64,000 bases of DNA from a virus, in IMG/VR virus record IMGVR_UViG_3300048834_000455, positions 25,906-89,905 of that record. One strand, 5' to 3'. The notes beneath the pieces were generated by a model. That model was not told where the DNA came from and searched no databases. It saw nothing but the letters and a program-made list of their open reading frames with translations. Both the position numbers and the translations under genes were made by a program. This document shows, piece after piece, positions 1-64,000 of the stretch. The stretch's first letter is position 1. Every line of letters begins with the position of its first letter.

Positions 1-55
1 TGCTTATCCCAAGCGCATTCCGCGCCATCTCTAGCCTTTCGGCAAATCGATCCAT
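1..55 (-). CDS. N-terminus of an XRE-family HTH repressor (CI-like), truncated by the window edge
   Basis: The reverse complement from ATG at 55 reads MDRFAERLEMARNALGIS..., a typical first helix of an HTH_3 domain. AGGA SD upstream on the minus strand (64-67). Divergent from the Cro-like gene. Not in the ORF track because it has no stop in the window. Confidence 0.65.
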   Translation of the reverse strand, partial: MDRFAERLEMARNALGIS

Positions 56-135
56 ATCGGCGATCCTAATGCAGAAGTTCTGTATTGACAACGACCGGTT
101 CATCTGTCATAAATGAATACAGAGGAACTGTAATA
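56..135. promoter_or_regulatory. Divergent lysis/lysogeny control region with a -35 TTGACA and candidate operators
   Basis: AT-rich spacer between two divergent HTH genes. TTGACA at 85-90; inverted repeats TGACA(86-90)/TGTCA(105-109) and TACAG-AGGAA-CTGTA (118-132). The -10 box is weak. Confidence 0.5.
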
Positions 136-354
136 GTGACTGTAGCCGAAAAGATAAAAGCCCTCCGTCAAGAGCGCGGACTCACCATGAAAGAGCTAGC
201 CGAGGCCCTGGGGCTCAAGCACGCTTCACAGGTATCTAACTGGGAGAACGAGGCCAACGGGCCCAGCAAAACTGCCATTGTTCGCCTGGCCGAATTCTTC
301 GGGAAAGACACCGGATTCTTTTTGGAAGGCGCAAGTACCGCAACCAAAAGTTGA
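136..354 (+). CDS. Cro/CI-type XRE HTH transcriptional regulator
   Basis: AEKIKALRQERGLTMKELAEALGL..SQVSNWENE..GPS...IVRLAEFF is a canonical HTH_3 pattern. GTG at 136 follows the SD AGAGG. Confidence 0.85.
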   Translation: MTVAEKIKALRQERGLTMKELAEALGLKHASQVSNWENEANGPSKTAIVRLAEFFGKDTGFFLEGASTATKS

Positions 355-449
355 CGGCCCTTGGTGGGCCACGACACGGCGTGTTCATACGCCGATTATA
401 CGGCCGCTCTCGGTATCGCGGGACGCGCCTACAAGAAAGGAGTGAGAAA

Positions 450-683
450 ATGTATAGACCCGTGATGCAGGGAGGCCGTGGATTCGTGAGCCTCACCCCC
501 GAAATCGACAAACACCAAGAGTACTGGGAAAACGTCGTCTCCATCGGCCTGACGCAGATTCAACGCTGCGAGGATGCCCGGTGGAAGGTCCGTCAAGCCG
601 TCGAGGAGCGCAAGGTGATTCCCGTCGACTTTCAACCCCGACCCGCCCAGATAAGAACAAAGCCGCCCAAAAGAGCGGCTTAG
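450..683 (+). CDS. hypothetical protein
   Basis: ATG at 450 preceded by a strong SD AAAGGAG; in frame with track ORF 351..683. Confidence 0.5.
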   Translation: MYRPVMQGGRGFVSLTPEIDKHQEYWENVVSIGLTQIQRCEDARWKVRQAVEERKVIPVDFQPRPAQIRTKPPKRAA

Positions 684-775
684 CTTTCCCGCTCGGCGTT
701 CACAGCGCCGGGTGGGGTTCCCTCGGAGAGAGTTCTTGCCTCCGAGTATATCAACCGCTGGAGGTTTTCACAAGA

Positions 776-997
776 GTGTCTGCTCTAACCCTGACCGTAA
801 AAGACATCGCTACTGACCTTCGTGTCCACGAGGACACCATCTACCGCGCTCTCTGGGCCGGGAAGCTCCGTGGCACCAAGCACAGCTTCGGCTGGCGCAT
901 TGCCCCATCTGACTACCGCAAGTGGCTCGACCATCATAGCTCTTCGCCTGCCGACGAGAAGGAAGCTCTGAAGGAGGCCCTCTATGGCCGCCGCTAA
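776..997 (+). CDS. excisionase-like / HTH_17 DNA-binding protein
   Basis: LTVKDIATDLRVHEDTIYRALWAGKLRGTK..GWRI is a winged-HTH (Xis/HTH_17) signature. GTG at 776 after GGAGG. Confidence 0.75.
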   Translation: MSALTLTVKDIATDLRVHEDTIYRALWAGKLRGTKHSFGWRIAPSDYRKWLDHHSSSPADEKEALKEALYGRR

Positions 998-3412
998 CGA
1001 CCGCTACGCCCTCGGTGTCCACACCATCTCCGAGGACGCTTACCCCGCGTTCCTGCTGGCTAAAATCCAGGCCGACCACGCGCAAGCCCCCGCAGAATCC
1101 CCCCTCCTCGGAGCCGCCGCCGTCGTTGGCGCCGTGCTGGGCGTCGTCCTCGTGTGCTACTGGCTGGGAGGTGTGTTGTCATGAGGGAGATTCACAGCAT
1201 CCGCTACAGTCTCACGCTGGGCAGCCGCGCCGACGAGGTGTTCGCCGACACCTTGTGGGCCGAGGGCGAGAAGTTCGCGCGCATCCTCCAGGACGGCGAC
1301 CTCGTGACCGCCGTTCTCGCGGAGGTGCCCGAGGGGCTATCGTCGCGGCCGGCGCGCACGTTCACCTGTCCCCTGGAGGCCGTCAAGTGGCTCACCCGTG
1401 GCCTGCGTAGCGACGCCCGAGCGCTGTACATCGAGGCCGAGCAGGCGCAAGGGCTGGTGGCGGCATGAGCTATCTAGTACGCCTACCCGTCTGGATCGAG
1501 GTCTACGCCGACGAGGCTCCCGCCGACCCCGAGGCCTTCGCCAAAGACGCCGCCGAGGATGGAAGTGCCAACCTGGTGGTGGTCGGACCCGCCGAGACCA
1601 CTTGCGTTGACTGCGGTCTCGGGCCTGACCACTGCGGGTGTGTCTCAGACGACGAGGACGCCCGCCAACTCGATAACCTGCAGAGAGCGAGAGATATCGC
1701 GGCATGATCGAAACTTCTCACCTCCAAATCGCCCGTGACGCCCTCCGCGAAAAAGTCGATGCCCTTGAAAAAGAGCGCGATAAGGCCGCGAAGGCGGTGC
1801 GGGAATACACGAATGTAGGCGACTGGCTTGCCCTCGGTCGGGAGCACTACGAGGCTTTTGAGGCCGCCGCCACCGAGCGATACCGCGAGGCGCTGTTTGC
1901 CCTGGACGCGCTAGGCAACCGCCTGGAGAGCCTGGAGCGCAAAGTCAAGAAGGCTCCCAGCTCGGTGACCCTCGCCTTCACCATGTCGATGCCTGGCCGC
2001 AACTCGTGGAACGGGCGCTGGTCGGGCGAGGACAAGGTCTACGCCCTGGTCCGCACCTTTCGCGGCAAAGACGTTCCCGCAGCGCAGGCCCTGGTCGCTA
2101 AAGACTACCTCTACCGCTGGGATGACGGCTGGTGCGCGGGCGTAACCGTCACCGAAGTCACGAGCGCGGAGGCTGCCAAGCTGCGCCGCAAGTCGGCCGG
2201 CTTCTGCGGCTACGACTGGATGGTTGGCTCGATCGTCAGACACGGCCGCATCACCACCGACCACGACCTTGCCAAGGAGGCTTCATGCGCAACCTAACCA
2301 TGTACGGCTACGCCGCCGAGGGCAAGCACGATCTCGGTGCCTACGCCTTTCTTCACGAAGACCAGCGCGACGAGGAGGCCAAAGAGGCCCACCGTTTCGG
2401 TACCAACACCCGTGTGCGGAAATTCAAGTTCACGCTCGAGTTTGCCGAGGACCTGTTCCCGGCCGAGCCCGAGGTTAACGGCGGAGCGACCAAGGCGGTG
2501 CTTTCATGAACGGCTTCACCGACGAGCAATGGGTTCGCTACCAAGCGGAGCACACCGCCGCCGCTACCGAGATGCTCTATCGCAACGTGCGCGACAAAGC
2601 CACCGAGGTGCACAACGAGAAGCTGCGCGAGCTTCGCCCCATCGGCGGTGTCATCGCTAGCGCCGTCACCGGCAACCCCCAGGCCCCGGCCGAGGTTCGC
2701 GAGTTCTGGGCGCGGATTGGAGACCGCAAGTGAAGATCCATCCCACGTTTCGCGCCGCCGAGTATCCCGTCGACTGGAGCCGCCTCACCGTGCTCTCGGT
2801 GGCGCTGGGCAAGCTGCCTTGCTACGGCGAGCCCGACCCCTACCTCGCACACCTCGTTGACCGCGACCCGCCTGCGCTGTCCGAGGCGCGGATGGAGGAC
2901 CTGCGGGGCCTGGCCCGTGCCGGCGTGACACCCGAGGAGATTCTGGCGAGGCTTTCGCCGGACGAGCTTGCGAGGTTGCCCTACTGATGGCCACTAACGA
3001 GAAAATCGAATCCCGCCTGATGTCGCACGTCTACGCTCTCGAACTGCTGAAATCAGAGTTCATGGAGATCATCTCCGCCGAGGAGCCCGCGACCGACCGG
3101 GCCGTCAAGGCGGCCGCCCTCTTTGCCCGAGCAACGGAGGACTTCGGGTCCTTTATCGCCTGCGTGAAGGACGACATTGCCCATCTGGTGCCCGCCGCGA
3201 AAGACGAGTTCCAGGTGGGGAAAATCCGCGTTCGCCATACCATCACCGAAAACAAGAAGCTCGACCAGGAGCGCTGGGCCGAAGCCGTAGGCGCATCTGA
3301 GGAGTTGGCCCGTATCGAGCAGGCTTCCACCCAAGCCGCTGCGGCTCTCCGAAAGGCGCGCCTCCCCTATATGCTGCCGAGCTATGGCATTGAGATCAAG
3401 GAAGTGAAGTGA
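984..3412 (+). CDS. chain of small hypothetical early genes (984..1184 with a C-terminal TM helix, 1181..1468, 1465..1707, 1704..2297, 2285..2509, 2506..2733, 2730..2987, 2987..3412)
   Basis: Consecutive + strand ORFs coupled by overlapping start/stop codons, with coding-like composition. No recognisable catalytic motifs. Confidence 0.6.
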
Positions 3413-3413
3413 T

Positions 3414-4628
3414 ATGAGCATTTTTAAGAAAGCCACCCGTGACCAACTGAAGCTCCGCATGGCGCTGGCCGGCCCGAGCGGGAGCGGCAAGACGTTCTCC
3501 GCCATGACCATCGCCAAGCGATTCGGGAAGGTCGCGGTCATTGACACCGAGCACCGCAGCGCCAGTCGCTACGCCGACCTGTTCGAGTTCGACGTGGACG
3601 AGTTCGAGCCACCGTTCCATCCCGACCGCCTGATCCGCCACATCAACGCCGCCGAAGAGGCAGGCTACGACGTTGTGGTCGTGGATAGCCTGTCCCATTT
3701 CTGGGCTGGCAAAGGCGGCATCCTAGAGATTGTCGACGAGGTGACCGCCAAGTCTCGCAGCAAGAATTCTTACAATGCCTGGAACGATGGCACGGCCATC
3801 TTCAACGACATGGTCGACAAGATCATCCGCTGCAAGATTCACATCATCTGCACTATGCGAAGCAAGTCTGAGTACCTCCAGACCGAGGACGACAAGGGCC
3901 GCAAGAAGATCGAGAAGGTCGGTACCAAGCCCATCCAGCGTGATGGCCTGGAATATGAGTTTGACCTCGTTTACGACATGGACCTTCAACACAAGGCCAT
4001 CGTCTGCAAGAGCCGCGTGTTCGGTGCTCCGGACGTGGTGCGTTTGCCCGGTGTAGAGTTGGCCGAGCTTCTCTACAACTGGACGCAGACCGGGTCTCCA
4101 CCAGCGCCGAGCCAGCCGGCGAAGACTCCCGAGGAAGATCGCCATGCCCGCACCCTGGCCCGCCTCCGTGAGTTGTTCGGCAAGGTTTATGGCAAAGACG
4201 CCAAGGCCTTCTCCGAGACCTTCGGCGTGGAGGCCAAGGACCTGCCCTCTCTGTCTCTCGAGGAGCTGGAGGCCATCGGTCGCGGTCTGGCCGCCCTGTC
4301 CGAGAAACGCCTGCAACCCGCACCACCTGCCGACCCTGAGCCCGTGACCACTCCCGCCAAGGCGGAGCCGCTGTTCAAGGATGCCAACCCCGAGAAGTAC
4401 GCCTCGATGAAGGCCAAGCTGTTCGCGGTGGCCGGCGAGGTTTGGCCCGACGACGTGAAGAGCGAGAAGACCTACGCTTTCTTCGCCGAGCACAGCCTTC
4501 TCGCTGGACACCCCACGCAGGCCCGCCGTTCCGTGAGCCTGTCGACCGAGCGCCAACTCTCCGACGCCATCAAAGCCGTCGAGAAGAAGCACACCACCAA
4601 AGCCGCCCTGACCGGCGTGAAAAACTAG
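3414..4628 (+). CDS. Sak4-like AAA ATPase (phage recombinase, AAA_24-type)
   Basis: Walker A GPSGSGKT, Walker B VVVVDSLSH, IDTE and QRDGLEYEFD motifs. Adjacent to ssb, as is typical of Sak4 modules. Confidence 0.8.
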   Translation: MSIFKKATRDQLKLRMALAGPSGSGKTFSAMTIAKRFGKVAVIDTEHRSASRYADLFEFDVDEFEPPFHPDRLIRHINAAEEAGYDVVVVDSLSHFWAGKGGILEIVDEVTAKSRSKNSYNAWNDGTAIFNDMVDKIIRCKIHIICTMRSKSEYLQTEDDKGRKKIEKVGTKPIQRDGLEYEFDLVYDMDLQHKAIVCKSRVFGAPDVVRLPGVELAELLYNWTQTGSPPAPSQPAKTPEEDRHARTLARLRELFGKVYGKDAKAFSETFGVEAKDLPSLSLEELEAIGRGLAALSEKRLQPAPPADPEPVTTPAKAEPLFKDANPEKYASMKAKLFAVAGEVWPDDVKSEKTYAFFAEHSLLAGHPTQARRSVSLSTERQLSDAIKAVEKKHTTKAALTGVKN

Positions 4629-4637
4629 GAGAAGACC

Positions 4638-5081
4638 ATGAATTCTGTTGCTATTACGGGCCGCTTAGGCGGAGACCCCGAATTGAGATTCACGAACAAC
4701 GGGAAAGCCGTTGCTTCGTTCTCACTGGCCATCAAGCAGACCAAAGAGATTACCCATTGGGTACAGTGTGAAGCGTGGGAGAAGACCGCCGAGTTCATCA
4801 ACCAGTATTTCGTAAAGGGCGATGGCATCGAGATTGTCGGCTCCCTCAAAGAGGAGACCTGGCAAGATAAAAACGGTGGAGGCAAGCGCTCTAAGCTCAT
4901 GGTGCGCGTTGGCCAGGCGCACTTCCCCGAAGGCAAAGCCGGTGGCAATGGCGGACAGGGAGAGGGCGACCGCCAGCCTGCCCGAAGTGGCCAGCAGTCA
5001 TCTCGTGGCGGGCGCAACGACTACGGCAACGACTCGGGGCTGAACCACGACGACCTCGGACCCGACGAGATCCCGTTTTGA
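4638..5081 (+). CDS. ssb: single-stranded DNA-binding protein
   Basis: MNSVAITGRLGGDPELRFT..GKAVASFSLA OB-fold start, Gly-rich linker and acidic C-terminal DEIPF. Confidence 0.95.
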   Translation: MNSVAITGRLGGDPELRFTNNGKAVASFSLAIKQTKEITHWVQCEAWEKTAEFINQYFVKGDGIEIVGSLKEETWQDKNGGGKRSKLMVRVGQAHFPEGKAGGNGGQGEGDRQPARSGQQSSRGGRNDYGNDSGLNHDDLGPDEIPF

Positions 5082-6849
5082 TGGCCACCTCTACCCCCAC
5101 CCAACTCTATCGCATCGAGGCGCAGGTATCTCCCCTCCACGCCGAGGCCCTCACCCTCCGCGGCTATGCCTTCGCTCCCGAGCCAAAGGGAGTCTGGCAG
5201 CGCACGGTTCCCGAGGCCGACCGCGACCGCGAGCTAGCGTGGGTCGACGCCAACGCCCCTGGCTGCCGTCGCAAGGCTGTGGCTGTTCCGCTGGAGGTGG
5301 CGAGATGAGCGACCTTAGCCCCAAAGACCACCTTCGCGAAGCCGTGGCCGCCCTGCGCGAGAAGCTCGAGGAGATGCCCGACCAATGCTGGAGCGCCGAG
5401 GAAATCGACGCCACCCGCCAAGCCCTGGGCTATCTCCAGAGCTTGGCCAAGGTCGCCAATGCTATCACCGTGACGGCTAAGACTAGGCCCGGTCGCGGTG
5501 AGTGGGTCGACTTCGAGCACCGCAACTGCGACGGCACCGTGTCCATCCAGCGTGTCTACGACGAGACGAGCGGTCACCGAGGCCTGTTCATCCCCGACAA
5601 GGGCATCAAGCCCAATCATGCCGACACCATCAAGGCCGAGGGCTGGGACGCTATGGCGCGAGGCCTTCTCGACCACATGGCCGTCGCTGAGTGGACCCGC
5701 CGCAACCGGACAGAGGTAACACCGTGAAGCCCCTATCCACCAAACCCATCATCCGCGACGGCGTCACCATCGCCAACGCCTACCAGTGGAGCTTCGGTTG
5801 GTGCGCCGAGTGGGTCGAGTTTGAGGGCGAACAGGAGAAGGCTCGACCCTTCAGCCTCCTCAGTCACCCCTCCAGCAAGCACGATATTTGCGCCACCTTC
5901 GAGACTCTGAAGCAGAACGTGCTCCGAACGCATGCCGAGCTGACGAAGCAGGGCCTGGCGTTCAATGCCGTGCCTCCGACTGTCGAGGTGGTCTTCTACG
6001 GTGCCAGCGACGACAACATTGAGATCGAGGGTCCGATAGAAGGCGCTGACGAGTACGGCGCTTGGATGAGCCGCGACCACAGGGGCTGCGGGGTGGTCGG
6101 CATCTTCCTCCTTGAGGGCTACGGTGGAGCCTGCCATATCAACGCCATCTATGACGGCTGCTGGTCGTTTGCCGTGGGCCAGACCGAGGAGAACACGCCC
6201 CTGCCGCCCTGGCCAGTATCGTTGTCGGCCGAGGGCTACACCACCAAGCTTACCCTGACCGTGCCCGTGGGAACTAGCGTGAGCAAGGTTGGTGACGACG
6301 ATGAGTAGCCCCTTCAACCCCTTCGTCGTTGCCGTGGAGGCGCTGCGCGAACGCATCGACGCCTACGAGGACGTTATCGCTACCCGCGAGGAGCACGACG
6401 TGCCCACCGACTCCCACGAGCAGCGATTGGCTGACACTCGAAAGGCGCTGGCTCGCTTCGAGCGCCTAGCCGCCAGAGAGGTGGAGGCGCCCGGCGAGGG
6501 CTCTCTATCGCTCGGCAACCTCACTTACGCCCCCGAGGCTGACGGCGCCCTTCGTGTCGACCTCGACGGCTACGGGGTTAGCGGGCGCATGTGGATGGAC
6601 ACGGCCGAGAAGGTCGCCCTCCATCGCTACCTTGGCGGCTTCGTGTTGCCGAAGGTGGAGCGGTTCCCTGTTGGCTCGCGCACGGATGCGGCGGGCTTCA
6701 CCGGCAGGCCGTGGGTGGACATCGCTGTCTATCGCACGACGAACCGCGTTCACGTTGGCGAGAAGGTCTTGACGCCGAAGGGGGCCCGTGCCCTTGCCGC
6801 GTGTCTGCAGGCTGCTGCTGATGAAGCGGAGGGGGTGGCCAATGCTTAA
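5081..6849 (+). CDS. four hypothetical proteins (5081..5308, 5305..5727, 5724..6308, 6301..6849)
   Basis: Translationally coupled ORFs with SD-like GGAGG/GAGG sequences. Confidence 0.6.
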
Positions 6850-7483
6850 GCCCTCCTTCATCACCTTCACCGGCGTCGACGAGCGCACCGACTGGCAGCG
6901 CGTCCAAGCGCTAAGCGACCGCTATCCCGTGGAATGGGCCGCGCTGTTTTCTCGGGACCGGCAGGGCCGCGAACGGCGCTACCCGTCAGCGGCCTGCATA
7001 GGGGCGTTTCGCGCTCTGCCCGTGACCAAGGCGGCCCACGTCTGCGGATGCTACGCCAAAGCGGTCATGGCCTGGTCTCAAGTTGACCTCGACCTGACGG
7101 GCTTCGACCGTATTCAGGTCAACCACAGTAAGCCCGAGGCCGGTGCTATTCGCGCTTTCGCTCAGGAGTGGGGAGCGAAGGGCATCATGCAGACCCGCAC
7201 CCTCGAGTTTCCTTACGGCCAACGCGTTGCACAACTCTTCGACCGCTCAGGCGGGCGTGGAGAATATCCGAGCCGTTGGCCCACCCACCCCGGCAACGGT
7301 CGTCTCGTGGGCTATGCTGGCGGTATCGGCCCCGACAACGTGCTCGACACTCTCCGCGCCATCGTCGCGACCGGCCCTTACTGGATCGACATGGAGAGCG
7401 GCGTGCGCACGGACGACTGGCTGGACCTCGACAAGTGCGAGGCTGTGCTGCGGGCGGTGTATGGCAAGGCGGTGCCCCGATGA
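6842..7483 (+). CDS. phosphoribosylanthranilate-isomerase-like TIM-barrel protein (phage type)
   Basis: ITFTGVDE start, LFDRSGGRG, GYAGGIGPDNV and WIDMESGVR resemble the TrpF-fold D-x-x-GG.G / AGGL..NV / D.SSGVE motifs. The true substrate is unknown. Confidence 0.6.
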   Translation: MLKPSFITFTGVDERTDWQRVQALSDRYPVEWAALFSRDRQGRERRYPSAACIGAFRALPVTKAAHVCGCYAKAVMAWSQVDLDLTGFDRIQVNHSKPEAGAIRAFAQEWGAKGIMQTRTLEFPYGQRVAQLFDRSGGRGEYPSRWPTHPGNGRLVGYAGGIGPDNVLDTLRAIVATGPYWIDMESGVRTDDWLDLDKCEAVLRAVYGKAVPR

Positions 7484-8471
7484 ACGCCAAGGCCCGCAAA
7501 GCGCTGCTCGCCCACGAGGTATTCGGCCAACTCGCGGCGGCCATCGAGTGGCACGTGGCGACTAGCGACTGGGACGCCTTCAACTCCGACGACTTCACGG
7601 CCGAGGAAATTCAGGCCGCACTGGAAGAGCATCGCCAGAAGTTCCGCGCTAAAGCCCACGAGAACTGGAACAGGTTCAAGCGGGAGGTCCACCGATGAGC
7701 GTCCCCCGTTTCGTTCTAGAGGAGCCCATCGACTGGGCTCTCCTCGTTTGGTACCTATCGCCGGAAGAGCGATGGCTGTTGGCCGTGTTCTGCCGCGCCT
7801 TGCTCCGCGTAAGGTCGCAGGAGGCTACGGCATGACCGACGAGGAGCTTCAGTACCTCAAGGATTGGCACCACAGCACTCAGGGCTTGATTGGTCTGGTT
7901 CACTGGAACCTAAAACAGGCGAACGGTCTGGGCGAGTTGGGTGACAAGAGCCAACGAGCCTACGAGTTGGTTTCGTCCTTCGTTCGTAACGCGCCGCGAA
8001 GCCCTGGCGAGCGTCGCCTAGCCGAGAGCCAAGCCAAGGCCGAAGCCCGTTACAAATACGGGGATGGCTGGTGCGACCAGATCAAAGACCACCGTTCCGA
8101 GTGCGAAGTCTGCATGAAGACCTACGACGACGGCGAGGTGCCACATGTCTAGCACCCTAGCCCAACGTCTTCGCGTCGCCGCAGAAGCTGAGAACGTTCG
8201 TCGTCACGTCACGCGGAGCCACCTCGACGGCATGGTGCGCTGGAAGGGCCGTCCCTCCTCGATAGGCCCGTTCCTCCTGCGCGTCCTGCAAACCGGCCCT
8301 GAGACATGGAGCGCGCTGGAGGTCGTGAAGGTCGAGTGCGGCCGCGATGGCCACTCGGAGCACTTCTACCAGCGCACGGGCGCCATCATCGCCAACGCTG
8401 ACAGCACTGATGCCGCTATCCGCGCCGGGCTTCTGGCGTTGGCGGAGCGACTGGAGGCCTCGAATGGCTAA
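7480..8471 (+). CDS. hypothetical proteins (7480..7698, 7832..8152, 8145..8471)
   Basis: Coupled + strand ORFs. Confidence 0.55.
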
Positions 8472-9000
8472 GCGCACGGCAAACTTCGGCGACTCACCTC
8501 GCACCGTTCCCGCCAACCCGCCCTTGCTCTTCCTCGACATCGACGGCGTGCTCAACGGCCACGAGCAACACGCGAACAAGTTCTGCGGCATCGGCGCAAC
8601 CCAGGCCGCGTTCCTGAACCAGATTCTCGCCGACGTGCCCGACCTGCAGATCGTGGTCTCCTCCGCGTGGCGCTACATGATTCTCGGTGGGGCGATGACC
8701 CTTAAGGGCTTCGAGCACTTGCTGCAGACCCACGGTGTCTGCGCCTACAACCGCCTGCACGGGCACACCGAGGCCGACCTAACCGACGAGATTCTTGGAG
8801 GCGGGCCGCCTCCATACGGTGGGAGAGCCGAGCTTATCGAGCGCTACGTCGACCAGCACCAGCCGAGCGCCTGGGCCGTCGTCGATGACCTGTTGCTCGC
8901 GGTCGACAACTTCGTGCAGACCGACCCCAAGCGGGGGCTCACCGAGGCGAACGTGGCCGACATCGTCACGATCCTGATGTGGGACGGGGCGACGCCATGA
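8464..9000 (+). CDS. HAD-superfamily phosphatase of the 'Swiss army knife RNA repair-like' type
   Basis: LFLDIDGVLN (motif I), IVVSSAWR (motif II), R..EI, VVDD (motif IV), FVQTDP..GLT. Confidence 0.8.
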   Translation: MAKRTANFGDSPRTVPANPPLLFLDIDGVLNGHEQHANKFCGIGATQAAFLNQILADVPDLQIVVSSAWRYMILGGAMTLKGFEHLLQTHGVCAYNRLHGHTEADLTDEILGGGPPPYGGRAELIERYVDQHQPSAWAVVDDLLLAVDNFVQTDPKRGLTEANVADIVTILMWDGATP

Positions 9001-9885
9001 CCACCTGGTTCTTCATCCTCGACTGCTCCGACGACAGGTTCAAGGTGCTGTCTCGGCATCGCGCCAAGCACGTCGCCTTTGCCCGCCTCAAGAAGGGCCA
9101 TCGCTGTCACGCCATATTCCGCCTGCAGAAGGGGCTCTACCACAAGATCTCCCGATGGGTGACGCCCTACGACCAACCCGGCTTCTTCAAGGAGGTCGAC
9201 CTAGCCAGCGACCTTCACCGAGAGCTTCTAGCCAAAATGGAGACCCACCAATGACCGCATACATTCACGGCACCTACCTGGTCCGTTCCCCCGACTACCA
9301 CGGCGACGACGAGGGCTCGCCCGTCGAGGCCAGCTTCCCCGACGACGCGGCCGAGAAGTACGCCGCCGAGAACGACTGCGAGCACGACTACCGCTTCCAG
9401 GATGGCGACGGCATTGTGCTCGAGGTCACGCACCCCGACGGCAAGGTCAGCCACTGGCGCACTTGGGGCGAGCGGGACGTCGTCTACCGCTCCCTCGAGG
9501 TGGACGAGCAGGGGGCAAAGGTATGACTGCCACCAAGTGGAACCCCCGATACGCCGCATACGCCCTCGCGAACAACCGCACGCCCGAGGAGCAGAAGGCT
9601 GCCGAGCCCGGCAACTGCGGCTACATCCTGTGGGTGACGAAGGCGCTGCGTGAGTACCGCGAGGAGAACGACCTCGAGGAGTGGGCGCCGCTGAGCAATG
9701 ACGACGTGGACACCTGGCTGTGGATGCACGCCGAGGGCGAGCGCATCCTGGCGATGAGTGACGAGGAGATTCTCGCTGACTGCCGGGCACGAGGCGAGGA
9801 CCCCGAGGTGGTCGCTGCCGAGACCAAGGCTATGCTGCTGGCCGCGCTTGATGCCGCCTGCGGGCCGACGGAGGCGACGGTATGA
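8997..9885 (+). CDS. hypothetical proteins (8997..9254, 9251..9526, 9523..9885)
   Basis: ATGA-coupled ORFs. Confidence 0.55.
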
Positions 9886-10451
9886 CCGCCGAGACCTTCG
9901 CGCAAAACTTGCGAGCCGAGATGGGGCGGCTCTTCAAATCGCATTGCGATCTATATACCGCTCTCCCCACCGGTCTTAAGCGATCATCGGGTGACTTCAT
10001 AAACGGACGACGGCTCCCCACCCCCGCCGCAATCATCGCCCTCGCCACCGCCCTCGGCTGCCCCGTTGAGCGGCTAACCGTCTCGCGGGAGGAGTTGGAA
10101 CGGCGCTGGTTGCGCGCGTCTCAGTCGCTCTATCGCGTGCGAGAGTACGCCGACGCGGCCCGAGGAGAGGGCGACACCGAGACCGCCGAGTACCTCCACA
10201 TGCTCCTCGACGAAGAGAGGGTTCCAGACCTGTGGTGGTGGCAACACGCCGAGGACGAGGAGAAGCTCGACCGCCTTCAGGAGGAGTGCGACCACCACGC
10301 CGCCCGAGCTTCGAAGCTGGACTGCGAGCGAACCGACCTCGAGTATCGCGTAGCCGAGCTTGAGCGTCGCCTAGCCAGCGCCGAAGCCGCTTGCGCCGAT
10401 GTCTCGTGGGAGTGCCCTGGGTGCGCCGCTGCGAGAGAGGCCAAGCCATGA
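9882..10451 (+). CDS. protein with an N-terminal XRE-like HTH and a C-terminal coiled coil
   Basis: FAQNLRAEM...GLKRSSGDFINGRRLPT...IIALATALGCPVERL. Confidence 0.55.
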   Translation: MTAETFAQNLRAEMGRLFKSHCDLYTALPTGLKRSSGDFINGRRLPTPAAIIALATALGCPVERLTVSREELERRWLRASQSLYRVREYADAARGEGDTETAEYLHMLLDEERVPDLWWWQHAEDEEKLDRLQEECDHHAARASKLDCERTDLEYRVAELERRLASAEAACADVSWECPGCAAAREAKP

Positions 10452-12190
10452 GCATGGACTCCTTCGGTCAACCATACTACGACGCCGTCAAACGCCGCTT
10501 CCTCAAGGACGTTGAAGGGCACACCATCACACTGGCGATGGCCGACCCGTTGCCTTCCCGTTACATCGTGGTCCGCAACCCGAAGGAGAGCGGCTACTGG
10601 TGGAAGATCGTCACCTACCCAGGCGGCCTGCTCATAACTGGGGACATGGGCACCTACTGCTTCGAGCGCGAGAACGACATGTTCGGCTGGTGGCCGGCGG
10701 ACTACCGAGGTCACCCATCTTATTCCTACATCGCAGAGAAGTGCGTCGCCGCCGACAAGGGCGGGACTGGAGTCAAGCGCTTCAACGAGGCCAAAGCCAA
10801 GCACCTGATCGATGAGCTCGAGCGCGAGCATCGCGAGGAGTACGGGCCACAGGCGGCCGAGGACGAGGACGACGAGCCGATAGAGGATCGAACCAACCCC
10901 GATTTCCTGCAAATGATCGTCTCCATTCGCGAGTGGTTCGACAGCGACGAATTCCATGAGAGCGACACCTTGTTCTATCAGGCCATCGAGAGAGCGAATC
11001 AGCGCCTCTGGAATGAGCGCACCGGCGAGAGCACCCGCGACTATGATCGATTCCACATCGACCTTTGCGAATTCGGCTCACCCAACGACTACAGCTTCCA
11101 TTTCCTCTGGTGTGTTCACGCCGTGCGCTGGACCATCGACCGCTTAGCCGCGCAGCAAACCGAGAGCGAGGCGCGCGAACAGAGCCTGCTTCAACTCCTA
11201 AACCAAACCGAAAGCGAGACACCATCATGACCACAAATGACCGCACCATCGCCCGCGCCATCCACGGCGACACCAAGCCCGAGCTGCGCGACGTTACCGC
11301 CGACTACGACGAGATGCGTGCCGCGTACAACAGCGCCAAGCTTGGCGAGGAGGCCTGCGAGAAGCTGCTCGACACGATGGCCGCGGTGGTCAAGGAGGAT
11401 CACCCTCCCGCCGAGATGCTCTTGCGGCTCAAGGCTTGCCTGACGCACCATGACCGCGAAGTGCGCCCTTTGCTTCGTCGCGACATGGCCGCCACTGCCG
11501 CCCCAGAGGTGCCAGCATGAACCTCACCACCTCGCACACCATCGTTCCCCTCGCAGACCACCCGAGCCGCAACGACGACACCGCGCAGATCGTGTGGACC
11601 GAGTTCGCTCGCCGCCTCCCGACCGTCTACGCCGTACGCGGTGGCTTCCTTCTCACGTGGGGCGGGAGCGCTGTGCTGGAGCTGTTCGCGACCGAGGGCG
11701 AGGCCGTCAGCGCGTGGCGTGGTATTGCCAAGGAGGCCTTATGACCGCTGAGCGCCTAGCCGAAATCCGCGAGGCCGCCGCTACCAAGGCGCCCGCTCAC
11801 GCCGCTGACCACCGCCGCGAGCTGCTCGACCACGTGCGAGAGATGGAGTGCGCCCGCGACCTGGCCGTGCGCCGTTGCGAGGACTGGTTCGCGATCGCGC
11901 AGACCCTCCGCGCCGAGGTCGACACCCTTCTCGTGCGCGTGCAGGCTGCCGAGGGGCGCCATCAGCAGAACGTGCAGATTCGCAAGATGTGGCTTGAGGA
12001 GCGGCGGAGGAAGGCTTCGCCCGAACTGCAGGATCGAGTGGAGGAGTTGGCCCGAGAGGTGCGCGACCTTCAGTGCGACTTGCGCAACGCGGAAGAGGAC
12101 GCGCAGGAGGACCGCGACGAGGTCGACCGCCTTCGCAAGTTAGTCCCGTATGAGTGCCAATGGGCGACGCCTGGCGAGGTGCGGAGATGA
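10448..12190 (+). CDS. hypothetical proteins (10448..11230, 11227..11520, 11517..11744, 11741..12190)
   Basis: Coupled ORFs. 10448..11230 has the IVTYPGGLLITGDMGTYCF.R..DMF pattern, which I recognise from uncharacterised phage proteins. Confidence 0.6.
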
Positions 12191-12690
12191 GAGGCGATCA
12201 CACCGTTCTTCGTGGCGCCATCAAGGACCACCGTGTCGCCTCTCTCGCCGACCTCAATGCTCGACCTTTGCGCAGGCTTGCCAAGCGCCGATGCCGTGGC
12301 GTCAAGCTTGGCAAGACCTGTCAGCGAGTGCTCGAGTTCATCGCCTCCTGCGCTTACAGCCCTTCGCTACGGGAGATTGGCGAGGCCGTTGGGCTCTCAA
12401 GCTCAAGCTCGGTGCAGGCCCACGTGAAGAATCTGGAGGCCTTGGGCTATCTAGAGCCGTCGGTACCCGGCAAGCCTCGATCCATCGTGCTGGCCAACCG
12501 CCCCGACTACCTCGGCCGAGCCCTAGCCCTCGCGCAAAGCCTCGCTTCGGAGACCGGCCGCGAAGATGCCACAACGCTGCTCGACATCCTCGAAAAGATG
12601 GCAGGGCTGGACCCACGTGATGGGACCGCCGAGAGCATCGCCGAAGCTTCCATGCCCCACAATTCACCGCAGAAAGAGAACCAGTCATGA
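12187..12690 (+). CDS. LexA-type DNA-binding-domain protein lacking the S24 peptidase domain
   Basis: QRVLEFI....YSPSLREIGEAVGLSSSSSVQAHVKNLEALGYL...PGKPRSI matches the LexA N-terminal wHTH. No Ala-Gly cleavage site or Ser/Lys peptidase follows. Confidence 0.8.
   Translation: MRGDHTVLRGAIKDHRVASLADLNARPLRRLAKRRCRGVKLGKTCQRVLEFIASCAYSPSLREIGEAVGLSSSSSVQAHVKNLEALGYLEPSVPGKPRSIVLANRPDYLGRALALAQSLASETGREDATTLLDILEKMAGLDPRDGTAESIAEASMPHNSPQKENQS
12614..12646 (+). promoter_or_regulatory. bipartite repeated motif, copy 1 (CACGTGATGGGACC-N14-CGAAG)
   Basis: Near-exact match to four other copies; lies upstream of the small ORF at 12687 and the NDT-to-methylase cluster. Confidence 0.55.
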
Positions 12691-12816
12691 CGATACACTA
12701 CCGCTGCAACCCTGACGGCACCTCGACCCCCACTGAGCCCTGCGACCTCACGCCCATTTGCTTCGGCGTCGCTAAGCTTGTCGCGGGTCTCGAGAGCGCG
12801 CTGCTGGAGGTGCGAG

Positions 12817-13314
12817 ATGCGTAACCTCCGCCTCTTCATCGCCGGAGCCAGTAGTCAGCGCCTGGCTGTGCGCGAGGTCATCGACGCCTGCACCGCCCTC
12901 GGCCACACCGTGACATACGACTGGACCCGGGCGCCAGAGTGGGAGCAAGACTTCCCGCTGACCCGCCTTCAGTCCATCGCCGCAGCCGAGGCCAACATGG
13001 CTGGAGTGCGAGAGTGCTGGGCGCTCATCTGGGTCGTGGACCGCGACCACCCGAGCCACGGAGCACCGTTCGAGGCTGGCGTCGCTTGGGCGTCTGGCAA
13101 GCCTGTCGTCGCGCTTTGGTCGGGAGACCTCGCCGCTATGGACTACTGGATCTACGCGGCTGGAGCGATGGGCCATGCGGTTCACAACGTGCGCAGCGCC
13201 ATCTATGTTCTCTCTGACCTCGTGCTGGGGTTCAGGCCTCCCGAATCTGACTTCGAGACCTTAGCCGAAGCCGACGTTCCCGGGCAGATTCTGCTCGCGG
13301 AGGTGGCGTTGTGA
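12817..13314 (+). CDS. nucleoside 2-deoxyribosyltransferase / nucleotide hydrolase-like protein
   Basis: LFIAG start, [28 protein letters not shown] (G..xE.G.A.A.GKPV NDT motif). Confidence 0.7.
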
Positions 13315-14027
13315 GCACGGGTATCGAGTGGACCGACGAGACTTACAACCCGCTCAGCGGCTGCGACAAGATTAGCCCTGGCTGTGCTCATTGCTACGCC
13401 GAAGTGATGGCCAAGCGCCTGCAGAGGATGGGCCAGCCTAACTACCGCGACGGCTTCAAGCTCACCTTCCACCCGCACATGCTCGACAGACCGCGCCGGT
13501 GGAAACGGCCGCGCATGATCTTCGTCAACAGCATGAGCGACCTGTTCCATGTCGGGGTCCCGTTGGAGTACATCCAGAGGGTCTTCACGGTCATGCGCGA
13601 GACGCCCCAGCACACCTACCAGGTGTTGACAAAGCGCGCTGATCGCCTCGCCTCTCTGGCGCCAGAGATCGACTGGCCGGCCAATGTTTGGCAAGGGGTC
13701 TCAGTCGAGAACCGCCGCTTCACTGACCGCATTGACCACCTTCGAACCGTGCCGGCCACCGTGCGCTTTCTATCGCTAGAGCCTCTACTGGGCCCGCTTC
13801 CGAACCTGAACCTCGAGGGCATCCACTGGGTGATCGTCGGTGGCGAGAGCGGCAACGGTGCGCGGCCGATGGAAGAGGCTTGGGTCCGCGACATCAAGGC
13901 GCAGTGTGACCGCGCGGGCGTGGCGTTCTTCTTCAAGCAGTGGGGAGGCACGAACAAGAAGGCCACCGGGCGCCTGCTCGACGGCCGCACGTGGGACGCG
14001 ATGCCACCAAGAGGGGTGCTCGCATGA
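13311..14027 (+). CDS. phage Gp37/Gp68 family protein (DUF5131, radical-SAM-like)
   Basis: [68 protein letters not shown]. Confidence 0.92.
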
Positions 14028-14788
14028 TCATCGATACCCCACCACCAACGGGCCTAATCCCCATCTCGTTTGACCAGCCCCGCGTTGAGCTCCAAGCGCC
14101 GCTGTCGAAGGCCAAGGGCAAAGCAGAGATGCTCGCGAGATGGCAGGCCGCTATCGACGCCGCAAGCCGTCACCCTGGCACGTTCACCGAGTTGGCCGAC
14201 TACGCGCAGCACCAGCAGGCTATGCGCCTCTGCCGTGACTACCTCGCCGAGGCTATCACCCACGCCCGCAGCAAGTCCGCGAGTGTCGGCGGTGGCCCCC
14301 AAGCGGTCTCGACACCGCGACCGTTCTTCGAGTTCGTGCAGGCTCACCTCGGCGTATACTTCGGCATCGACCTCGCCGCGGTGGCCGAGAACGCCCTCTG
14401 CGCCGAGTACTTCGGGCCGTGCGCAGGGTCGCTTGCATGCGACGCCCTCACGCAGGACTGGGCCGCTGTCACCGGGCCGAGTCGCTGGGGCTGGCTAAAC
14501 CCGCCCTTCTCGCACGTTCTGCCCTGGGTCCGCAAGGCCCGGCTCGAGTGCGCCAGAGGTGCGCGCCTGGTCATGTTGCTCAAGCTCGCGCCCGGCACCA
14601 AGTGGCACATCGAGGAGATTGACGGCCAGAACTGCAGCGTCTTCAAGATGAGAGGGCGCCTGAAGTTCCCTGGCTTCGACCACGGAGCCGCGTTCGACAC
14701 GCAAGTGGTCATGTTTGACGGACTGCCCTTCCGTGAACGCACATGGGACTGGAGGCCTGCGATGAAGGCTGCGGGGTTCGAGGTATGA
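14024..14788 (+). CDS. phage Dam-like N6-adenine DNA methyltransferase
   Basis: STPRPFF, IDLAA..ENA, DALTQDW, WLNPPFS (motif IV), GRLKF. Confidence 0.8.
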
Positions 14789-15459
14789 TCATCCTGCCTT
14801 ACGCCAACGCCAGCTTCGCCACCGCTGAGCTAGACCCACCATGGGACGGCAAGGAGAAAGGCTGCCGTGGCTATGCCGGTGTCAAAGGCTACGACGTGGA
14901 TGCCGCCTCTCAGTACGAGAACGTGATGTCTCTCGCCGAGATCGAGGCCCTCGGCTTCGAGGCCATCCGCTGCTGCAAGCCGAGCTTCCACCTCTGGCTC
15001 TGGGTCACGGAGTTGTTCCTCGAAGAGGGGCTGCTGCTGCTCAAGCGGTGGGGCCTGCAGCGCAAGCGAACGCACGTGTGGGTCAAGACCACGAGGGGCA
15101 TTTCGCGCACGCTGAAGGGGCTCGAAGGCTTCTCTCGCCAGCGCATAGCCGAAGCTTCGGAGGTCCTGGAGGCAGCCGGCTACTCTGGCAAGCCGTACTC
15201 GCGCACCGGTCACTGGGGCAAGATGGGTCACGAGTACCTCATCATGGCCACCAACGACGCTAGCATGCGCACCCTCAACGCGACCCGCGAGCCGAGCGTG
15301 TTCTTCGCGCCTGTACCCGATGGCAAGCACTCGGCCAAGCCGCCCGAGGCTTACGACCTTATCGCGCGCAACAGCCCTGGCCCTCGCTTGAGCTTGTTCC
15401 AGCGCACACACCGACCCGGCTTCGAGTGCTGGGGGAATCAACTGGAGGCGGTTTCGTGA
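14785..15459 (+). CDS. MT-A70-family methyltransferase
   Basis: DPPW, LWLWVT, VWVK, HEYLIMA, HSAKP, LSLFQR..RPGFECWGNQ. Confidence 0.85.
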   Translation: MIILPYANASFATAELDPPWDGKEKGCRGYAGVKGYDVDAASQYENVMSLAEIEALGFEAIRCCKPSFHLWLWVTELFLEEGLLLLKRWGLQRKRTHVWVKTTRGISRTLKGLEGFSRQRIAEASEVLEAAGYSGKPYSRTGHWGKMGHEYLIMATNDASMRTLNATREPSVFFAPVPDGKHSAKPPEAYDLIARNSPGPRLSLFQRTHRPGFECWGNQLEAVS

Positions 15460-16079
15460 GTTCACGTTATCAACAGGGTTGTCCACTGGCGTTATCTACG
15501 GGCCCCTGCCGAACCCTGACCCTCACCCGAGAGCAGCGCGACCGCGAGAGTGCCGAGATGCTGGTTCGCGGCAACGTGCTCAGTCTCGTCGGCCGCACCG
15601 TGCCGAGAAGCGCTGGACACATGGTGGACTGCAAGTGTTGCGGCAAGACGTTCCGTGTAATCCACCACAAACAAGTCGTTTGCAGTGAGGCGTGTCGCAA
15701 ACGATGGGACCGGGTGCGCAGCGGCAACCGACCAGGGCGAAGCACTCTCGGCCGGCCGTTCAAGGCGCTTGACCTCCGCGAAGTCCTCGCGTCTACAAGC
15801 TACACCGTTCCCGAGGCTACGCAGTTCATCGCCACCGTTGACGCTCTTCGTGCTGCGTGCCTCGCACAGTACGGCGGAATCTATCCGTGCGAGAAGGCCC
15901 TCGGGTTACGCCGTGGCGCCATCGCTGCCCTGTGCCAGCCCGACCCCGGGCTGCAGCGCGTCAAGCAGCGGCGCCTCGAATCCCTCGCTGCTCGGATCGG
16001 AGTTACCCACAGTATCCCCATGGCCTATTACGATAGGGACAATAGACTAAAAGATAATCAAGCGGAGGCGGCTTCATGA
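15456..16079 (+). CDS. hypothetical Zn-ribbon protein
   Basis: CKCCGKTF...VCSEAC Cys cluster. Confidence 0.5.
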   Translation: MSSRYQQGCPLALSTGPCRTLTLTREQRDRESAEMLVRGNVLSLVGRTVPRSAGHMVDCKCCGKTFRVIHHKQVVCSEACRKRWDRVRSGNRPGRSTLGRPFKALDLREVLASTSYTVPEATQFIATVDALRAACLAQYGGIYPCEKALGLRRGAIAALCQPDPGLQRVKQRRLESLAARIGVTHSIPMAYYDRDNRLKDNQAEAAS

Positions 16080-16146
16080 CTTCCGATTTGTTCACAAGGA
16101 TCCAGCTACTTACCCAGGGTAAAGACATACTGGTTGACGATCTTTT

Positions 16147-16935
16147 ATGAGCATCACTGACCGCATATGTCGGACGCTCGACGAGGAGTCCGCTCGGGCC
16201 CTCCTCCTTCACGAGGAGATTCCAGACTGGATAGACATCGAGCGCCGACCAGAAAAACCACGACCAGCACCGCGACCCGAAAAGAAAGCAGCAACAATGG
16301 GAATCCCGCAACACGCACCGCAAAAAGAATCCCTCGATCTAGTCGGTCAAGCCATGGCCAAGATCGGACGAGGCGCCATTACCGAGGCGTCAGTTGCTAC
16401 TGGCCTTGGGCGAAACACGGGCGGACTCCATCGTTGGCTGAAGACCGGTACCGGACTGTCGGCTCCGCGCGTGGCAAAGCTAATGGAGTGGGCCCAGGAG
16501 GTGTTGGACGCCGAGGACCCTGGCGCCGCTGTCCGCGAGAGGTGGGATGAGGCGCGGAAGAAGATGTCCACCGCAAAGAAACTCTCCCGCGCCGCCACCC
16601 CGCAAAGCTTCGCCGATGACCGCGCAGGCACCGAGAAGGCGAAGGCCGAGATCGAGGCGCCACCCGAAGCGGTCGACCACTTCGGTGGCAAGAGAGTGCT
16701 CTGCCCTGGCTGCCGAGGTTGGTTCGAGCCGGGTGACCGCTGCGCGTGCTTGGGTCCCGCCTCAACAGCCCTGGGTCAGCGGGCGATGATCGCCGCTACA
16801 CCCTCACCCGCGCCCCCCGGTGACGCCGTCCTCGTCGAGCACCTGGAGCGCATGCTGGCCGACGAGATCGCGCGGCTGGCTCCGAACGCGGCGCCGAGGA
16901 TTCGCGCGAGAGTGCTGCTGGAGGCGAGGGTATAA
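16147..16935 (+). CDS. hypothetical protein (possible HTH plus Zn knuckle)
   Basis: Long ORF after an AT-rich spacer; CPGCRGW...CAC. Confidence 0.5.
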   Translation: MSITDRICRTLDEESARALLLHEEIPDWIDIERRPEKPRPAPRPEKKAATMGIPQHAPQKESLDLVGQAMAKIGRGAITEASVATGLGRNTGGLHRWLKTGTGLSAPRVAKLMEWAQEVLDAEDPGAAVRERWDEARKKMSTAKKLSRAATPQSFADDRAGTEKAKAEIEAPPEAVDHFGGKRVLCPGCRGWFEPGDRCACLGPASTALGQRAMIAATPSPAPPGDAVLVEHLERMLADEIARLAPNAAPRIRARVLLEARV

Positions 16936-18854
16936 TGGGCGCCACACTCAAGGCAAAACGTGACACCGAGGGCCAGGGCTGGCTATCCGAGGAGAGCACC
17001 GAATTCGCCGCTTGCGAAGCGCTAGTTGACAAGCTCAAGGCGCTAGAGTCCACCGAGGAGATGATCGTCGACCTCTTCGCCGGTGGAGGCGGAGCGTCAC
17101 ACGGCATCTTCATGGCCACCGGCAAGCACCCACACGCCGCTGTCAACCACGACCGAGAAGCCATCCTGATGCATAGCATCAATCACCCCGACACCGTCCA
17201 CTATGTCTCCGATATCCGCGGCATCATCCCGTGGGAAGTGACGAAAGGCCGCCCCGTGGGCTTGCTCTGGGCCTCGCCCGATTGCAAACATTTTAGTAAG
17301 GCGAAAGGTGGGACGCCCGTCGAGAAGGAGATTCGCGACCTCGCTTGGGTCGTGCCAACGTGGGCCCAGACCGTTCGTCCCCGCGTCATCTGTTTGGAAA
17401 ACGTCGAGGAGTTCATCACCTGGTGCCCGCTCGTCGAGAAGGTGGACAAGATCACCGGCCTGGTGGTCATCAATCCGCGAACCGGCAAGCCGATGATGGA
17501 GCCCGACGCCTCCAAAAAGGGCGAGACGTTCACCGCATGGGTGGATGCCCTCAAGCGCTGCGGCTATGCCGTGGAGTGGAAGGAGCTTGTCGCGGCCAAC
17601 TACGGCGTGCCCACCACGCGGAAGCGCCTCTTCGTTATCGCGAGGTGCGATGGCCTGCCTATCGTTTGGCCTGAGCCAACCCACAGCAAGGGAGGAGCAG
17701 GGGGCCTTTTGCCCTGGCGCAGCGCCGCCGAGTGCATCGACTGGAAGCTGCCTACGCGAAGCATATTCGGCCGGCCGCGTCCTCTTGCCCACGCCACTAT
17801 GGCCCGCATCGCCAAAGGCATCGAGCGCTTCGTTCTCAACAACCCGAGGCCGTTTCTCGTACCGTTGACCCACCAGGGAGCACCCCGGGTTTACGACATA
17901 GACGACCCCTTCCGCACGGTCACGGCCGCCCATCGCGGAGAAGTCGCTATCGTGGAGCCGGTCATGGCGCCGACCACGAACGGTGTCGGCGGACGCGCTG
18001 GGCAAAGTAGACCGCGATCGGTCGAGGAGCCTGCCGCCACCATCACTTCGAAGGCCGATACGGTCCTAACGGTGACGCACATGGCGCCCTACGGTGTTCC
18101 CCGCTACGGTGAACGCGAGGGGCAGGAGCCGCGAACCAACGACATCCAGGAGCCGATGCCGACCGTCGTGACAACAGGCAACGGGTTCCAACTCTGCTCG
18201 GCTTTCATGGCGCAGCACAACGGCGGATTCAACACGACCCCCGGTCACCCGCTGGAAGCCCCCGTCTCAACCATTTGCCAGAGCGGGGCGAATCAGCAGC
18301 TCGTGACCTCGCATCTGATGATCCAGCGCAGAAACGCCTTTGGCCGGAGTATGGAGGAGCCATCGCCGACCAGTACGGCGCACACGAACCATCTTCACGC
18401 CGTGACCGGCCATCTGGAGGTGATGCGCAACAACGCGAACGGCCAGGACGTGCAGGAACCTGCACCTACCGTCTGCGCCCAGGGAACTCACCTGAGCGTC
18501 GTGCTGAGCTTCCTCACTAGCTTCTATGGCACGGGGCTCGGCCAGGACTGCCGCGCACCGCTGCGCACCGTGACCACCTGCGACCGCTTCGGGGTCGTGA
18601 CCGCTCACGCCGCCGTCGAGATTGACGGCCAGACCTACGCTCTCTCGGATATCCACATGCGGATGCTGGCGCCGAGAGAACTCTACCTCGCTCAAGGGTT
18701 TCCGCCCGAGTACGTGATCGACCCGATACTCGACGGAAAACCCCTCACGAAGACCGCGCAGGTTCGAATGTGTGGCAACAGCGTTTGTCCCGGCCTGGCA
18801 GCCGCCATCGTCAGCGCCAACTACCAGCCGCTAGAGATGCAGGTAGCAGCATGA
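16935..18854 (+). CDS. C5-cytosine DNA methyltransferase with an expanded variable region
   Basis: DLFAGGGG (I), SPDCKHFS (IV), ENVEEF (VI), YGVPTTRKRLF (VIII), RML.PREL..AQGFP (IX), GNSV (X). Confidence 0.93.
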   Translation: MGATLKAKRDTEGQGWLSEESTEFAACEALVDKLKALESTEEMIVDLFAGGGGASHGIFMATGKHPHAAVNHDREAILMHSINHPDTVHYVSDIRGIIPWEVTKGRPVGLLWASPDCKHFSKAKGGTPVEKEIRDLAWVVPTWAQTVRPRVICLENVEEFITWCPLVEKVDKITGLVVINPRTGKPMMEPDASKKGETFTAWVDALKRCGYAVEWKELVAANYGVPTTRKRLFVIARCDGLPIVWPEPTHSKGGAGGLLPWRSAAECIDWKLPTRSIFGRPRPLAHATMARIAKGIERFVLNNPRPFLVPLTHQGAPRVYDIDDPFRTVTAAHRGEVAIVEPVMAPTTNGVGGRAGQSRPRSVEEPAATITSKADTVLTVTHMAPYGVPRYGEREGQEPRTNDIQEPMPTVVTTGNGFQLCSAFMAQHNGGFNTTPGHPLEAPVSTICQSGANQQLVTSHLMIQRRNAFGRSMEEPSPTSTAHTNHLHAVTGHLEVMRNNANGQDVQEPAPTVCAQGTHLSVVLSFLTSFYGTGLGQDCRAPLRTVTTCDRFGVVTAHAAVEIDGQTYALSDIHMRMLAPRELYLAQGFPPEYVIDPILDGKPLTKTAQVRMCGNSVCPGLAAAIVSANYQPLEMQVAA

Positions 18855-19054
18855 GCCTAGACCCCGCCTTCCTCCGAGGCGTCCAGCGATACTGCGGCGC
18901 CTACAAGAATCCGAAGCGGCGCTACCCAACCAAGGCCGACGCACAGCGCTCCCTCGGCAAGCTCTACGCCACCGCCAAAAGGCAGCGCTCGCAGATGCCG
19001 GAGCCATTCCACTGCGCTACATGCGGAGCGTGGCACAACGGGAGGCGACGGTGA
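18851..19054 (+). CDS. small Zn-finger protein (K-x2-Y...C-x2-C-x2-WH)
   Basis: KRRYPTKADA...FHCATCGAWH. Confidence 0.55.
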   Translation: MSLDPAFLRGVQRYCGAYKNPKRRYPTKADAQRSLGKLYATAKRQRSQMPEPFHCATCGAWHNGRRR

Positions 19055-19103
19055 GGGTGGGAGGAGCGAAAGTTAACATGAGATTCCCACCGTTTTCGAC
19101 ATG

Positions 19104-19148
19104 AGGTCCTCAAGACAAATGGCGGCTACTGTAATACAATTAGGACCT
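19104..19148 (+). promoter_or_regulatory. sigma70-like promoter flanked by an inverted repeat
   Basis: AAGACA(19112-17)-N17-TACAAT(19135-40) in an AT-rich intergenic region, bracketed by AGGTCCT(19104-10) and AGGACCT(19142-48). Confidence 0.5.
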
Positions 19149-19181
19149 AGGCAGGATAAGGATTTGAGCACGATACACACC

Positions 19182-19373
19182 ATGCGCGTAATACGCAAAA
19201 ACAAGGGCCTGAAGATGGTCCAACTGGCCGAGCTAACCGGCATCCATATCGCCGATCTTTCGAAGGTCGAGACTGGCGAGCGCCGGCCTTTCCCCGGGTG
19301 GCGCCGTCGCATCGCCGAGGCTCTTGAGACGCCCGAGGCGGAGCTGTTCCCAAGCGAGGCGGAGCAGCCATGA
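19182..19373 (+). CDS. XRE-family HTH protein
   Basis: IRKNKGLKMVQLAELTGIHIADLSKVETGERRP...RRRIAEALET...ELF. The start could instead be TTG 19164. Confidence 0.8.
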   Translation: MRVIRKNKGLKMVQLAELTGIHIADLSKVETGERRPFPGWRRRIAEALETPEAELFPSEAEQP

Positions 19374-21589
19374 GTGCACTGTTTCGCGAATACGCGCTAA
19401 CCCATCTACAGTCTCGGCCTCGCGCCGCGGACAATGGGCTCTGGCATGACTTTCGATGCCAGCAACCAGGCCATGACGACCGTTCGGCGAGTTGCTCCAT
19501 CAATACCGAGGACGGCCGCGTGCGATGCCAAGCTCCCTCCTGCAACTTTGATGGGTGGATCGATGAATACGCCTCGGAATGTGGCATGCCCGCGCCCCCC
19601 GATAAGCCAGGGTGGAAGGATGGGAAGCCGATTCGAGACGAGGATCTCGACAAGCTCAAGACCAGTACACCGCTCTCGACCAGGGTCCGCCCATCCGCAA
19701 ACTATCCTTATGACGACGCGGACCACAAGCCATACATGCGGGTTCAGCGCCTCGACTTTGGGGACGGCCGCAAGAGCTACCCGCAAAGCGCCTTCGTCAA
19801 CGGTGAATGGACCAGCGGCCTACCTAAAGATTTCGAGCGTATTCTCTATCGTCTTCCCGACCTGCTAAAGAGCCGCGACGCTCTCGTGCTGGTGTGCGAG
19901 GGCGAGAAGAGCGCCGACCTCGCGAGACGCCTCGGCTTCACCGCGACAACGGCTTCGGGGGGCGCCGGCAACGCGCACAAGACCCGCGACTGGACACCGC
20001 TTGCCGACAAAGATGTCGTGATCATCCGGGACAACGACGAGGCCGGTATGGCCCATGCGCGACAGGTCGCAGGCCTTCTCATCGGCATTGCGCGGAGCAT
20101 TCGCATCATCACCATGCCCGACGTGGCCGAGAAGGGCGACCTGGTGGATTGGGTGGAGGCTGGTGGTGACGCCGACGGGCTGCGGGAGCTTATCGAGGCT
20201 ACGCCGGCTTTCGGGCTGCCCGTTCCGCCACCACCACCACCAACCTTGTCCCGGGTTTTCGCCGAGAGGGCCTTTGTCTGCAATGCCTGGGACCACTTAC
20301 CAACCGCGAATGTTCTCGCCAGCTTTCGGTCCAAGCAATTCAAGGACCCTGCCGCCCGAGCTGGCGCCCAAGCCATCAAGCGCATCCTCAAGAACAACTC
20401 CGAGCTCGAACCTCTGGCCGTCGGAGCCGAGATGGGGCGAACCGGACACTTTGAACTCTGGCTGCAACTCGAGAAATTCAGCAACGAACGCCTCCAGCAT
20501 CTGGGCATGGCGCGAGCCAGCACCTATAAGGCGTTCCGGGAGCATTGTTCTTGGGATAGCGGCCTGGCCTTTGTTCGAGACGCCGAGGAGTCGCACGGGA
20601 GAGGATCGTTCCAGGACTGGATCGCTACCAGGCAAGAAGGTGTTGCTGAACTGCTGGCCCACGCGAGCACGACGGAACTCAAGACTCTAAAGACGCACGT
20701 CGAGGAATGGCTTGATGAGCTAATCGCCGGCCGAAAGAGCGAAGGCCTCTTTAACCTGGCGTTGCTGGCGCCCATCATCGGAGAGTCTGGCGGTGGGGAT
20801 GTCATTGTTGGAATTGCTCCACCCAAAACCGGGAAGACCACGTTCGTCGGCAAGCTCATGACCGACCTGGCCAACGAGAACGTGAAGAGCCTTTACGGGC
20901 AACTTGAGATGAGAATGGATCAGGTCGTCAAGCGCGAGGTAGCAAAGCTCCTCCAGAAACCCGTGAAAGACGTGACCGAGGCCGACGCTAGAGAACTCCG
21001 GAAGAGCGGCAAGCTTAGCCACTTGGCAAACATCTACATGACCAAGAGGTGCACGACCCTGAGTTCCTATCGCGCCGAAGTCTCGTCCATTCTCGCGAAG
21101 AACCCTGACATCAAGTTCTGGGTAACCGACTATGCGGAATGCCTTCAGCGCTTTGGCGATGGCGCCAACCGCGTCGACGAGTCCGAGGCCATTGCCAAGA
21201 TGATCAAGGAGACCGCCATCGCGTTCAACGTGTGCGCCTTCCTCCTGGTCCAGCCCACCAAGGAATACTCCAAGGAGGGTGCCGCTGGACCCAAGCCTTA
21301 CCACGCCAAAAACTCCGGCAAATGGGAACAGGATGCTCAAGCGATGATCTTCCTGCAATCGCCGGCCCGCTTCTTCGCGGATATGCCCAAGGAGTACCTA
21401 GAGGTTCATGTTATGGCCTCTCGCGACTCCGATACCGGTGTTATCCCTCTCCGTTGGAACCCAGCGACATTTGATTATGAGCTATGGAAGGGCCCGGTAC
21501 CCGCTGGTGGTGGGCGACCCCTGAAACAGCAGACTGAGACCCAGCGCTATGCGCTTGACCAGGTAGAAATGGAAGACATCCCCCTATGA
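19370..21589 (+). CDS. primase-helicase (Zn-binding + TOPRIM + DnaB/SF4-like helicase)
   Basis: N-terminal C..GHDDRSAS..C..C; TOPRIM LVCEGEKSAD and IIRDNDEAG, KGDLVDW; Walker A APPKTGKTT, LEM, Walker B VTDY, LLVQ, SGKWEQDA. Confidence 0.88.
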   Translation: MSALFREYALTHLQSRPRAADNGLWHDFRCQQPGHDDRSASCSINTEDGRVRCQAPSCNFDGWIDEYASECGMPAPPDKPGWKDGKPIRDEDLDKLKTSTPLSTRVRPSANYPYDDADHKPYMRVQRLDFGDGRKSYPQSAFVNGEWTSGLPKDFERILYRLPDLLKSRDALVLVCEGEKSADLARRLGFTATTASGGAGNAHKTRDWTPLADKDVVIIRDNDEAGMAHARQVAGLLIGIARSIRIITMPDVAEKGDLVDWVEAGGDADGLRELIEATPAFGLPVPPPPPPTLSRVFAERAFVCNAWDHLPTANVLASFRSKQFKDPAARAGAQAIKRILKNNSELEPLAVGAEMGRTGHFELWLQLEKFSNERLQHLGMARASTYKAFREHCSWDSGLAFVRDAEESHGRGSFQDWIATRQEGVAELLAHASTTELKTLKTHVEEWLDELIAGRKSEGLFNLALLAPIIGESGGGDVIVGIAPPKTGKTTFVGKLMTDLANENVKSLYGQLEMRMDQVVKREVAKLLQKPVKDVTEADARELRKSGKLSHLANIYMTKRCTTLSSYRAEVSSILAKNPDIKFWVTDYAECLQRFGDGANRVDESEAIAKMIKETAIAFNVCAFLLVQPTKEYSKEGAAGPKPYHAKNSGKWEQDAQAMIFLQSPARFFADMPKEYLEVHVMASRDSDTGVIPLRWNPATFDYELWKGPVPAGGGRPLKQQTETQRYALDQVEMEDIPL

Positions 21590-22674
21590 ATCGACCAGCA
21601 TACGAAGACAAACGGGACGCAAGTGTGCGCCGATATCTGCTGAGAGCCTTGAGGAAGTGCAAGCTCTCTGGCCTGCAGTGGGACATCCTTGCCTACATCA
21701 TCGAGGAGACCTACGGATGGGAAGACCCAGACCGGAAGGCTCGTGGGCAAAAGTGCCTTCCTCGCAAGGATCGGAACGACTTCTGGTATCAGGAGATAGC
21801 CGAGGAGGTCGAGGCCACTTGGGACGCAGTTTCAAGAGCTATGCGTAAGCTCATCACCATGCAAATCCTAACCGAGTATTCGGTCGCCTCCAAGATTGCC
21901 CCAGGGTGCTACGGGATCAATTCCGACCCGTCAACATGGATCATCCCACCACGTGATAGGTCGGCTAAATTGCCGACCCAAAAGGCCCCTATTCGTCGGC
22001 CAAATTGCCGACCGAACACAGTTTTCGGTCGGCTCAAAAGTGTCGATTTTTCGGACAAATTGCCGACCAATGTTGCCGAAAAAGCCGATAACCAAGCCGT
22101 TTGCGAGGCCCCTAATCTAGACAATCTAGATAAAGATCCCCCTGTAGTCCCCCAGGGGACTGACCATGACGGTACGGATTCGGAAGTACTTTCGGGGGAT
22201 CCGGGCTACACGCTGATCGAGACAGCCGCGAAAGCTCTGGAACGACAGGATATGAGCATTGACGAAGTTATGTGGCAGGCCGAGAAGCATTACTCCAGGC
22301 GGTTCGTTCGAGACCTGGACGCCAGCAAGGGCGAACCGAGAAAACTCCGGTCTTACTTCGAGTCGAGCCGTTTTCGGGGGTCGCTGTTGAGCTTTTGGAT
22401 CGGTGCGATGACGCCGGTTTTCGACGCTCGCCAACTCGCCAAGCGACAGCCGCAAGAGCAGCGATATGTTCCCCGTTCACCGTTCAGGGACTGCCTCGAC
22501 CGGGTCCAGGACGTGGTGGCTGAGCGCAAGCGAGAAGCGGAGATTCGAAGCGAGCAAGCTAGAGGGGCGGGACCGCTGGACCCTAGCCAGCGGGGAGAGG
22601 CCCGGGGACAGCCGACCCCGAGACCTCCCCTGGCATTCCGTGACCACCGAGACCAACGCAAGGAGACCGCATGA
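21586..22674 (+). CDS. lambda O-like replication initiator (N-terminal wHTH)
   Basis: LSGLQWDILAYIIEETYGW...YQEIAEEV..TWDAVSRAMRKL...YGIN resembles the O-protein N-terminal domain; contains internal iteron repeats. Confidence 0.7.
   Translation: MNRPAYEDKRDASVRRYLLRALRKCKLSGLQWDILAYIIEETYGWEDPDRKARGQKCLPRKDRNDFWYQEIAEEVEATWDAVSRAMRKLITMQILTEYSVASKIAPGCYGINSDPSTWIIPPRDRSAKLPTQKAPIRRPNCRPNTVFGRLKSVDFSDKLPTNVAEKADNQAVCEAPNLDNLDKDPPVVPQGTDHDGTDSEVLSGDPGYTLIETAAKALERQDMSIDEVMWQAEKHYSRRFVRDLDASKGEPRKLRSYFESSRFRGSLLSFWIGAMTPVFDARQLAKRQPQEQRYVPRSPFRDCLDRVQDVVAERKREAEIRSEQARGAGPLDPSQRGEARGQPTPRPPLAFRDHRDQRKETA
21959..22135. repeat. putative replication origin: palindromic iterons plus an AT-rich tract
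   Basis: GGTCGGC-TAAATT-GCCGACC (21959-78), CGTCGGC-CAAATT-GCCGACC (21994-22013), half-site GGTCGGC (22027-33), TTTCGGA-CAAATT-GCCGACC (22049-68), then AATCTAGA twice near 22114-22130. Confidence 0.7.
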
Positions 22675-23237
22675 GCGCCCAAAAAACCACCGTCACTATT
22701 CGTTTCGAGGTCACCGATGAGCGTGCGCTTTGGAGCGACGAGGATTTCGACCAGCACGAATGGCTGCGGACTGGCTTGAAGCAGTTTCTTAAGGACTCTA
22801 AACTCCCGATTGAACTTTGCGGATGGGGGCTCGACGAGGGAGACGGAATGACCACGCTCGTCATCGGCAAGGTCGTTTCTTGCACAGTCAAGGCCGACAA
22901 GACTCCAGGATTCATCTACTTCGCCCGCACTGATGGCGCGTTCAAGATTGGTCGCAGCAAGACGCCGGTGAAGCGATTGGCTTCAATCGCCACTGGTTGC
23001 CCATACCCGGTGGAGATCTACCGGCAGATCGAGGTCGACGACATGGCCACTGCCGAGAAGTGGTTTCACGATGCGTTCCAGCACGTTCGTATTCGTCCGA
23101 GAGGCGAGTGGTTCAAGGCTGACCCGGTGGAGCTAGACACGGCTATCCGGACCTTCGCCTTCCCGCCCGCTAGTCGTGGACGTGCGAAGCGATACTCCCA
23201 AGCTGAACTAGCTCGACTGGAAGCCGAGCTAGGCTAA
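22671..23237 (+). CDS. GIY-YIG-like (T5orf172/MUG113-type) protein
   Basis: GFIYF....FKIGRS..P.KRL..I.TG.P...E..FH..F...R..GEWF. Confidence 0.8.
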   Translation: MSAQKTTVTIRFEVTDERALWSDEDFDQHEWLRTGLKQFLKDSKLPIELCGWGLDEGDGMTTLVIGKVVSCTVKADKTPGFIYFARTDGAFKIGRSKTPVKRLASIATGCPYPVEIYRQIEVDDMATAEKWFHDAFQHVRIRPRGEWFKADPVELDTAIRTFAFPPASRGRAKRYSQAELARLEAELG

Positions 23238-23375
23238 ACCCCCCCTCGCCCTCCCCACCAAACCCCCGAACACCGTCGGCCACGCCCGGCCACACGCCAC
23301 CAAACAACACGTTAGCGCCACAAACCCCCAGATTCCGCCGAGTCCACCCCTCACCCCTCCCCCCTCACCGCGAAA
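23238..23375. other. C-rich low-complexity intergenic tract
   Basis: Runs such as CCCCCCCTCGCCCTCCCCACCAAACCCCCG and CCACCCCTCACCCCTCCCCCCTCACC; G-rich on the minus strand. Confidence 0.6.
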
Positions 23376-23731
23376 GGAGCGCACATGCCACACCAACCCG
23401 AGTCTGACTGCGAACCCCGAGAGGCCCCGCGGTGGTAGTCGTGGTGCCCCTGCTGGGTTCGCGAATCCTGGGCTCGACAACGGCCTGGATGCTGAGCGAG
23501 ACGCCTCTGGTGCTGGTGGCGCCGAAGCCTCGAGCAGTCGAGTCGAAGCCCATGTGGGACCCTCGTTTGCAACCGGTCCTCGCTCGGACCTGCGCTGCGC
23601 CGGGTTGCACAAACGCCACCGTGACCCTCACGAAGCCCCGAGGTGGTGGCACCGGTGACCGCCGCTACTGCTGCTTCGAGTGCCAGCAGCGGGCGTACCG
23701 GGTTCGGGCGAAAAGGCGCAAGATAATTCTC

Positions 23732-23766
23732 CGCGTGATGGGACCCAGCGAGACCGAGGGGCGAAG
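23732..23766 (+). promoter_or_regulatory. bipartite repeated motif, copy 2 (CGCGTGATGGGACC-N16-CGAAG)
   Basis: Exact 14-mer; ends 5 nt before the GTG/ATG start at 23772. Confidence 0.65.
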
Positions 23767-23771
23767 CTAGC

Positions 23772-24224
23772 GTGATGAGCAGAACTGACAGCAAGAAACC
23801 AACCCCCACTACCGTGGCCACTGTAGGCCTCTCAGAGCCCGACTTGACCTCGAAGGGTACCTTGAGCAAGGCCGAGGTCCAGGAACGCCTCCCAGAGCAA
23901 CGACACACGTGTGAATCCCGAGAGAAAAAAGACTCCGAGTTGGCGTTCGGGTCGCCAGAGTGGCATGCGGTCCACGGCGGGGGTCGCTCGACACCTCTCC
24001 GCGACATGCCGGAGGGTGTGCTGGGTGCCGCGAAGCAGGTGCGCAAATTCTGTCTGGAGTGCGTTGGCGGGTCGCCGACCCTCGTGCGGCACTGCGCCGG
24101 GTTCTCGTGCCCGCTGTGGGCCTGGAGGTTCGGCAAGGACCCTCGCTTCGTCAAGGACGGCGACCTACTCGATCCCGAGAAGGTCCGGGCCCTAGCGTTC
24201 GCCACCGAGGCGGTCCCGTGCTAG
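23772..24224 (+). CDS. hypothetical Cys4 protein
   Basis: RKFCLECVGGS...VRHC....CPLWAWRFG. Confidence 0.6.
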   Translation: MMSRTDSKKPTPTTVATVGLSEPDLTSKGTLSKAEVQERLPEQRHTCESREKKDSELAFGSPEWHAVHGGGRSTPLRDMPEGVLGAAKQVRKFCLECVGGSPTLVRHCAGFSCPLWAWRFGKDPRFVKDGDLLDPEKVRALAFATEAVPC

Positions 24225-27200
24225 TCGGCCTCATCATCGGCCTAGCCCTTGCCCTCCTCGTCGCTGCCGCCTACCGCTACCAGGCCGAGGCGATGGACGA
24301 CGACCTCGAGATCCACCTGACCCGCGCCGAGGTGCCTGGCGTGCTGACCGACCTGCAGGAGCGGGGCTATGCCGTCGGCACCGTGACCCTCGTGATCGTG
24401 GAGGCGCCGCTATGAGCGCCGACCCGTCGACACCAAACGCCCCTCACGCTGCACAGGATGGCCCAGGAGGCACACTTGGGTCCTGGGCGGCACTTGGCGA
24501 AGGCGAGACTGCAAGTTGGCCTCAGGAGGCGTCTGAGAGCGTTTCTGGCGTGCGGCTGTTTGACGCGGACTTGAAGACGCTGCGGGTGTACTCGGCCGAG
24601 CAGGTGGATCGGCTCGTGGCGGGTTTGTCGGAGAGAATACGTTTACTGGAGGTAGAGAGATGAGCGAAGTTTTGGACCTGGGGAAACCGCGAGACGAGTA
24701 CCTCTCCGGGAGGAAGGCGAAGCGTCTTTGTGACCTTCTCGTCGCCACTGGCTATGACCCCTCGATAGTTCGCGACACGGCGTGGATTCACCGCATCAGC
24801 AAGCGAGTTGTTCTCGGCTATTCCGTAGAGATCGAAGGGTTTCGCGAGCGCGATCTGGACCTCGCGGTGGCCTTCCCGGAAGATGCCGAGCTTCCCGTGA
24901 CCGTGAAGGCTGACCGTTTCCCACTCGCCTCCTTCCAAGCTGTTCTCGCCATGATATCCAAGGCTGAAACCGAGGCTGACTCTCGACTAGAAGAGGCGGT
25001 CAGGGTCGGAGTGGTGCGTCCTGATGGCTCAAGGCGCAAGGTTGGTGAGCCATGGGAGAAGCCAGACCCCTTCCGTGGCGTGGGCATCAAGACTCTTGGG
25101 GGCATGCAGTCATGACCGGCGCGGAGATCCTGGCCCTCCCAATAGGGGTCAACGACTGCGACGCCAAGACCATCGGCGAGTATCTCGGCAAGCTGCTGTC
25201 CACACTGTGGGAAGAGGCCGAGGGGTTTAGCGGAAAGCGGCCTTTCGGCAACAGCGGGTGGCAGGGGCCTGTTGAGGTGGCGCTCGTTCGTGGCGGTGTT
25301 GTGCGTGGCAATATCATCGAGGAGACCTACGGATGCTGGCTCGATGATTACGACGAGCCTGGCGCAGAAGCGGCTGTGCAGTTGGCGATACGGGCGATGT
25401 GGGAGGGCGTGAGATGAGTGACCGACTAGCTCCCCTGGTGGAGGAACGCCGCATCGTGCTGGTAGTGGACCCGGACCGGCTCGACCGGACACTCTTGGTG
25501 AACATGGCCCAGGTTTGCGCGGACGTGTGGATTGACGGGGCAGGCATGGTTCATGCGTTGAGCGGCACCGTGGTCGCGATGGAGGAGGGGCCTGGCCCTG
25601 ACGCTACCGGCAACTGGTCTCTCGATGTCGCGGGCGAGGATAGTTGCCCGGCCTGCAGTCACAACTTCGAAGCGGCGGCTATCAACCTTGCCAAGGCCCT
25701 GCGACTCCAAAAAGGCCTGGAGGCTATCCTCGACCACGTGGGGCGAACGGCTCCGAGAGGTGGCGGGGCTTCGTGTGACACCTCGCAGGCGCTAGCGACC
25801 GAGGCCACGGTTCGGCGGTTAGCCAAGAAGGCGCTGAAGGCGGAGCCGAGATGACCGACACCGAGGCCCTGAATCTGGTGCTGACCATGGCCACCCTTTG
25901 GCAAGATGGCAAGGTGGATCGCGCGCGGATGTTCGCCCCGGGATTCGCCGACGACGGACTTGACGAGACTGCCGAGGCGTTGCGGATTGCTCGGCACGTG
26001 GTGGCCGGGATGGAGGCAGGACGATGAGCCTGGACCTTGACGCCATCGAAGCGCGTTTCTCGGTGGCAACGAGAGCGCCGTGGAGCGTCGTCGGTGCTGA
26101 GCTTCTGCGGTTCGCACAGGCCGACGTTCCGCTACTGACCACCGAGGTTCGCCGCCTTCGCGAGGAGGTCAGCCTGCAGTGCTGCTATGCCATCCCGCCA
26201 CACCTCGAGGGGATGACCGCTGAGCAACTGGCCCACCGCCTGGAGATGATGCGAGCGAGGGTGGAGACACTGGCCGTCACCTTCCCGGGGGTCGAGGAGA
26301 TGCCGAGGATGCTGGAGCACCTGGCCGAGCCTGCGTTCGGAATTATCGACACGGCTGTGCGTCTCGAGTGGGCCCAGGAGTGGCTCGAGAACGCAAGGGC
26401 GCGAGGGAGCGCTGAGCGTGGCGCCAGGGTTGATGCTGAGGAGGCAAGGGCGGAAGCAGAGGCCGCGCTGGTCAGTCCCCCGACTAGACGCTGCCTAGAT
26501 ACCCTCACCCTCACTGACCGCAAAGGCGAGGGGTTGGCGGTCATGTTCCAGACGTGCTGCAACGGCGAGATGGGGTCGACGGCAGAGATGCAGCTCGAAG
26601 GCCGCAATCTCGAGGACCTGTTCCTCTTCGTTGCTCCGATGGTGTTGCCGTGGCCGTCGGGCTTCAGCAACGACCGCCCGAGGATTCGCGGGTGGGTAGG
26701 TCGCGGAGAGGACTGTGGCCATCTCGTCTACACGAGGTTCAGCAAGCCGCGCACCATTCGCTGGGGCCCCGACTTTGAGTCGCACGAGATGAGCGTGCAG
26801 GAGGCGAAAGAGCTGGCTGGATGCCTGCTCGCGGCCATCTTTGAGGCGGAGAGGGGGACGTGGCCATGAGCATAGAGCAAGAGCCGCCGTTGAAGCGACA
26901 TCTCGAGATTGCCCTGGACTGCATCAACGCCTGCCTCGACGAGGGTGGGTTTCGGTACGATTCGCTGAGCCAGGAGACCCGCGACGCCCTCGCCTTCTTT
27001 GAGTCTCTGACATCCGTCCAGCTAAGGCAGGTCTCCCGCGATGGACGCCCTTACTGGATTGCTCGCGATGTGCAGCCGGTACACGTCTCGGACTCGCTGC
27101 ACGTGGGGTTCTTCGTGCCAGAGAGTCAGGAGTCTCCGTTCTGGCGTCCGGGCGGGGCAACCGCTATCGGTCTGGCGCTCATCGCTGCTGACGCTGACGC

Positions 27201-27312
27201 TCTCGCGAAGAAGGCCCGCGAGGATGCCGAGTATGAGCGCACCGGTCCGATGGCCTGGGAAGACGATGCGCGCGCCATCGACTGGCGGAAGCGGAACGGG
27301 GTGCAGTCTTGA
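24218..27312 (+). CDS. chain of hypothetical proteins (24218..24415, 24412..24663, 24660..25115, 25112..25417, 25414..25854, 26024..26869, 26866..27312)
   Basis: Coupled + strand ORFs with SD sequences; no catalytic motifs recognised. Confidence 0.55.
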
Positions 27313-27662
27313 GCCAGGCCGTCATCGCTGCGCTTTCCGCCGTGCGCTTCCGCTGGACGGGCGAGAAAGACCTCCAGGACGGTATCGAGAGTGTGTTGGT
27401 GGGCGCGGGACTGGAGTTTCGGCGCGAGCACCGGTTGAGCGGCGCCGACGTGATCGACTTCCTCGTGGGGTCTACCGGCGTGGAGGTGAAGATCAAGGGC
27501 CAGGCGGCTGCCGTGCTGGCCCAACTCACCCGGTACGCCGAGCATGAGAGCGTCACTGAGCTGGTGCTGGTCACCGGTCGGCTGCAACTGACGAGGATGC
27601 CGGGGATGCTGAACGGGAAGCCGCTGCGGGTCATTCCGCTGACGGGAAGTTTGCTCGGGTGA
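27309..27662 (+). CDS. small PD-(D/E)xK-like nuclease-fold protein
   Basis: E.DLQD.I, REHRL...VIDFLV..GVEVK, QLTRYA; coupled to the SNF2 helicase gene. Confidence 0.6.
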   Translation: MSQAVIAALSAVRFRWTGEKDLQDGIESVLVGAGLEFRREHRLSGADVIDFLVGSTGVEVKIKGQAAAVLAQLTRYAEHESVTELVLVTGRLQLTRMPGMLNGKPLRVIPLTGSLLG

Positions 27663-29536
27663 AGAACGGGACGGTGACATGGCTTGCGTCAGGACCGACC
27701 TCGCCCCGCCCTCATTGGCTTGTGCAGTGTAAGCCGCACGTGATGATCCGTCTCAAGCGTAACTTCGAGCGTGTGGACAAGAGCCAGCACGGCGCGGTGC
27801 TTATCGTCGACACGCCCGAGAGTAGCCGAGACCTGCTCTGGTTCATGCAGCGATTCCCGATGGAGATCGGAAACTCCGACCGCGCTGCGTTGACGGCGAG
27901 AGCTGAAGTTCACTTGAAGCGCGAAGAGATGACCGAGAGCATCCTTTCGGGAGAGTATGTTCCGCCGAGCGACACCAAGATGGCGCTGCCCGCGAGGCCA
28001 TACCAGCAGGTGGCCGCTGACCTCGTTTGTGCAACGGGTCAACTCTTGCTCGCTGACGATCTTGGGCTTGGAAAGACGATCACGGCAATCACGGCCATCG
28101 CGAAGGTTGGCAAGTTCCCGGCCCTGGTGGTCACGATGACGCATCTACCCACGCAATGGCAGCGTGAGCTGAACCGCTTCTGTCCTGGGCTGAAGACGCA
28201 CGTGCTCGAGAAAGGCACGCCTTACGACCTGGCCAACGAACGGCGTGGTCGGCGCAAGAAGTCCGATGTGCAGGCAGTCGGGATGCCTGACGTGATTATC
28301 ACGAACTACCACAAGCTGTCGGGCTGGGCGGAAACGCTCGTAGAGCTCGGAGTGCAGACGGTGGTCTTTGACGAGGTGCAAGAGCTTCGCCGCGGTGAGA
28401 CGCAAGCCGGTACCAAGACGCTTAAGTACGCCGCTGCCGAGTACGTTTCGCACCGGGCCGCCGTCAGGATGGGTTTATCCCATACTCCAATTTACAACTA
28501 TGGCGGCGAGATGTACCACGTGATGTCCGCGCTGGCGCCTGATTCGCTGGGCACGCAGGGTGAGTTTCATCGAGAGTGGTGTGTCTCGGATAACGGGAAG
28601 TGGCGCCTGGAAGATCCCGTGGCTTTCGGGGAGTACATGCGAGACTCGGGATTGATGCTGAGGCGAACCCGCGCTGATGTGGGACGAGAGGTGCCGGCGC
28701 TATCCATCTTCCCTCACCAGGTGGAGACCGACAAGAAGAAGTTCACGGGTGCCGACCTGGCCGCGCTGGCGAGAACCATCATGTCAAGCGAGCAACTTGA
28801 GAAGGGCGCCAAGTTTCGTGCGGCAAGTGAGCTAGATTATAAGCTGCGCCGCGAGACTGGGATGGCGAAAGCCGAGTATGTCTCCACGTTTGTGCGCGGT
28901 CTCGTGGAGAACGGGGAGGCCGTGGTTCTGTTCGGGTGGCACCGTGACTGCTACACCGTATGGCGCCAGGCTCTTTCGGACCTTGACCCCGCCTTCTACA
29001 CCGGCAAGGAGACTGCGGCCCAGAAGGAGGCGGAAATCAACCGCTTCAAGGAGGGCAAGACCAAGGTGGCCATCATCTCGCTTCGTGCTGGAGCTGGACT
29101 CGACGGCCTTCAACACGTTTGTCGCACCGTGGTGTTTGGCGAGATCGACTGGAGCCCGGGAATCCATGAGCAATGCGTGGGCAGGGTGCACCGTGACGGC
29201 CAGACCGACCCCGTTTGTGCATACTTTCTCCTCGCGGACTGGGGCAGCGACCCGATCATAGCTGACGCCCTCGGCGTGAAGCGCGGACAGATAGCAGGCC
29301 TGCGCGACCCCAACGCACCCTTAGTGGAGGCTGGTGTCGACCCGCACCACATGCGCAAGCTGGCAGAGAGCTTCCTGCGCCAACGGGGCGAGCTACCGCC
29401 AGAGGCCGAGTCGTCTACCGAGTCGGAACCCTCAACCCCACTTGCCGAAGCTCCGCCGGTTGTCACCGTCGAGGACTCCCGCGAAGGCGCTTTCCAGCTT
29501 GGCCTATTCGAAGAGCAGGAGTCAAGCGCTGCATGA
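27659..29536 (+). CDS. SNF2-family (SF2) helicase
   Basis: ARPYQ, LLADDLGLGKT, QWQRE, VFDEVQEL, LSHTPIYN, MLRRTR, AGAGLDGLQ, DWSPG..EQCVGRVHRDGQ. Confidence 0.92.
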   Translation: MKNGTVTWLASGPTSPRPHWLVQCKPHVMIRLKRNFERVDKSQHGAVLIVDTPESSRDLLWFMQRFPMEIGNSDRAALTARAEVHLKREEMTESILSGEYVPPSDTKMALPARPYQQVAADLVCATGQLLLADDLGLGKTITAITAIAKVGKFPALVVTMTHLPTQWQRELNRFCPGLKTHVLEKGTPYDLANERRGRRKKSDVQAVGMPDVIITNYHKLSGWAETLVELGVQTVVFDEVQELRRGETQAGTKTLKYAAAEYVSHRAAVRMGLSHTPIYNYGGEMYHVMSALAPDSLGTQGEFHREWCVSDNGKWRLEDPVAFGEYMRDSGLMLRRTRADVGREVPALSIFPHQVETDKKKFTGADLAALARTIMSSEQLEKGAKFRAASELDYKLRRETGMAKAEYVSTFVRGLVENGEAVVLFGWHRDCYTVWRQALSDLDPAFYTGKETAAQKEAEINRFKEGKTKVAIISLRAGAGLDGLQHVCRTVVFGEIDWSPGIHEQCVGRVHRDGQTDPVCAYFLLADWGSDPIIADALGVKRGQIAGLRDPNAPLVEAGVDPHHMRKLAESFLRQRGELPPEAESSTESEPSTPLAEAPPVVTVEDSREGAFQLGLFEEQESSAA

Positions 29537-29736
29537 ACTTCGTCCTCATCATCAACACCATCTGGGAGCGTGGCCGGCAGACCATCTGGACCGACGGTGG
29601 CGAGGACCTGCGACGACGTCCACCAGAGGTGGCCTACAACGAGCGCGACTGACGCCGCAAGGATGCTCGAAGTCGCCGCTTTCATCGAAGCCCAGCAGAA
29701 GCTTCCGCTACCGACCCACGACATCAAGGAGCCGAC

Positions 29737-31158
29737 ATGACCGAAGAAAAGCAGATCGCGGAGTGGAACCGCAAGAACGCCGAGGATAGCCCTGACCGCC
29801 TGACCCACAAGAGGAAGCTGGCGGAGTTGGGCGAGCATTGCAACGCCATCGTGGCGCTCGTCGACGACTACTTTCAGCCGCCGAACCTGATGGCCTGGCG
29901 TGGCGATGGGGACTGGGAGGTCTTCATCCGGCGCAAGGGCAGCAGTGTCGAGTTTGGGCCGAGCGAGTGGGAAGCGGAGGAGACGTTATGAGCATCTGTG
30001 GGATTTGCGCGTGCGAGAGGTGCATCTGTGCTGAAGCGGGCATAGGCTTACCTTCAGCACAGTTTGTCGCAGACATGGCCACTCGCTCGGCCCAGTTTGC
30101 CGAATCGGTCGCGCGGCACTGCGCGAAGGAGCCCGCTCCTCCCGTAGAGGTCGCCGTCGATGGAAAGATGGCTGTCAACCTCCGCTTCAGGGTAAACGGC
30201 TGCGACGTGCCTGCCGAGCAGTTCGCCGAGGCTGTTGCGAGGACGAAGGGCGAGGGCAGCTTCCGCCACGAGATCCTCGTCGCTGACGACCTGCACGAGC
30301 CGACGACTCCCGAGGATGAGGCGAAGGCGCGGGAGTGGTACCAGACGATAATCCCTCGCGCTGGTGGTGGAACCGCGCACCATGAATACGACGTGGCCGC
30401 GTACATCGTGGGGGACATGGTCGCGGAGGAGCGAGAGGCGTCGCCCGCCCATCTCGGATCGGGAGAGTGGATCTGCGGCATCTTTGAGGATGGACCCGAG
30501 GGCAATAACCCGTGGGCGCGCTATGCAATGCAACTCCTGCAGGCGCTCAGGAACGCCAAGGCCGCAGACGCCAGCTTCTACAAGTGCCCGGGTGAGCGGG
30601 AGAGCACGGTGTGGGGGCACATCGAGAGAGCGCTGGCCCTGCCGATGCCGGGGGCCGACGATGCCGCCATGGTGCTCGACATCGGCTGCGAGTGCAACAA
30701 GGCTGGCCGGCCGCACAAGACGGGATGCCCGATGCCAGTCGACGAGATTGAGGAGACGAAGGGCCGTGGTTAGCGTGATGACCGAGAGCCAGTTCCAGGC
30801 ACGTGCTGGCGTGGCGGTGATGGCGAAGCACCGAGGACGCTATGACCTCCTGTGGGCCAACGAGAAGGTGTTCTACAAGGGGAATGATAGCTACACCTAC
30901 CAGTACCACGGTGAGCTTGTGCCCGACCAGGTCCCGCCGAGCTTCAACGACCGCGCTCTGGCCTTCTCGCTGTGGGTGCGGCACCGCGTGTGCCCGTGGA
31001 TTGACCGCGTGCTCTGGGCCATCGCTTTCCTGGGGTTCCTTGTGGGGTTCATGGCGGGCTTTGCGGAGGCTGGGTTCTCGTTGCCGGCGACACCGGGAGC
31101 GGCGGCCATCGGGTTCCTCACAGGGTGGGGCATCGCGTTTCGCACGAGGTTGCCGTGA
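29737..31158 (+). CDS. hypothetical proteins (29737..29991, 29988..30773, 30778..31158 with C-terminal TM helices)
   Basis: Coupled ORFs. Confidence 0.5.
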
Positions 31159-31655
31159 TCGCCACCTGCGACCGCTTCCGTCGCCCGAAGCGCTGCTATA
31201 CCACGGAGATAGAGGCCAAGATTGCCATCGACGTGATGCGATCGCGCGGGACCGGCAAGGTCGGCGTTCCCTTCGCACGTGAGCGCCTGCAAAGCCTGGC
31301 CCCTTTCCAGTGCGAGGTCTGCGGCAGTTGGCACGTGGGCAGTCAGCGAGGCCTAGCGCCAAAGCTCCTTGCGTCTTCCCAGAAGCAGGCGGCGCTGGAT
31401 GCCCTCGCCTCGGCGCCCGAGGAGATGCACACCTCTGCAGCGGCCGCGTTCTGCTTCGTCGGCGTGCGGCGGGTGCTCAACGCCGTCGGGCAGCATCTCT
31501 GGCCGAAGCTCGTGGACAACGGCGGGCCCGACTACCTCTTCTCGCGGGACCAGCTTCGCGCGTGGGTTGTTGCGGGATGGCCACGGTCGTCACCGAGGGT
31601 GAGAATGCGGGTGGTGCTCGACCGGCACTTTCCTCCGAAAGAGAAGCTCGCGTGA
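31155..31655 (+). CDS. Zn-finger plus HTH-like protein
   Basis: KRCYTTEIEA...FQCEVCGSWHVG, followed by a C-terminal ...YLFSRDQLRAW Xis-like tail. Confidence 0.5.
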   Translation: MIATCDRFRRPKRCYTTEIEAKIAIDVMRSRGTGKVGVPFARERLQSLAPFQCEVCGSWHVGSQRGLAPKLLASSQKQAALDALASAPEEMHTSAAAAFCFVGVRRVLNAVGQHLWPKLVDNGGPDYLFSRDQLRAWVVAGWPRSSPRVRMRVVLDRHFPPKEKLA

Positions 31656-31683
31656 TGGGACCTATCGGCGGGGCTTGGCGAAG
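31649..31683 (+). promoter_or_regulatory. bipartite repeated motif, copy 3 (CGCGTGATGGGACC-N16-CGAAG)
   Basis: Exact 14-mer at a gene junction, followed by SD AGGAG and ATG 31713. Confidence 0.65.
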
Positions 31684-31712
31684 AATGTGTGAGGATTTCG
31701 AGAGGAGACACC

Positions 31713-34700
31713 ATGATTCCAGATGAGATGCCGGCCGGGTTGGCCAGAGTGGTGCGCGGCTATGGCGCCGATTGGATGACATGGAGGCCGGGTGTAACCG
31801 ACCCCACCTGGACCGCCAGGACGCATGGTTACACCTTCTGGCTGCAGGAGACGAGAGCCCTGACTACATGGCGCGAGCCTGACGTGCTGGTCGCGATGCT
31901 AGATCACGGCTCGCGCCTTGTAGAGCGACTATTTCTCAACGTGGAGAGCTACAGCGAGACGCTCATCAAGTGGTTCAAGAAGGCCAGGATAGCCGAGCAA
32001 CAAGCCAACCGCGTCGACGAAGACGCTCTGGAGATTCTCTCGGCCGGTTGGTCCGGCAACGACCCAGAGAACAGGAGCAAGGTTTCCTTTCAGCACTGCC
32101 AAGCTGGAGAGTTGGCAATGATGGGCGTTTTCATTATGCGGCGGCAATGGCCCGGCGAACCCTGGCGCGAGGTTGACGACGGATGGCTAGACGCTGCGGG
32201 CATGGAGCGTCTAGAAACGTACTTGGCCGAGTGCAGGGCGAGGCGCGAGAAGGCAGCCGCCGAGGCCACCTCGTGACCGACACCGAGAAGCTCGTCGAGC
32301 GATGCCCCGGCATGCCCGTGCATGCCGCTCACGCTATCGTGATGCACGGTGGCCAGGACCTCGCGTGGCAATGGTTCGATGCTGGTAACGTCTGCCACGC
32401 CAAAGGCGAGCGGGACCTCCTCGTGCGCGTCGAGCTTGCAGGGCGGCCGGGGCAGGAGCATGGCTATCTGTTCCAGTTTGGCAGAGGTGACGACTGGAGC
32501 GCATATCGCCAGCACTGGTTCCAGTACGAGGCGGTTGGGCACGGCGATGTCAGGCCTGCGGTGGTCGAGCTGTTCGAGCAGATGCGCACGATGGACCCTC
32601 GCTTCCTCACGGGGCTGCCCGAGGATCTGCGGAAGATAGCCGAGCAGGCTCTCACGATGCACCGAGCCTGGGACACGGCATGGGCGGCCGGTGGAGTGAA
32701 CAGCCTCTTTCTCGTCTGGGGCGATAGCGACGACATACCACGGGCGCGAATCCACTGGACCAAGCGCCACTTCGTGCAGATGTCCTACAACGGACCAGAT
32801 GACGAGGTCTTTAGCCTGCAGACGAAGGACCTTCGCTACTCTGACGACTTCGCCAAGTTCGTGCAGTGCTTCCGGGTGGAGGCCACGGTATGAGCGACAC
32901 GATCTTGGGCGACAAGCCCGCACCCAACAGCCTCTGCGACTATGGCAACGGGCCGAACGTGACGGAGAAATACATGCTCCGCCTAATCGCTGACGATGCC
33001 GACCTCGACAAGACGCTGGTTAGAGTTCGGTGGGAGCTTTTCTACGGCTGCCATGGCAGCACGACGACGGTGTTCAAGGGGTCCTACCCTAGCCCGGCCG
33101 AGGCGGCGCAAGCTGGAGCCGATGCTATCAAGCACCACCGAGAGGGCTTCGCCCACGCGAATGAGCTAGCGGTGTTGATGGCGAGGTACAACCGGATATG
33201 ACCGCGCTCCTAACCGTCATCACGCTTCTGGCACCTCTGGCCGTGGTGGCGTTCGCGATGTGCCCTTTCTTCGCTGCGGTTTCAGAGCGTGCCCGCGAGC
33301 AGATTGACCTCGAATGGGTGCTGGTCTGTACGCTGATTGTGGTCGCGCTTCTCGGAACGTTCACCTCGGGCTGGTTCATCTCTGCCCTCTGGTATCGACC
33401 CAATGCTCTACCGCCGCTGGTTGCCCTCGTCTGGGCCTCGCTTCTGGGCGGCTGGCTGGTGTCGATGGGGCAGCACTTCAAGCGGCACAGCCAGATGGAG
33501 AAGGAATGGTTCGAGATGCGCCGCGCCAAGGAGGGCGCCGAGAACGCCTTGACCTGCGCGGACATGCTCGAGTGGCACCACGCTTGGTTCATCTCAGACC
33601 TTGACCTCGTTCTCCTGACGATGCTCGATGGAAAGCCCGAGGTTCTCGCCAACCTCTGGGAAGGGTGGGGCTACGATAAGCGCAACGAGGTCAGATTTTC
33701 GCTGTGGAAATTGCAGAGGGCTGGCCTGACGGAGCTTGGCCCCAAGATCTCCTGTAGGGTTCCTGACGAGTGGACGGGTCACCTAGAAGACTCCTCCGAG
33801 CGAACGGAGACGCGAGACCGCAGCACCATCCAGACGAGCGTCAAAGGTCGCGAGACCGTGGCAAGGTGCTTCGGCAAAGGCAGGTTCTCGCCGTCGCACG
33901 CCCGCGAGTCGATAGAGGCTCAGGTCGCGGAGCGGTGGGCCAATGCGGCGTCTTGGCGCAAGTATGCGGGTGCCACCAAGTGACCGCACTACTCCTCGCT
34001 TCCGGCCTCGCCCTCTTCCTCGGCTACCGCTGGGGCCGGTGGTCACGGTTGCGGCAGTTGGTCCAGTGCTTCGGCTCCGAGCAGCTTTGCAAGCAGGAGC
34101 TGGTGACGATGGCCGAGCGGCAACGGCATCGCAACCTGCTGCGAACGGGCGACAAGGACGTGGTTGCGCTAGTTGACGCGCTGGATGAGCTTTGGACGGA
34201 CTACGTGGAGTGCGAGTGGCAGACGACTCCCGAGGGCCTGGAGCTTCGGCAGGCGCTGAAGACGGTTGCGGATGCTGTTGGCCGGCCGTTGGGAGCGTGC
34301 GCGTGATGTATCTAGCCCTCAAGGAGATAGCGTTTATGGTCGAGCATCGGCAAGAGCTTATCAACGAGATTCTCGACCAGGCGCAGACGAGCGCGGAGTC
34401 CTACGGGCACTTCCCGCAGTCAGACGTGAGCAATGTGCGGATGTGCGCTTGCATCCTCTGGGACCTCGCGCAGGCCATGGAGACGAAGCCTGCCAAGGGC
34501 GAGAAGAGGGCGTCTAGCTTCACGATATCGCCCGAAATGAAGGCGTTCCTGGAGCGGGCCTATGCGGCGGGAGAGTTGACGAGATGAGCGCTTCCGTCGG
34601 CGACATGATTCTCGTGGCTGTCTTTGCGGCTGGGTGGGCCTTCGGCCTCGGCTGGTCTCGCGGCTACCTCGCGGGCTACAAGTATTGCTACTGGATATAT

Positions 34701-36678
34701 AAGGGTCGGAAGTGGCCTGAGCCAGGGGACGAGGAGTGATGCACGTTGTAGAGGATGCTCACGCCGAGCCTGAATTCGAGATGAAGGTTCGCCTCCAACG
34801 CCTTTCCGATGGGAGCTACACGGTTCTCGGGCTGCGTCTCGACGAGGAGGACGAGAAGCACGCGCCACACGGCAAGCCGATGCTGACGGCCGTCTTTCGC
34901 TGGATGCGGCAGTTTGTGCTGCCCGGCATCAACCTCGTCGCGAAGATGAACTGGGGCTTCGGCCAGGCCATCCTGATGGACGACGCTACAGCCCTGGCGA
35001 CTCAGGCGCAGTTCGATGCGCTGTCAGAGTACTCGGCGAGCTTCCCTAGCGACACCTACGTGGGCAAGGTCTGGAAGCGGCGTCACGGTGACGGCTGGCT
35101 CCTGGGCGAGTACGTCGACACGCCCGACCCGAACCTCGTGGGCGTGAAGTGGCGTGAGCTTCTGGTGGTGGAGGCATGATGACCGTGACCAAGCCCACGC
35201 CGCAGACCCTCAAGCGCATCGAGGCCGAGGTGGTGCACTGGCCCGAGAAGGGTGTGTCGAACCTCGTTCAGCTTCGCCGTATCCGCGACGGCGACCAGAC
35301 GCACTACGAGGTGTATTGGCGCCGAGAGTGGCTTCACCTCGGCTGTGTTCGCAAGTATCGCGACGAGGACCACGGGTGGGTATGGGAGCAGCGTTGGCCC
35401 TGGGAGAGCGAATTCTGGGCCGCATACAAGGGCAACCGGGGCGAGGCGATCCGCGACCTCGTGCAGGTTTACGTCTACAACAACGGCACCGGCGAGGATG
35501 ACGAGTCGTGAAGATTGGCGAGGCCACGAGGATAGACGACAGGTGCTTCCATCCCGCCAACCCCGACCACCGGGTCGAGCCCACGAAGGACGGCGGCTAC
35601 TGCGTCTTCGACCCTGGCGGCGTGCAGATTGGCGCCGTCGCCCGAGAGAACAGCGGCACGTGGTGCTTCGCGGGTGCCATCGCTGGAGCAGGATCGTTCG
35701 CCTCGCCTCTCGCTGCTCTCGTGGCGCTGTTCGATGAGCTTTGGAAGCGCGTCGACAAGATCGCCGTCAACCGGAACCCTCGCCCCAAGGTCGCAAACGG
35801 GAGACGCAAGTGATGACCACAGAGACCGACGAAGCACCCGGCCTGGTCGCCCTCATCTTCTCGTGCATCTGCTGCGGCACGACGGAGGGCGGGCGCGTGC
35901 TCGCCTCGCTAGGGCCGTTCTGCCACCGATGCCACCAGAAGGGCGAGGACGAGCCGAAGCTTGGCCGCTACACCGAGGCCGAGCAAGCGGCGCTCATCGA
36001 CATCGCGGTGGCCAGCGGGTGGGAGCATCCGTGGCAGGTGAACCTCTGGCAGCGCGAGGTCTGGCGTGCGGCGCGAGGGCGAACGCTCAAAGGTGCGACG
36101 ACGGCGCTGAAGAGGCTACTGGAGCGCAAGAGCCTGGAGCCTTGGCGGTGGGCAGACCCCGAGGGTGCGGAGTTGCTGGACTATGGGCGGCTGGCGGAGG
36201 TGAGGGCGTGAGTGAAGAGTATGACCCAGCAGATGAACGATGCTTCTGTCACGGCTACGATGTCGACTGCTGCCCGTGCGTCAACGGCGATGAGCCTTGG
36301 CCTGACGTGAGGCCCGCACTGGCCAAAGACACCGTCGAGTACGCATCCCACTTCAAGGCGTTCATGGCCCACTGTGCGGAAGGCGCCGCCGATACCAGTA
36401 GGGCGCACCGGAAGACCTTCTGGCGCAGCGTCATGTGCCCGTGCCCGGTGGAGGGATTCCCGAGGGTCGTGCAAGTCGAGGGTCCTGCCGCTGCCCACCT
36501 CTGCGGTATGGTCGCGGTTGTGGTCGCTCTCGAGGGGCATCCGCAGTGGGGCCGAGCTTGGGTGGAGATAAAGGGCCATGAGCTTGACCGCTACGGGTTG
36601 GAGAACCTGCAGTTGGCGTTGGCTTCGGCGCACGAGGACATGGCGCACATCGAGTATGCGCCCGAGGGGGACGAGTGA
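31713..36678 (+). CDS. chain of hypothetical proteins (31713..32276, 32273..32893, 32890..33201, 33198..33983 membrane protein, 33980..34306, 34306..34587, 34739..35179, 35176..35511, 35508..35813, 35813..36211, 36208..36678)
   Basis: Coupled + strand ORFs; 33198..33983 begins with three hydrophobic helices. Confidence 0.55.
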
Positions 36679-37175
36679 AGCACCTCCGCTATCTCTCCTA
36701 CCTCCTTCGCCACAAGTGGTGGGTCGTGTTCGCCGCTGTGAAGATGCGCCTCTGGCCCTGGGGCCACCCTTGGCTTTGGCTGCGCCTACTCGTGCACGAC
36801 TGGAGCAAATGCTTGCCATCAGAGTGGATTCCGTATGCCGAGAGCTTCTACGGGCCGCACGAGTGGAAGGCGAGGCCGACTGAGATGAAGGCCGCCTTCA
36901 ACAGAGCCTGGCTACTGCATATCCACCGGCAAGACCACCATTGGCAGCATCATTGCCTCTTGGAGGACAGTGGCGGGATGAAGGTGCTCGAGATGGGCAC
37001 GGCCGCCACCTTGGAGATGGTTTGCGATTGGGCTGGAGCAGGGCGAGCTATCCAGGGTCGATGGGACCTTGGCGCGTGGTACACAGCTAACCGAGACCGC
37101 ATGCACCTTGGGCCGGAGACACGGCGGAAGGTCGAAGGACTCATAGCCCGACACTGGACGGCATCGCCACCGTGA
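36675..37175 (+). CDS. HD-like metal-binding phage protein (DUF5662-like)
   Basis: RHKW.V, HDWSK..P.E, AW..H...QDHHWQH, EMVCDWAGAGR. Confidence 0.7.
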   Translation: MKHLRYLSYLLRHKWWVVFAAVKMRLWPWGHPWLWLRLLVHDWSKCLPSEWIPYAESFYGPHEWKARPTEMKAAFNRAWLLHIHRQDHHWQHHCLLEDSGGMKVLEMGTAATLEMVCDWAGAGRAIQGRWDLGAWYTANRDRMHLGPETRRKVEGLIARHWTASPP

Positions 37176-37916
37176 GCACCACCAACTTCGAGATCACCAC
37201 CGTCATCGTGCGCCACCACGATACTGGGCAGCTCGCCCTTGCGCCCTCTCACGCCGAACTGCCTGACGGCAAGATTGCAGACGCCAGCCTGCCGCTCTTT
37301 CGCCGCCTGTTCCGCAGCATGTGGCGGATGATGCTGCCGCTCGTGTACCAGCAGCAGACCGGCGACCTGATGGTGGAGCTAGACGGCGAGGGTCCACGCG
37401 GGCCAAGGGTGTTCCTCTCGCGCATCGACGCCGCCAACGGGCACCACTGGGCGGCTATGTCGCCAGAGGTGCAGTACCTCAACGCCTACGAGATGCGCCT
37501 TCACGCGGCGGCTCTGCTTGAGGGTGCCGACATGATGGACGCCAAGAATGCGACCGAGAATATGCTGCGGGAGACGCTGGAGGGGAAGCGTTGAGAGGTG
37601 CGCGAACCCTTTGCTGATGACCAGTTGGCGCCCCATCCACGAGCTTTACCTGGAAGCTGCCGAGAACTTCGACGAGATGGCCAAGCTTCGGCCGGCGACA
37701 TCTGCTCTCGGGAGGAGCGGGTTCATGCTCGAGTTTCGCGGTGATGTGCTGGCTATCGTCGCTCAGCATGCGGACGGCCATTGGTGCGCGACGATGCCCC
37801 GCAAGATGGGAGAGGCTGAGGGCAAGACGCCGCGCGAGGCGTCTATGGCACTGCTGCGGATGCTCTATCAGCGAGGCGTCGAGAGGCAAGCGCGGAGAGC
37901 GGAAAAAGCCGAGTAA
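37172..37916 (+). CDS. hypothetical proteins (37172..37594 and approximately 37617..37916)
   Basis: + strand ORFs continuing the operon. Confidence 0.5.
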
Positions 37917-37925
37917 GTTTCTCGG

Positions 37926-37960
37926 CGCGTGATGGGACCGATCCAAGGTGGCCGCCGAAA
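37926..37960 (+). promoter_or_regulatory. bipartite repeated motif, copy 4 (CGCGTGATGGGACC-N16-CGAAA)
   Basis: Intergenic, directly upstream of the TAAGGAG SD of ORF 37996. Confidence 0.7.
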
Positions 37961-37995
37961 CTCTGGAGACTAAGATTCAATAAGGAGACCAGAGA

Positions 37996-38736
37996 ATGCC
38001 TAAGACCCTGCGCCTGTCGCAAGTGATTGCCATCGAGAAGCAAGTAAAATCTCGCACCAACGGAGAGGGCGCTGAGTTGCACAAAGCCAACCAGAAAGCC
38101 GACCTCTTCACAGGCCTGAGCCGCGCATACGAGAAGAAGGATGAGGAAGGCGAAGACCTGCCCGGAGAGCAGAAGATCGTGCAGATGCGCGCGGGAGACA
38201 ATCTCGCGGCGTTCTCGACTCTGTGGGTCGAGTTGGTGGACGTGGTGGCGACTAAGGACTGGGGCAACTGCAGTGCCAAGGCCGACCTCGTGGTCAACGG
38301 GCAGACGCTGGTACAGGCGATGCCCGTGACGCATCTCATTTGGCTGGAGAAGCAGTTGGACGACCTGCGCACATTCATCGAGAAGCTGCCTGTTCTGGAC
38401 CCGTCGCGCACCTGGCGCCACGACCCTAGCTCGAACCTGTACGTCACCGACCCCGTGAAGACGGCGCGGTCGAAGGATGTGCCCCGGGTGCTGGTCAAGG
38501 CCGAGGCAACCGACAAGCACCCAGCACAAACCGAGGTGGTCAAGGAGAACGTGATTGTGGGCTACTGGTCGAGTGTATCGCAGTCGGGAGCTCTGCCGGA
38601 GTCGCGGCGTAGGTATCTCCTGGACCGCATCAACGACCTGCGGAAGGCGGTCAAGCAGGCCCGAGAAGAGGCCAACTCCATCAAGGTGGAGGAGGTCAGT
38701 GTCGGCGCCAAGATCGCCGCGTGGCTATCGAAGTAA
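37996..38736 (+). CDS. 246-aa uncharacterised protein, candidate partner of the downstream ncRNA
   Basis: Strong SD TAAGGAG; clean Lys/Glu-rich ORF with helical ends (LSQVIAIEK; LRKAVKQAREEAN) and a beta-hairpin-like middle (EATDKHPAQ). No enzyme motif. Confidence 0.85.
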   Translation: MPKTLRLSQVIAIEKQVKSRTNGEGAELHKANQKADLFTGLSRAYEKKDEEGEDLPGEQKIVQMRAGDNLAAFSTLWVELVDVVATKDWGNCSAKADLVVNGQTLVQAMPVTHLIWLEKQLDDLRTFIEKLPVLDPSRTWRHDPSSNLYVTDPVKTARSKDVPRVLVKAEATDKHPAQTEVVKENVIVGYWSSVSQSGALPESRRRYLLDRINDLRKAVKQAREEANSIKVEEVSVGAKIAAWLSK

Positions 38737-38777
38737 AAGTTGAGCAAGCTGAGACTGAGACTCAGAATTGATGGTCA

Positions 38778-38852
38778 GCCCTGAAAAGTGTTGGTTCGAA
38801 TCCAACTCCCCGCGCCACTTGCGGGGATGGCGCAACTGGTAGACGCAAGGGT
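38778..38852 (+). ncRNA. permuted tRNA-like domain 1
   Basis: T arm GTTGG-TTCGAAT-CCAAC (38790-38806); TCCCCGC(38807-13) G CCA CTT GCGGGGA(38821-27), a perfect 7-bp acceptor stem; TG; D arm GCGC-AACTGGTAG-ACGC; AGGGT(38848-52) pairs with GCCCT(38778-82) as an open anticodon-like stem. Confidence 0.85.
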
Positions 38853-38896
38853 CCACAGATTCAGGTTCCACTCAAGAAGCTAAACACAACAGCAGT

Positions 38897-39033
38897 CCCT
38901 CGAATCGAACTCGGAACGCCCATATCTCGAAGATGCTGGTTCGACTCCAGCCCCGGCCGCCACCTGGCCGGGTGTTCTAATGGCAAGATGTCGTTATTCA
39001 TGACTGAGCGTTGCGATTAAAAGCCGTCGAGGG
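38897..39033 (+). ncRNA. permuted tRNA-like domain 2 with its closing stem
   Basis: T arm GCTGG-TTCGACT-CCAGC (38935-51); CCCGGCC(38952-58) G CCA CCT GGCCGGG(38966-72); TG; D arm TCT-AATGGCA-AGA; TCG(38991-93)/CGA(38928-30); outer stem CCCTCGA(38897-903)/TCGAGGG(39027-33). Confidence 0.85.
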
Positions 39034-39054
39034 GTAAGCCCTGCGAACAAACTC

Positions 39055-39091
39055 GAGCCCTCAGTCGGCATAGCTGGGGGCTCTCTTATTT
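39055..39091 (+). terminator. intrinsic terminator-like hairpin ending the ncRNA unit
   Basis: GAGCCCTCAG(39055-64)/CTGGGGGCTC(39074-83) 10-bp stem with one G-U pair, followed by TCTTATTT. Confidence 0.65.
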
Positions 39092-39120
39092 GGCGTGGAA
39101 ATTGCTGCAAGAATCTTTGC

Positions 39121-39155
39121 CGCGTGATGGGACCGGCGCGGATTCGGTGGCGAAG
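39121..39155 (+). promoter_or_regulatory. bipartite repeated motif, copy 5 (CGCGTGATGGGACC-N16-CGAAG)
   Basis: Intergenic, just after the terminator and 11 nt before ATG 39167. Confidence 0.7.
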
Positions 39156-39166
39156 TCTATAGGCGC

Positions 39167-42100
39167 ATGACCATCAACCTTTCAGAATTGCACGTGGAGC
39201 GCATCGGAACTGGTGACCAGCAGCGTGCCGAAGTTCGCTGCCCTGACGGAGAGTCGGTAGGGCGACTCTTGCTCGAGGCTGGTTCGTGGAAGGTGGGCAT
39301 CCCTGGCGACCAGGATGTTCTCGGCGAGGTCCCTGAGTTTGCAGACGCGCTGACGATGCTGTTCGACGAGCTTTGGCGACGGGCGGAGGAAGCGGAGTAC
39401 ACGCGCCAACCCTGGCCCCGCTTTGAGCCAGAGACCAAGCCACGCCGGGTGAAGGCGGTCACGGCGTGAGCGACGAGGGGTGGACCGACCTCCAACTGCC
39501 AGCCGAGTTCGAGCCCAGCCCGCGCGACGATTTCCGCGAGTTCGTGCGCCAAGCTTGGGGTTTGACGGGTGTCGCCAATCTGTCGCACATCAAGAGGGTC
39601 GTCGAGTACATCGAACGCAAGGCCTATGTCGCCGTCGAGGAAGAGTTCTGGCGCGAGGCGCTCTACGGACCGATGGCCGTGCGTCGGGCCCTCACCGTGC
39701 AGGGCGAGTTCCCGGTGGACCACGAGTCCAAGGCCGAGCGCGAGCGAGTGGAGAGCTATCGGCAGAGCCTCATGCGGCAGGTGTTCGGCGAGAGGCCACG
39801 GGGCAAGGAGGCTCGCGCGAGGGAGGCGGCTTCGCTGTTCAAGAGCGGGCAGGCGTTCTTCCCGAAGCCAGACTCGCCCCAGGTCACCAGCCTTATCGAC
39901 GAGATGGCGTCGGGGTACGGCGACGGCCAGGTCAGCGCTTTCGCGTGGGCACTCCAGCAGAGAATAGGCCCCGAGATCCGCACGAGCGTCCAGGTTCACC
40001 GTCACCCTGCTTCTGACTTCGACTGGGTCCACCAGAAGCGCGAAGGCTGGGAGAGCAGCGGCACCCAGAGCTGGTGGGAGCGACTGAAGGGCACCATTCG
40101 CACGGTGGAGGGACTGGAGCCCGGCGAGGCCTACGTGATAAGCGTGGACCCGGCTGCAGGCCCTGACCGCGCCGTCATCCACAACCTGCGAGGCGAGACC
40201 TTCACGGTGGTCGCCGAGAAGCGCACGGCTGAGGGTGTCGCGATCACGGTGCGCAACGATAGCACCGGGGAGGCTGTCACCATGTTCGAGCCCTACGACC
40301 ACCTGTACCACGAGAGGGTTGACCGAGGCGAGAGCCACGAGACGCGGGTGGTGCGCCACGATAGACCTGCTGGCTGGATCGCGGACGTGGAGGTCACGAA
40401 CATCGAGGAGCGGCCAGAGGGCGTCTGGGTCGAGGGAAAGGTTCCCGAGGCCCCGCTGAAGCCCGAGGATCGCACGGTCTCGTTCCATATCCCCTACGGC
40501 AAGCCTGACGCGCATGGCGACGTGTTCGCGCCTGGGTGCTTCCGCGAGGCCGTCGATGCGAAGCGAAAGGAGTTGATCCTCGATGAAAGCTAGCAAGATC
40601 CGCAACCGCCTTCGAAACGAGCGTAAGCGCCGCGAGAAGCGGAGCCGTCAGCAGGAGCGCAGGATTCGCCCCGGCCGCAACCTGGTTGCTGTCAGCACGA
40701 AGTGGCAGCCCGTGGCGATCATGCACCCTGGCGACTGGGATCAACCCGAGCCGCTAGGGCGCTACGTGTGGGCCAAGGAGCGCGAGAGTGATGGGTGAAC
40801 CCGACCCGTCATTCTTCGTCTCCCCTGAGACCTCGGCCATGCTTCGAGGCCTCGGCCGGCGCAAGGCGTTTGGCCTCGGGTGGCAGCGTGACGCCATCCT
40901 TCCCGATGACGGAATGGTCACGTTCGAGAAGAGAGCTGTAGCCGCTGAAGATATCCACGTGCTCGACCCGCCCTCGCCGATGATGAAGGGCGTTCCCGAG
41001 ACTGTGCGCGAGTGGCCGAAGCCGGTCGAGGAGACAGGGCGATGAGTGACCAGCAGAGATACAGCGAGGCGAGCATCACCATGAGCCTGATGGAGGGTCC
41101 TCGGTTCACTATCATGCCCTTGTTCGGCGAAGAGCGCGAGTGCAGTGAGAGCGAGCTGCGCGCGGCCATGCTGGAGATGGGCCTGGCCCGCATAGCTGAC
41201 GAAGTGCTCGGGCCTGCGAGGGCCACCTCTCTCACCCTCGCCGACGTTCTCGCCGAGCACAGAGCCGACCCTCTGACCGCCGCCGAAGTCGCGGAGATGG
41301 TGCGCAAGACCAAGGCCTCTCGACTTGAGGCGGTGTCTGATGCGGACTGGAAGACGGACCACGCTGGAGCCAACGCCGTGCAGTGGTTTCACGACCTGGC
41401 CGCTTCGCACGAGGCGCTGAGGGCCCACCTCGCCTACTGGATGGATACACCTGCCGCCAAGTGTGCCGAATGTGGAGAGCTGGTCACGGACGAATTCTGC
41501 ACCCAGAACGATGAGGGCCGGACCATGTGCTTGAAGCACTGGGTGGACCCGGGCGACGAGGAGAGCGAAGAGAGCCTGCACCCCATCTTGCGTGAGGATA
41601 TGCTGCGGATGGACGAGCAGGCGACGTGGGGCGCTGGCTTCGACCCTAGCACCTTCAGGGGTATCGGCGAGTGACCGACCGCGACCTCTCCTGGTACCTC
41701 TCAGTGTGGGCTGCCGCCTGGGCGCTCGCTACGTTCTGGGTGGTCTCGGCTGCTCTGATGGTGGCCGTGGGCATCTGGTGGGGCCCGCTGCTGTCAACGT
41801 GGGTGGCGGTGTTCATCGTGGCCGTGCTGTCGTTCTGGTGGCTCATCATCGCGCGGAGCGTCGGGCGAGATAGGCGGGCGGAGCGTCGGGAGTGGGGTGC
41901 GTGCCTGCAACCGGCACCGGGCACTCCAAGCCCGAGTGACTACCTGCGGCCTAGTCTCGAAGTGCGCTTCGATGGCTACCCTGAGTCGTCGCCGCCGCCA
42001 ACCTTCGACGAGATGTTTCCGGGCCACAACGATGTGCCAGAAAGAGTGTCGCGGCTTCTGCTAGCCGCCCACCCGTGCAAGGCCTGCGGTGGAAGCGGGG

Positions 42101-43516
42101 TGGACCGTGGCTAGCAGCGCCCACTTCACAGACCTTTGCGCCTCGTGGGACGAGTTCTTCGTCAGCATCGAGGACGGCGACCAGTTCCAGCGCGGCGAGT
42201 GGCTCGTCTCTTGCGATACCCCGCTGACCGTCGAGCAGCGTGACGACATCTGCGCCCAACTAATGGAGGGCAAGCCGGGGCAGCCTCTGGTGCTTCCTCA
42301 TGGTGCTCGTGTCGCGCCCGTTGCGAAGAACTGGACCTGGACCTGCGAGTATTGCGGGCGCCATGACGAGGGCACGGTCTACTCGTGCAGGGGATGCGGG
42401 GCCAAGCGACCATGAGCGAGCATTCGGGCTTGCAAATAGACGCGGCTGCCGTTTATGCGGGGTTTGCTGGCATAGCGCCAACGGTGGCGGTAGCGTGTGA
42501 GGCGTTCGCGAATCTTGGCCTTCAGCCCGGCGAGCAGGCCCCCGCCGATTCGCAGCAAGACACGCCTGCGCAGACCGCCGAGTTCCTGGCCGACCTGCGC
42601 CACCTATGGTGGGAAATCCGCAACTTCACCAACTACGAGGACCCCTCTGGGCTTCCGTGCAGGCCTCACAGGCCGGTCGCCGAGGTCGAGACAGCGCGAC
42701 TGCAGAGGCTTGTGTTCCCCTTCAAGGCCCTGCGCGAGAAGTTCTTCGACCACCTCCGCGACGATGGCAGTGTGCGCGCGCTGTATGACCCGCTACCGTT
42801 GCGGGACTGGTACCCACTAGAGGATGTGATCTCGGCGCTCGACGCCGTGTGCTGGCTCGAGTTCGAGTTGGTGGATGGGATGTGGAGGCCGAAGCTATGA
42901 GCGATTGGCCCGATTGGCCCCCAGAGGTCAGGGAGCACCTTCGGAAGCAGCAAGAGGCAGAGCTAGCCTACGCGCTGTCGCCCGAGGGCATCGCCGAAAC
43001 CAAGGCCCGCCTGGAACGCCAGGAGGCTGCCCGACAGAAGCGCCTAGACTTCAGTCGCACTCTGATCACGCGCCTTCGCTGGGAGTGGGAGCATCGCGAC
43101 GCAGAGGGTCGTAGCGTCCACAGGGTAGCCCGTGGGCTGCTCAAGGGGCTCGAGTGGGAGGCCGGCAACGAGCGCAGGTTCTGGGACGCCCTCGGGGCCT
43201 ATCACCGCGACCGTGTTGACGAGGTGCGCGACGTGTACCCGTTGGCGGCGGTCATACGGGCGCTGAACGCGGTCGAGGCGGTGTCGAGGTGAGCCGCACG
43301 CGCAAGAGCATTCGCCACCGCAAGATGGAAACAGAGGACTGCCACTGGACCGGCAAGGTCGGATACCGCAAGTGGGACCACGCCGCTACGGTGCGACAGG
43401 GCATGGAGCTCGACGACCCTGACCGTGAGTTCGAGCTAAGCATCTACCGCTGCAGTGACTGCGGGCTGCTGCACATTGGCAACGACCACCTGAAGCCGAG
43501 GAGGCGCGTGAAGTAG
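39167..43516 (+). CDS. chain of hypothetical proteins (39167..39469, 39466..40593, 40583..40798, 40788..41045, 41042..41674, 41671..42114 membrane protein, ~42107..42415, 42412..42900, 42897..43292, 43289..43516 Zn finger)
   Basis: Coupled + strand ORFs. Confidence 0.55.
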
Positions 43517-43527
43517 ACCCCCAAAGC

Positions 43528-43561
43528 GAAACGCCGCCCAGTCCCAACCCGGCGGCGTTTC
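43528..43561. repeat. 11-bp perfect inverted repeat in an intergenic region (hairpin or possible terminator)
   Basis: GAAACGCCGCC(43528-38) ... GGCGGCGTTTC(43551-61). Confidence 0.55.
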
Positions 43562-43611
43562 AAAACGAACAAGCACAAAGCTCCCACGGATTTTACCACC
43601 CAGGAGCAGAT

Positions 43612-44517
43612 ATGTCACACAAGATCATAGAGCGTTTTGGCCGACTCGTCATAGCGCGACCAAAGCCACCAGCAGATAGCATTCTGCCGCATCAGCGGCC
43701 AGAGCACGAGTTCGACAACCCCAAGAGCGAATATTACATCCCCAACGACGGCCTCAACCGCGAGAGTGCGAATCCTCACACGGCCACCACCGATGGCCCG
43801 GCCTACACCGTCAACGCCGAGAGCCTCTGCCTCGCCGACCCTCTCGGCAAGCGGCCGCCGCTCGATCCGTTCTGGGGCCTGATTGGGCTTGTCGACAAGA
43901 TCAACGACCCTAGCTTTCATCTCGAGCCCATCTGTCGCGCGTGCGAGACGTGGAAGCCAGCGCAGGTCACGAGGCCCACGCGCAAGGCGGCGCAGGATAC
44001 GACCACGGGATGTCTCGGGTGTCACTTCTCGCATCTTGACGGCAAGAGCGGAGGCGAGGGCGCGTTCGTCAACCACGACAAGAACGCCGCCTTCTCTGCG
44101 TGGGCCAAAGCCAAGGCCGATGTGCGCGAATTGGAGCTCAAAAAGTCGGTGGCCACGGGCCAGGCCAAAGCGCGCCTCGAGTCGCGGCTGAGCAAGGCTT
44201 GGAAGCGCGTCGAGAGTTGCGCCAAGCGTTGCCAGCGCCTCGGGTTCAAGCCGACCATGCCACGGATGGGGCAGGACCAGTGGGAGCGCCCGCTGATGTC
44301 GCCGACCCACGACCAGATGCGCAAGGACCGCGAGCAGCAGTCACTTCAGAAGATTCGCGAGCCCCGCACGAAGACTTCGCCGAGCTGCCGCAACTGCCGC
44401 AACTGGACCGAGAACAAGGGCCTCTCCGGGGGTAAGGGCACGTATGGCGACTGCTGGGTTTTTGACTATGCCACCCGCGCAAATCACTGGTGTGCTGACC
44501 ACAATCTAAAGGACTAG
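43612..44517 (+). CDS. Cys-rich hypothetical protein preceding the packaging genes
   Basis: CRAC, CLGC and CRNC...C...WC clusters; SD AGGAG. Confidence 0.6.
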   Translation: MSHKIIERFGRLVIARPKPPADSILPHQRPEHEFDNPKSEYYIPNDGLNRESANPHTATTDGPAYTVNAESLCLADPLGKRPPLDPFWGLIGLVDKINDPSFHLEPICRACETWKPAQVTRPTRKAAQDTTTGCLGCHFSHLDGKSGGEGAFVNHDKNAAFSAWAKAKADVRELELKKSVATGQAKARLESRLSKAWKRVESCAKRCQRLGFKPTMPRMGQDQWERPLMSPTHDQMRKDREQQSLQKIREPRTKTSPSCRNCRNWTENKGLSGGKGTYGDCWVFDYATRANHWCADHNLKD

Positions 44518-44871
44518 GCAAAACGCTAAAACGGCGTGGTTGCAACGCGCGCACGCCAACTCCGTAGGTTATGAGGAGACACGCCTAATGCCTCGTAGAC
44601 CTGCACCTGTAAAACCGAAGAATAAGCCCTCGCACAAGCTCTCCAAGACCCAGGCTGGGGCCTATGGCGAGATTGTCCAGAAGCACCTCAACGGTGACGG
44701 AACCTGGACCTACGCGACCACCAAGGCTATCTCTGCTGAGGCAAACCGCCTTCTAGGGATTCGCCAGGGTAAGACCGACTCCGAGTTTAGAGCGAGAACC
44801 CCCAAGCGTGAAGCCCGGATGAGCACCGCCGTCATGGACCGACGCTTTGATTCCAGCGGGCGAAGGGCCAG

Positions 44872-45453
44872 TTGAGCAAAGACCCTGCGGCCAAGCCCAA
44901 GGCCAAGTTGAAGCCGAAGAAGGTGAAGGCCAAGACGACAGCCCACCGCAAGGGGCTTAACGACAAGCAGCGCGCCTTCATCAAGCTTTGGCCTAAGAGC
45001 TTCAACTATGACGAGCTTGTCCCGGTGCTGGGCGTCTCCAAAGACACTCTGAAGCACTGGAATTCCCGCGCGATCAACCCCGAGATCAAGGAGTTGATCG
45101 ACGCTGAGATCGTCAAGCACTTCGATAAGGTCAAGGGCCGCTTGGAGATTCTCTTCGCCGAGAATAAAGAGCGCATCTTCGGCGAGCTTTGGGACATCTA
45201 CGAGAAAGCCAAGGGCGAGCAGGACTGGAAAAACTGCCTCCGTGCGCTGGAGAAGCTGACCAAGATTGTCGGCATGGACGTTGTTCGCACCGAGATTACG
45301 GGAGCAAAGGGCGAGCCACTCGCTATTCGGGTTGACGATTCCGAGGTTAGCTTCGAAGGCTGGGAGCCCGAGCGCATAAGCGCGTACATCTCCATGCGAC
45401 GCGAAGCGAACGCCCTGGCCAAGGCTCAAGCCGATGGCAAAAGGACTCCGTAG
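44872..45453 (+). CDS. probable terminase small subunit
   Basis: Directly upstream of and overlapping TerL; basic N-terminus, LNDKQRAF, HTH-like LGVSKDTLKHW, and ALEKL.K..G...TEITGA.GEP. Confidence 0.65.
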   Translation: MSKDPAAKPKAKLKPKKVKAKTTAHRKGLNDKQRAFIKLWPKSFNYDELVPVLGVSKDTLKHWNSRAINPEIKELIDAEIVKHFDKVKGRLEILFAENKERIFGELWDIYEKAKGEQDWKNCLRALEKLTKIVGMDVVRTEITGAKGEPLAIRVDDSEVSFEGWEPERISAYISMRREANALAKAQADGKRTP

Positions 45454-47089
45454 CGCACCACCGGCCGCATTCCCCGAGGTAGGCGGCACGCCGCTGCCCC
45501 AGTGGAAGCGAGACGAGTTTGTTTGCCCGGATGTTCCCCTCGAGGAACTGAAGGCCGACGCCGACCTCCGTCAAGCCGTCCGCGAGCTGTGTCGCAGTTC
45601 GTTCTATCGGTTCATCAAGATTTCATGGCGCGCGCTCTTTCCTCGGCGCAAGTTTATCGACGGCCATCACATTCAGTTCGTCTGCGACATACTGCAGGCA
45701 CTGACCGAGGGGAAGTTTCACCGGGCCATCATCAACATACCGCCCCGCCACATGAAGAGCACCATCGTGTGCATTCTCTGGGTGGCTTGGCGGTTCGGCC
45801 CGCGCGATGAGCGAATCGAGTTTCTGTTCGCGACCCTCGGCCAGAAGCTCTCTCAGCGTGACAGCCGCAAGTGCCGCGATCTGCTCAAGAGCGAGTGGTT
45901 TCACCTGCTCTGGCCCGATGTCAAGTTCCGACCCGACCAGGACCAGAAGATTGACTGGGAGCTAGAGGACGGCGGCAAGCGCGACACCACCTCGAAGGGC
46001 TCACAGGTCACCGGTAGCGGTGGCGATGTCATCGGCGTTGACGACCTTCACGACCTAAAGGACAGCATTCACGCGCTGGCCGAAGCCGTCGACTGGTACA
46101 CCGGCACTCTTTCTTCCCGCGAGAACTTCGGCGAGATGCCTCCGCAAGAGGTCATGATTATGCAGCGGGTTGGGGTTGGCGACGTTGCCGGCCACGTACT
46201 CGCTACCGAGACCATCTGGCAGCCCGGGTGCGACGACCCTTACGCCTGGGTCCACGTCTCGCTGCCGTGCGAGTACGACCCTGCTCATCACTGCATCACG
46301 CCGATTGGCGGGGACTGGCGCAAAGATAACGGCGAGTTTCTCTGGCCCGAGGTTTACGGCGCTACCGGGGTTCGCGGGCCGACGTGGATACCCACGAAGA
46401 AGCGACGGCTCGGGCCGAAGCGGTGGGCCGCGCAGTACCAGCAGCAGCCTGTTCCCGAGGGCGGCAAAGAGTTCGAAGCCGAGTGGCTGAGCAACCGGTT
46501 CCCGAGGCTTCCCGTTCAGCTCATCGAGCGCTGGATTCTCTCGGTTGACTGCGCGTTCAAGGATGGGCCTGCGGTTGACAACGTGAGCATTCAGCTCCTT
46601 GGCAAGGTCGGGGCTTGGTACTACGTGGTCGACGAGATCTCGGAAACCATGTCCTGGATGAAGACCAAGGAGACGTTCGCGGAACGCTTCTACTACTGGA
46701 CGGGTCTCGGGATTCCGATCATGACCTGCCTCATTGAAGAGGCGGCCAACGGTCACGCGCTGATCGACGAGTTCAAGAAGATCCTGCCCGGCGTCATTCC
46801 ATTCAAGACGAAGGGCGACAGCAAGGTTACGAGGGCGCGCGGTACCACGGGCATTTGGCACGCCGGCCAGGTGTGGCTCCCGGCCCCCGACGCCGTTTTG
46901 GTCACCGCGGATAACCGGGTGATAGCGCTGAGCACCAGTTGGGTCAGCGCCTATGTGCGGCAGTTCCTCAAGTTTCCAGACCCGCGCGAGCACGACGACT
47001 CGGTGGACGCGACCACGCAGGCGATTTTGTTCCTCGAGCATCGCATCGAGGAGGAAGAGGAGCTGCTGCCTCCTCCGATGGTGGGATAA
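45434..47089 (+). CDS. terL: terminase large subunit
   Basis: INIPPRHMKST (Walker A variant), VTGSGGDVIGVDDLH, IMQR, AQYQQQP, LSVDCAFKD, IEEAANGH, HDDSVDATTQA. Confidence 0.93.
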   Translation: MAKGLRSAPPAAFPEVGGTPLPQWKRDEFVCPDVPLEELKADADLRQAVRELCRSSFYRFIKISWRALFPRRKFIDGHHIQFVCDILQALTEGKFHRAIINIPPRHMKSTIVCILWVAWRFGPRDERIEFLFATLGQKLSQRDSRKCRDLLKSEWFHLLWPDVKFRPDQDQKIDWELEDGGKRDTTSKGSQVTGSGGDVIGVDDLHDLKDSIHALAEAVDWYTGTLSSRENFGEMPPQEVMIMQRVGVGDVAGHVLATETIWQPGCDDPYAWVHVSLPCEYDPAHHCITPIGGDWRKDNGEFLWPEVYGATGVRGPTWIPTKKRRLGPKRWAAQYQQQPVPEGGKEFEAEWLSNRFPRLPVQLIERWILSVDCAFKDGPAVDNVSIQLLGKVGAWYYVVDEISETMSWMKTKETFAERFYYWTGLGIPIMTCLIEEAANGHALIDEFKKILPGVIPFKTKGDSKVTRARGTTGIWHAGQVWLPAPDAVLVTADNRVIALSTSWVSAYVRQFLKFPDPREHDDSVDATTQAILFLEHRIEEEEELLPPPMVG

Positions 47090-47120
47090 AAATAGTTTGA
47101 TTAGGTTAGGTGGGTGAGGA

Positions 47121-49292
47121 TTGGCCTTTCTAGGCAAAGCACGTACATCACTGGCGAGAATTATTGCGCCCACGTCCGTGACCGAGACGGAAACCAAAAG
47201 GCCACTAACTAGAGCCGACCAGCTCCCCATCTACGTGGATGGGGTTCCTTACTCACACTCCACCGAGATGTCTCTCTCCGAGACCATCGCGAAGGTCAAG
47301 CGCTCACCGGTCACTCTCGGCTGCATCAACGCCTACGTTCGGCGCATCCAGCAACTCACGTTTCGCATCCAGCGCTGGAACCCGGAGAGCCGGCGCTACG
47401 AGTTCATCAACGAGGATCACCCCGTCGAAGAGCGCTGGGACCAGCCCGCCAAGTGGTGCTCTCAGAAGCAGATGCTCAGCGCTACGTGCTTCAGCATGAT
47501 GGGCACGGGCAACTGGCTCGCGACGTTCATCAACAGTGACCGCAAAGACAAGGGTCTGCTTCGCGCGCTGGAGCTGAGCCCGCTTGACCCCGACTTCGTG
47601 GACCCGATCCCAGACGTGCTCGACGTAATCAGCGGCTACTCCCTGCGTCAGGGCGACCCGCGCTCGTCGACGGTTCATCTTCTGTGCAGCCTTGACGGTG
47701 GTCGCTTTCTCTCGGCGACTCCGGGTAGAGGCAAGTTCATCCCGCTAGACCGGATGATCCACGCCAAGTTTTCGACCAACAAGAACCCGTGGTGGGGCCT
47801 GTCGCCGATCGAGGCCGCCGCTCTTGCTATCGACACCGGGACCGTGGCGCAAGCCTGGAACCGCTCCATGGTCGGCAACCGGCTCGAAGAGGGTGGCGTT
47901 CTCGAGACCGAACAAGCGCTGACCCGCGACGAGATTGACGAGGCCAAGCGCAGAATTGCCGCTCAGATAGGCGGCTCAAACGCCGGCTCGCCTATCATCC
48001 TGACCCGTGGCCTGACGTGGAAGAGCACCAACCGTGCTCCCCGCGAGATGGACTACGTGGGCACCGATAAGCGCACCGACTGGAAGATTTGCGCGGCTCT
48101 CGGAGTTCCGCCCGTGATCCTCGGGCAGATGGACGACGCCACGCTCAATAACGCCGAGTTTCAGAAGCGCGACTTCTGGGTGGACAGCGTGCTGCCGTTC
48201 ATGGAGCTGATCCTTGAGTCCGTCAACCACTCGTGGGTGTGGCCGGGATGGGGTCGCGAGGTTCGCCTCTGGTACGATACCAGCAACGTTCTCGCTCTGC
48301 AGGAGAAGCGCCAGGAGAAGGTCGAGGCCTTTGGTCTCCTCCACGACCGCGGCTATCCCGCCAACGCTCTGAATGCGTGGCTCGAGCTTGGGCTTCCCGA
48401 CCTTCCGCCCGAGATTGGCGACAAAAGCTTCATCAAGAGCGGCCTGACCGAATTCGTTGACCAGACCCGGGTCGAGTACGCCGAGGGCGAGATTGTCGAT
48501 GACGAGCCGCCGATGCTGGAAGAGGGTGATGACCCGGAGAAGACCGCCAAGGCCTTCCTGTCCGCGTCTGAGGAGAGAGACGCCTACTGGTTCGCCTTCG
48601 AGGGCCAGCGCGAACGGTGGTACGGCAAGGTCGAGAAGCGCGTGGCCAAGCTCATCGGCGACGACCTCGAAGCAGCCGCCGCTGTTGCCGATAGAGGTCT
48701 GTCCGCGATGGAGAATGCCATCGAGCAACGTGCTGGACTGTGGCGCAAAGAGCTTGAGGGAACGTGGGACCAGATAGCCCAAGAGTTCGGCAAGCGCACT
48801 CACGACGGCCTTGTCAAAGCTGCTCACGGTGGTCAGGAGTTCAAAGCCTGGGACTGGGGCAGAAGCGCTCGCGAGTACATCCGGGAGCGAGTGCGCGACA
48901 GAGTCTCTGCCATTGTCGAGACCACAAAGGGATGGGTTGGCCGGCGCGTTCGCGAGGCCAACATGCCAGACGACGGCGGAGACGCAGGGCAGAACATCCG
49001 CGATCAGGCTCCCGAGTACTCCAAGACCCGTGGCGCCACTATCGGCCAGACCGAGGTCCTCGGTGCCTCTGGATACGGTAGCAATCTGGGCGCCAACAGG
49101 TCTGGTGCCGTCAAGAACAAGATTTGGCTGACCTCGCGCGACGACCGAGTGCGTGACAGCCACCGGACCCTAGAGGGTCAGAAAAGACCGCTCGATCAGC
49201 CGTACAGCAATGGGCTTATGTTTCCTGGAGATCCTACGGGTCCCCCATCCGAGACAATAAAGTGCCGCTGCGTCGAGCTCTATGAGGTGTGA
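47121..49292 (+). CDS. HK97-type portal protein fused to a C-terminal MuF (head morphogenesis) domain
   Basis: Portal motifs WGLSPIEAA, G..NAG...IL..GLTW, ICAALGVPP.ILG; C-terminal IGQTE, KIWLTSRDDRVRDSH..L.GQ...LMFPGDP...ETIKCRC (MuF). Confidence 0.85.
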   Translation: MAFLGKARTSLARIIAPTSVTETETKRPLTRADQLPIYVDGVPYSHSTEMSLSETIAKVKRSPVTLGCINAYVRRIQQLTFRIQRWNPESRRYEFINEDHPVEERWDQPAKWCSQKQMLSATCFSMMGTGNWLATFINSDRKDKGLLRALELSPLDPDFVDPIPDVLDVISGYSLRQGDPRSSTVHLLCSLDGGRFLSATPGRGKFIPLDRMIHAKFSTNKNPWWGLSPIEAAALAIDTGTVAQAWNRSMVGNRLEEGGVLETEQALTRDEIDEAKRRIAAQIGGSNAGSPIILTRGLTWKSTNRAPREMDYVGTDKRTDWKICAALGVPPVILGQMDDATLNNAEFQKRDFWVDSVLPFMELILESVNHSWVWPGWGREVRLWYDTSNVLALQEKRQEKVEAFGLLHDRGYPANALNAWLELGLPDLPPEIGDKSFIKSGLTEFVDQTRVEYAEGEIVDDEPPMLEEGDDPEKTAKAFLSASEERDAYWFAFEGQRERWYGKVEKRVAKLIGDDLEAAAAVADRGLSAMENAIEQRAGLWRKELEGTWDQIAQEFGKRTHDGLVKAAHGGQEFKAWDWGRSAREYIRERVRDRVSAIVETTKGWVGRRVREANMPDDGGDAGQNIRDQAPEYSKTRGATIGQTEVLGASGYGSNLGANRSGAVKNKIWLTSRDDRVRDSHRTLEGQKRPLDQPYSNGLMFPGDPTGPPSETIKCRCVELYEV

Positions 49293-50089
49293 TGATGGGT
49301 AGTCCCTTTCTCCGCGAACGTAAGTCGCTATTCAAAGATCTGGGACTCCAACGTCCCAACCGAGAGGCCCGCACCGTCGCCGGCTACGCGGCCATGTGGA
49401 CGGTCGACCAGATTGGCGACCGAATCATAAGGGGCGCTTTCGAAAAGACCATCCGCGAACGGGGACCAGCGAGTCCCCGTTGTCGTATCAGGTTCGGACT
49501 GAATCACCCTGGAATGACTCACAACGGAGTCGTTATCGGTGTTCTCTCCAAGCTCTACGAGGACGAGATTGGCCTCTTCTACGAGGGCATTCTGGACCGC
49601 ACCACCCAGGGCGAAGATGCTCTGATTCGGCTTGAGAGCGGAAGTCTCGACGGCTCAAGCTTCGCCTACGACATCATGGATTGGGCCAAGGGCGAGGGCG
49701 GCGCCGACGGCGACCGCCACCTCAAGGAACTCAAGTGCTATGAGCTTGGGCCTGTCGACTTCGCTTGCAACGAAGACACGTTCTTCACTGCCCTGAAGTC
49801 ACACGCATTTTTCAAAGAGTTTGACCCGTCTTTACTCGCTTCGTTTAGCGAAGAGATGAAGGCCGGTCGTATGTTCAGCGCTGCAAATCTACGCAAAATC
49901 AAAGCAGCGCATGAATGCCTCGCGGACCTACTGAAGATGGCCGGAGAGATCGAGGCGGATACTGCGCCGCCCGAGCCTCAACCACCAGACGATGTGAAGG
50001 CTCTAGCAGGCACCAGTGAAGGGACCGCCCTCCTCGAAGAGATGCGGTCCCTTTCGCTTTTGCTGAAAGGGAACATCAATGAGTGCTAA
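49292..50089 (+). CDS. HK97-family prohead protease
   Basis: GYAA...DQIGDRIIRGAF, NH, IG, EDEIGL, G.LDGSSFAY, YELGPVDFACN. Confidence 0.88.
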   Translation: MMGSPFLRERKSLFKDLGLQRPNREARTVAGYAAMWTVDQIGDRIIRGAFEKTIRERGPASPRCRIRFGLNHPGMTHNGVVIGVLSKLYEDEIGLFYEGILDRTTQGEDALIRLESGSLDGSSFAYDIMDWAKGEGGADGDRHLKELKCYELGPVDFACNEDTFFTALKSHAFFKEFDPSLLASFSEEMKAGRMFSAANLRKIKAAHECLADLLKMAGEIEADTAPPEPQPPDDVKALAGTSEGTALLEEMRSLSLLLKGNINEC

Positions 50090-51407
50090 CGCCATCATGA
50101 CCGCCGAAGAGGCGAAGCAGATGAAGGAAGTCATCTCCGGGGTCTCGGATCAGGTCAAGGCCTTCCAGGACACCAACCAAAAGCTCCACGGCTTGCTCGA
50201 GAAGCAGCGCGAGGAGATCAAGGCCACTCGCGAGACCAGCGAGGAAACCAAAGACGCCATCGCCCAGGCTACCAAGACCTACGATGCGCAACTCGCCGAC
50301 CTTCGTGGTAACAGCGATGAGTTCATCAAGAAGTTCGAAGCGTCTTACGACGAGCTGAAGAAGCAGATCGACGAGTTCGAACTTAAGCTCAAAAAGGGCG
50401 GGGTCGGCCTGAGCCTGGTTAATGGCCAGGGCCGCGACTTCAAGTCCATCGCCCAGGACGATGAGAGGTTCTGGGGCTGGAAAGCCAACGGTTCGGCGGC
50501 CAGTCCTCAACTGAGGGTCGGCTCCTTCTGGGGCGGTAAGGCGACCAACGTTCTCGGTCACGCTGACGTAGAGAACGTCATCTCAACCGCTCGCCCACAG
50601 AGCATCTTCTCTCTGCCGGTGCTCCGCTCCGAGCATCTGCGCGACCACATGACCGTCATCAAGACCGATGCGATGGCGATCAACTACATCATGGAGAAGG
50701 AACTGACCCTCGGAGCTGCTACCGTGGCCGCCGAAGGCACCAAGCCGCGCACCACCATCGAGTTCGAGGATGTCACCGAGAACATGAAGGTCATCGCGCA
50801 CGGTATGGTGGTGACCCGCCAGCAGATTCTGCAGCTCGGCGCGCTCATGGACTTCTGTGAGAACCGCCTCCGCACCGGTATCCGCCACGTCGAAGACGTG
50901 CAGATCGTCAAAGGTGACGGCACCGGTTCCAACTACCGTGGCCTGATGAACCGCGTCGGCGTGAAGACGTACAACCGCCATCACACGGGAGACAGCAAGC
51001 TCGACACCCTGCGTCGCGCACAGACCCAGCTTCGCCTCGACGAGTTGCAGCCGGACCTGTACCTGCTGAACCCCGAGGACTGGGAAGACATCGAGCTTCA
51101 GAAGGGGACCGATGACCACTATGTGTGGGCAGCCGTCACCACTGTTCAGGGGCCGATGCTCTGGAAGCTCCCCGTATTCGAGACCACGGCTATCGACGCC
51201 GGAGACTTCCTCACGGGAGCCTTCGCCTACGGTGCGATGATCTACGACCGCGAGGAAGCAACAGTCCAGGTCTTCGAGCAGCACGCCTCGCTGGCCGAGA
51301 CCAACCAGGCTTACGTTCGCGCCGAGCAGTTCTCCATGCTCGTCGTGCCGCTGCCTGGTGCGTTCCTGAAGGGTGAATTCCCGCAGGTCGAAGGCTCCGG
51401 CTCGTAA
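50079..51407 (+). CDS. major capsid protein (HK97 fold with delta domain)
   Basis: N-terminal coiled coil; VAAEGTKP, EDVQIVKGDGTG..YRGL, LNPEDW..IEL.K, LWKLPV, VRAE. Confidence 0.92.
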   Translation: MSANAIMTAEEAKQMKEVISGVSDQVKAFQDTNQKLHGLLEKQREEIKATRETSEETKDAIAQATKTYDAQLADLRGNSDEFIKKFEASYDELKKQIDEFELKLKKGGVGLSLVNGQGRDFKSIAQDDERFWGWKANGSAASPQLRVGSFWGGKATNVLGHADVENVISTARPQSIFSLPVLRSEHLRDHMTVIKTDAMAINYIMEKELTLGAATVAAEGTKPRTTIEFEDVTENMKVIAHGMVVTRQQILQLGALMDFCENRLRTGIRHVEDVQIVKGDGTGSNYRGLMNRVGVKTYNRHHTGDSKLDTLRRAQTQLRLDELQPDLYLLNPEDWEDIELQKGTDDHYVWAAVTTVQGPMLWKLPVFETTAIDAGDFLTGAFAYGAMIYDREEATVQVFEQHASLAETNQAYVRAEQFSMLVVPLPGAFLKGEFPQVEGSGS

Positions 51408-51408
51408 T

Positions 51409-52422
51409 ATGCTGGGGGAGACTCTCTCTGGGGGTCTCCCCCGCATCGGAGCCTACGCTACCGAGTACTACTACATCGACCACCTGGTCTCTATCTGGCT
51501 CGCACTGCCAGAGGAGGCCAGGGGGTCCTGGTGGGTGACCGAGAAAGCCGCCTTCCGTCTCAACGACTACGGGGTGCCGACCGAGTTCGCGCAGGTCTTC
51601 GCTGACCGCGACCGCCTGAAAGGTGCCCTTGCTCGCGACAAAGGCAAAGACCCCATCCTGACCGCCTCGTTCGCGAACTGGCGCGACGTGACCAACGCAG
51701 GGCGCCCCAACCCGTACCTGCCCCACGGTCAAGGCGGGCCAGGAAACGGCAACGACAACTGGCTACGCAACGCACGCAAGCTCGACCTCATGCTGTGCCC
51801 TACGCCCTACGCTACCACGGGCTTTGAAACTCTCTCGACAGCAGTCATCCACGGCCAACCGAAGACCGACCGATGGGTGGGCCACAAGCCGAAGAACGAG
51901 AACCCTGTCGTTGCCATCTCCTTTCGCTGGAGAGAGACAGCGAGCGCCCTTGAGCACTACCGCCCGCATCTGCTCCAATTCGTGGAAGAGGCGCAGGCCT
52001 ATGGGTGGGAGGTGCTTGGCCACGGCCACCCTCTCGCGTTCGAGAAGCGATTCCGTCAGGTTTGGAAGAAGCTCGGAGTTCGTCGAACGGCCGACTTCGA
52101 GAAGGTGCTCAACGAGGCCGACGTCTACGTCGCCGACTGCAGTAGCAGCTCCTTCGAGTTCGCGGCTACTGACCGCCCCGTCGTATTCCTCGACGCCCCT
52201 TGCTACAAGGGATGCAACTTCGCCCCGCGCTTCACTCACGACCGCGCAGGCCTCACCTGTCGCGACCCTCGACAGCTTGCGAGCACCGTCGCTCTAGCCC
52301 TCGCCGACCCCGATCACGTTGCCGCCGCCCGAGAGGATGTTTGCGCCGAGCTTTTCGGCCCTCGGGACGGCCAATCTTCGCAAAGAGCAGCGAGTGCTCT
52401 CCTGGAGTTTTATGGAGCTTGA
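51409..52422 (+). CDS. TagF/TagB-like CDP-polyol phosphotransferase (GT-B fold), copy 1
   Basis: PHG, GQPKTD, GHGHP, ADVYVADCSSSSFEFAATDRPVVFLD and DGQSSQRAA match CDP-glycerol glycerophosphotransferase family patterns (G.PR.D, HP, D.SS..FEF...RP). Confidence 0.72.
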   Translation: MLGETLSGGLPRIGAYATEYYYIDHLVSIWLALPEEARGSWWVTEKAAFRLNDYGVPTEFAQVFADRDRLKGALARDKGKDPILTASFANWRDVTNAGRPNPYLPHGQGGPGNGNDNWLRNARKLDLMLCPTPYATTGFETLSTAVIHGQPKTDRWVGHKPKNENPVVAISFRWRETASALEHYRPHLLQFVEEAQAYGWEVLGHGHPLAFEKRFRQVWKKLGVRRTADFEKVLNEADVYVADCSSSSFEFAATDRPVVFLDAPCYKGCNFAPRFTHDRAGLTCRDPRQLASTVALALADPDHVAAAREDVCAELFGPRDGQSSQRAASALLEFYGA

Positions 52423-53935
52423 GCTAGACATTCTGGCCACGGAACCGCACTTCCGCGACCATCTCCGCCCTGTTCACGAAGCGCTACTAGCAGCGGGCGT
52501 TAAGGCTTCGTGGCATGAGAGCACGGACACGCTCACGCAGCGTAAAGCCACAGGGCTTGCCGCCGCTTATGGGGACCTCGAGAAACTTCGCAAGACCGGC
52601 CGGCAGGTCATCTTCGCCGAGCACGGTGCCGGACAGAGCTACGCGGGGTCGAACCTTTCCCACCACACGAGCTACAGCGGCGGAGGCCACCGACACGGCG
52701 TCATCGCCTTCCTGACCCCGGGCCAGTATTCGACCAAGCGCAACCGCGAGATCCACGCCTGGACGCCCTGCTACGAGGTAGGTTGCCCCAAGCTGGACGC
52801 CTGGGCTGGATTCACCCTGGAGAAGTACCAGAAGCCCCTGGTGGTCATCTCCTGGCACTGGGACTGCATGGTGACCCACGAGACCCGCAGCGCCTTCTAC
52901 GAGTACCGCCAGGCCGTTGTCGAGGTGTCCAAGGGCGCAGAGTTTGACCTCGCCGTCCACTCCCACCCGAGAATCGCTAAGCAGGTCAAGGCGTGGGCTG
53001 AGAGCGTCGGTATCGAGTGGATCGAGACCTTTGACGAGGTGCTGAAGCGCGCGAACGTTTATGCCGTCGATAACAGCTCGACGCTCTTCGAGTTCGCGGC
53101 CACTGGAAGGCCTGTCGCGGTGCTCAACTCCCGCCACTACCGCCGCCACGTGGACCACGGCTTGCGCTTCTGGCGAGAGGCTGGCATCGGTGTCAACTGC
53201 GACAAGCCGGCCGACCTCCACAGGTGCCTGCTGACCGCCTTGTCCGACCCCTTGGAGTATCGCACCGCCCGTGAGGCCAGTGTCCGTAGAGTTTACGGCG
53301 CGCCACTCGGTCAGGCCACGAGCCTGGCAGTCGCCGCCATCATCGAGATCATCAGCGAGGAGAGAGTGATTGTGAGCCAACATAGAGTTAGAGCCAGATC
53401 GAGCGCCATCGGCTATGCCGGGGCCGTCAGCAAGGGGTGGGTCATCGACCTCTACCCCAGTCACGTTGTCGTCACCGACAATCAGGGGCGAGAGTTTACC
53501 CGAGACTACGCACCAAAGGGCAACTGCGACCCCGAGTACCGCGCTAGAGAAATGGTCGGCACTGGTGTCTATGACCCCATCGCGGTGCCCAGGACCGCCC
53601 CTCTCGGCACCGTCTCGACCCCGCCCAGGCCCTCCGAGAACAAGATTGCGCCGCCTCCGCAGGAACACAAGCAGACGCCTCCTCATGCGGTCGGTGCTGA
53701 TGCGAAGCCGCCCCACCTCGCCGACGAAGCCGAAGACGCTCTAGATGAAGAGGCGCTAGATGAGGCCATCCTTGAGTGCGTGCGCCAGGGCCAAGGCAAG
53801 ACCGCGACCAAGAAAGAGCTTGGCGCGACAGAGGCTTTCACGCAGAATCAAGTCGTCGAGGCCTGGAATCGACTTCAGGAGAACGGTGACATCGTCGAGG
53901 GAGACAAGCCCGGCACCTACAAGGTCGCGGAGTAA
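52412..53935 (+). CDS. TagF/TagB-like CDP-polyol phosphotransferase (GT-B fold), copy 2, with a ~190-aa C-terminal extension
   Basis: EHGAGQSY, GCPKLD, HSHP, AVDNSSTLFEFAATGRPVAVLN; paralogous to the preceding gene. Confidence 0.72.
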   Translation: MELELDILATEPHFRDHLRPVHEALLAAGVKASWHESTDTLTQRKATGLAAAYGDLEKLRKTGRQVIFAEHGAGQSYAGSNLSHHTSYSGGGHRHGVIAFLTPGQYSTKRNREIHAWTPCYEVGCPKLDAWAGFTLEKYQKPLVVISWHWDCMVTHETRSAFYEYRQAVVEVSKGAEFDLAVHSHPRIAKQVKAWAESVGIEWIETFDEVLKRANVYAVDNSSTLFEFAATGRPVAVLNSRHYRRHVDHGLRFWREAGIGVNCDKPADLHRCLLTALSDPLEYRTAREASVRRVYGAPLGQATSLAVAAIIEIISEERVIVSQHRVRARSSAIGYAGAVSKGWVIDLYPSHVVVTDNQGREFTRDYAPKGNCDPEYRAREMVGTGVYDPIAVPRTAPLGTVSTPPRPSENKIAPPPQEHKQTPPHAVGADAKPPHLADEAEDALDEEALDEAILECVRQGQGKTATKKELGATEAFTQNQVVEAWNRLQENGDIVEGDKPGTYKVAE

Positions 53936-53938
53936 TCC

Positions 53939-54268
53939 TTGGGCGCCATCTCCGACCGCTCAGGCGTTGACCTTGACGCGATCAAGCGCTTCCTCAACAT
54001 CAACGGCACCGCCGAGGATACGGACTTAGAGGAGATGCTGGCCGAGGCCAAGGATCTGGCCGACCAGCACTGCGACAACGAGTTCCTCGACGCCGACGAC
54101 GAGGAGGGTCCGATTCCCCCTCGCGTTGAGCGCTGGATCAAGGCCACAGTGGCGCGATTCTACGAGATTCGCGAGAACGGCAAGAAGTCGGAGTCGGTGA
54201 ACGGCGTTGGTGGCGTTGACTACGGCGACGTGGACTACAGCGGCCTGACATGGATACCGTACCTGTGA
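53939..54268 (+). CDS. head-tail connector (HK97 gp6-like)
   Basis: LDAIKRFLNI...ED..LEEML..A, VARFYEIRE; position after the capsid module. Confidence 0.75.
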   Translation: MGAISDRSGVDLDAIKRFLNINGTAEDTDLEEMLAEAKDLADQHCDNEFLDADDEEGPIPPRVERWIKATVARFYEIRENGKKSESVNGVGGVDYGDVDYSGLTWIPYL

Positions 54269-54621
54269 TCGGCGCCTCTGCTTTCCGCGACACCGTGAAG
54301 ATCTTCGAGCGGATGGATTCGCGGGTACCAACCGGGACCCAGCCAACCTTCGCCCTTGTCGACACCTGGAAAGCCTGCGTCATCGAGCTTAACGCTAGGG
54401 CGCGCAAGGCTTACGGCAGCCTGGAGTCCGAGGTCACGCACGAGATCAAGATGCGGGGCACCCCCGAATTCAGGATGGGTCGAACCGAGTTCGAGGTGGG
54501 CGCGCTACGTTTGAAGCCGCTGGCTCCTCCTCGAGTTCCGGGGCATCACCGCAGACCCATCACGCTCATCCCGTGCAAGGACGTGACCCAGAATCGACCA
54601 CCGGAAGGGAGCGGCTCATGA
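54265..54621 (+). CDS. head closure / head-tail adaptor
   Basis: Synteny; W.ACV...VTHEIKMR beta-rich pattern. Confidence 0.6.
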   Translation: MIGASAFRDTVKIFERMDSRVPTGTQPTFALVDTWKACVIELNARARKAYGSLESEVTHEIKMRGTPEFRMGRTEFEVGALRLKPLAPPRVPGHHRRPITLIPCKDVTQNRPPEGSGS

Positions 54622-55028
54622 AGGCAGTCTTTCAAAGCTTTAAAGCCAAGGCTATCGGCTTGATTCAGGGCGTCTCCGAGGAGCGAACCTTCGCGGTCGC
54701 CAACTCGCTGCGCACGCACATCCTGATTTCCCTCTCCAACGACCCGCCGCGCACAGGCCGCACCTACAGGGTGCCGGGCACGAATGTCTTCTATACCGCG
54801 TCGTCGCCCGGTGAATACCCGGCACTGGCCACGGGCGAGCTGCGAAAGTCGGTTGCCAAGGCTGGGGTCAGTGTGACCAAGGGCTTCGGCGGCGTCAGGG
54901 CCAGCTTCAACCCTGGCGTGGCGCCTCACGGTATCGAGTTAGAGAAAGGCCTGCGCCCCTGGTTCAGCAAGGCCGCTGCGGAGAAGCAGGCTGACATGGA
55001 AGCGCAGCTCAAGCGGAAGTGGTTCTAG
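54618..55028 (+). CDS. HK97 gp10-like neck protein
   Basis: YTASSPGEYPALATGELRKS, LEKG.RPW. Confidence 0.7.
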   Translation: MKAVFQSFKAKAIGLIQGVSEERTFAVANSLRTHILISLSNDPPRTGRTYRVPGTNVFYTASSPGEYPALATGELRKSVAKAGVSVTKGFGGVRASFNPGVAPHGIELEKGLRPWFSKAAAEKQADMEAQLKRKWF

Positions 55029-55029
55029 C

Positions 55030-55443
55030 GTGACCAGCCACGAGAGCTTCCTGACCACGGTTTACAACCGGGTGACGCAAGACGCCGTTCTCCAAGAGCT
55101 TAGCGGCGGGGAGGTTCGCCTCTTCCACAAGATGGCCACCCCTGACCCGCCGTTCCCCTACCACGTCTACAAGCTCAGGTTCGAGCTTGTAGACGAGATC
55201 ATTGCCGATGGGCAGTTGCTCTGGGACGTGTGGGATTACCACCCCGACTCCGCCCGTGCCCTGCAGATGGGCGCGAGAGTCAAACAGCTTCTCCACAACC
55301 ACGTCGACATCGCCCTGTATGGCGCGAGTCTGGCGTTCGCACGGATGGACACCGTGGAGACTGACAACGAAGAAGTTCAGCGCGTGGCGCTCAGGTTCTC
55401 GACCTTCTGGCCGGACCTGGACCTCGTGCAAACACCCGGCTGA
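55030..55443 (+). CDS. tail terminator / tail completion protein
   Basis: VYNRV..D..L, PPFPY.V, DVWD; located just before the major tail gene. Confidence 0.65.
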   Translation: MTSHESFLTTVYNRVTQDAVLQELSGGEVRLFHKMATPDPPFPYHVYKLRFELVDEIIADGQLLWDVWDYHPDSARALQMGARVKQLLHNHVDIALYGASLAFARMDTVETDNEEVQRVALRFSTFWPDLDLVQTPG

Positions 55444-55465
55444 CCCCCGGATCATAACAAACGCC

Positions 55466-55490
55466 AAGGGCTCCATACGGGGCCCTTTTT
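55466..55490 (+). terminator. terminator-like hairpin before the major tail gene
   Basis: AAGGGCTCC-ATAC-GGGGCCCTT followed by TTT. Confidence 0.6.
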
Positions 55491-55505
55491 CATTGAGGAG
55501 GCCCG

Positions 55506-56171
55506 ATGTCTTTAGCGATTCAGTTGACGGCGCTCACGGAGGATACTCCCGAGCGCCTGGTAGTGCATTCCGGGGTGATGTACCGAAACATCAACATTGC
55601 CGAGCTTGAAGCGGCGGACGGCACTTTCGCCGACGCCATCAACCCGGAGAACACCTGGACCCAGAGCGGCAGAACGTTCACGCCTGAGCCCTTCGGCGCC
55701 ACCAAACAGGGCTTCACTATCGAGACCGGCATGCCCGTCGAGCCCATCCCTGACGTAGATGGCGCCCTCGGACCGACCGTAGGCCTCATGGAGGTGACCA
55801 GCTTCGCGCCGACTTTCGCCGGCAACCTCCTCGAGATGGCCGACTACCGCAAGATGAAAGAGGGCCTGGCTGCTGCCGACGCCTCCTTGACGGCGAGCGG
55901 GCTGTGGAAGATCGAGCCTCGCGCTTACGTCACCAAGAACGACCACCTCGGCAACCTCGCGGTGTTCTGTCAGACCTCGAACCCGAACACCAATCATCTC
56001 TGGCTAGCGGTGCTGTTCAATCCGATTGGCGGCGCCTCTTCGATTCAGCTCACCCGGGGCGCCAACGTGCTGCCGGTGACCTACCGCGGATGTGCAAGCC
56101 TGAGCGCCTCCACTCAGCCACCCATTCGCTTCTACGTTCCTCGCAACGCTGCAGACGGAAGCGGTAGCTAA
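55506..56171 (+). CDS. major tail (tube) protein
   Basis: Strong SD GAGGAGG; TP..L...G..Y.N, FGATKQG, VDG..G pattern; precedes the chaperone and tape measure genes. Confidence 0.75.
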   Translation: MSLAIQLTALTEDTPERLVVHSGVMYRNINIAELEAADGTFADAINPENTWTQSGRTFTPEPFGATKQGFTIETGMPVEPIPDVDGALGPTVGLMEVTSFAPTFAGNLLEMADYRKMKEGLAAADASLTASGLWKIEPRAYVTKNDHLGNLAVFCQTSNPNTNHLWLAVLFNPIGGASSIQLTRGANVLPVTYRGCASLSASTQPPIRFYVPRNAADGSGS

Positions 56172-56596
56172 TGCGCGGTCACCTCGTTACGCTAGAGGTT
56201 GCTGGCGAAGTCGAGATCAGGCGGCTCTCTCCTGGAGACGCCGACCAGATCCTCGACATCCTCTCGTCCGTCATCCAGGGCGCCGCGAACCGGCAACTGT
56301 TGACCGGCGTACCCTTCGACCTCTCGAACCCTGCCTCGGTGTTCGCCACCTTTCTCTCTGGCCTCCATGTGGCGCGCAAGCAGGCTCGCGAGTTCGTGAT
56401 TTCGCTGCTGGCGGAGGATGTTCGTCCTCAAGTCACATTCGGAGACCTCGGCACGCTGCTTACGGCAATGACCACCCACCCGGATGTCGTTGGTTTTTTC
56501 GCCAACGCGCGGCCGGCCCTGGAAAGCCCGCTGGCCGCGCATCTACGAGAGCAGTTCAAGACGACGACGCCAGAAGAGACCGCGCCCGAGTCTTAG
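56171..56596 (+). CDS. tail assembly chaperone (gpG-like)
   Basis: Between the tail tube and tape measure genes; contains a slippery heptamer. Confidence 0.7.
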   Translation: MRGHLVTLEVAGEVEIRRLSPGDADQILDILSSVIQGAANRQLLTGVPFDLSNPASVFATFLSGLHVARKQAREFVISLLAEDVRPQVTFGDLGTLLTAMTTHPDVVGFFANARPALESPLAAHLREQFKTTTPEETAPES

Positions 56597-56943
56597 ACCT
56601 CGTCTGCGCCCGCTATGGGTGGACCGAGGATTATATCTTCCACGACTACCGCACGCACGTCGGCCCCTATCTCTCTTACGAGCGATGGATCGAGGTGATC
56701 GAGGCGGTGGTGGACGCGAAAGTCCGCGAGCGTCGGGACGCCTGGCAGCAGTCGGCGTTCGTGGCGTGGAGCCAGTACTTCTTCCAGCCTCGCCACTCCG
56801 AGTCATCGGAGCGGGCGAGCTATGGGGAGTGGCTGGAGATGTTCGGCCTAGCCGACCCCGACAGCGCAGAGCCCGAGCAGACTCCTGAAGAGGTCTTGGC
56901 CGGCGCACGCGAGCTTATGGCTCAGTTTGGAGTAGACCTTTAA
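56494..56943 (+). CDS. -1 frameshift extension of the tail chaperone (gpGT-like)
   Basis: T-TTT-TTC at 56494-56500 in X XXY YYZ phase; the -1 frame is open to TAA at 56943 (...LDLVCARYGWTEDYIF...). Confidence 0.75.
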   Translation, partial: FFRQRAAGPGKPAGRASTRAVQDDDARRDRARVLDLVCARYGWTEDYIFHDYRTHVGPYLSYERWIEVIEAVVDAKVRERRDAWQQSAFVAWSQYFFQPRHSESSERASYGEWLEMFGLADPDSAEPEQTPEEVLAGARELMAQFGVDL

Positions 56944-59900
56944 TGGCACTTGGTGAAGTTTTCAGCTTAAAAGCCGTGATCGAAGTCATCACGGGTGGTG
57001 CCGAGCAGAAGATCGACTCCGTCGAGAAATCAGGCCGTCGCCTTGGGCAGACCTTCGGGTCCTCGTTCAAGGGGGCGGCCACTTCTATGCTCGCCTTCGT
57101 TGGGGCGGCGTCCGCGATTCAGGCGGTGGGCAACGCGGTAAACGGCGCGGTCAATGCCACCATCACCTTTGAGAAGGGCGCCCGCCAACTCAACACCATC
57201 CTGAAGCTCAACGAGAAGCAGCTAGCAGACTACACCGAGAGCATCCGCACCCTTGGTACCGAGCTAGACATCAACGTCTCTGCGACCGAGGCCATGGCAG
57301 CCGCTTACGACGTGGCGCAGGCAGGCTTCACGAAGGCTGCCGACAACGCCCTGGTGATGGAGACAGCGCTGAAGACTTCGGCTGCTGCTGGCGTCTCTGC
57401 TTCTCTCGCTGCCAACCAGATTTCTGGAACGCTCAAGGCTTACGGGCTGGCCGCTACGGATGCGCAACGGGTCTCTGACGTGTACTTCAAGACCATCGAG
57501 ACCGGTATCATAACGTTCGAGCAATTCGAGCACGGATTGGGCGCCGCCAACGCCGTTGCCGCTTCTGCTGGAGTGTCATTCGAAGAGGTGATGGCGGCCG
57601 TTGCAACCGCGACCGGCCAGGGCATCAAGGCCAGCACGGCCTTCGACGGCATCAAGACCTCTATTGCCAACCTAAGTGCGCCTTTGGACTCCCAGAAGAA
57701 GGCAATGGCCGAGTACGGGATCGTCATCGACCAGAACACGCTTCGCCAAAATGGCTACCAGCAGACGATAATCGATATCGTCAAGGCGACCGGTGGAAAC
57801 AGCTCCGCGTTACGCAATATTCTTGGAGACGTTACCGCCTATCAGCTCGCTCTCTCTCTGATCTCCAACGAGGGGAAGATCGCGGCCGACAACCTCCGCG
57901 ACATGAACAACGCGCTTGGAGCTCAAGAAGCGGCCCTGGTCGAGATGCGCAAGAGCACCTCCTTCCAGCTCGACCAGATGAAGGCAGCGGCCGAGGGCCT
58001 GGGCATCGCGCTGGTCAGCAATTTCGGTGGGCCTGCAACCCAGGCGATTCAGACCGTCACCGCCGCCCTCGTCGAGATGGACAAGTTTGTGAAGAGCCTG
58101 TCCAAGGGCGAGGGCGGTCTTCTCGGGGCCTTGACTCGCGGTTTCCAGAACACGTTCCCGGCCACGGCGCAAATGCTATCAGAGTTGGGCGACACATTGT
58201 TGGAACTGGTTGGAATGGTCCAGAACTGGTTCGCAGCCTTTGGCGGGCCCGAGGCCACCGCCGCGACCACGGCTGTTGACTTCCTGTTGTCCTCCATCCT
58301 CAAACTAGCCGACATCTTGGCCAACGCCATCGGCCTGGCCGGCAAGCTCTTAGAGGGAGTCGTCGTTTGGGCGCGAGACCTCTCAACCGTCTTGGGCGCA
58401 ACGTTCGCAGTCATGGGCCAGGCTTGGGCCCAGGTGGTGGACGGCATGTCCGGGATCTTTGAAAACTTCGCCTATGTTGTCGAGAGCGTCTGGAAGGGTG
58501 TTATCGACGGCATCTTGGGCACCATTAAGGCTCTCCCGGACCAGTTCCGGGGCGTCTTTGCTGGCATTGAGAAGGACCTGGAGAAGGCCAGCGACTCCTT
58601 CAAGGCCAAGGCTCCCAAGGCGGGTTTTGTCGATAGCGTCTCCAAGATTGTAGGCGCCCCCGAATTCGTTCGAGAAAACCTCCCCCAGACCATCGCCGAC
58701 GCTAGGGCCACCAACGCCCGGCCGGCACCAGTCAAGGCCGCAACGCCCGAGCAGGCCAAAAAGGCGCAGGCGGCCATTAGTGGCCTCTTTGGTGGCGTCA
58801 AGGACTTCCTGACCACCGGCAAGCTTCCGGTTGCAGAGAAGGCCGTTGCTGCCCCCGGTGCGCCAGCCGCCATTCCCGCCCTGCCTCCTCCCGATCCAGC
58901 AGCCGCCACCAAGGATATCGAGGCGAGAGCGGACGCTATCAAGAACGAGCTTTCGCTGGAGAAGATTTCCCTGGCCGAGGGCGCCAAGCGATATCAGGCC
59001 CTGTTCAAGGAAGCCCAGAAGGCCAAGCTCAGCGGCGAGGACCTCCACAAGGTGGAGCAAGCCCTCTTCGACGTTCGCCAGAAGATGTTCGACCAGTCCG
59101 AGAAGGCCATGAAAGCCACCGAGGAGCTTCGCGTTGAGCGGACTAAGCTTGTCCAGGGAGAGACCGCAGGCCTACTGGCCGCTCTTGACATCGAGAAGCG
59201 TGAACGTGCGAAGGCCGGCGCCGAATCCGTGGAGCTCGAAGCGTGGTATGGTGCGCAGCGTATCGCCATCTTTAAGGCCGACGCCGAGAAGAAGGCCGAG
59301 ACCGCAAAGAAGCTTGTTGACGCTCAGAACGCCCTCGCTGACTCCGCCGCCAAGGCGAACCAAGACGCACTAGTGGCCAGCGACAAGCCCGAGGAAGCCG
59401 CCCTGGCTGGTCTCGAGCAGCAGAAGGCCGAGATGATGCGCGGTTTGCTGGAGCAGAAAGATGCCATCATCAAGGCGGGTGGCGACAAGCTCAAGGCCGA
59501 GCAGGACTACCAAGCCGCGGTGCTCGCCAACGAGCGCTCTTATCAAGCGCAGCGCCTCAAGATTACCAAGGATGCCGCAAAGGAGCGCAATCAAGCCGAG
59601 ACTAGCGCCAAGGTGACCATCCTGAAGAACGAGGCCGCCTCTTCGGACAACCCCGAGGAGGCGCGCAAGAAGAACCTCGAGGCTGAGAACATCGAGCGCC
59701 TGCAGCAGATCAAGGGACAGGTGGAAGCCTACCGCACGGCCGGCGTGGATCAGTTGGTCATTGACCGCTACATTGCTAGCGAGCAGAAGAAGATCAAGGC
59801 CGAAGCCGAGGGCGGCAAGGCGGATGAGAAGGGCAAGGGCAACCAGAGCCCGGTGCAGTCGATCCAAGAAGCCTTCGCCGGGATGAACAAGCTCGGCTTC

Positions 59901-60155
59901 AGCATCGAGACCGGCACAGGCAGGGTCAAGCGGCGCGGAGATGCGGCGGTTACGGCAGCGGCCAACAAGCTCTCTGCCGACGTTGGTGCCCTGCGTGGGG
60001 TGGGCGCTGGCGACAAGCAGGAGCCGCTCAACGACGTGCTCACCATTAACCTTGTCGACGCAAGCGGCACCGTGTTCTCGGACAGCGTTTCGCGTGGATC
60101 TAGCGGCAGCGTGGACATGTCGACCACCTACGAGCTTGGACGGCTTGGCGCATGA
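56943..60155 (+). CDS. tape measure protein (TP901-like)
   Basis: 1070 aa, Ala/Gly-rich and helical; AAYDVAQAG, SDVYFKTIETG.ITFEQ, GVSFEEV.AA.AT.T.QG core motifs. Confidence 0.92.
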   Translation: MALGEVFSLKAVIEVITGGAEQKIDSVEKSGRRLGQTFGSSFKGAATSMLAFVGAASAIQAVGNAVNGAVNATITFEKGARQLNTILKLNEKQLADYTESIRTLGTELDINVSATEAMAAAYDVAQAGFTKAADNALVMETALKTSAAAGVSASLAANQISGTLKAYGLAATDAQRVSDVYFKTIETGIITFEQFEHGLGAANAVAASAGVSFEEVMAAVATATGQGIKASTAFDGIKTSIANLSAPLDSQKKAMAEYGIVIDQNTLRQNGYQQTIIDIVKATGGNSSALRNILGDVTAYQLALSLISNEGKIAADNLRDMNNALGAQEAALVEMRKSTSFQLDQMKAAAEGLGIALVSNFGGPATQAIQTVTAALVEMDKFVKSLSKGEGGLLGALTRGFQNTFPATAQMLSELGDTLLELVGMVQNWFAAFGGPEATAATTAVDFLLSSILKLADILANAIGLAGKLLEGVVVWARDLSTVLGATFAVMGQAWAQVVDGMSGIFENFAYVVESVWKGVIDGILGTIKALPDQFRGVFAGIEKDLEKASDSFKAKAPKAGFVDSVSKIVGAPEFVRENLPQTIADARATNARPAPVKAATPEQAKKAQAAISGLFGGVKDFLTTGKLPVAEKAVAAPGAPAAIPALPPPDPAAATKDIEARADAIKNELSLEKISLAEGAKRYQALFKEAQKAKLSGEDLHKVEQALFDVRQKMFDQSEKAMKATEELRVERTKLVQGETAGLLAALDIEKRERAKAGAESVELEAWYGAQRIAIFKADAEKKAETAKKLVDAQNALADSAAKANQDALVASDKPEEAALAGLEQQKAEMMRGLLEQKDAIIKAGGDKLKAEQDYQAAVLANERSYQAQRLKITKDAAKERNQAETSAKVTILKNEAASSDNPEEARKKNLEAENIERLQQIKGQVEAYRTAGVDQLVIDRYIASEQKKIKAEAEGGKADEKGKGNQSPVQSIQEAFAGMNKLGFSIETGTGRVKRRGDAAVTAAANKLSADVGALRGVGAGDKQEPLNDVLTINLVDASGTVFSDSVSRGSSGSVDMSTTYELGRLGA

Positions 60156-60586
60156 GTGCAGAGTGGAACGCGACCACCATCTCGTTCTGCGGGATAGAGG
60201 TGGGACCGCCGCACATCCCCCGCGAGCTACCGACGCCAGACTATGGCCTTCGCGTGAAGAAGACCTACATGAGCGAAGGCGCGGAATTGCCAGGGCTCTG
60301 CGTCAAGGAACCGCTGGGCGGTCACGACTCCTACGGGACCATCGCCTTCAGGCTGAGCGCTATGAGCAAGGCCAACGTCGACACCTTCCTGACTGCCGCC
60401 TTCGACCTATGGACTCCGCGCACACTGGCGATTTCCGCGCCTGGTGGCATCGTCTCGTGGACGGTGTGCTTCGGCGAGAACGGGTTCACCCATCGTCTGA
60501 TTCCCGGCAGGGGCTACTTCGACACCGAGGCCTGGATATGTGGATTCAAGCTTGAGGTGCTGACCATCGGTCCCGAGGGCTCCTAG
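60152..60586 (+). CDS. putative distal tail / tail tip protein
   Basis: Immediately follows the tape measure gene. Confidence 0.5.
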   Translation: MSAEWNATTISFCGIEVGPPHIPRELPTPDYGLRVKKTYMSEGAELPGLCVKEPLGGHDSYGTIAFRLSAMSKANVDTFLTAAFDLWTPRTLAISAPGGIVSWTVCFGENGFTHRLIPGRGYFDTEAWICGFKLEVLTIGPEGS

Positions 60587-61983
60587 TGTTCATTCCTGAT
60601 AGCACCTACACGGCTGATGATGTCCTGCTGCCGAGAACCACCGTCGAACTCATCATCGACGGCGACGACTTCTCGGACTACTACCTCGGCTACGATCTTG
60701 GCGTCTCCTCGCGCGGTCAGCAGGCGACTGGCACAATCCGCCTCAAAGACCGCGACGGAGCGCTCGCAAACAAGGTCTCGCAGTTCGACCAGAGCTTCGA
60801 CAAATGGCTCTCGCACAACATGACCGACGAGCGCACCATCTCGCTGACGGTGACGCAGGGCGAGAAGGTGACGGACTACCCGGTGCTGCTCCCCGGCGTG
60901 CCGAGCTGGGACAACGACGGGACCCTGAGTTGGGCCGTCACAGACCTCACGCCGCTCTTGAACAAGGACAACCAGAGCGCCACGGATGTCGTCTGGGACG
61001 AGCAGGGTGTTGACGACAACAAGAGCGTGTCCGACATCGTGGCCACGTTAGCGACGATGGCCGGCGTCTCCATCAGCCACACCGCGACCAACTGGGATGT
61101 GCGCACGTGGCGAATGACCGCCGAGAACCTTCTCTCCAAGCTCGACGACCTCTGCCGGCCGACGCAAAGCTATCGCCGATGGGACGGCGATGCCCTCATC
61201 CTGGAAGCCCTGAACGAGGCGCTCTCGCCGGCCTTCCACGCCATCGACCGGTTCCACATCGCGAGCCTCACCGCGACCACCGATGACAGCGGACTCCGCA
61301 CATTCTTCAAGGCTTTCCGTTTGCGGTCACAGGCGAGCGCATTGGCCGAGCCCAGAGAGGGCCGCACGGTAGGGCGCGTGGTCGAGATTACGTTCCCGCC
61401 CTCGGACTTCGTGCGCATCCGCACCAAGCAGGCGTTTGGCGTCATCGGTGAGGGCGTGTTCTACAGCGGCGAAGACGAGGTGAACTCGACCGAGGACCCG
61501 CAAACCGAATTCTACAGCCCCGACGCTGGAGTGACCAAGGCTGACCGCTGGCTCGGCACGTTCACTCCCGACATTGGCCCTGCCGAGTATCAATGGTGGT
61601 GGTGGGTGAGCGCCGAGGGCGGAGTCTACAACGCGGCCGACGTCATGATCGAGGGCTTCGATTTCGAGCAAGCCGTCTCGGTAGCGGAGGCCAAGTTCGG
61701 CCGGCGCCCCGAGTACAGCAACCTCGCCACCGAGCTTATCCGTGAGCCCGAGACCTTCGCGGCAATGATGGCCGCGATCGTCCTGGAGGTGCTCTGGTCC
61801 GTGCGCCGCTTCTCGCTGTCCACCCCGTGGCTACTCCCGCAACGTGAGGGCACGTTTATGAACGTCACCCACGCAAAGCATCGTCTCGCCTCCGTGAAGA
61901 TGCTCGTGAACGGCTGGAGGCACAGCCACTCGTGGGAGAGCGGCTGGAACAACAGTTACGACCTACGGGCGAAGCTCTCGTGA
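60586..61983 (+). CDS. putative tail hub / baseplate protein
   Basis: 465 aa, beta-rich and acidic; synteny. The exact start is uncertain. Confidence 0.55.
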   Translation: MFIPDSTYTADDVLLPRTTVELIIDGDDFSDYYLGYDLGVSSRGQQATGTIRLKDRDGALANKVSQFDQSFDKWLSHNMTDERTISLTVTQGEKVTDYPVLLPGVPSWDNDGTLSWAVTDLTPLLNKDNQSATDVVWDEQGVDDNKSVSDIVATLATMAGVSISHTATNWDVRTWRMTAENLLSKLDDLCRPTQSYRRWDGDALILEALNEALSPAFHAIDRFHIASLTATTDDSGLRTFFKAFRLRSQASALAEPREGRTVGRVVEITFPPSDFVRIRTKQAFGVIGEGVFYSGEDEVNSTEDPQTEFYSPDAGVTKADRWLGTFTPDIGPAEYQWWWWVSAEGGVYNAADVMIEGFDFEQAVSVAEAKFGRRPEYSNLATELIREPETFAAMMAAIVLEVLWSVRRFSLSTPWLLPQREGTFMNVTHAKHRLASVKMLVNGWRHSHSWESGWNNSYDLRAKLS

Positions 61984-62243
61984 ACCTCGGCCAGGCTATC
62001 GGCAAGACCGCGTGGCAGTACCGAGGCAGTGACCGCGCAAAGGTCGTGGGGCCGGCGGGCCGAGGCTATGACATCGAGCTCATGGGCGGCGACGTGGCGC
62101 GCGCTTGCATCTCGCACCTGCCCGACCTCGAGAACGAGCAGTGGGTCACGGTGGTGCAGGTCGGCGAAGGCGCGTGGGAGATCGTGGGCACGGCCAGCAA
62201 GGCGCCCCGCGGCGACTTCGCACCGGAACCCGAGGGTTCGTAG
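61980..62243 (+). CDS. small tail-tip protein (OB-fold-like)
   Basis: GTG at 61980 overlapping the previous stop; short and beta-rich. Confidence 0.5.
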   Translation: MNLGQAIGKTAWQYRGSDRAKVVGPAGRGYDIELMGGDVARACISHLPDLENEQWVTVVQVGEGAWEIVGTASKAPRGDFAPEPEGS

Positions 62244-64000
62244 TGAACTACAACTTAGAACTCCAAATCAGAGCCTCCGCCGATAAGGCACAGGCGCAGC
62301 GCGGAGGACCCCTCAACTTCGAGCCCATGCGGCAGTGGTCGCACAACCACCCGCAGTTCGAGACGTGGTTCATCAAGGCCGTGGTGCGCCCGGCCGTCTA
62401 CGACCTTCGCAACCAGGACGGCTCGCAGGAGATGCGGGCGGTGGAAGCCATCCGCAGCAAGTTCGGCAGCGGCTCTGGCGGCCAGGTGGATGACGCGGTC
62501 ACCGTGGGCTTTTACGGCTCGCGGCGGGACGACCCGTGGATATGGGCACTAATGGGCGTGGAAAGCTTACAGGAGGAGGTTCTCGAGCCGCCCATCCCTT
62601 TGGCTGGTTGGCCCTATTTTCTCCAGTCGCCAACGCGCGGGTCCTGGGCCGCCGAACTGACTCATGACACAGCCAGCTTCTCTGCAGACCTTGCCTTGTT
62701 CCCCTACCTAACCAGCGGGGTTACCTTGCGGCTAGCGGGCGGACATATTTGGATGCATGGCGATGGCGTCCACTACCGGGGCGTGCTCGGGGCATTCAAC
62801 GATTTTGACGGGAACATGGCCTTCGGCAGCAACGCGAGGGATCTCGTTTTCAAGGATGGGCCCTGCGAGATGTATGCCATGGAGCAGTCGCCAACAGCCG
62901 GCTGGTCCTCCGGGGCGACTAGCAACCTTGTAATCAGAGCTTTTGACCCTGCGGCTCTCAGTGGGTTGTGGGCCTCAACGGCGCGAACGGACATGCTAAC
63001 GAAAACGGCTTCGCTGTGGTTCGACGACACCAACATTTATGCAGCCGGAGAGTACGCCTCTTCCGACTTTCGCGGGCCTTGCCGATGCGCATGGCTCAAG
63101 GCCGACGGGACATTCATTGACAAAGTTAATCTCACGCTTGACGACGTAGCCCTGCCCCCCGGCGTCGGCAAATGGGAACCGGGGGATGAACCCGATTACC
63201 AAACGACCGGAAACATTCAACGGCCGTTAACCCTGCTCGAAGATAACTATATTTTCGATAAACTAGTCTACCCGTGGACGACGCAATCCCTTAATAACAG
63301 CACCGGTTTTCAAGCCGTACCCCCGGGGACGGTTGGGAACTTCGAATCATCCTACGACCACGTTTTCGCCTGGCCGGATCTCGATCTGTTCGTGCCAGCC
63401 CTGCGCAACGCTGTCCAGCTAGGGGTTTATACTGCCTCCACGGGCGTTCGCACCCAGGTTATCAAGGGCGACGGCAATGCTCCCGACGTGTGGGAATTCT
63501 ACACGCCTATCGTCGCAACTAGCACCGGTCGTCTGCTGGTTCGTATTCGCCGGGTGACCTACCAGCAACTGTCCTGGAATGACGCAAAGTTAACCGTTCA
63601 CGAGGTTTCGGGACCCCCTGGTGCACGCGTAATAAACTATGATCTCGACAACGTTGCAGCCCAGGGCCGCGTATGCGTCAAGACCGAAACCCTGTTCGCG
63701 GAATACGCCATCGCGACAGGCACGCTAGGCATCCCCTGGCCGGCGACTGACATCAAGATAACGTCCCCCGCGTACGTGCCAACCGGATCCCCTGTCGACA
63801 TGGGCTGGGCCGAATGGTGGGGGGTATCGAGATATGATCCAGTTGACGATGTCACCACGTTGGACTGGTGGGTTCCAGAAGGTTGGGACGGCGACCCAGG
63901 CAACCTCCAGAGACCAAGAGACCATGCCGTTAGAGGGCCGCAGGTCGCCTTTGGAAATGACGGTTTGCGCCTAAATGGGTCCTACAATCCTTTTGACGCT
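62243..64000 (+). CDS. large tail-associated / receptor-binding protein, truncated at the window edge
   Basis: GTG at 62243 overlapping the previous stop. I translated the frame by hand without a stop for the first ~800 nt, and its absence from the track is consistent with no stop before the window end. Confidence 0.6.
   Translation, partial: MNYNLELQIRASADKAQAQRGGPLNFEPMRQWSHNHPQFETWFIKAVVRPAVYDLRNQDGSQEMRAVEAIRSKFGSGSGGQVDDAVTVGFYGSRRDDPWIWALMGVESLQEEVLEPPIPLAGWPYFLQSPTRGSWAAELTHDTASFSADLALFPYLTSGVTLRLAGGHIWMHGDGVHYRGVLGAFNDFDGNMAFGSNARDLVFKDGPCEMYAMEQSPTAGWSSGATSNLVIRAFDPAALSGLWASTARTDMLTKTASLWFDDTNIYAAGEYASSDFRGPCRCAWLKADGTFIDKVNLTLDDVALPPGVGKWEPGDEPDYQTTGNIQRPLTLLEDNYIFDKLVYPWTTQSLNNSTGFQAVPPGTVGNFESSYDHVFAWPDLDLFVPALRNAVQLGVYTASTGVRTQVIKGDGNAPDVWEFYTPIVATSTGRLLVRIRRVTYQQLSWNDAKLTVHEVSGPPGARVINYDLDNVAAQGRVCVKTETLFAEYAIATGTLGIPWPATDIKITSPAYVPTGSPVDMGWAEWWGVSRYDPVDDVTTLDWWVPEGWDGDPGNLQRPRDHAVRGPQVAFGNDGLRLNGSYNPFDA

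Follow-up and report, generated by a model that had tools for sequence, protein, structure and literature searches.

A Gly-Ser C-terminal tag on virion proteins co-occurs with TagF-like transferases encoded in the head-tail operon

Why do five structural proteins of one tailed virus end in nearly the same few residues, and what have these tails to do with the two transferase genes beside the capsid gene? The window analyzed here is a stretch of 64,000 nucleotides (IMGVR_UViG_3300048834_000455:25906-89905) of an 89,905-bp (89.9-kb) viral contig, and positions are counted from its first letter. All five tails listed by a sequence-only reading of this DNA are present, each on the + strand and each in a late structural gene. 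The HK97-type major capsid protein (50079..51407; PF05065, E 5e-31) ends QVEGSGS (tag codons 51390..51404); the probable head-closure (Hc1) protein (54250..54621), named from one weak phrog_25 match (E 0.0033), ends PPEGSGS (54604..54618); and the major tail (tube) protein (55506..56171; phrog_885, E 4e-20) ends AADGSGS (56154..56168). The 144-aa protein encoded after the tape measure gene (60152..60586) ends GPEGS (60575..60583), and an 87-aa ORF of the tail-tip region, running to 62243 from a GTG start at 61980 that overlaps the upstream stop (or from 61932), ends PEPEGS (62232..62240). The post-tape-measure protein has no family match in Pfam or PHROG, and the 87-aa ORF has none in PHROG and other family searches; the predicted fold of the former is tail-tube-like (Atlas TM 0.55, a lead only), so it may be a tube-like protein or a minimal version of a distal-tail one.

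The tail is confined to these proteins. The ends of TerL, portal, protease and tape measure protein were read and lack it, as had been claimed, and it is also absent from both transferases, the Ad1 adaptor, the terminator and the chaperone. Among the 849 six-frame ORFs of at least 40 aa in the whole contig, 12 have any GS end and five match [ED]GS(GS)$, exactly the five virion proteins. Against a background of 27/5612 GS-ended ORFs in 80 related loci, the probability of at least five GS ends among 18 late genes is 2e-8. The four closest capsid homologues (39-88% identity) end in GS as well. As the sequence-only reading had it, this is a motif of the protein and not a DNA repeat: across the five genes Ser is encoded by TCC, TCG, AGC or TCA and Gly by GGC, GGG, GGA or GGT.

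The two transferase genes, T1 (51409..52422, +) and T2 (52412..53935, +), lie directly 3' of the capsid gene, between it and the adaptor genes. T1, a divergent paralogue of 337 aa, scores 33.3 bits against PF04464 (33 bits in the genome scan; cut-off 22.1), while T2 alone stays under the cut-off (14.2 bits, E 5.6e-4). T2 is 28% identical to T1 (E 2e-23), is its paralogue and is the nearer of the two to the widespread phage family; many of its 444 homologues have PF04464 on record. Its residues 1-316 form the predicted TagF-like GT-B transferase; beyond them the model has a small beta domain, then a disordered linker and, last, a winged-helix-like end, which together add ~170 residues and two folded domains. 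Both share the GT-B fold of the TagB/TagF/TarL enzymes of wall teichoic acid synthesis, with Z 19-21 to TagF and TarL: the T1 model (pLDDT 94) superimposes on TagF 3l7k with Z 21.2 and rmsd 3.7 over 306 residues and on TarL with Z 19.4, and the T2 model on TagF with Z 20.5 and rmsd 3.6 over 297 residues and on TarL with Z 20.0. UDP-GlcNAc 2-epimerases tie with TagF (Z 20.7-21.3; Z 21.3 for T1), so that fold by itself cannot settle the family; the best sequence match in the PDB is TarL, at a marginal E of 0.011.

Conserved residues give a further guide. In 24 sequences of the T1 family, H106, H205, H207, D243, E250 and R256 are invariant. TarL H433 aligns in the HMMER alignment with H207, the second His of the T1 GHGHP motif, and its equivalent in T2 is H185. 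Each enzyme has a second histidine in its N-terminal half, as part of an HG motif, invariant in T1 (H106, PHGQGG) and nearly so in T2 (H71, EHGAGQ); by its position in the fold it is a candidate counterpart of TagF H444/TarL H300. TagF H444/TarL H300 and TarL H433 appear in a passage of PMC10901376 as the two invariant catalytic histidines. Judged from sequence, T1 and T2 are of the TagF-like GT-B kind (PF04464), and the invariant catalytic-type His motifs in both families point to an active enzyme. TagF-like GT-B domains also occur in Gram-negative capsule polymerases (Cps3D, PDB 8qoy; 8a0c), which match with Z 18.7-19.6. There the domain is joined to glycosyltransferase domains, as it is in some T2 homologues, which are fused to GT4 or GT2 domains (P0116, P0138, P0139, P0151), but the capsule polymerases are large multi-domain enzymes working on lipid-anchored primers, whereas T1 and T2 stand alone in a virion operon with protein tags.

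Tails and transferases had been proposed to be linked, and the family encoded beside the capsid gene indeed accompanies the tails, in this phage as well as in a wide range of unrelated viruses. An unbiased ranking of C-terminal dipeptides in 73 IMG/VR loci that carry a T-like gene, and that are not phylogenetically independent, places GS as the most enriched on the coding strand. After removal of duplicates, GS ends are found in 90/2356 coding-strand ORFs versus 13/2581 on the opposite strand (p = 1.6e-17) and versus 11/1810 ORFs of control loci (odds ratio 6.5, p = 1.2e-12). Tagged ORFs are present in 49/73 loci, and 29/73 have two or more; the remaining 24, some of them short fragments, show no GS end on the coding strand, and some of these may use other tails. 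By Pfam, with which the PHROG assignments agree, the 90 tagged ORFs include 17 capsids of PF05065, six of Phage_capsid_4, two SU10 MCP, one Mu gpT and one T4 Gp23, in addition to five proteins of three tail-tube families, two head completion proteins and one gp6 connector. A few are non-structural (two methyltransferases, a cytidylyltransferase and a T-like protein itself). Because the tagged capsids span five unrelated Pfam families and the tubes several more, the tag is likely to have had independent origins.

The sequence-only reading would also have been undermined if GS tails were equally common in relatives lacking the transferases, and they are not: within the same capsid family, 9 of 12 members with the enzyme end in GS (the other three end in AS), compared with 3/80 without it (p = 5e-8). 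The contigs of those three are only 16-39% complete, and no T-like gene lies on them. Close relatives may keep the capsid gene together with T1 and T2, to judge from homologues with matching longest-contig values (22268, 3939, 3557 and 7302). Cellular genomes give the same picture, with GS ends in 29/696 coding-strand versus 5/721 other-strand ORFs around full-length T-like genes, and 5/770 versus 4/753 where the locus has a partial TagF-like match only. Of 23 full-length genome loci, nine, those of both Halalkalibacter isolates among them, lack a coding-strand ORF that ends in GS, and a tenth (Flagellimonas L177) has as its sole tagged ORF a 2428-aa protein ending DGS. The system spans many phyla and an archaeon: on a proviral contig of Natronococcus, the tags lie on the major head protein, the major tail protein and a fibre protein, and in locus L179 an Hc1 protein with an SGSGS tail adjoins the T-like gene.

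This wider sample redefines the tag. The acidic residue had been taken as part of it, yet position -3 is E in only 7 of the 90 tagged ORFs, compared with S in 18 and A in 17. By this sequence comparison the core tag is Gly-Ser-COOH, single or doubled, with E/D outside the core. We suggest that the Glu/Asp is probably the Shine-Dalgarno sequence of the next gene, dual-coded in the same codons, because ORFs with E at -3 tend to have the following gene tightly abutted. Carried to its limit, the same argument would make the whole tail a functionless by-product of translational coupling, in which GAR-GGN-(Ser) merely holds the ribosome-binding site of the following gene. In the window each of the five tagged genes is abutted by the start of the following gene, the gaps being -4 to +1 nt; GAGGG or GGGAG precedes that start by 6 nt for three of them and GGAAG by 9 nt for one. 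In the survey every tagged ORF with E/D at -3 has an SD-like 4-mer there (7/7), and the next ORF is within 15 nt in 6/7. This explanation covers at most the Glu, however, and not the terminal Gly-Ser. The SD-like GAAGG 3' of the capsid gene is 14 nt from the ATG, and the remaining coupled genes of this operon have different ends, such as YEV, VAE and KWF; across the tagged ORFs, SD-like 4-mers in the last 18 nt show no excess (34/90 versus 232/666 in other ORFs), and the next start is more than 60 nt away for 43/85. Moreover, the frame of the tag is constant, and all six Ser codons, from both codon boxes, and all four Gly codons are used. For the GS core the by-product explanation is thus largely refuted, and we regard it as highly improbable.

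A GenBank virus bears on the same point. Searching 50,697 GenBank phage records by tblastn with T1 and the T2 domain returned a single record with a T-like gene, Virus Rctr41k, in which the capsid-protease ends AEGS, the major tail protein LPGS and the post-tape-measure protein VEGS (EVEGS). Spacers of 90 nt after the capsid-protease gene and 65 nt after the major tail gene separate two of these tails from any abutting start, against the coupling argument, and the tagged gene at the post-tape-measure position has no BLAST similarity to the product of 60152..60586.

We favor, with a probability of roughly two in three, a model in which GS-COOH is a short, portable tag that singles out virion proteins, those that are exposed and multi-copy, for modification by the TagF-like T1 and T2. 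The principal competing explanation accepts both tails and enzymes as real but denies that they are substrate and enzyme, attributing their co-occurrence to shared ecology or lineage. The enzymes might then act on host envelope polymers, on lipid-linked precursors (for exclusion or release) or on DNA, and the tails might serve assembly, flexibility or the docking of another factor. Such a division is consistent with the lipid-linked polyol-phosphate acceptors on which TagF-like enzymes normally act, according to a passage of PMC10901376, with the 24 of 73 loci that lack GS ends and the Halalkalibacter loci that have the gene without tags, and with neighboring glycan-tailoring enzymes, which could equally do cell-wall work. 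But the T-like gene sits inside the head-tail operon, with portal, protease and terminase genes among its neighbors, and directly follows a GS-ended ORF in 10/69 loci. Shared descent fits poorly with tags on five unrelated capsid families and several tube families, the enrichment is limited to full-length members of the family while other TagF-like loci lack it, and modification of virion proteins at the C-terminus has precedent. Mere coexistence of tails and enzymes is therefore, in our estimate, unlikely.

Short C-terminal motifs often serve as binding signals, and the tag could accordingly be a docking site instead of an acceptor. The extra domains of T2 or another factor would bind GS-COOH and be carried on or in the particle, or a protease or chaperone would be recruited during assembly. 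The ~170 extra residues of T2 would provide a candidate reader of the tag. Yet the typical related locus is tagged and has a single T-like gene of ~320 aa without these domains, and the catalytic-type histidines are invariant in both families; we give pure docking little credence.

The precedent comes from mycobacteriophages, in which Freeman et al. (2023, Cell Host Microbe) reportedly described virion glycosylation, in Che8, Corndog and Myrna. The Che8 capsid ends TGS and its tail protein DGS, and the Corndog capsid ends VGS, as in the present phage, whereas the Corndog tail tube ends GDS and only 1/30 CDS checked in Myrna has a GS end. Passages of PMC12619734 and PMC12363180 place glycans at the C-termini of mycobacteriophage capsid and tail-tube subunits, and a passage of PMC11256854 cites the study too. 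Che8 and Corndog, like this phage, have phage-encoded transferase genes, and there the C-terminal modification is reported; here the sequence shows the genes and the tails. In Corndog they also lie in the head module, between portal and protease. The enzymes differ: Corndog gp35 is a TylF-like methyltransferase, gp37 has a weak GT2-like match and gp38 is a GT25 protein, and the known mycobacteriophage enzymes are GT-A, whereas T1 and T2 are GT-B. No mycobacteriophage record among the GenBank phages matched T1 or the T2 domain by tblastn, and the idea that T1 and T2 are homologues of Che8 gp110 or Corndog gp38 was rejected, as Rctr41k was the only hit. The parallel drawn by the sequence-only reading thus stands for the capsid ends and falls for the enzymes, and O-glycosylation, its proposed chemistry, is not established because T1 and T2 are TagF-like and unrelated to the mycobacteriophage glycosyltransferases. 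Here, moreover, five proteins are tagged, including neck and tip proteins, the distribution reaches across phyla to an archaeon, and the chemistry may be polyol-phosphate instead of sugar; we consider such a modification at least as likely.

How might the favored enzyme-substrate system work? T1 and T2, whose genes follow that of the capsid in one late operon, most likely would transfer a group to the terminal Ser, on its hydroxyl, from a nucleotide-activated donor that the host makes. By family resemblance the donor would be CDP-glycerol or CDP-ribitol, with CMP released, and a sugar nucleotide is also possible; no cytidylyltransferase (PF01467) gene is present in this 86% complete contig, so a CDP-polyol would have to come from the host. 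The two paralogues probably divide the work, with modification begun by one and extended or varied by the other. We infer that the enzymes act on the tail to the benefit of the virus, the outcome being a coat that covers head, neck, tube and tip. Compared with the teichoic acid enzymes, T1 and T2 are small, and their presumed acceptor is a protein Ser and not a lipid-linked glycan.

More tentatively, we speculate that GS-COOH steers a soluble, phage-encoded enzyme of the TagF-like kind, which assembles a phosphodiester-linked polyol-phosphate chain directly on protein, and that tag and enzyme form a portable module. A literature search found no paper describing a GS tag with a TagF-like transferase. 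If this speculation holds, capsid, neck, tube and tip would bear a protein-anchored, teichoic-acid-like coat, and the module would have been taken up repeatedly by tailed viruses whose hosts are haloarchaea or bacteria of many phyla, and overlooked because almost no cultured phage carries tag and enzyme together.

Altogether, the comparative evidence supports a reading in which a C-terminal Gly-Ser acts as a putative address that marks virion proteins as substrates of the phage's own TagF-like enzymes T1 and T2, two transferase-like paralogues whose genes directly follow that of the capsid. Within the 89,905-bp IMG/VR record (CheckV completeness 86%) the window makes up the right-hand 64 kb, and a tightly packed late operon on its + strand starts at 44.8 kb. 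The operon opens with the small and then the large terminase, followed by a 723-aa ORF that joins a portal (PF04860) to a Mu-F-like head-morphogenesis domain (PF04233; 47121..49292), an S78 prohead protease, the HK97-type capsid (50079..51407, ending QVEGSGS), T1 (51409..52422), T2 (52412..53935), the Ad1 adaptor and a probable Hc1 head-closure protein (54250..54621, ending PPEGSGS). An unnamed protein and the tail terminator precede the major tail protein (55506..56171, ending AADGSGS). Next come a 141-aa ORF and, in another frame, an 82-aa ORF reaching to the start of the tape measure (56171..56943); judged by its frames, this arrangement is typical of a tail-assembly chaperone pair made by frameshifting. 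The tape measure (56943..60155) is followed by a 144-aa protein (60152..60586, ending GPEGS), a 465-aa protein, an 87-aa ORF (61980..62243, ending PEPEGS) and a large protein truncated by the contig end.

The five tails reported in the sequence-only reading are confirmed: among 849 six-frame ORFs of at least 40 aa in the whole contig, exactly these five match (E/D)GS(GS) at the C-terminus, and seven further ORFs end in GS. A chance origin is ruled out by this contig-wide count, by a background of 27 GS ends in 5612 ORFs from 80 related loci, and by the resulting probability of 2e-8 for at least five GS-type ends among 18 late genes. Because the five tails are written in differing codons, they are a protein-level motif, as had been claimed, and a DNA repeat is ruled out as their source. 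On inspection we rejected the ideas that the tails come from reading through a stop codon or serve as a linker into the following gene, because the tagged genes end in the stops TAA, TGA, TAA, TAG and TAG, the downstream frames differ, and tagged genes in other loci precede unrelated genes. Inspection of the protein ends also bore out that portal, protease, terminase and tape measure lack the tail, which is likewise absent from both transferases, the adaptor, the terminator and the chaperone of the window.

T1 passes the Pfam threshold for PF04464, the CDP-glycerol glycerophosphotransferase (TagB/TagF/TarL) family (33.3 bits, cut-off 22.1), while T2 gives a weak match below it (14.2 bits); the two are 28% identical over 272 residues (E 2e-23). 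Their AlphaFold models are confident (pLDDT 94 for T1 and 87.9 for T2), and both have a GT-B fold that superposes on TagF (Z 21.2 and 20.5, respectively) and TarL (Z 19.4 and 20.0). Counting against the reading, UDP-GlcNAc 2-epimerases tie with TagF in this comparison (Z 21.3 and 20.7), so that fold alone does not separate the two, and a profile of the T2 family matched no PDB sequence at E <= 1. According to PMC10901376, two histidines are essential in the TagF-like family, H300 of TarL (H444 of TagF) and H433. HMMER aligns H433 to the invariant H207 of T1 in a GHGHP motif, for which T2 has GHAHP. An HG motif in the N-terminal half carries a second conserved histidine, invariant in T1 (H106) and nearly invariant in T2 (H71), which by its position is the likely candidate for the partner of the GHGHP/GHAHP histidine. 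T1 and T2 are TagF-like enzymes, and the idea that they are kin of the known mycobacteriophage transferases did not hold. In a set of 1.84 billion representative proteins, the T1-family profile recovers 3712 representative clusters (50% identity) with a threshold of E <= 1e-3, of which 1081 pass E <= 1e-30.

T2 has about 170 extra residues, which are absent from most family members. In the model, residues 324-390 form a small beta domain, 397-442 a disordered Pro-rich linker of about 45 residues, and 446-505 a winged-helix-like end, a confident set of three helices and two strands. Residues 324-507 correspond to window positions 53381..53935. These domains could dock on the particle or on DNA. 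A complex prediction that paired T2 (residues 1-335) with the 45 C-terminal residues of the capsid, run without controls, gave no answer (score 0.00) and speaks neither for nor against binding.

Support for the Gly-Ser address comes from loci that carry relatives of T1 and T2 (T-like genes). In 73 IMG/VR loci found with the T1-family alignment (A3), 102 of 2643 ORFs on the enzyme's strand end in GS versus 14 of 2900 on the opposite strand; with duplicates removed the counts are 90/2356 and 13/2581 (p = 1.6e-17, kinship among loci ignored), and no other end dipeptide is as strongly enriched as GS. A comparison with the coding strand of control loci (11/1810) gives an odds ratio of 6.5 (p = 1.2e-12, again ignoring kinship among loci). 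At least one tagged ORF is present in 49 of the 73 loci and at least two in 29; the 24 loci that lack GS ends count against the reading. Several loci without GS ends (L119, L129, L132, L142, L159/L160 and L164 were inspected) have at least two ORFs on the coding strand with the end -(V/A)AA. Counted across the 73 loci, 65 ORFs on the coding strand versus 30 on the opposite strand end in AA, and 19 versus 2 in VAA; such ends could represent a different tag or reflect composition.

The sequence-only reading had also proposed comparing GS tails between relatives with and without the enzymes, and here its expectation was upheld: within the window's capsid family, 9 of 12 distinct capsids from enzyme-bearing loci end in GS, the other three ending in AS, versus 3 of 80 IMG/VR capsids (30-38% identical) from loci without a blastp match to T1 or T2 (p = 5e-8, likewise ignoring kinship among loci). 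Elsewhere on the contigs of these three GS-ended control capsids, which count against the reading, no T-like gene was found; since the contigs are only 16-39% complete, this says little. The ends of the four nearest homologues of the capsid are ASGS (88% identity), GSGS (66%), GSGS (65%) and VEGS (39%), and a GS end is absent from 20 more distant homologues; the four are linked to T1/T2 homologues solely by the equal sizes of the carrier contigs. A single-protein search of IMG/VR with the window's capsid gave no match, and a metagenome search gave distant loci only.

By Pfam, the 90 tagged ORFs include 17 PF05065 capsids, six Phage_capsid_4 proteins, two SU10 capsids, one Mu gpT, one T4 Gp23, five tail tubes of three families, two head-completion proteins, one gp6-like connector and a few non-structural proteins, and PHROGs agree with these identities; the family scans of mixed ORF sets (A4, A5 and A6) pooled unrelated ORFs and are not true alignments. 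Among 50,697 GenBank phage records, Virus Rctr41k is the sole carrier of a T-like gene, which lies two genes downstream of a protease-capsid fusion; the fusion ends AEGS, the major tail protein LPGS and the post-tape-measure protein VEGS. Common ancestry of the latter with the post-tape-measure protein of the window phage was rejected, as the two have no BLAST similarity. The Rctr41k fusion (L096, 11619..14234) is an 871-aa ORF annotated 'capsid protein and protease' whose N-terminal region holds an S77 prohead-protease domain, and a similar 1041-aa S77-bearing ORF in L101 ends GSGSSGS.

The tails might instead be a by-product of a Shine-Dalgarno site for the next gene, embedded in the same codons. 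Every tagged gene of the window abuts the next start, at a distance between -4 and +1 nt, and where Glu precedes Gly their codons (GAR GGN) generate GAGG- or AAGG-type sequences; however, the GAAGG of the capsid gene stands 14 nt from the next ATG, coupled genes elsewhere in the operon have quite different end residues, and two tagged Rctr41k genes are followed by a spacer of 65-90 nt. Across the 90 GS-ended ORFs, Ser is encoded by all six and Gly by all four codons, SD-like 4-mers are in no excess (34/90 versus 232/666 at other ORF ends), and the next start is more than 60 nt away in 43 of 85. Such a site could explain the Glu and cannot explain the Gly-Ser. Position -3 is S in 18 ORFs, A in 17, E in 7 and otherwise many other residues, and all seven cases with E/D at this position contain an SD-like 4-mer, six of them being tightly coupled to the next gene. 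On these counts, the core motif is therefore Gly-Ser-COOH, often as SGS or GSGS; the acidic residue, which had been counted as part of the tag, falls outside it, and the Glu before the window's tags is probably dual-coded. The address idea is supported by its co-occurrence with T-like genes, shorn of E/D and with TagF-like enzymes.

For what T1 and T2 might transfer, a glycan and a polyol-phosphate are both candidates. A single T-like gene is present in 68 of 69 loci with an hmmsearch match, and the T1-T2 pair is therefore a feature of the window's lineage; in 10 of the 69, a GS-ended ORF terminates directly before the T-like gene. Among the 134 of 173 neighbors within 1.8 kb that were scanned (the first 150 were taken and the 16 longest left out), there are portals (8), proteases and terminases, and the enzymes include about seven methyltransferases (five of FkbM type), four GT2, four Glyco_transf_7C, three rhamnosyl-transferase-like proteins and two pyruvyl transferases. 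Because of this context, and because GT4 or GT2 domains are fused to some T2 homologues, we suggest a variable kit for building a glycan or a polyol-phosphate, with the T-like enzyme as its constant component. A cytidylyltransferase gene was not found in the contig (86% complete).

The association extends to cellular genome records. A full-length T-like gene is present in 23 loci (from Chloroflexota, Acidobacteriota, Actinomycetota, Coriobacteriia and others), where GS ends number 29/696 on the enzyme's strand versus 5/721 on the other; nine of these loci lack a coding-strand GS-ended ORF, which again counts against the reading. In a further 21 loci the TagF-like match is only partial and presumably stems from ordinary cell-wall enzymes, and the counts there are 5/770 versus 4/753. 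In an actinomycete MAG locus the tagged ORF is an Hc1 protein. An apparent provirus in a haloarchaeal contig (L185, Natronococcus sp. MAG, NZ_JBLRWX010000055.1) has a T-like gene and four tagged ORFs, namely the major head, the major tail, a fibre-like protein and one unassigned, and the module therefore crosses the bacteria-archaea divide. Full-length T-like genes also occur in cultured isolates (L174 and L195, Halalkalibacter; L177, Flagellimonas). L174 and L195 have no GS-ended ORF within 21 kb and L177 has a single GS-ended protein (2428 aa, end DGS); in these isolates the enzyme family may serve a cellular purpose.

According to PMC12363180, PMC12619734 and PMC11256854, phage glycosyltransferases of the mycobacteriophages Che8, Corndog and Myrna attach glycans to their capsid and tail-tube subunits at the C-termini, with Che8 gp110 and Corndog gp38 being essential. 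The capsids of Che8 (KTGS) and Corndog (LVGS) end in GS as in the window, as does the Che8 tail (SDGS) but not that of Corndog (KGDS). In the 50-100 kb region of Myrna (30 CDS checked), only gp98 ends in GS; this 181-aa protein (L218, 376..921) ends GGGLAGGS just before gp99 (335 aa). Corndog, like the window, has its enzyme genes inside the head module, but these are a TylF-like methyltransferase, a GT2-like enzyme and a GT25. The suggested likeness to mycobacteriophage glycosylation thus holds for the ends and the gene placement and fails for the enzyme family; the window system would work like the mycobacteriophage one without being a member of it by enzyme family. Freeman et al. (2023) reportedly saw little sign of glycosylation in the wider phage population. 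In the literature searched, neither a TagF-like enzyme nor a Gly-Ser tag is described for the modification of phage virions.

If the reading is correct, annotators could take a TagF-like gene inside a head-tail operon, accompanied by GS-ended structural proteins, as the mark of a virion-modification module. The modification might be a new one, a Ser-linked polyol-phosphate, and the tag, being genetically encoded and very small, could be used to decorate proteins or phage particles at a chosen site. Virion self-modification would then not be limited to a few mycobacteriophages, but would be widespread and modular in uncultured tailed viruses, where another enzyme family would perform it at an address of only two residues, opening the question of what such coats do outside an animal host, be it stability, stickiness, or masking from host defences or decoys.

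What the first reader, a model, noticed from the sequence alone, without database searches (positions are those of the whole stretch)
51409..53935. Tandem TagF-like phosphotransferases inserted between capsid and head-tail connector
Seen: two paralogous GT-B ORFs (G.PK.D, HxHP, D.SS..FEFAAT.RPV) tightly coupled to the capsid gene in the late operon, interrupting the usual capsid-connector adjacency. Known: TagB/TagF enzymes prime and polymerise polyol-phosphate (teichoic acid or capsule) chains from CDP-glycerol or CDP-ribitol. Inference: a primer/polymerase pair that builds a teichoic-acid-like or glycan polymer on the virion, a different chemistry from the described sugar-transferase virion glycosylation. 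Host-surface modification is the alternative, but late-operon placement argues against it.
Basis: partly seen in the sequence, partly recalled or inferred. Interest (0 to 1): 0.8.

Follow-up and report, generated by a model that had tools for sequence, protein, structure and literature searches.

The report
TagF-like enzymes for tagging phage particles
An uncultured phage carries two teichoic-acid-type transferase genes right after its capsid gene, and they most likely decorate the short Gly-Ser tails found on its capsid and tail proteins, a variant of the particle glycosylation known from a few mycobacteriophages.

Summary
Two paralogous GT-B genes lie between the HK97 capsid gene and the head-tail connector gene: A at 51409-52422 and B at 52412-53935 (28% identity, E 2e-23). 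Gaps to the flanking genes are 1 and 3 nt, and A overlaps B by 11 nt.

By sequence, their nearest characterised relatives are TagF-like polyol-phosphate transferases (Pfam PF04464, Cps3D, TarL). By fold alone they tie with UDP-GlcNAc 2-epimerases.

The likely target is the virion:
- Five structural proteins here end in (E/D)GS(GS).
- In 80 IMG/VR loci carrying this enzyme family, 89 of 1068 ORFs end in GS, against 17 of 1174 in 78 capsid-matched control loci.
- The tagged proteins are unrelated capsid, tail-tube and connector families.
- Che8's capsid and tail-tube proteins, reported to be glycosylated at their C termini, also end in GS.

The chemistry and the primer/polymerase split are untested. 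The donor could be a CDP-polyol or a nucleotide sugar. The record encodes no other glycosyltransferase and no nucleotidyltransferase among the eight families I searched.

I classify it as a new variant of a known kind. This scan already reached similar readings on other genomes (e1-3294610, e1-3412936, and with other tags e1-3992941, e1-5889945). What sets this window apart is a cassette with only TagF-like enzymes.

The parts
50079..51407 (+). HK97-type major capsid protein (442 aa). Its last five residues, EGSGS (codons 51390-51404), form the proposed acceptor tag.
   Evidence: PF05065 E 4.9e-31. phrog_10 E 2.9e-46. Tail read. The four nearest homologues (39-88% identity) keep the terminal GS while the linker before it varies.
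51409..52422 (+). TagF-like transferase A (337 aa), consisting of the GT-B core only. It belongs to a rare subfamily: 28 proteins in the 90%-cluster search.
   Evidence: PF04464 33.3 bits against a cut-off of 22.1. AF2 pLDDT 94.5. VIA-align gives TagF 3l7k_D Z 21.0, rmsd 3.4 over 304 residues, tied with 2-epimerases. Invariant residues H106, H205, H207, D243, E250, R256 and R274 across 27 homologues. Homologue search.
52412..53935 (+). TagF-like transferase B (507 aa). Domains: GT-B core at residues 1-316 (52412-53359), small beta domain at 324-390 (53381-53581), disordered linker at 396-442, and a C-terminal winged-helix-like domain at 446-507 (53747-53932).
   Evidence: Paralogue of A, E 2e-23. 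PF04464 only 12.6 bits. Member of the large subfamily, with 444 hits at E<=0.001, most carrying a precomputed PF04464 domain. AF2 pLDDT 87.4. VIA-align gives a 2-epimerase at Z 21.4, TagF 20.6 and TarL 20.5. Atlas structural neighbours of the tail are winged-helix domains at TM 0.30-0.37, which is weak.
53939..54268 (+). Head-tail connector (gp6-like adaptor). It marks the downstream border of the insertion and carries no GS tail.
   Evidence: PF05135 E 3.9e-9. phrog_40 E 1.8e-10.
54250..54621 (+). 123-aa head-closure-like protein ending in EGSGS.
   Evidence: Tail read. Weak phrog_25 'head closure Hc1' match, E 0.0033.
55506..56171 (+). Major tail protein (221 aa) ending in DGSGS.
   Evidence: phrog_885 major tail protein, E 3.9e-20. 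Tail read.
60152..60586 (+). 144-aa protein directly after the tape-measure gene, in the distal-tail-protein position, ending in PEGS.
   Evidence: Tail read. No PHROG match. The ORF in the same position ends in GS in L037, L072 and L078 and in Rctr41k_43.
61932..62243 (+). 103-aa ORF ending in PEGS. It is uncertain whether this is a real gene, because it overlaps the end of 60586-61983 and the start of 62105-.
   Evidence: No PHROG match.

Best explanation
A and B are late-expressed, phage-encoded transferases of a large, almost entirely uncultured-phage clade of the TagF-like (PF04464) GT-B superfamily. They most likely act in the infected cell on the phage's own structural proteins. The proposed acceptor is the hydroxyl of the serine in a short, flexible C-terminal (E/D)GS(GS) tail carried by the capsid, a head-closure-like protein, the tail tube and the protein after the tape measure. 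The particle would then leave the cell coated with a non-protein group.

By homology, each enzyme would transfer a phosphate-linked unit (glycerol- or ribitol-phosphate) from a host-made CDP-activated donor, releasing CMP. Conserved histidines (A: H106 and H207; B: H71 and H185) would serve as catalytic residues.

The record contains no other glycosyltransferase among the families searched. I therefore infer that one paralogue starts on the protein and the other adds a second or repeated unit. B belongs to the widespread subfamily and carries extra C-terminal domains, so it is the better candidate for the starting step.

What is shown: the gene arrangement, the fold, the sequence affiliation, and the tag-enzyme co-occurrence.
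What is inferred: the target residue, the donor, the division of labour, and any polymer.
For: Arrangement. The genes sit in one late transcription unit, with 1-nt and 3-nt gaps, an 11-nt overlap, and no promoter-like site.

Affiliation with TagF-like enzymes:
- A passes Pfam's cut-off for PF04464.
- 54 of 60 family members match PF04464, against 7 for Glyco_trans_1_4 and 5 for Epimerase_2.
- A family profile searched against PDB sequences ranks the TagF-like Cps3D first (E 7.8e-5), then TarL (0.031) and TagF (0.71), with 2-epimerases at 0.87.
- In those alignments the second His of GHGHP aligns with the His of TagF 'RMHY', TarL 'MHP' and Cps3D 'GHH'. D.SS..E and (R/K)P align as well.

Target:
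- 5 of 131 + strand ORFs of the genome end in GS, and all five lie in the structural module. None of 155 - strand ORFs does.
- In 80 IMG/VR loci with this family, GS is the commonest terminal dipeptide: 89 of 1068 ORFs, in 51 of 80 loci. In 78 capsid-matched control loci the figures are 17 of 1174 ORFs and 13 of 78 loci (Fisher p 2.5e-15 and 1.1e-9).
- The 78 distinct GS-ended ORFs fall into several unrelated major-head, major-tail, connector and terminator families.
- All 9 distinct window-like capsids in Tag loci end in Ser, against 14 of 68 controls (p 5e-6).
- The four nearest capsid homologues keep GS while the linker varies. None of 18 more distant homologues ends in GS.
- In the GenBank-annotated Rctr41k record, the capsid, major tail and post-tape-measure proteins end in EGS, PGS and EGS next to the only homologue found in 50,697 phage records.
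- Che8 capsid gp6 and tail tube gp11 end in GS. Mycobacteriophage capsid and tail-tube subunits are reported to carry glycans at their C termini (passages of PMC12619734 and PMC11600133 citing Freeman 2023).

Sufficiency. PF00535, PF00534, PF13692, PF01467, PF12804, PF02348 and PF00483 have no match in the 89.9-kb record.

A double TagF-like unit recurs elsewhere as one fused protein, P0029.
Against: - Fold cannot separate TagF from UDP-GlcNAc 2-epimerases. For A, Z is 21.0 against both. For B, the epimerase scores 21.4 and TagF 20.6. Foldseek ranks epimerases first and TagF 28th.
- B is below Pfam's cut-off, and NCBIfam names neither protein.
- A profile that includes B's long tail found nothing in PDB sequences.
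- There is no CDP-glycerol or CDP-ribitol synthesis gene in the record, and the host is unknown.
- Only 5 of 42 longer Tag-carrying records hold a cytidylyltransferase-like gene. The three near the Tag gene score higher as rfaE domain II than as TagD, and all are far below the cut-offs.
- The GS tag is not specific to this family. Che8, L109 and L125 have GS-tailed capsids alongside ordinary GT2/GT4, galactosyltransferase or methyltransferase cassettes. This would also fit plain sugar transfer.
- 29 of 80 Tag loci show no GS-ended ORF. Many of these loci are short fragments.
- My ORF calls are longest-ORF heuristics, not a gene finder.
- No expression or mass data exist.
Confidence: 0.6

Rival explanations
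1. The target is the same (the GS tails of virion proteins), but A and B are true glycosyltransferases. They would use nucleotide sugars, for example UDP- or ADP-activated sugars, and make an O-linked glycan as in Che8. The TagF-like signature would then reflect ancestry only.
For: - The GS tag is served by ordinary GT cassettes in Che8, L109 and L125.
- Family members are often fused to GT2 or GT4 domains: 8 of the 10 long forms scanned.
- 7 of 60 members also touch Glyco_trans_1_4.
- Neighbouring nucleotidyltransferases look more like heptose-1-P adenylyltransferase than TagD, and an SDR epimerase sits beside one of them.
- There is no CDP-polyol gene in the record.
Against: - The only Pfam family above cut-off is PF04464.
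- The best solved-structure sequence matches are all polyol-phosphate transferases: Cps3D, TarL and TagF.
- As far as I recall, every characterised PF04464 member is a phosphotransferase. No call tested this.
- Fusion of a TagF-like domain to GT domains is exactly the architecture of the capsule polymerases 8qoy and 8a0c, which also appear among the fold matches.
Confidence: 0.22
2. A and B modify the host envelope (wall teichoic acid, capsule or LPS) during infection or lysogeny. The purpose could be to block superinfection or to help release. The GS tails would be unrelated to them.
For: - TagF-family enzymes normally build envelope polymers.
- Earlier notes on this genome describe it as temperate (unchecked).
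- Four bacterial or MAG contigs carry relatives.
Against: - The genes are translationally coupled inside the capsid-connector operon, with no promoter of their own.
- Both are soluble GT-B cores. Neither model shows a membrane segment in its secondary structure.
- The family is rare in genomes (4 relatives among 10 candidate stretches) but frequent in viral contigs (157 relatives).
- The statistical link to GS-tailed virion proteins would be left unexplained.
Confidence: 0.08
3. A and B take part in hypermodification of the phage DNA. This role has been proposed for the CDP-glycerol glycerophosphotransferase gene of Bacillus phage SP-15.
For: A passage of PMC5977210 proposes such a role for SP-15 gene 151. 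BFVD lists the SP-15 protein among the fold matches at rank 27.
Against: - The genes lie in the head module, not among replication or nucleotide-metabolism genes.
- tblastn with A and B does not reach SP-15 at E<=0.001.
- This reading does not explain the GS tags.
Confidence: 0.04
4. A and B are UDP-sugar 2-epimerase-like enzymes that supply a precursor, not transferases.
For: 2-epimerases tie for, or take, the top fold scores. 5 of 60 family members and the second half of P0029 touch PF02350.
Against: - Sequence profiles favour TagF-like enzymes by about four orders of magnitude in E-value.
- 54 of 60 members match PF04464.
- The record would then hold no transferase at all among the families searched.
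Confidence: 0.04

Closest known systems
Mycobacteriophage virion glycosylation (Che8, Corndog and other cluster O phages; Freeman et al. 2023, Cell Host Microbe). I could not read the paper (not held). It is known here only through passages of PMC12619734 and PMC11600133.
   Same: [quoted passage not shown]
- Che8 gp6 and gp11 end in GS, as do the window's capsid and tail tube.
- In cluster O phages the transferase genes sit in tandem with a methyltransferase gene (passage of PMC11600133). Control locus L109 shows the same layout, with transferase genes after a GS-tailed capsid.
   Different: - The enzymes here are TagF-like (PF04464), not GT2/GT4-type. No GT2 or GT4 family was detected in the record.
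- More protein classes are tagged: a head-closure-like protein and the post-tape-measure protein.
- The chemistry may be phosphodiester-linked rather than glycosidic.
- The family is absent from 50,696 of 50,697 GenBank phage records.
TagF / TarL wall-teichoic-acid polymerases and the TagB primase (PF04464)
   Same: - GT-B fold. TagF scores Z 21.0 against A and 20.6 against B; TarL scores 19.3 against A and 20.5 against B.
- Shared HP, D.SS..E and (K/R)P motifs in HMMER alignments.
- Two paralogues side by side, recalling a primase-polymerase pair (that comparison is from memory).
   Different: - A is only the 337-aa core, without the long N-terminal region of the 729-aa TagF chain (lengths).
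- The presumed acceptor is a protein serine, not a lipid-linked or polymer end.
- Sequence similarity is marginal (E 0.016 to 0.7).
- No tagD- or tarIJ-like gene accompanies them.
TagF-like capsule polymerases of Gram-negative pathogens (Cps3D, PDB 8qoy; Bcs3-type multienzyme, PDB 8a0c/8a0m)
   Same: - Best solved-structure sequence match (Cps3D, E 7.8e-5).
- Present among the fold matches.
- Many relatives of A and B are fused to GT2 or GT4 domains, which is the architecture of these multienzymes.
   Different: - In this window the two TagF-like units stand without any glycosyltransferase domain.
- They are phage late genes.
- The acceptor is presumed to be protein.
Bacillus phage SP-15 gene 151 (CDP-glycerol glycerophosphotransferase, proposed to act in DNA hypermodification; passage of PMC5977210)
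   Same: A PF04464-type enzyme encoded by a phage.
   Different: It lies in a base-modification gene cluster rather than the head module. It shows no detectable tblastn similarity to A or B at E<=0.001.

Membership tests
TagF-like polyol-phosphate transferases (Pfam PF04464 Glyphos_transf) | Score above Pfam's gathering cut-off for PF04464 | tested here: met
   Met for A: 33.3 bits against a cut-off of 22.1. Not met for B on its own: 12.6 bits. B's subfamily mostly carries PF04464, and 54 of 60 family members match at E<=0.01.
TagF-like polyol-phosphate transferases (Pfam PF04464 Glyphos_transf) | GT-B fold of two Rossmann-like domains, superposable on TagF/TarL | tested here: met
   A: TagF 3l7k_D Z 21.0, rmsd 3.4, 304 residues aligned. 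B: TagF Z 20.6, TarL Z 20.5. This is not discriminating, because 2-epimerases tie.
TagF-like polyol-phosphate transferases (Pfam PF04464 Glyphos_transf) | Conserved histidine of the C-terminal domain, plus the D.SS..(D/E) and (K/R)P nucleotide-site motifs | tested here: met
   HMMER alignments of family profiles to TarL, Cps3D and TagF align GHGHP, D.SS..E and RP with the corresponding motifs. These positions are invariant in 27 A-type sequences and in 40 B-type sequences.
TagF-like polyol-phosphate transferases (Pfam PF04464 Glyphos_transf) | Catalytic histidine of the N-terminal domain (the residue mutated in PDB entries titled TagF H444N and TarL H300N) | tested here: inconclusive
   An invariant His exists (A H106; B H71 in EHGAGQ). 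However, no printed alignment reaches that part of TagF or TarL, and I had no residue-level superposition.
TagF-like polyol-phosphate transferases (Pfam PF04464 Glyphos_transf) | Use of CDP-glycerol or CDP-ribitol as donor, with release of CMP | not testable with these tools
   The context is ambiguous. There is no cytidylyltransferase in the record. Only 5 of 42 related records have a CTP_transf_like gene, and those score best as rfaE domain II.
Phage virion glycosylation system (mycobacteriophage type) | Short C-terminal acceptor tail on both capsid and tail-tube subunits | tested here: met
   The window's capsid ends in EGSGS and its tail tube in DGSGS. Che8 gp6 and gp11 end in GS.
Phage virion glycosylation system (mycobacteriophage type) | Phage-encoded transferase genes co-occurring with the tagged proteins | tested here: met
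   Tag-enzyme co-occurrence: 89 of 1068 ORFs against 17 of 1174, and 51 of 80 loci against 13 of 78. The enzyme family differs from the GT2/GT4-type cassettes.
Phage virion glycosylation system (mycobacteriophage type) | Covalent glycan on virion proteins demonstrated by mass spectrometry | not testable with these tools
   No particle or protein data exist for this metagenomic phage.
UDP-GlcNAc 2-epimerase family (PF02350) | Sequence match to PF02350 | tested here: not met
   Neither A nor B matches at E<=1. Only 5 of 60 family members touch PF02350 at E<=0.01. The PDB profile E-value is 0.87. The fold similarity is real.

The most novel reading that the evidence does not exclude
The two enzymes build a teichoic-acid-like poly(polyol-phosphate) chain directly on the carboxy-terminal serine of capsid and tail proteins. 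A terminal Ser with its free carboxylate would mimic the hydroxymethyl-plus-anion end of a glycerol-phosphate chain. A wall-polymer polymerase could then be re-used with a protein as its primer. The result would be a virus particle clothed in protein-anchored teichoic acid, made by a clade of more than a thousand uncultured-phage enzyme clusters.
Probability: 0.2. Interest if true: 0.85.

Novelty: new variant of a known kind. Interest (0 to 1): 0.62.

Why it matters
Particle glycosylation has been demonstrated only in a few actinobacteriophages. As I recall the abstract of Freeman 2023, it was thought to be rare elsewhere.

This study adds three points:
- The same C-terminal Gly-Ser tag marks unrelated capsid, tail-tube and connector families across many uncultured phages.
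- A large phage clade of TagF-like enzymes travels with the tag: 1081 clusters (50% identity) at E<=1e-30.
- This window is a minimal natural case, with two such enzymes and no other detectable glycosyltransferase. Whether a teichoic-acid-type phosphotransferase can act on a protein serine therefore becomes directly testable with two proteins and one peptide.

If the chemistry is phosphodiester-linked, it would be a new kind of virion coat. That would have consequences for phage surface charge, adsorption, immune recognition and engineering of display tags.

Tried and rejected
- Fold search as a discriminator. Foldseek and VIA-align confirm GT-B but tie TagF with 2-epimerases, so fold alone settles nothing. 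BFVD gave only generic glycosyltransferases.
- A PDB profile search with the full-length B alignment (A4) found nothing at E<=1. The domain-only alignment A5 worked.
- PHROGs and NCBIfam have no model for A or B.
- Donor inference from neighbouring genes. Cytidylyltransferase-like genes are rare (5 of 42 records) and ambiguous between rfaE-like and TagD-like. I draw no conclusion from them.
- Host inference. The terminase's best cultured relatives are only 33% identical and are taxonomically scattered. Deinococcus prophage capsids at 33-34% identity are a weak hint.
- B's C-terminal domains. Only weak winged-helix neighbours turned up (TM 0.30-0.37).
- Terminal 'AA' as a second tag. It is also common in controls (35 of 1174), so I did not treat it as a signal, although 12 of 71 Tag enzymes end that way.
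- The literature searches found no paper describing PF04464-type enzymes in phage head modules or Gly-Ser tags. This covers only the held library. Freeman 2023 itself and all supplements were out of reach, so the exact modified residue and glycan in Che8 are not verified here.
- I did not run the look-up of sequencing runs or read laying, and I built no RNA models.


Full report
WHAT IS THERE

The window is the right-hand 64 kb of an 89,905-bp IMG/VR virus record, estimated 86% complete. The late operon runs in this order:
- large terminase, 45434-47089
- portal with an added Mu-F-like domain, 47121-49292
- prohead protease, 49289-50089
- HK97-type capsid, 50079-51407
- ORF A, 51409-52422
- ORF B, 52412-53935
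- gp6-like connector, 53939-54268

A starts 1 nt after the capsid stop, A and B overlap by 11 nt, and the connector starts 3 nt after B's stop. No promoter-like site occurs between 44000 and 57000. The only + strand terminator-like site is at 55466-55487, just before the major tail gene.

A and B are paralogues: 28% identity over 272 residues, E 2e-23.

WHAT THE ENZYMES ARE

Pfam matches. A matches only PF04464 (CDP-glycerol glycerophosphotransferase) in Pfam, at 33.3 bits against a cut-off of 22.1. B reaches 12.6 bits, below the cut-off. PHROGs and NCBIfam have no model for either.

Fold. AlphaFold models are confident: A has pLDDT 94.5 and B 87.4. Both show a GT-B fold. Structure comparison does not discriminate between candidate families:
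- For A, TagF 3l7k_D scores Z 21.0 (rmsd 3.4, 304 residues) and ties with non-hydrolysing UDP-GlcNAc 2-epimerases at Z 21.0.
- For B, an epimerase leads at Z 21.4, with TagF at 20.6 and TarL at 20.5.
- Foldseek ranks epimerases first and TagF 28th.

Sequence. Sequence evidence does discriminate:
- A profile of 60 domain-only family members finds the TagF-like capsule polymerase Cps3D (E 7.8e-5), TarL (0.031) and TagF (0.71) ahead of epimerases (0.87) among PDB sequences.
- 54 of those 60 members match PF04464 individually, against 7 for Glyco_trans_1_4 and 5 for Epimerase_2.
- In the printed alignments, the second histidine of GHGHP and the D.SS..E and RP motifs line up with the corresponding motifs of TarL, Cps3D and TagF.
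- An invariant N-terminal-domain histidine (A H106, B H71) is a candidate for the residue mutated in the TagF H444N and TarL H300N entries. No alignment I obtained reaches that segment.

Both paralogues keep every invariant position of their subfamilies, so both look catalytically competent.

HOW LARGE AND WHERE THE FAMILY IS

A profile search of 1.84 billion cluster representatives gives 3600 proteins at E<=0.001 and 1081 at E<=1e-30. The A subtype is rare (28 proteins). The B subtype is common (444 hits within the capped candidate set).

Of ten long forms scanned, eight carry GT2 or GT4 domains beside the TagF-like domain. One, P0029, is two TagF-like units fused.

Distribution across collections:
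- Only 1 of 50,697 GenBank phage records holds a relative. It is Rctr41k, itself a metagenomic virus.
- IMG/VR holds at least 157 relatives.
- A pattern scan of one genome per prokaryote species found 4 relatives.

In 71 of the 80 IMG/VR loci kept, my ORF set holds exactly one family member, and in 9 it holds none. The tandem pair of this window is therefore unusual.

THE TARGET: C-TERMINAL GLY-SER TAILS

In the window's record, 5 of 131 + strand ORFs end in GS, and 0 of 155 - strand ORFs do. The GS dipeptide frequency is 0.48%. All five lie in the structural module:
- capsid (EGSGS)
- a head-closure-like protein (EGSGS)
- the major tail protein (DGSGS)
- the protein after the tape measure (PEGS)
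- a doubtful 103-aa ORF (PEGS)

In the 80 enzyme-bearing IMG/VR loci, GS is the commonest terminal dipeptide: 89 of 1068 + strand ORFs, in 51 of 80 loci. It is not among the 12 commonest on the opposite strand.

The 78 distinct GS-ended ORFs belong to several unrelated families of major head proteins (HK97-type 17, SU10-type 6, phrog_2263 6, T4 gp23-type 1, and others). They also include several tail-tube families, connectors, head-closure proteins and tail terminators. The tail has therefore been acquired many times independently.

As a control I fetched 80 loci by similarity to the window-type capsid. The family HMM detects the enzyme in only two of them, both re-fetches of Tag loci. In the other 78, 17 of 1174 ORFs, in 13 of 78 loci, end in GS. 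The odds ratios are 6.2 and 8.8, with Fisher p 2.5e-15 and 1.1e-9. ORFs within a locus are not independent, so the locus-level figure is the safer one.

At the capsid level, all 9 distinct window-like capsids in enzyme-bearing loci end in Ser (5 in GS). Among 68 distinct controls, 14 end in Ser and 7 in GS (p 5e-6 and 0.0036).

Among 22 capsid homologues from the large protein collection, the four nearest (39-88% identity) all end in GS, although the preceding linker differs. None of the other 18 does. Three of those four share their contig length with A or B homologues, which suggests the triad travels together.

In the GenBank annotation of Rctr41k, the capsid-protease fusion, the major tail protein and the protein after the tape measure end in EGS, PGS and EGS. 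The ORF after the tape measure also ends in GS in L037, L072 and L078.

LINK TO WHAT IS KNOWN

Che8's major capsid protein gp6 and major tail protein gp11 both end in GS. According to passages in PMC12619734 and PMC11600133, which cite Freeman et al. 2023, mycobacteriophage capsid and tail-tube subunits carry glycans at their C termini, put on by phage glycosyltransferases. I could not read Freeman et al..

Control loci with GS-tailed capsids but no TagF-like gene carry other cassettes directly after the capsid gene:
- L109 has two galactosyltransferase/GT2-like genes and a methyltransferase.
- L125 has a GT4 fusion, an Asn-synthase-like gene and a UDP-glucose dehydrogenase.

The Gly-Ser tail is therefore a general virion-modification tag, and this window belongs to that class of system. 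What differs is the enzyme family.

WHAT IS NOT SETTLED

The donor and the product are unknown.
- The record has no match to PF01467, PF12804, PF02348, PF00483, PF00535, PF00534 or PF13692. It has one sub-threshold 12.4-bit match to PF13641. A and B are thus the only detectable transferases, and the donor must come from the host, which I could not identify.
- Among the 42 longest of the 80 related records, 5 hold a cytidylyltransferase-like gene. By my coordinate conversion, three lie within about 4 kb of the TagF-like gene, and one is directly upstream.
- Those three score higher against heptose-1-phosphate adenylyltransferase (55-74 bits) than against TagD (24-62 bits). All are far below the cut-offs.
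- GT2 or Glyco_trans_1_4 matches above cut-off occur in 10 and 12 of the 42 records. By my count the union is 19.
- Four of the nine records that are at least 90% complete have neither. Two of those four (the records of L037 and L078) show GS-tailed capsid-sized and tail proteins. A TagF-like enzyme as the only detected transferase therefore recurs, which argues that it can act on the tag itself. Only those two GT families and PF01467 were searched in those records.

MECHANISM PROPOSED

During late infection, A and B bind the flexible C-terminal tails of newly made or assembled structural proteins. They transfer a phosphate-linked polyol, or less likely a sugar, to the serine hydroxyl.

B belongs to the widespread subfamily and carries a beta domain and a winged-helix-like domain behind a disordered linker. 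It is my candidate for the protein-directed first step. A, a rare derived paralogue lacking the SY.GG loop of the B type, would extend the chain.

This assignment, and any polymer length, are inference. The fused double-TagF protein P0029 shows that two such units working together is a recurrent solution.

VERDICT

The TagF-like affiliation and the virion target are supported by comparative evidence. The polyol-phosphate polymer and the primer/polymerase roles are untested.
- In print, as far as the held library shows, TagF-like enzymes in phage head modules and the generality of the Gly-Ser tag are not described.
- Within this scan, other agents reached similar readings on other genomes.
- I rate it a new variant of a known kind, with interest 0.62.

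Noticed in passing
L063, L050, L026 and other Tag loci (e.g. L063:2453-3241, 5508-6353, 7279-8022, 7941-9005): 12 of 71 TagF-like ORFs end in 'AA', often as ...VAA. So do several neighbouring cassette enzymes, which recalls ssrA-type degradation tails. However, 'AA' ends are also common in the high-GC controls (35 of 1174), so this may be a composition effect.
   Followed up: partly
L111:5327-6343 and L050:6242-7918: Collagen-triple-helix repeat proteins are encoded just downstream of GS-tailed capsid genes: directly after the capsid gene in L111, and a few genes further on, just upstream of the Tag gene, in L050. They may be head fibres or decoration proteins.
   Followed up: no
L125:6272-9760: After a GS-tailed capsid gene, this locus carries a different cassette: a phosphoribosyltransferase-GT4 fusion, an Asn-synthase-like protein and a UDP-glucose dehydrogenase.
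   Followed up: no
window 53381-53932 (B residues 324-507): B carries a confident small beta domain and a C-terminal winged-helix-like domain behind a roughly 45-residue disordered linker. They could form a substrate-docking module. Only weak structural neighbours were found.
   Followed up: partly
window 47121-49292: The portal protein is fused to a Mu-F-like head-morphogenesis domain at residues 624-718.
   Followed up: no
window 9622-9768 (+): There is a sub-threshold match (12.4 bits against a cut-off of 27) to Glyco_tranf_2_3 inside a 217-codon open frame. It is probably noise.
   Followed up: no
P0302, P0304: Prophage capsids of Deinococcus actinosclerus and D. gobiensis are among the more distant homologues of the window's capsid (33-34% identity). 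This is a weak hint about the host lineage.
   Followed up: no
window 37926-39091 and elsewhere in the record: Earlier unchecked notes on this genome mention a permuted tRNA-like ncRNA, satellite-like control modules, an orphan dndB and a dispersed bipartite motif. ARAGORN found no tRNA or tmRNA in the window.
   Followed up: no
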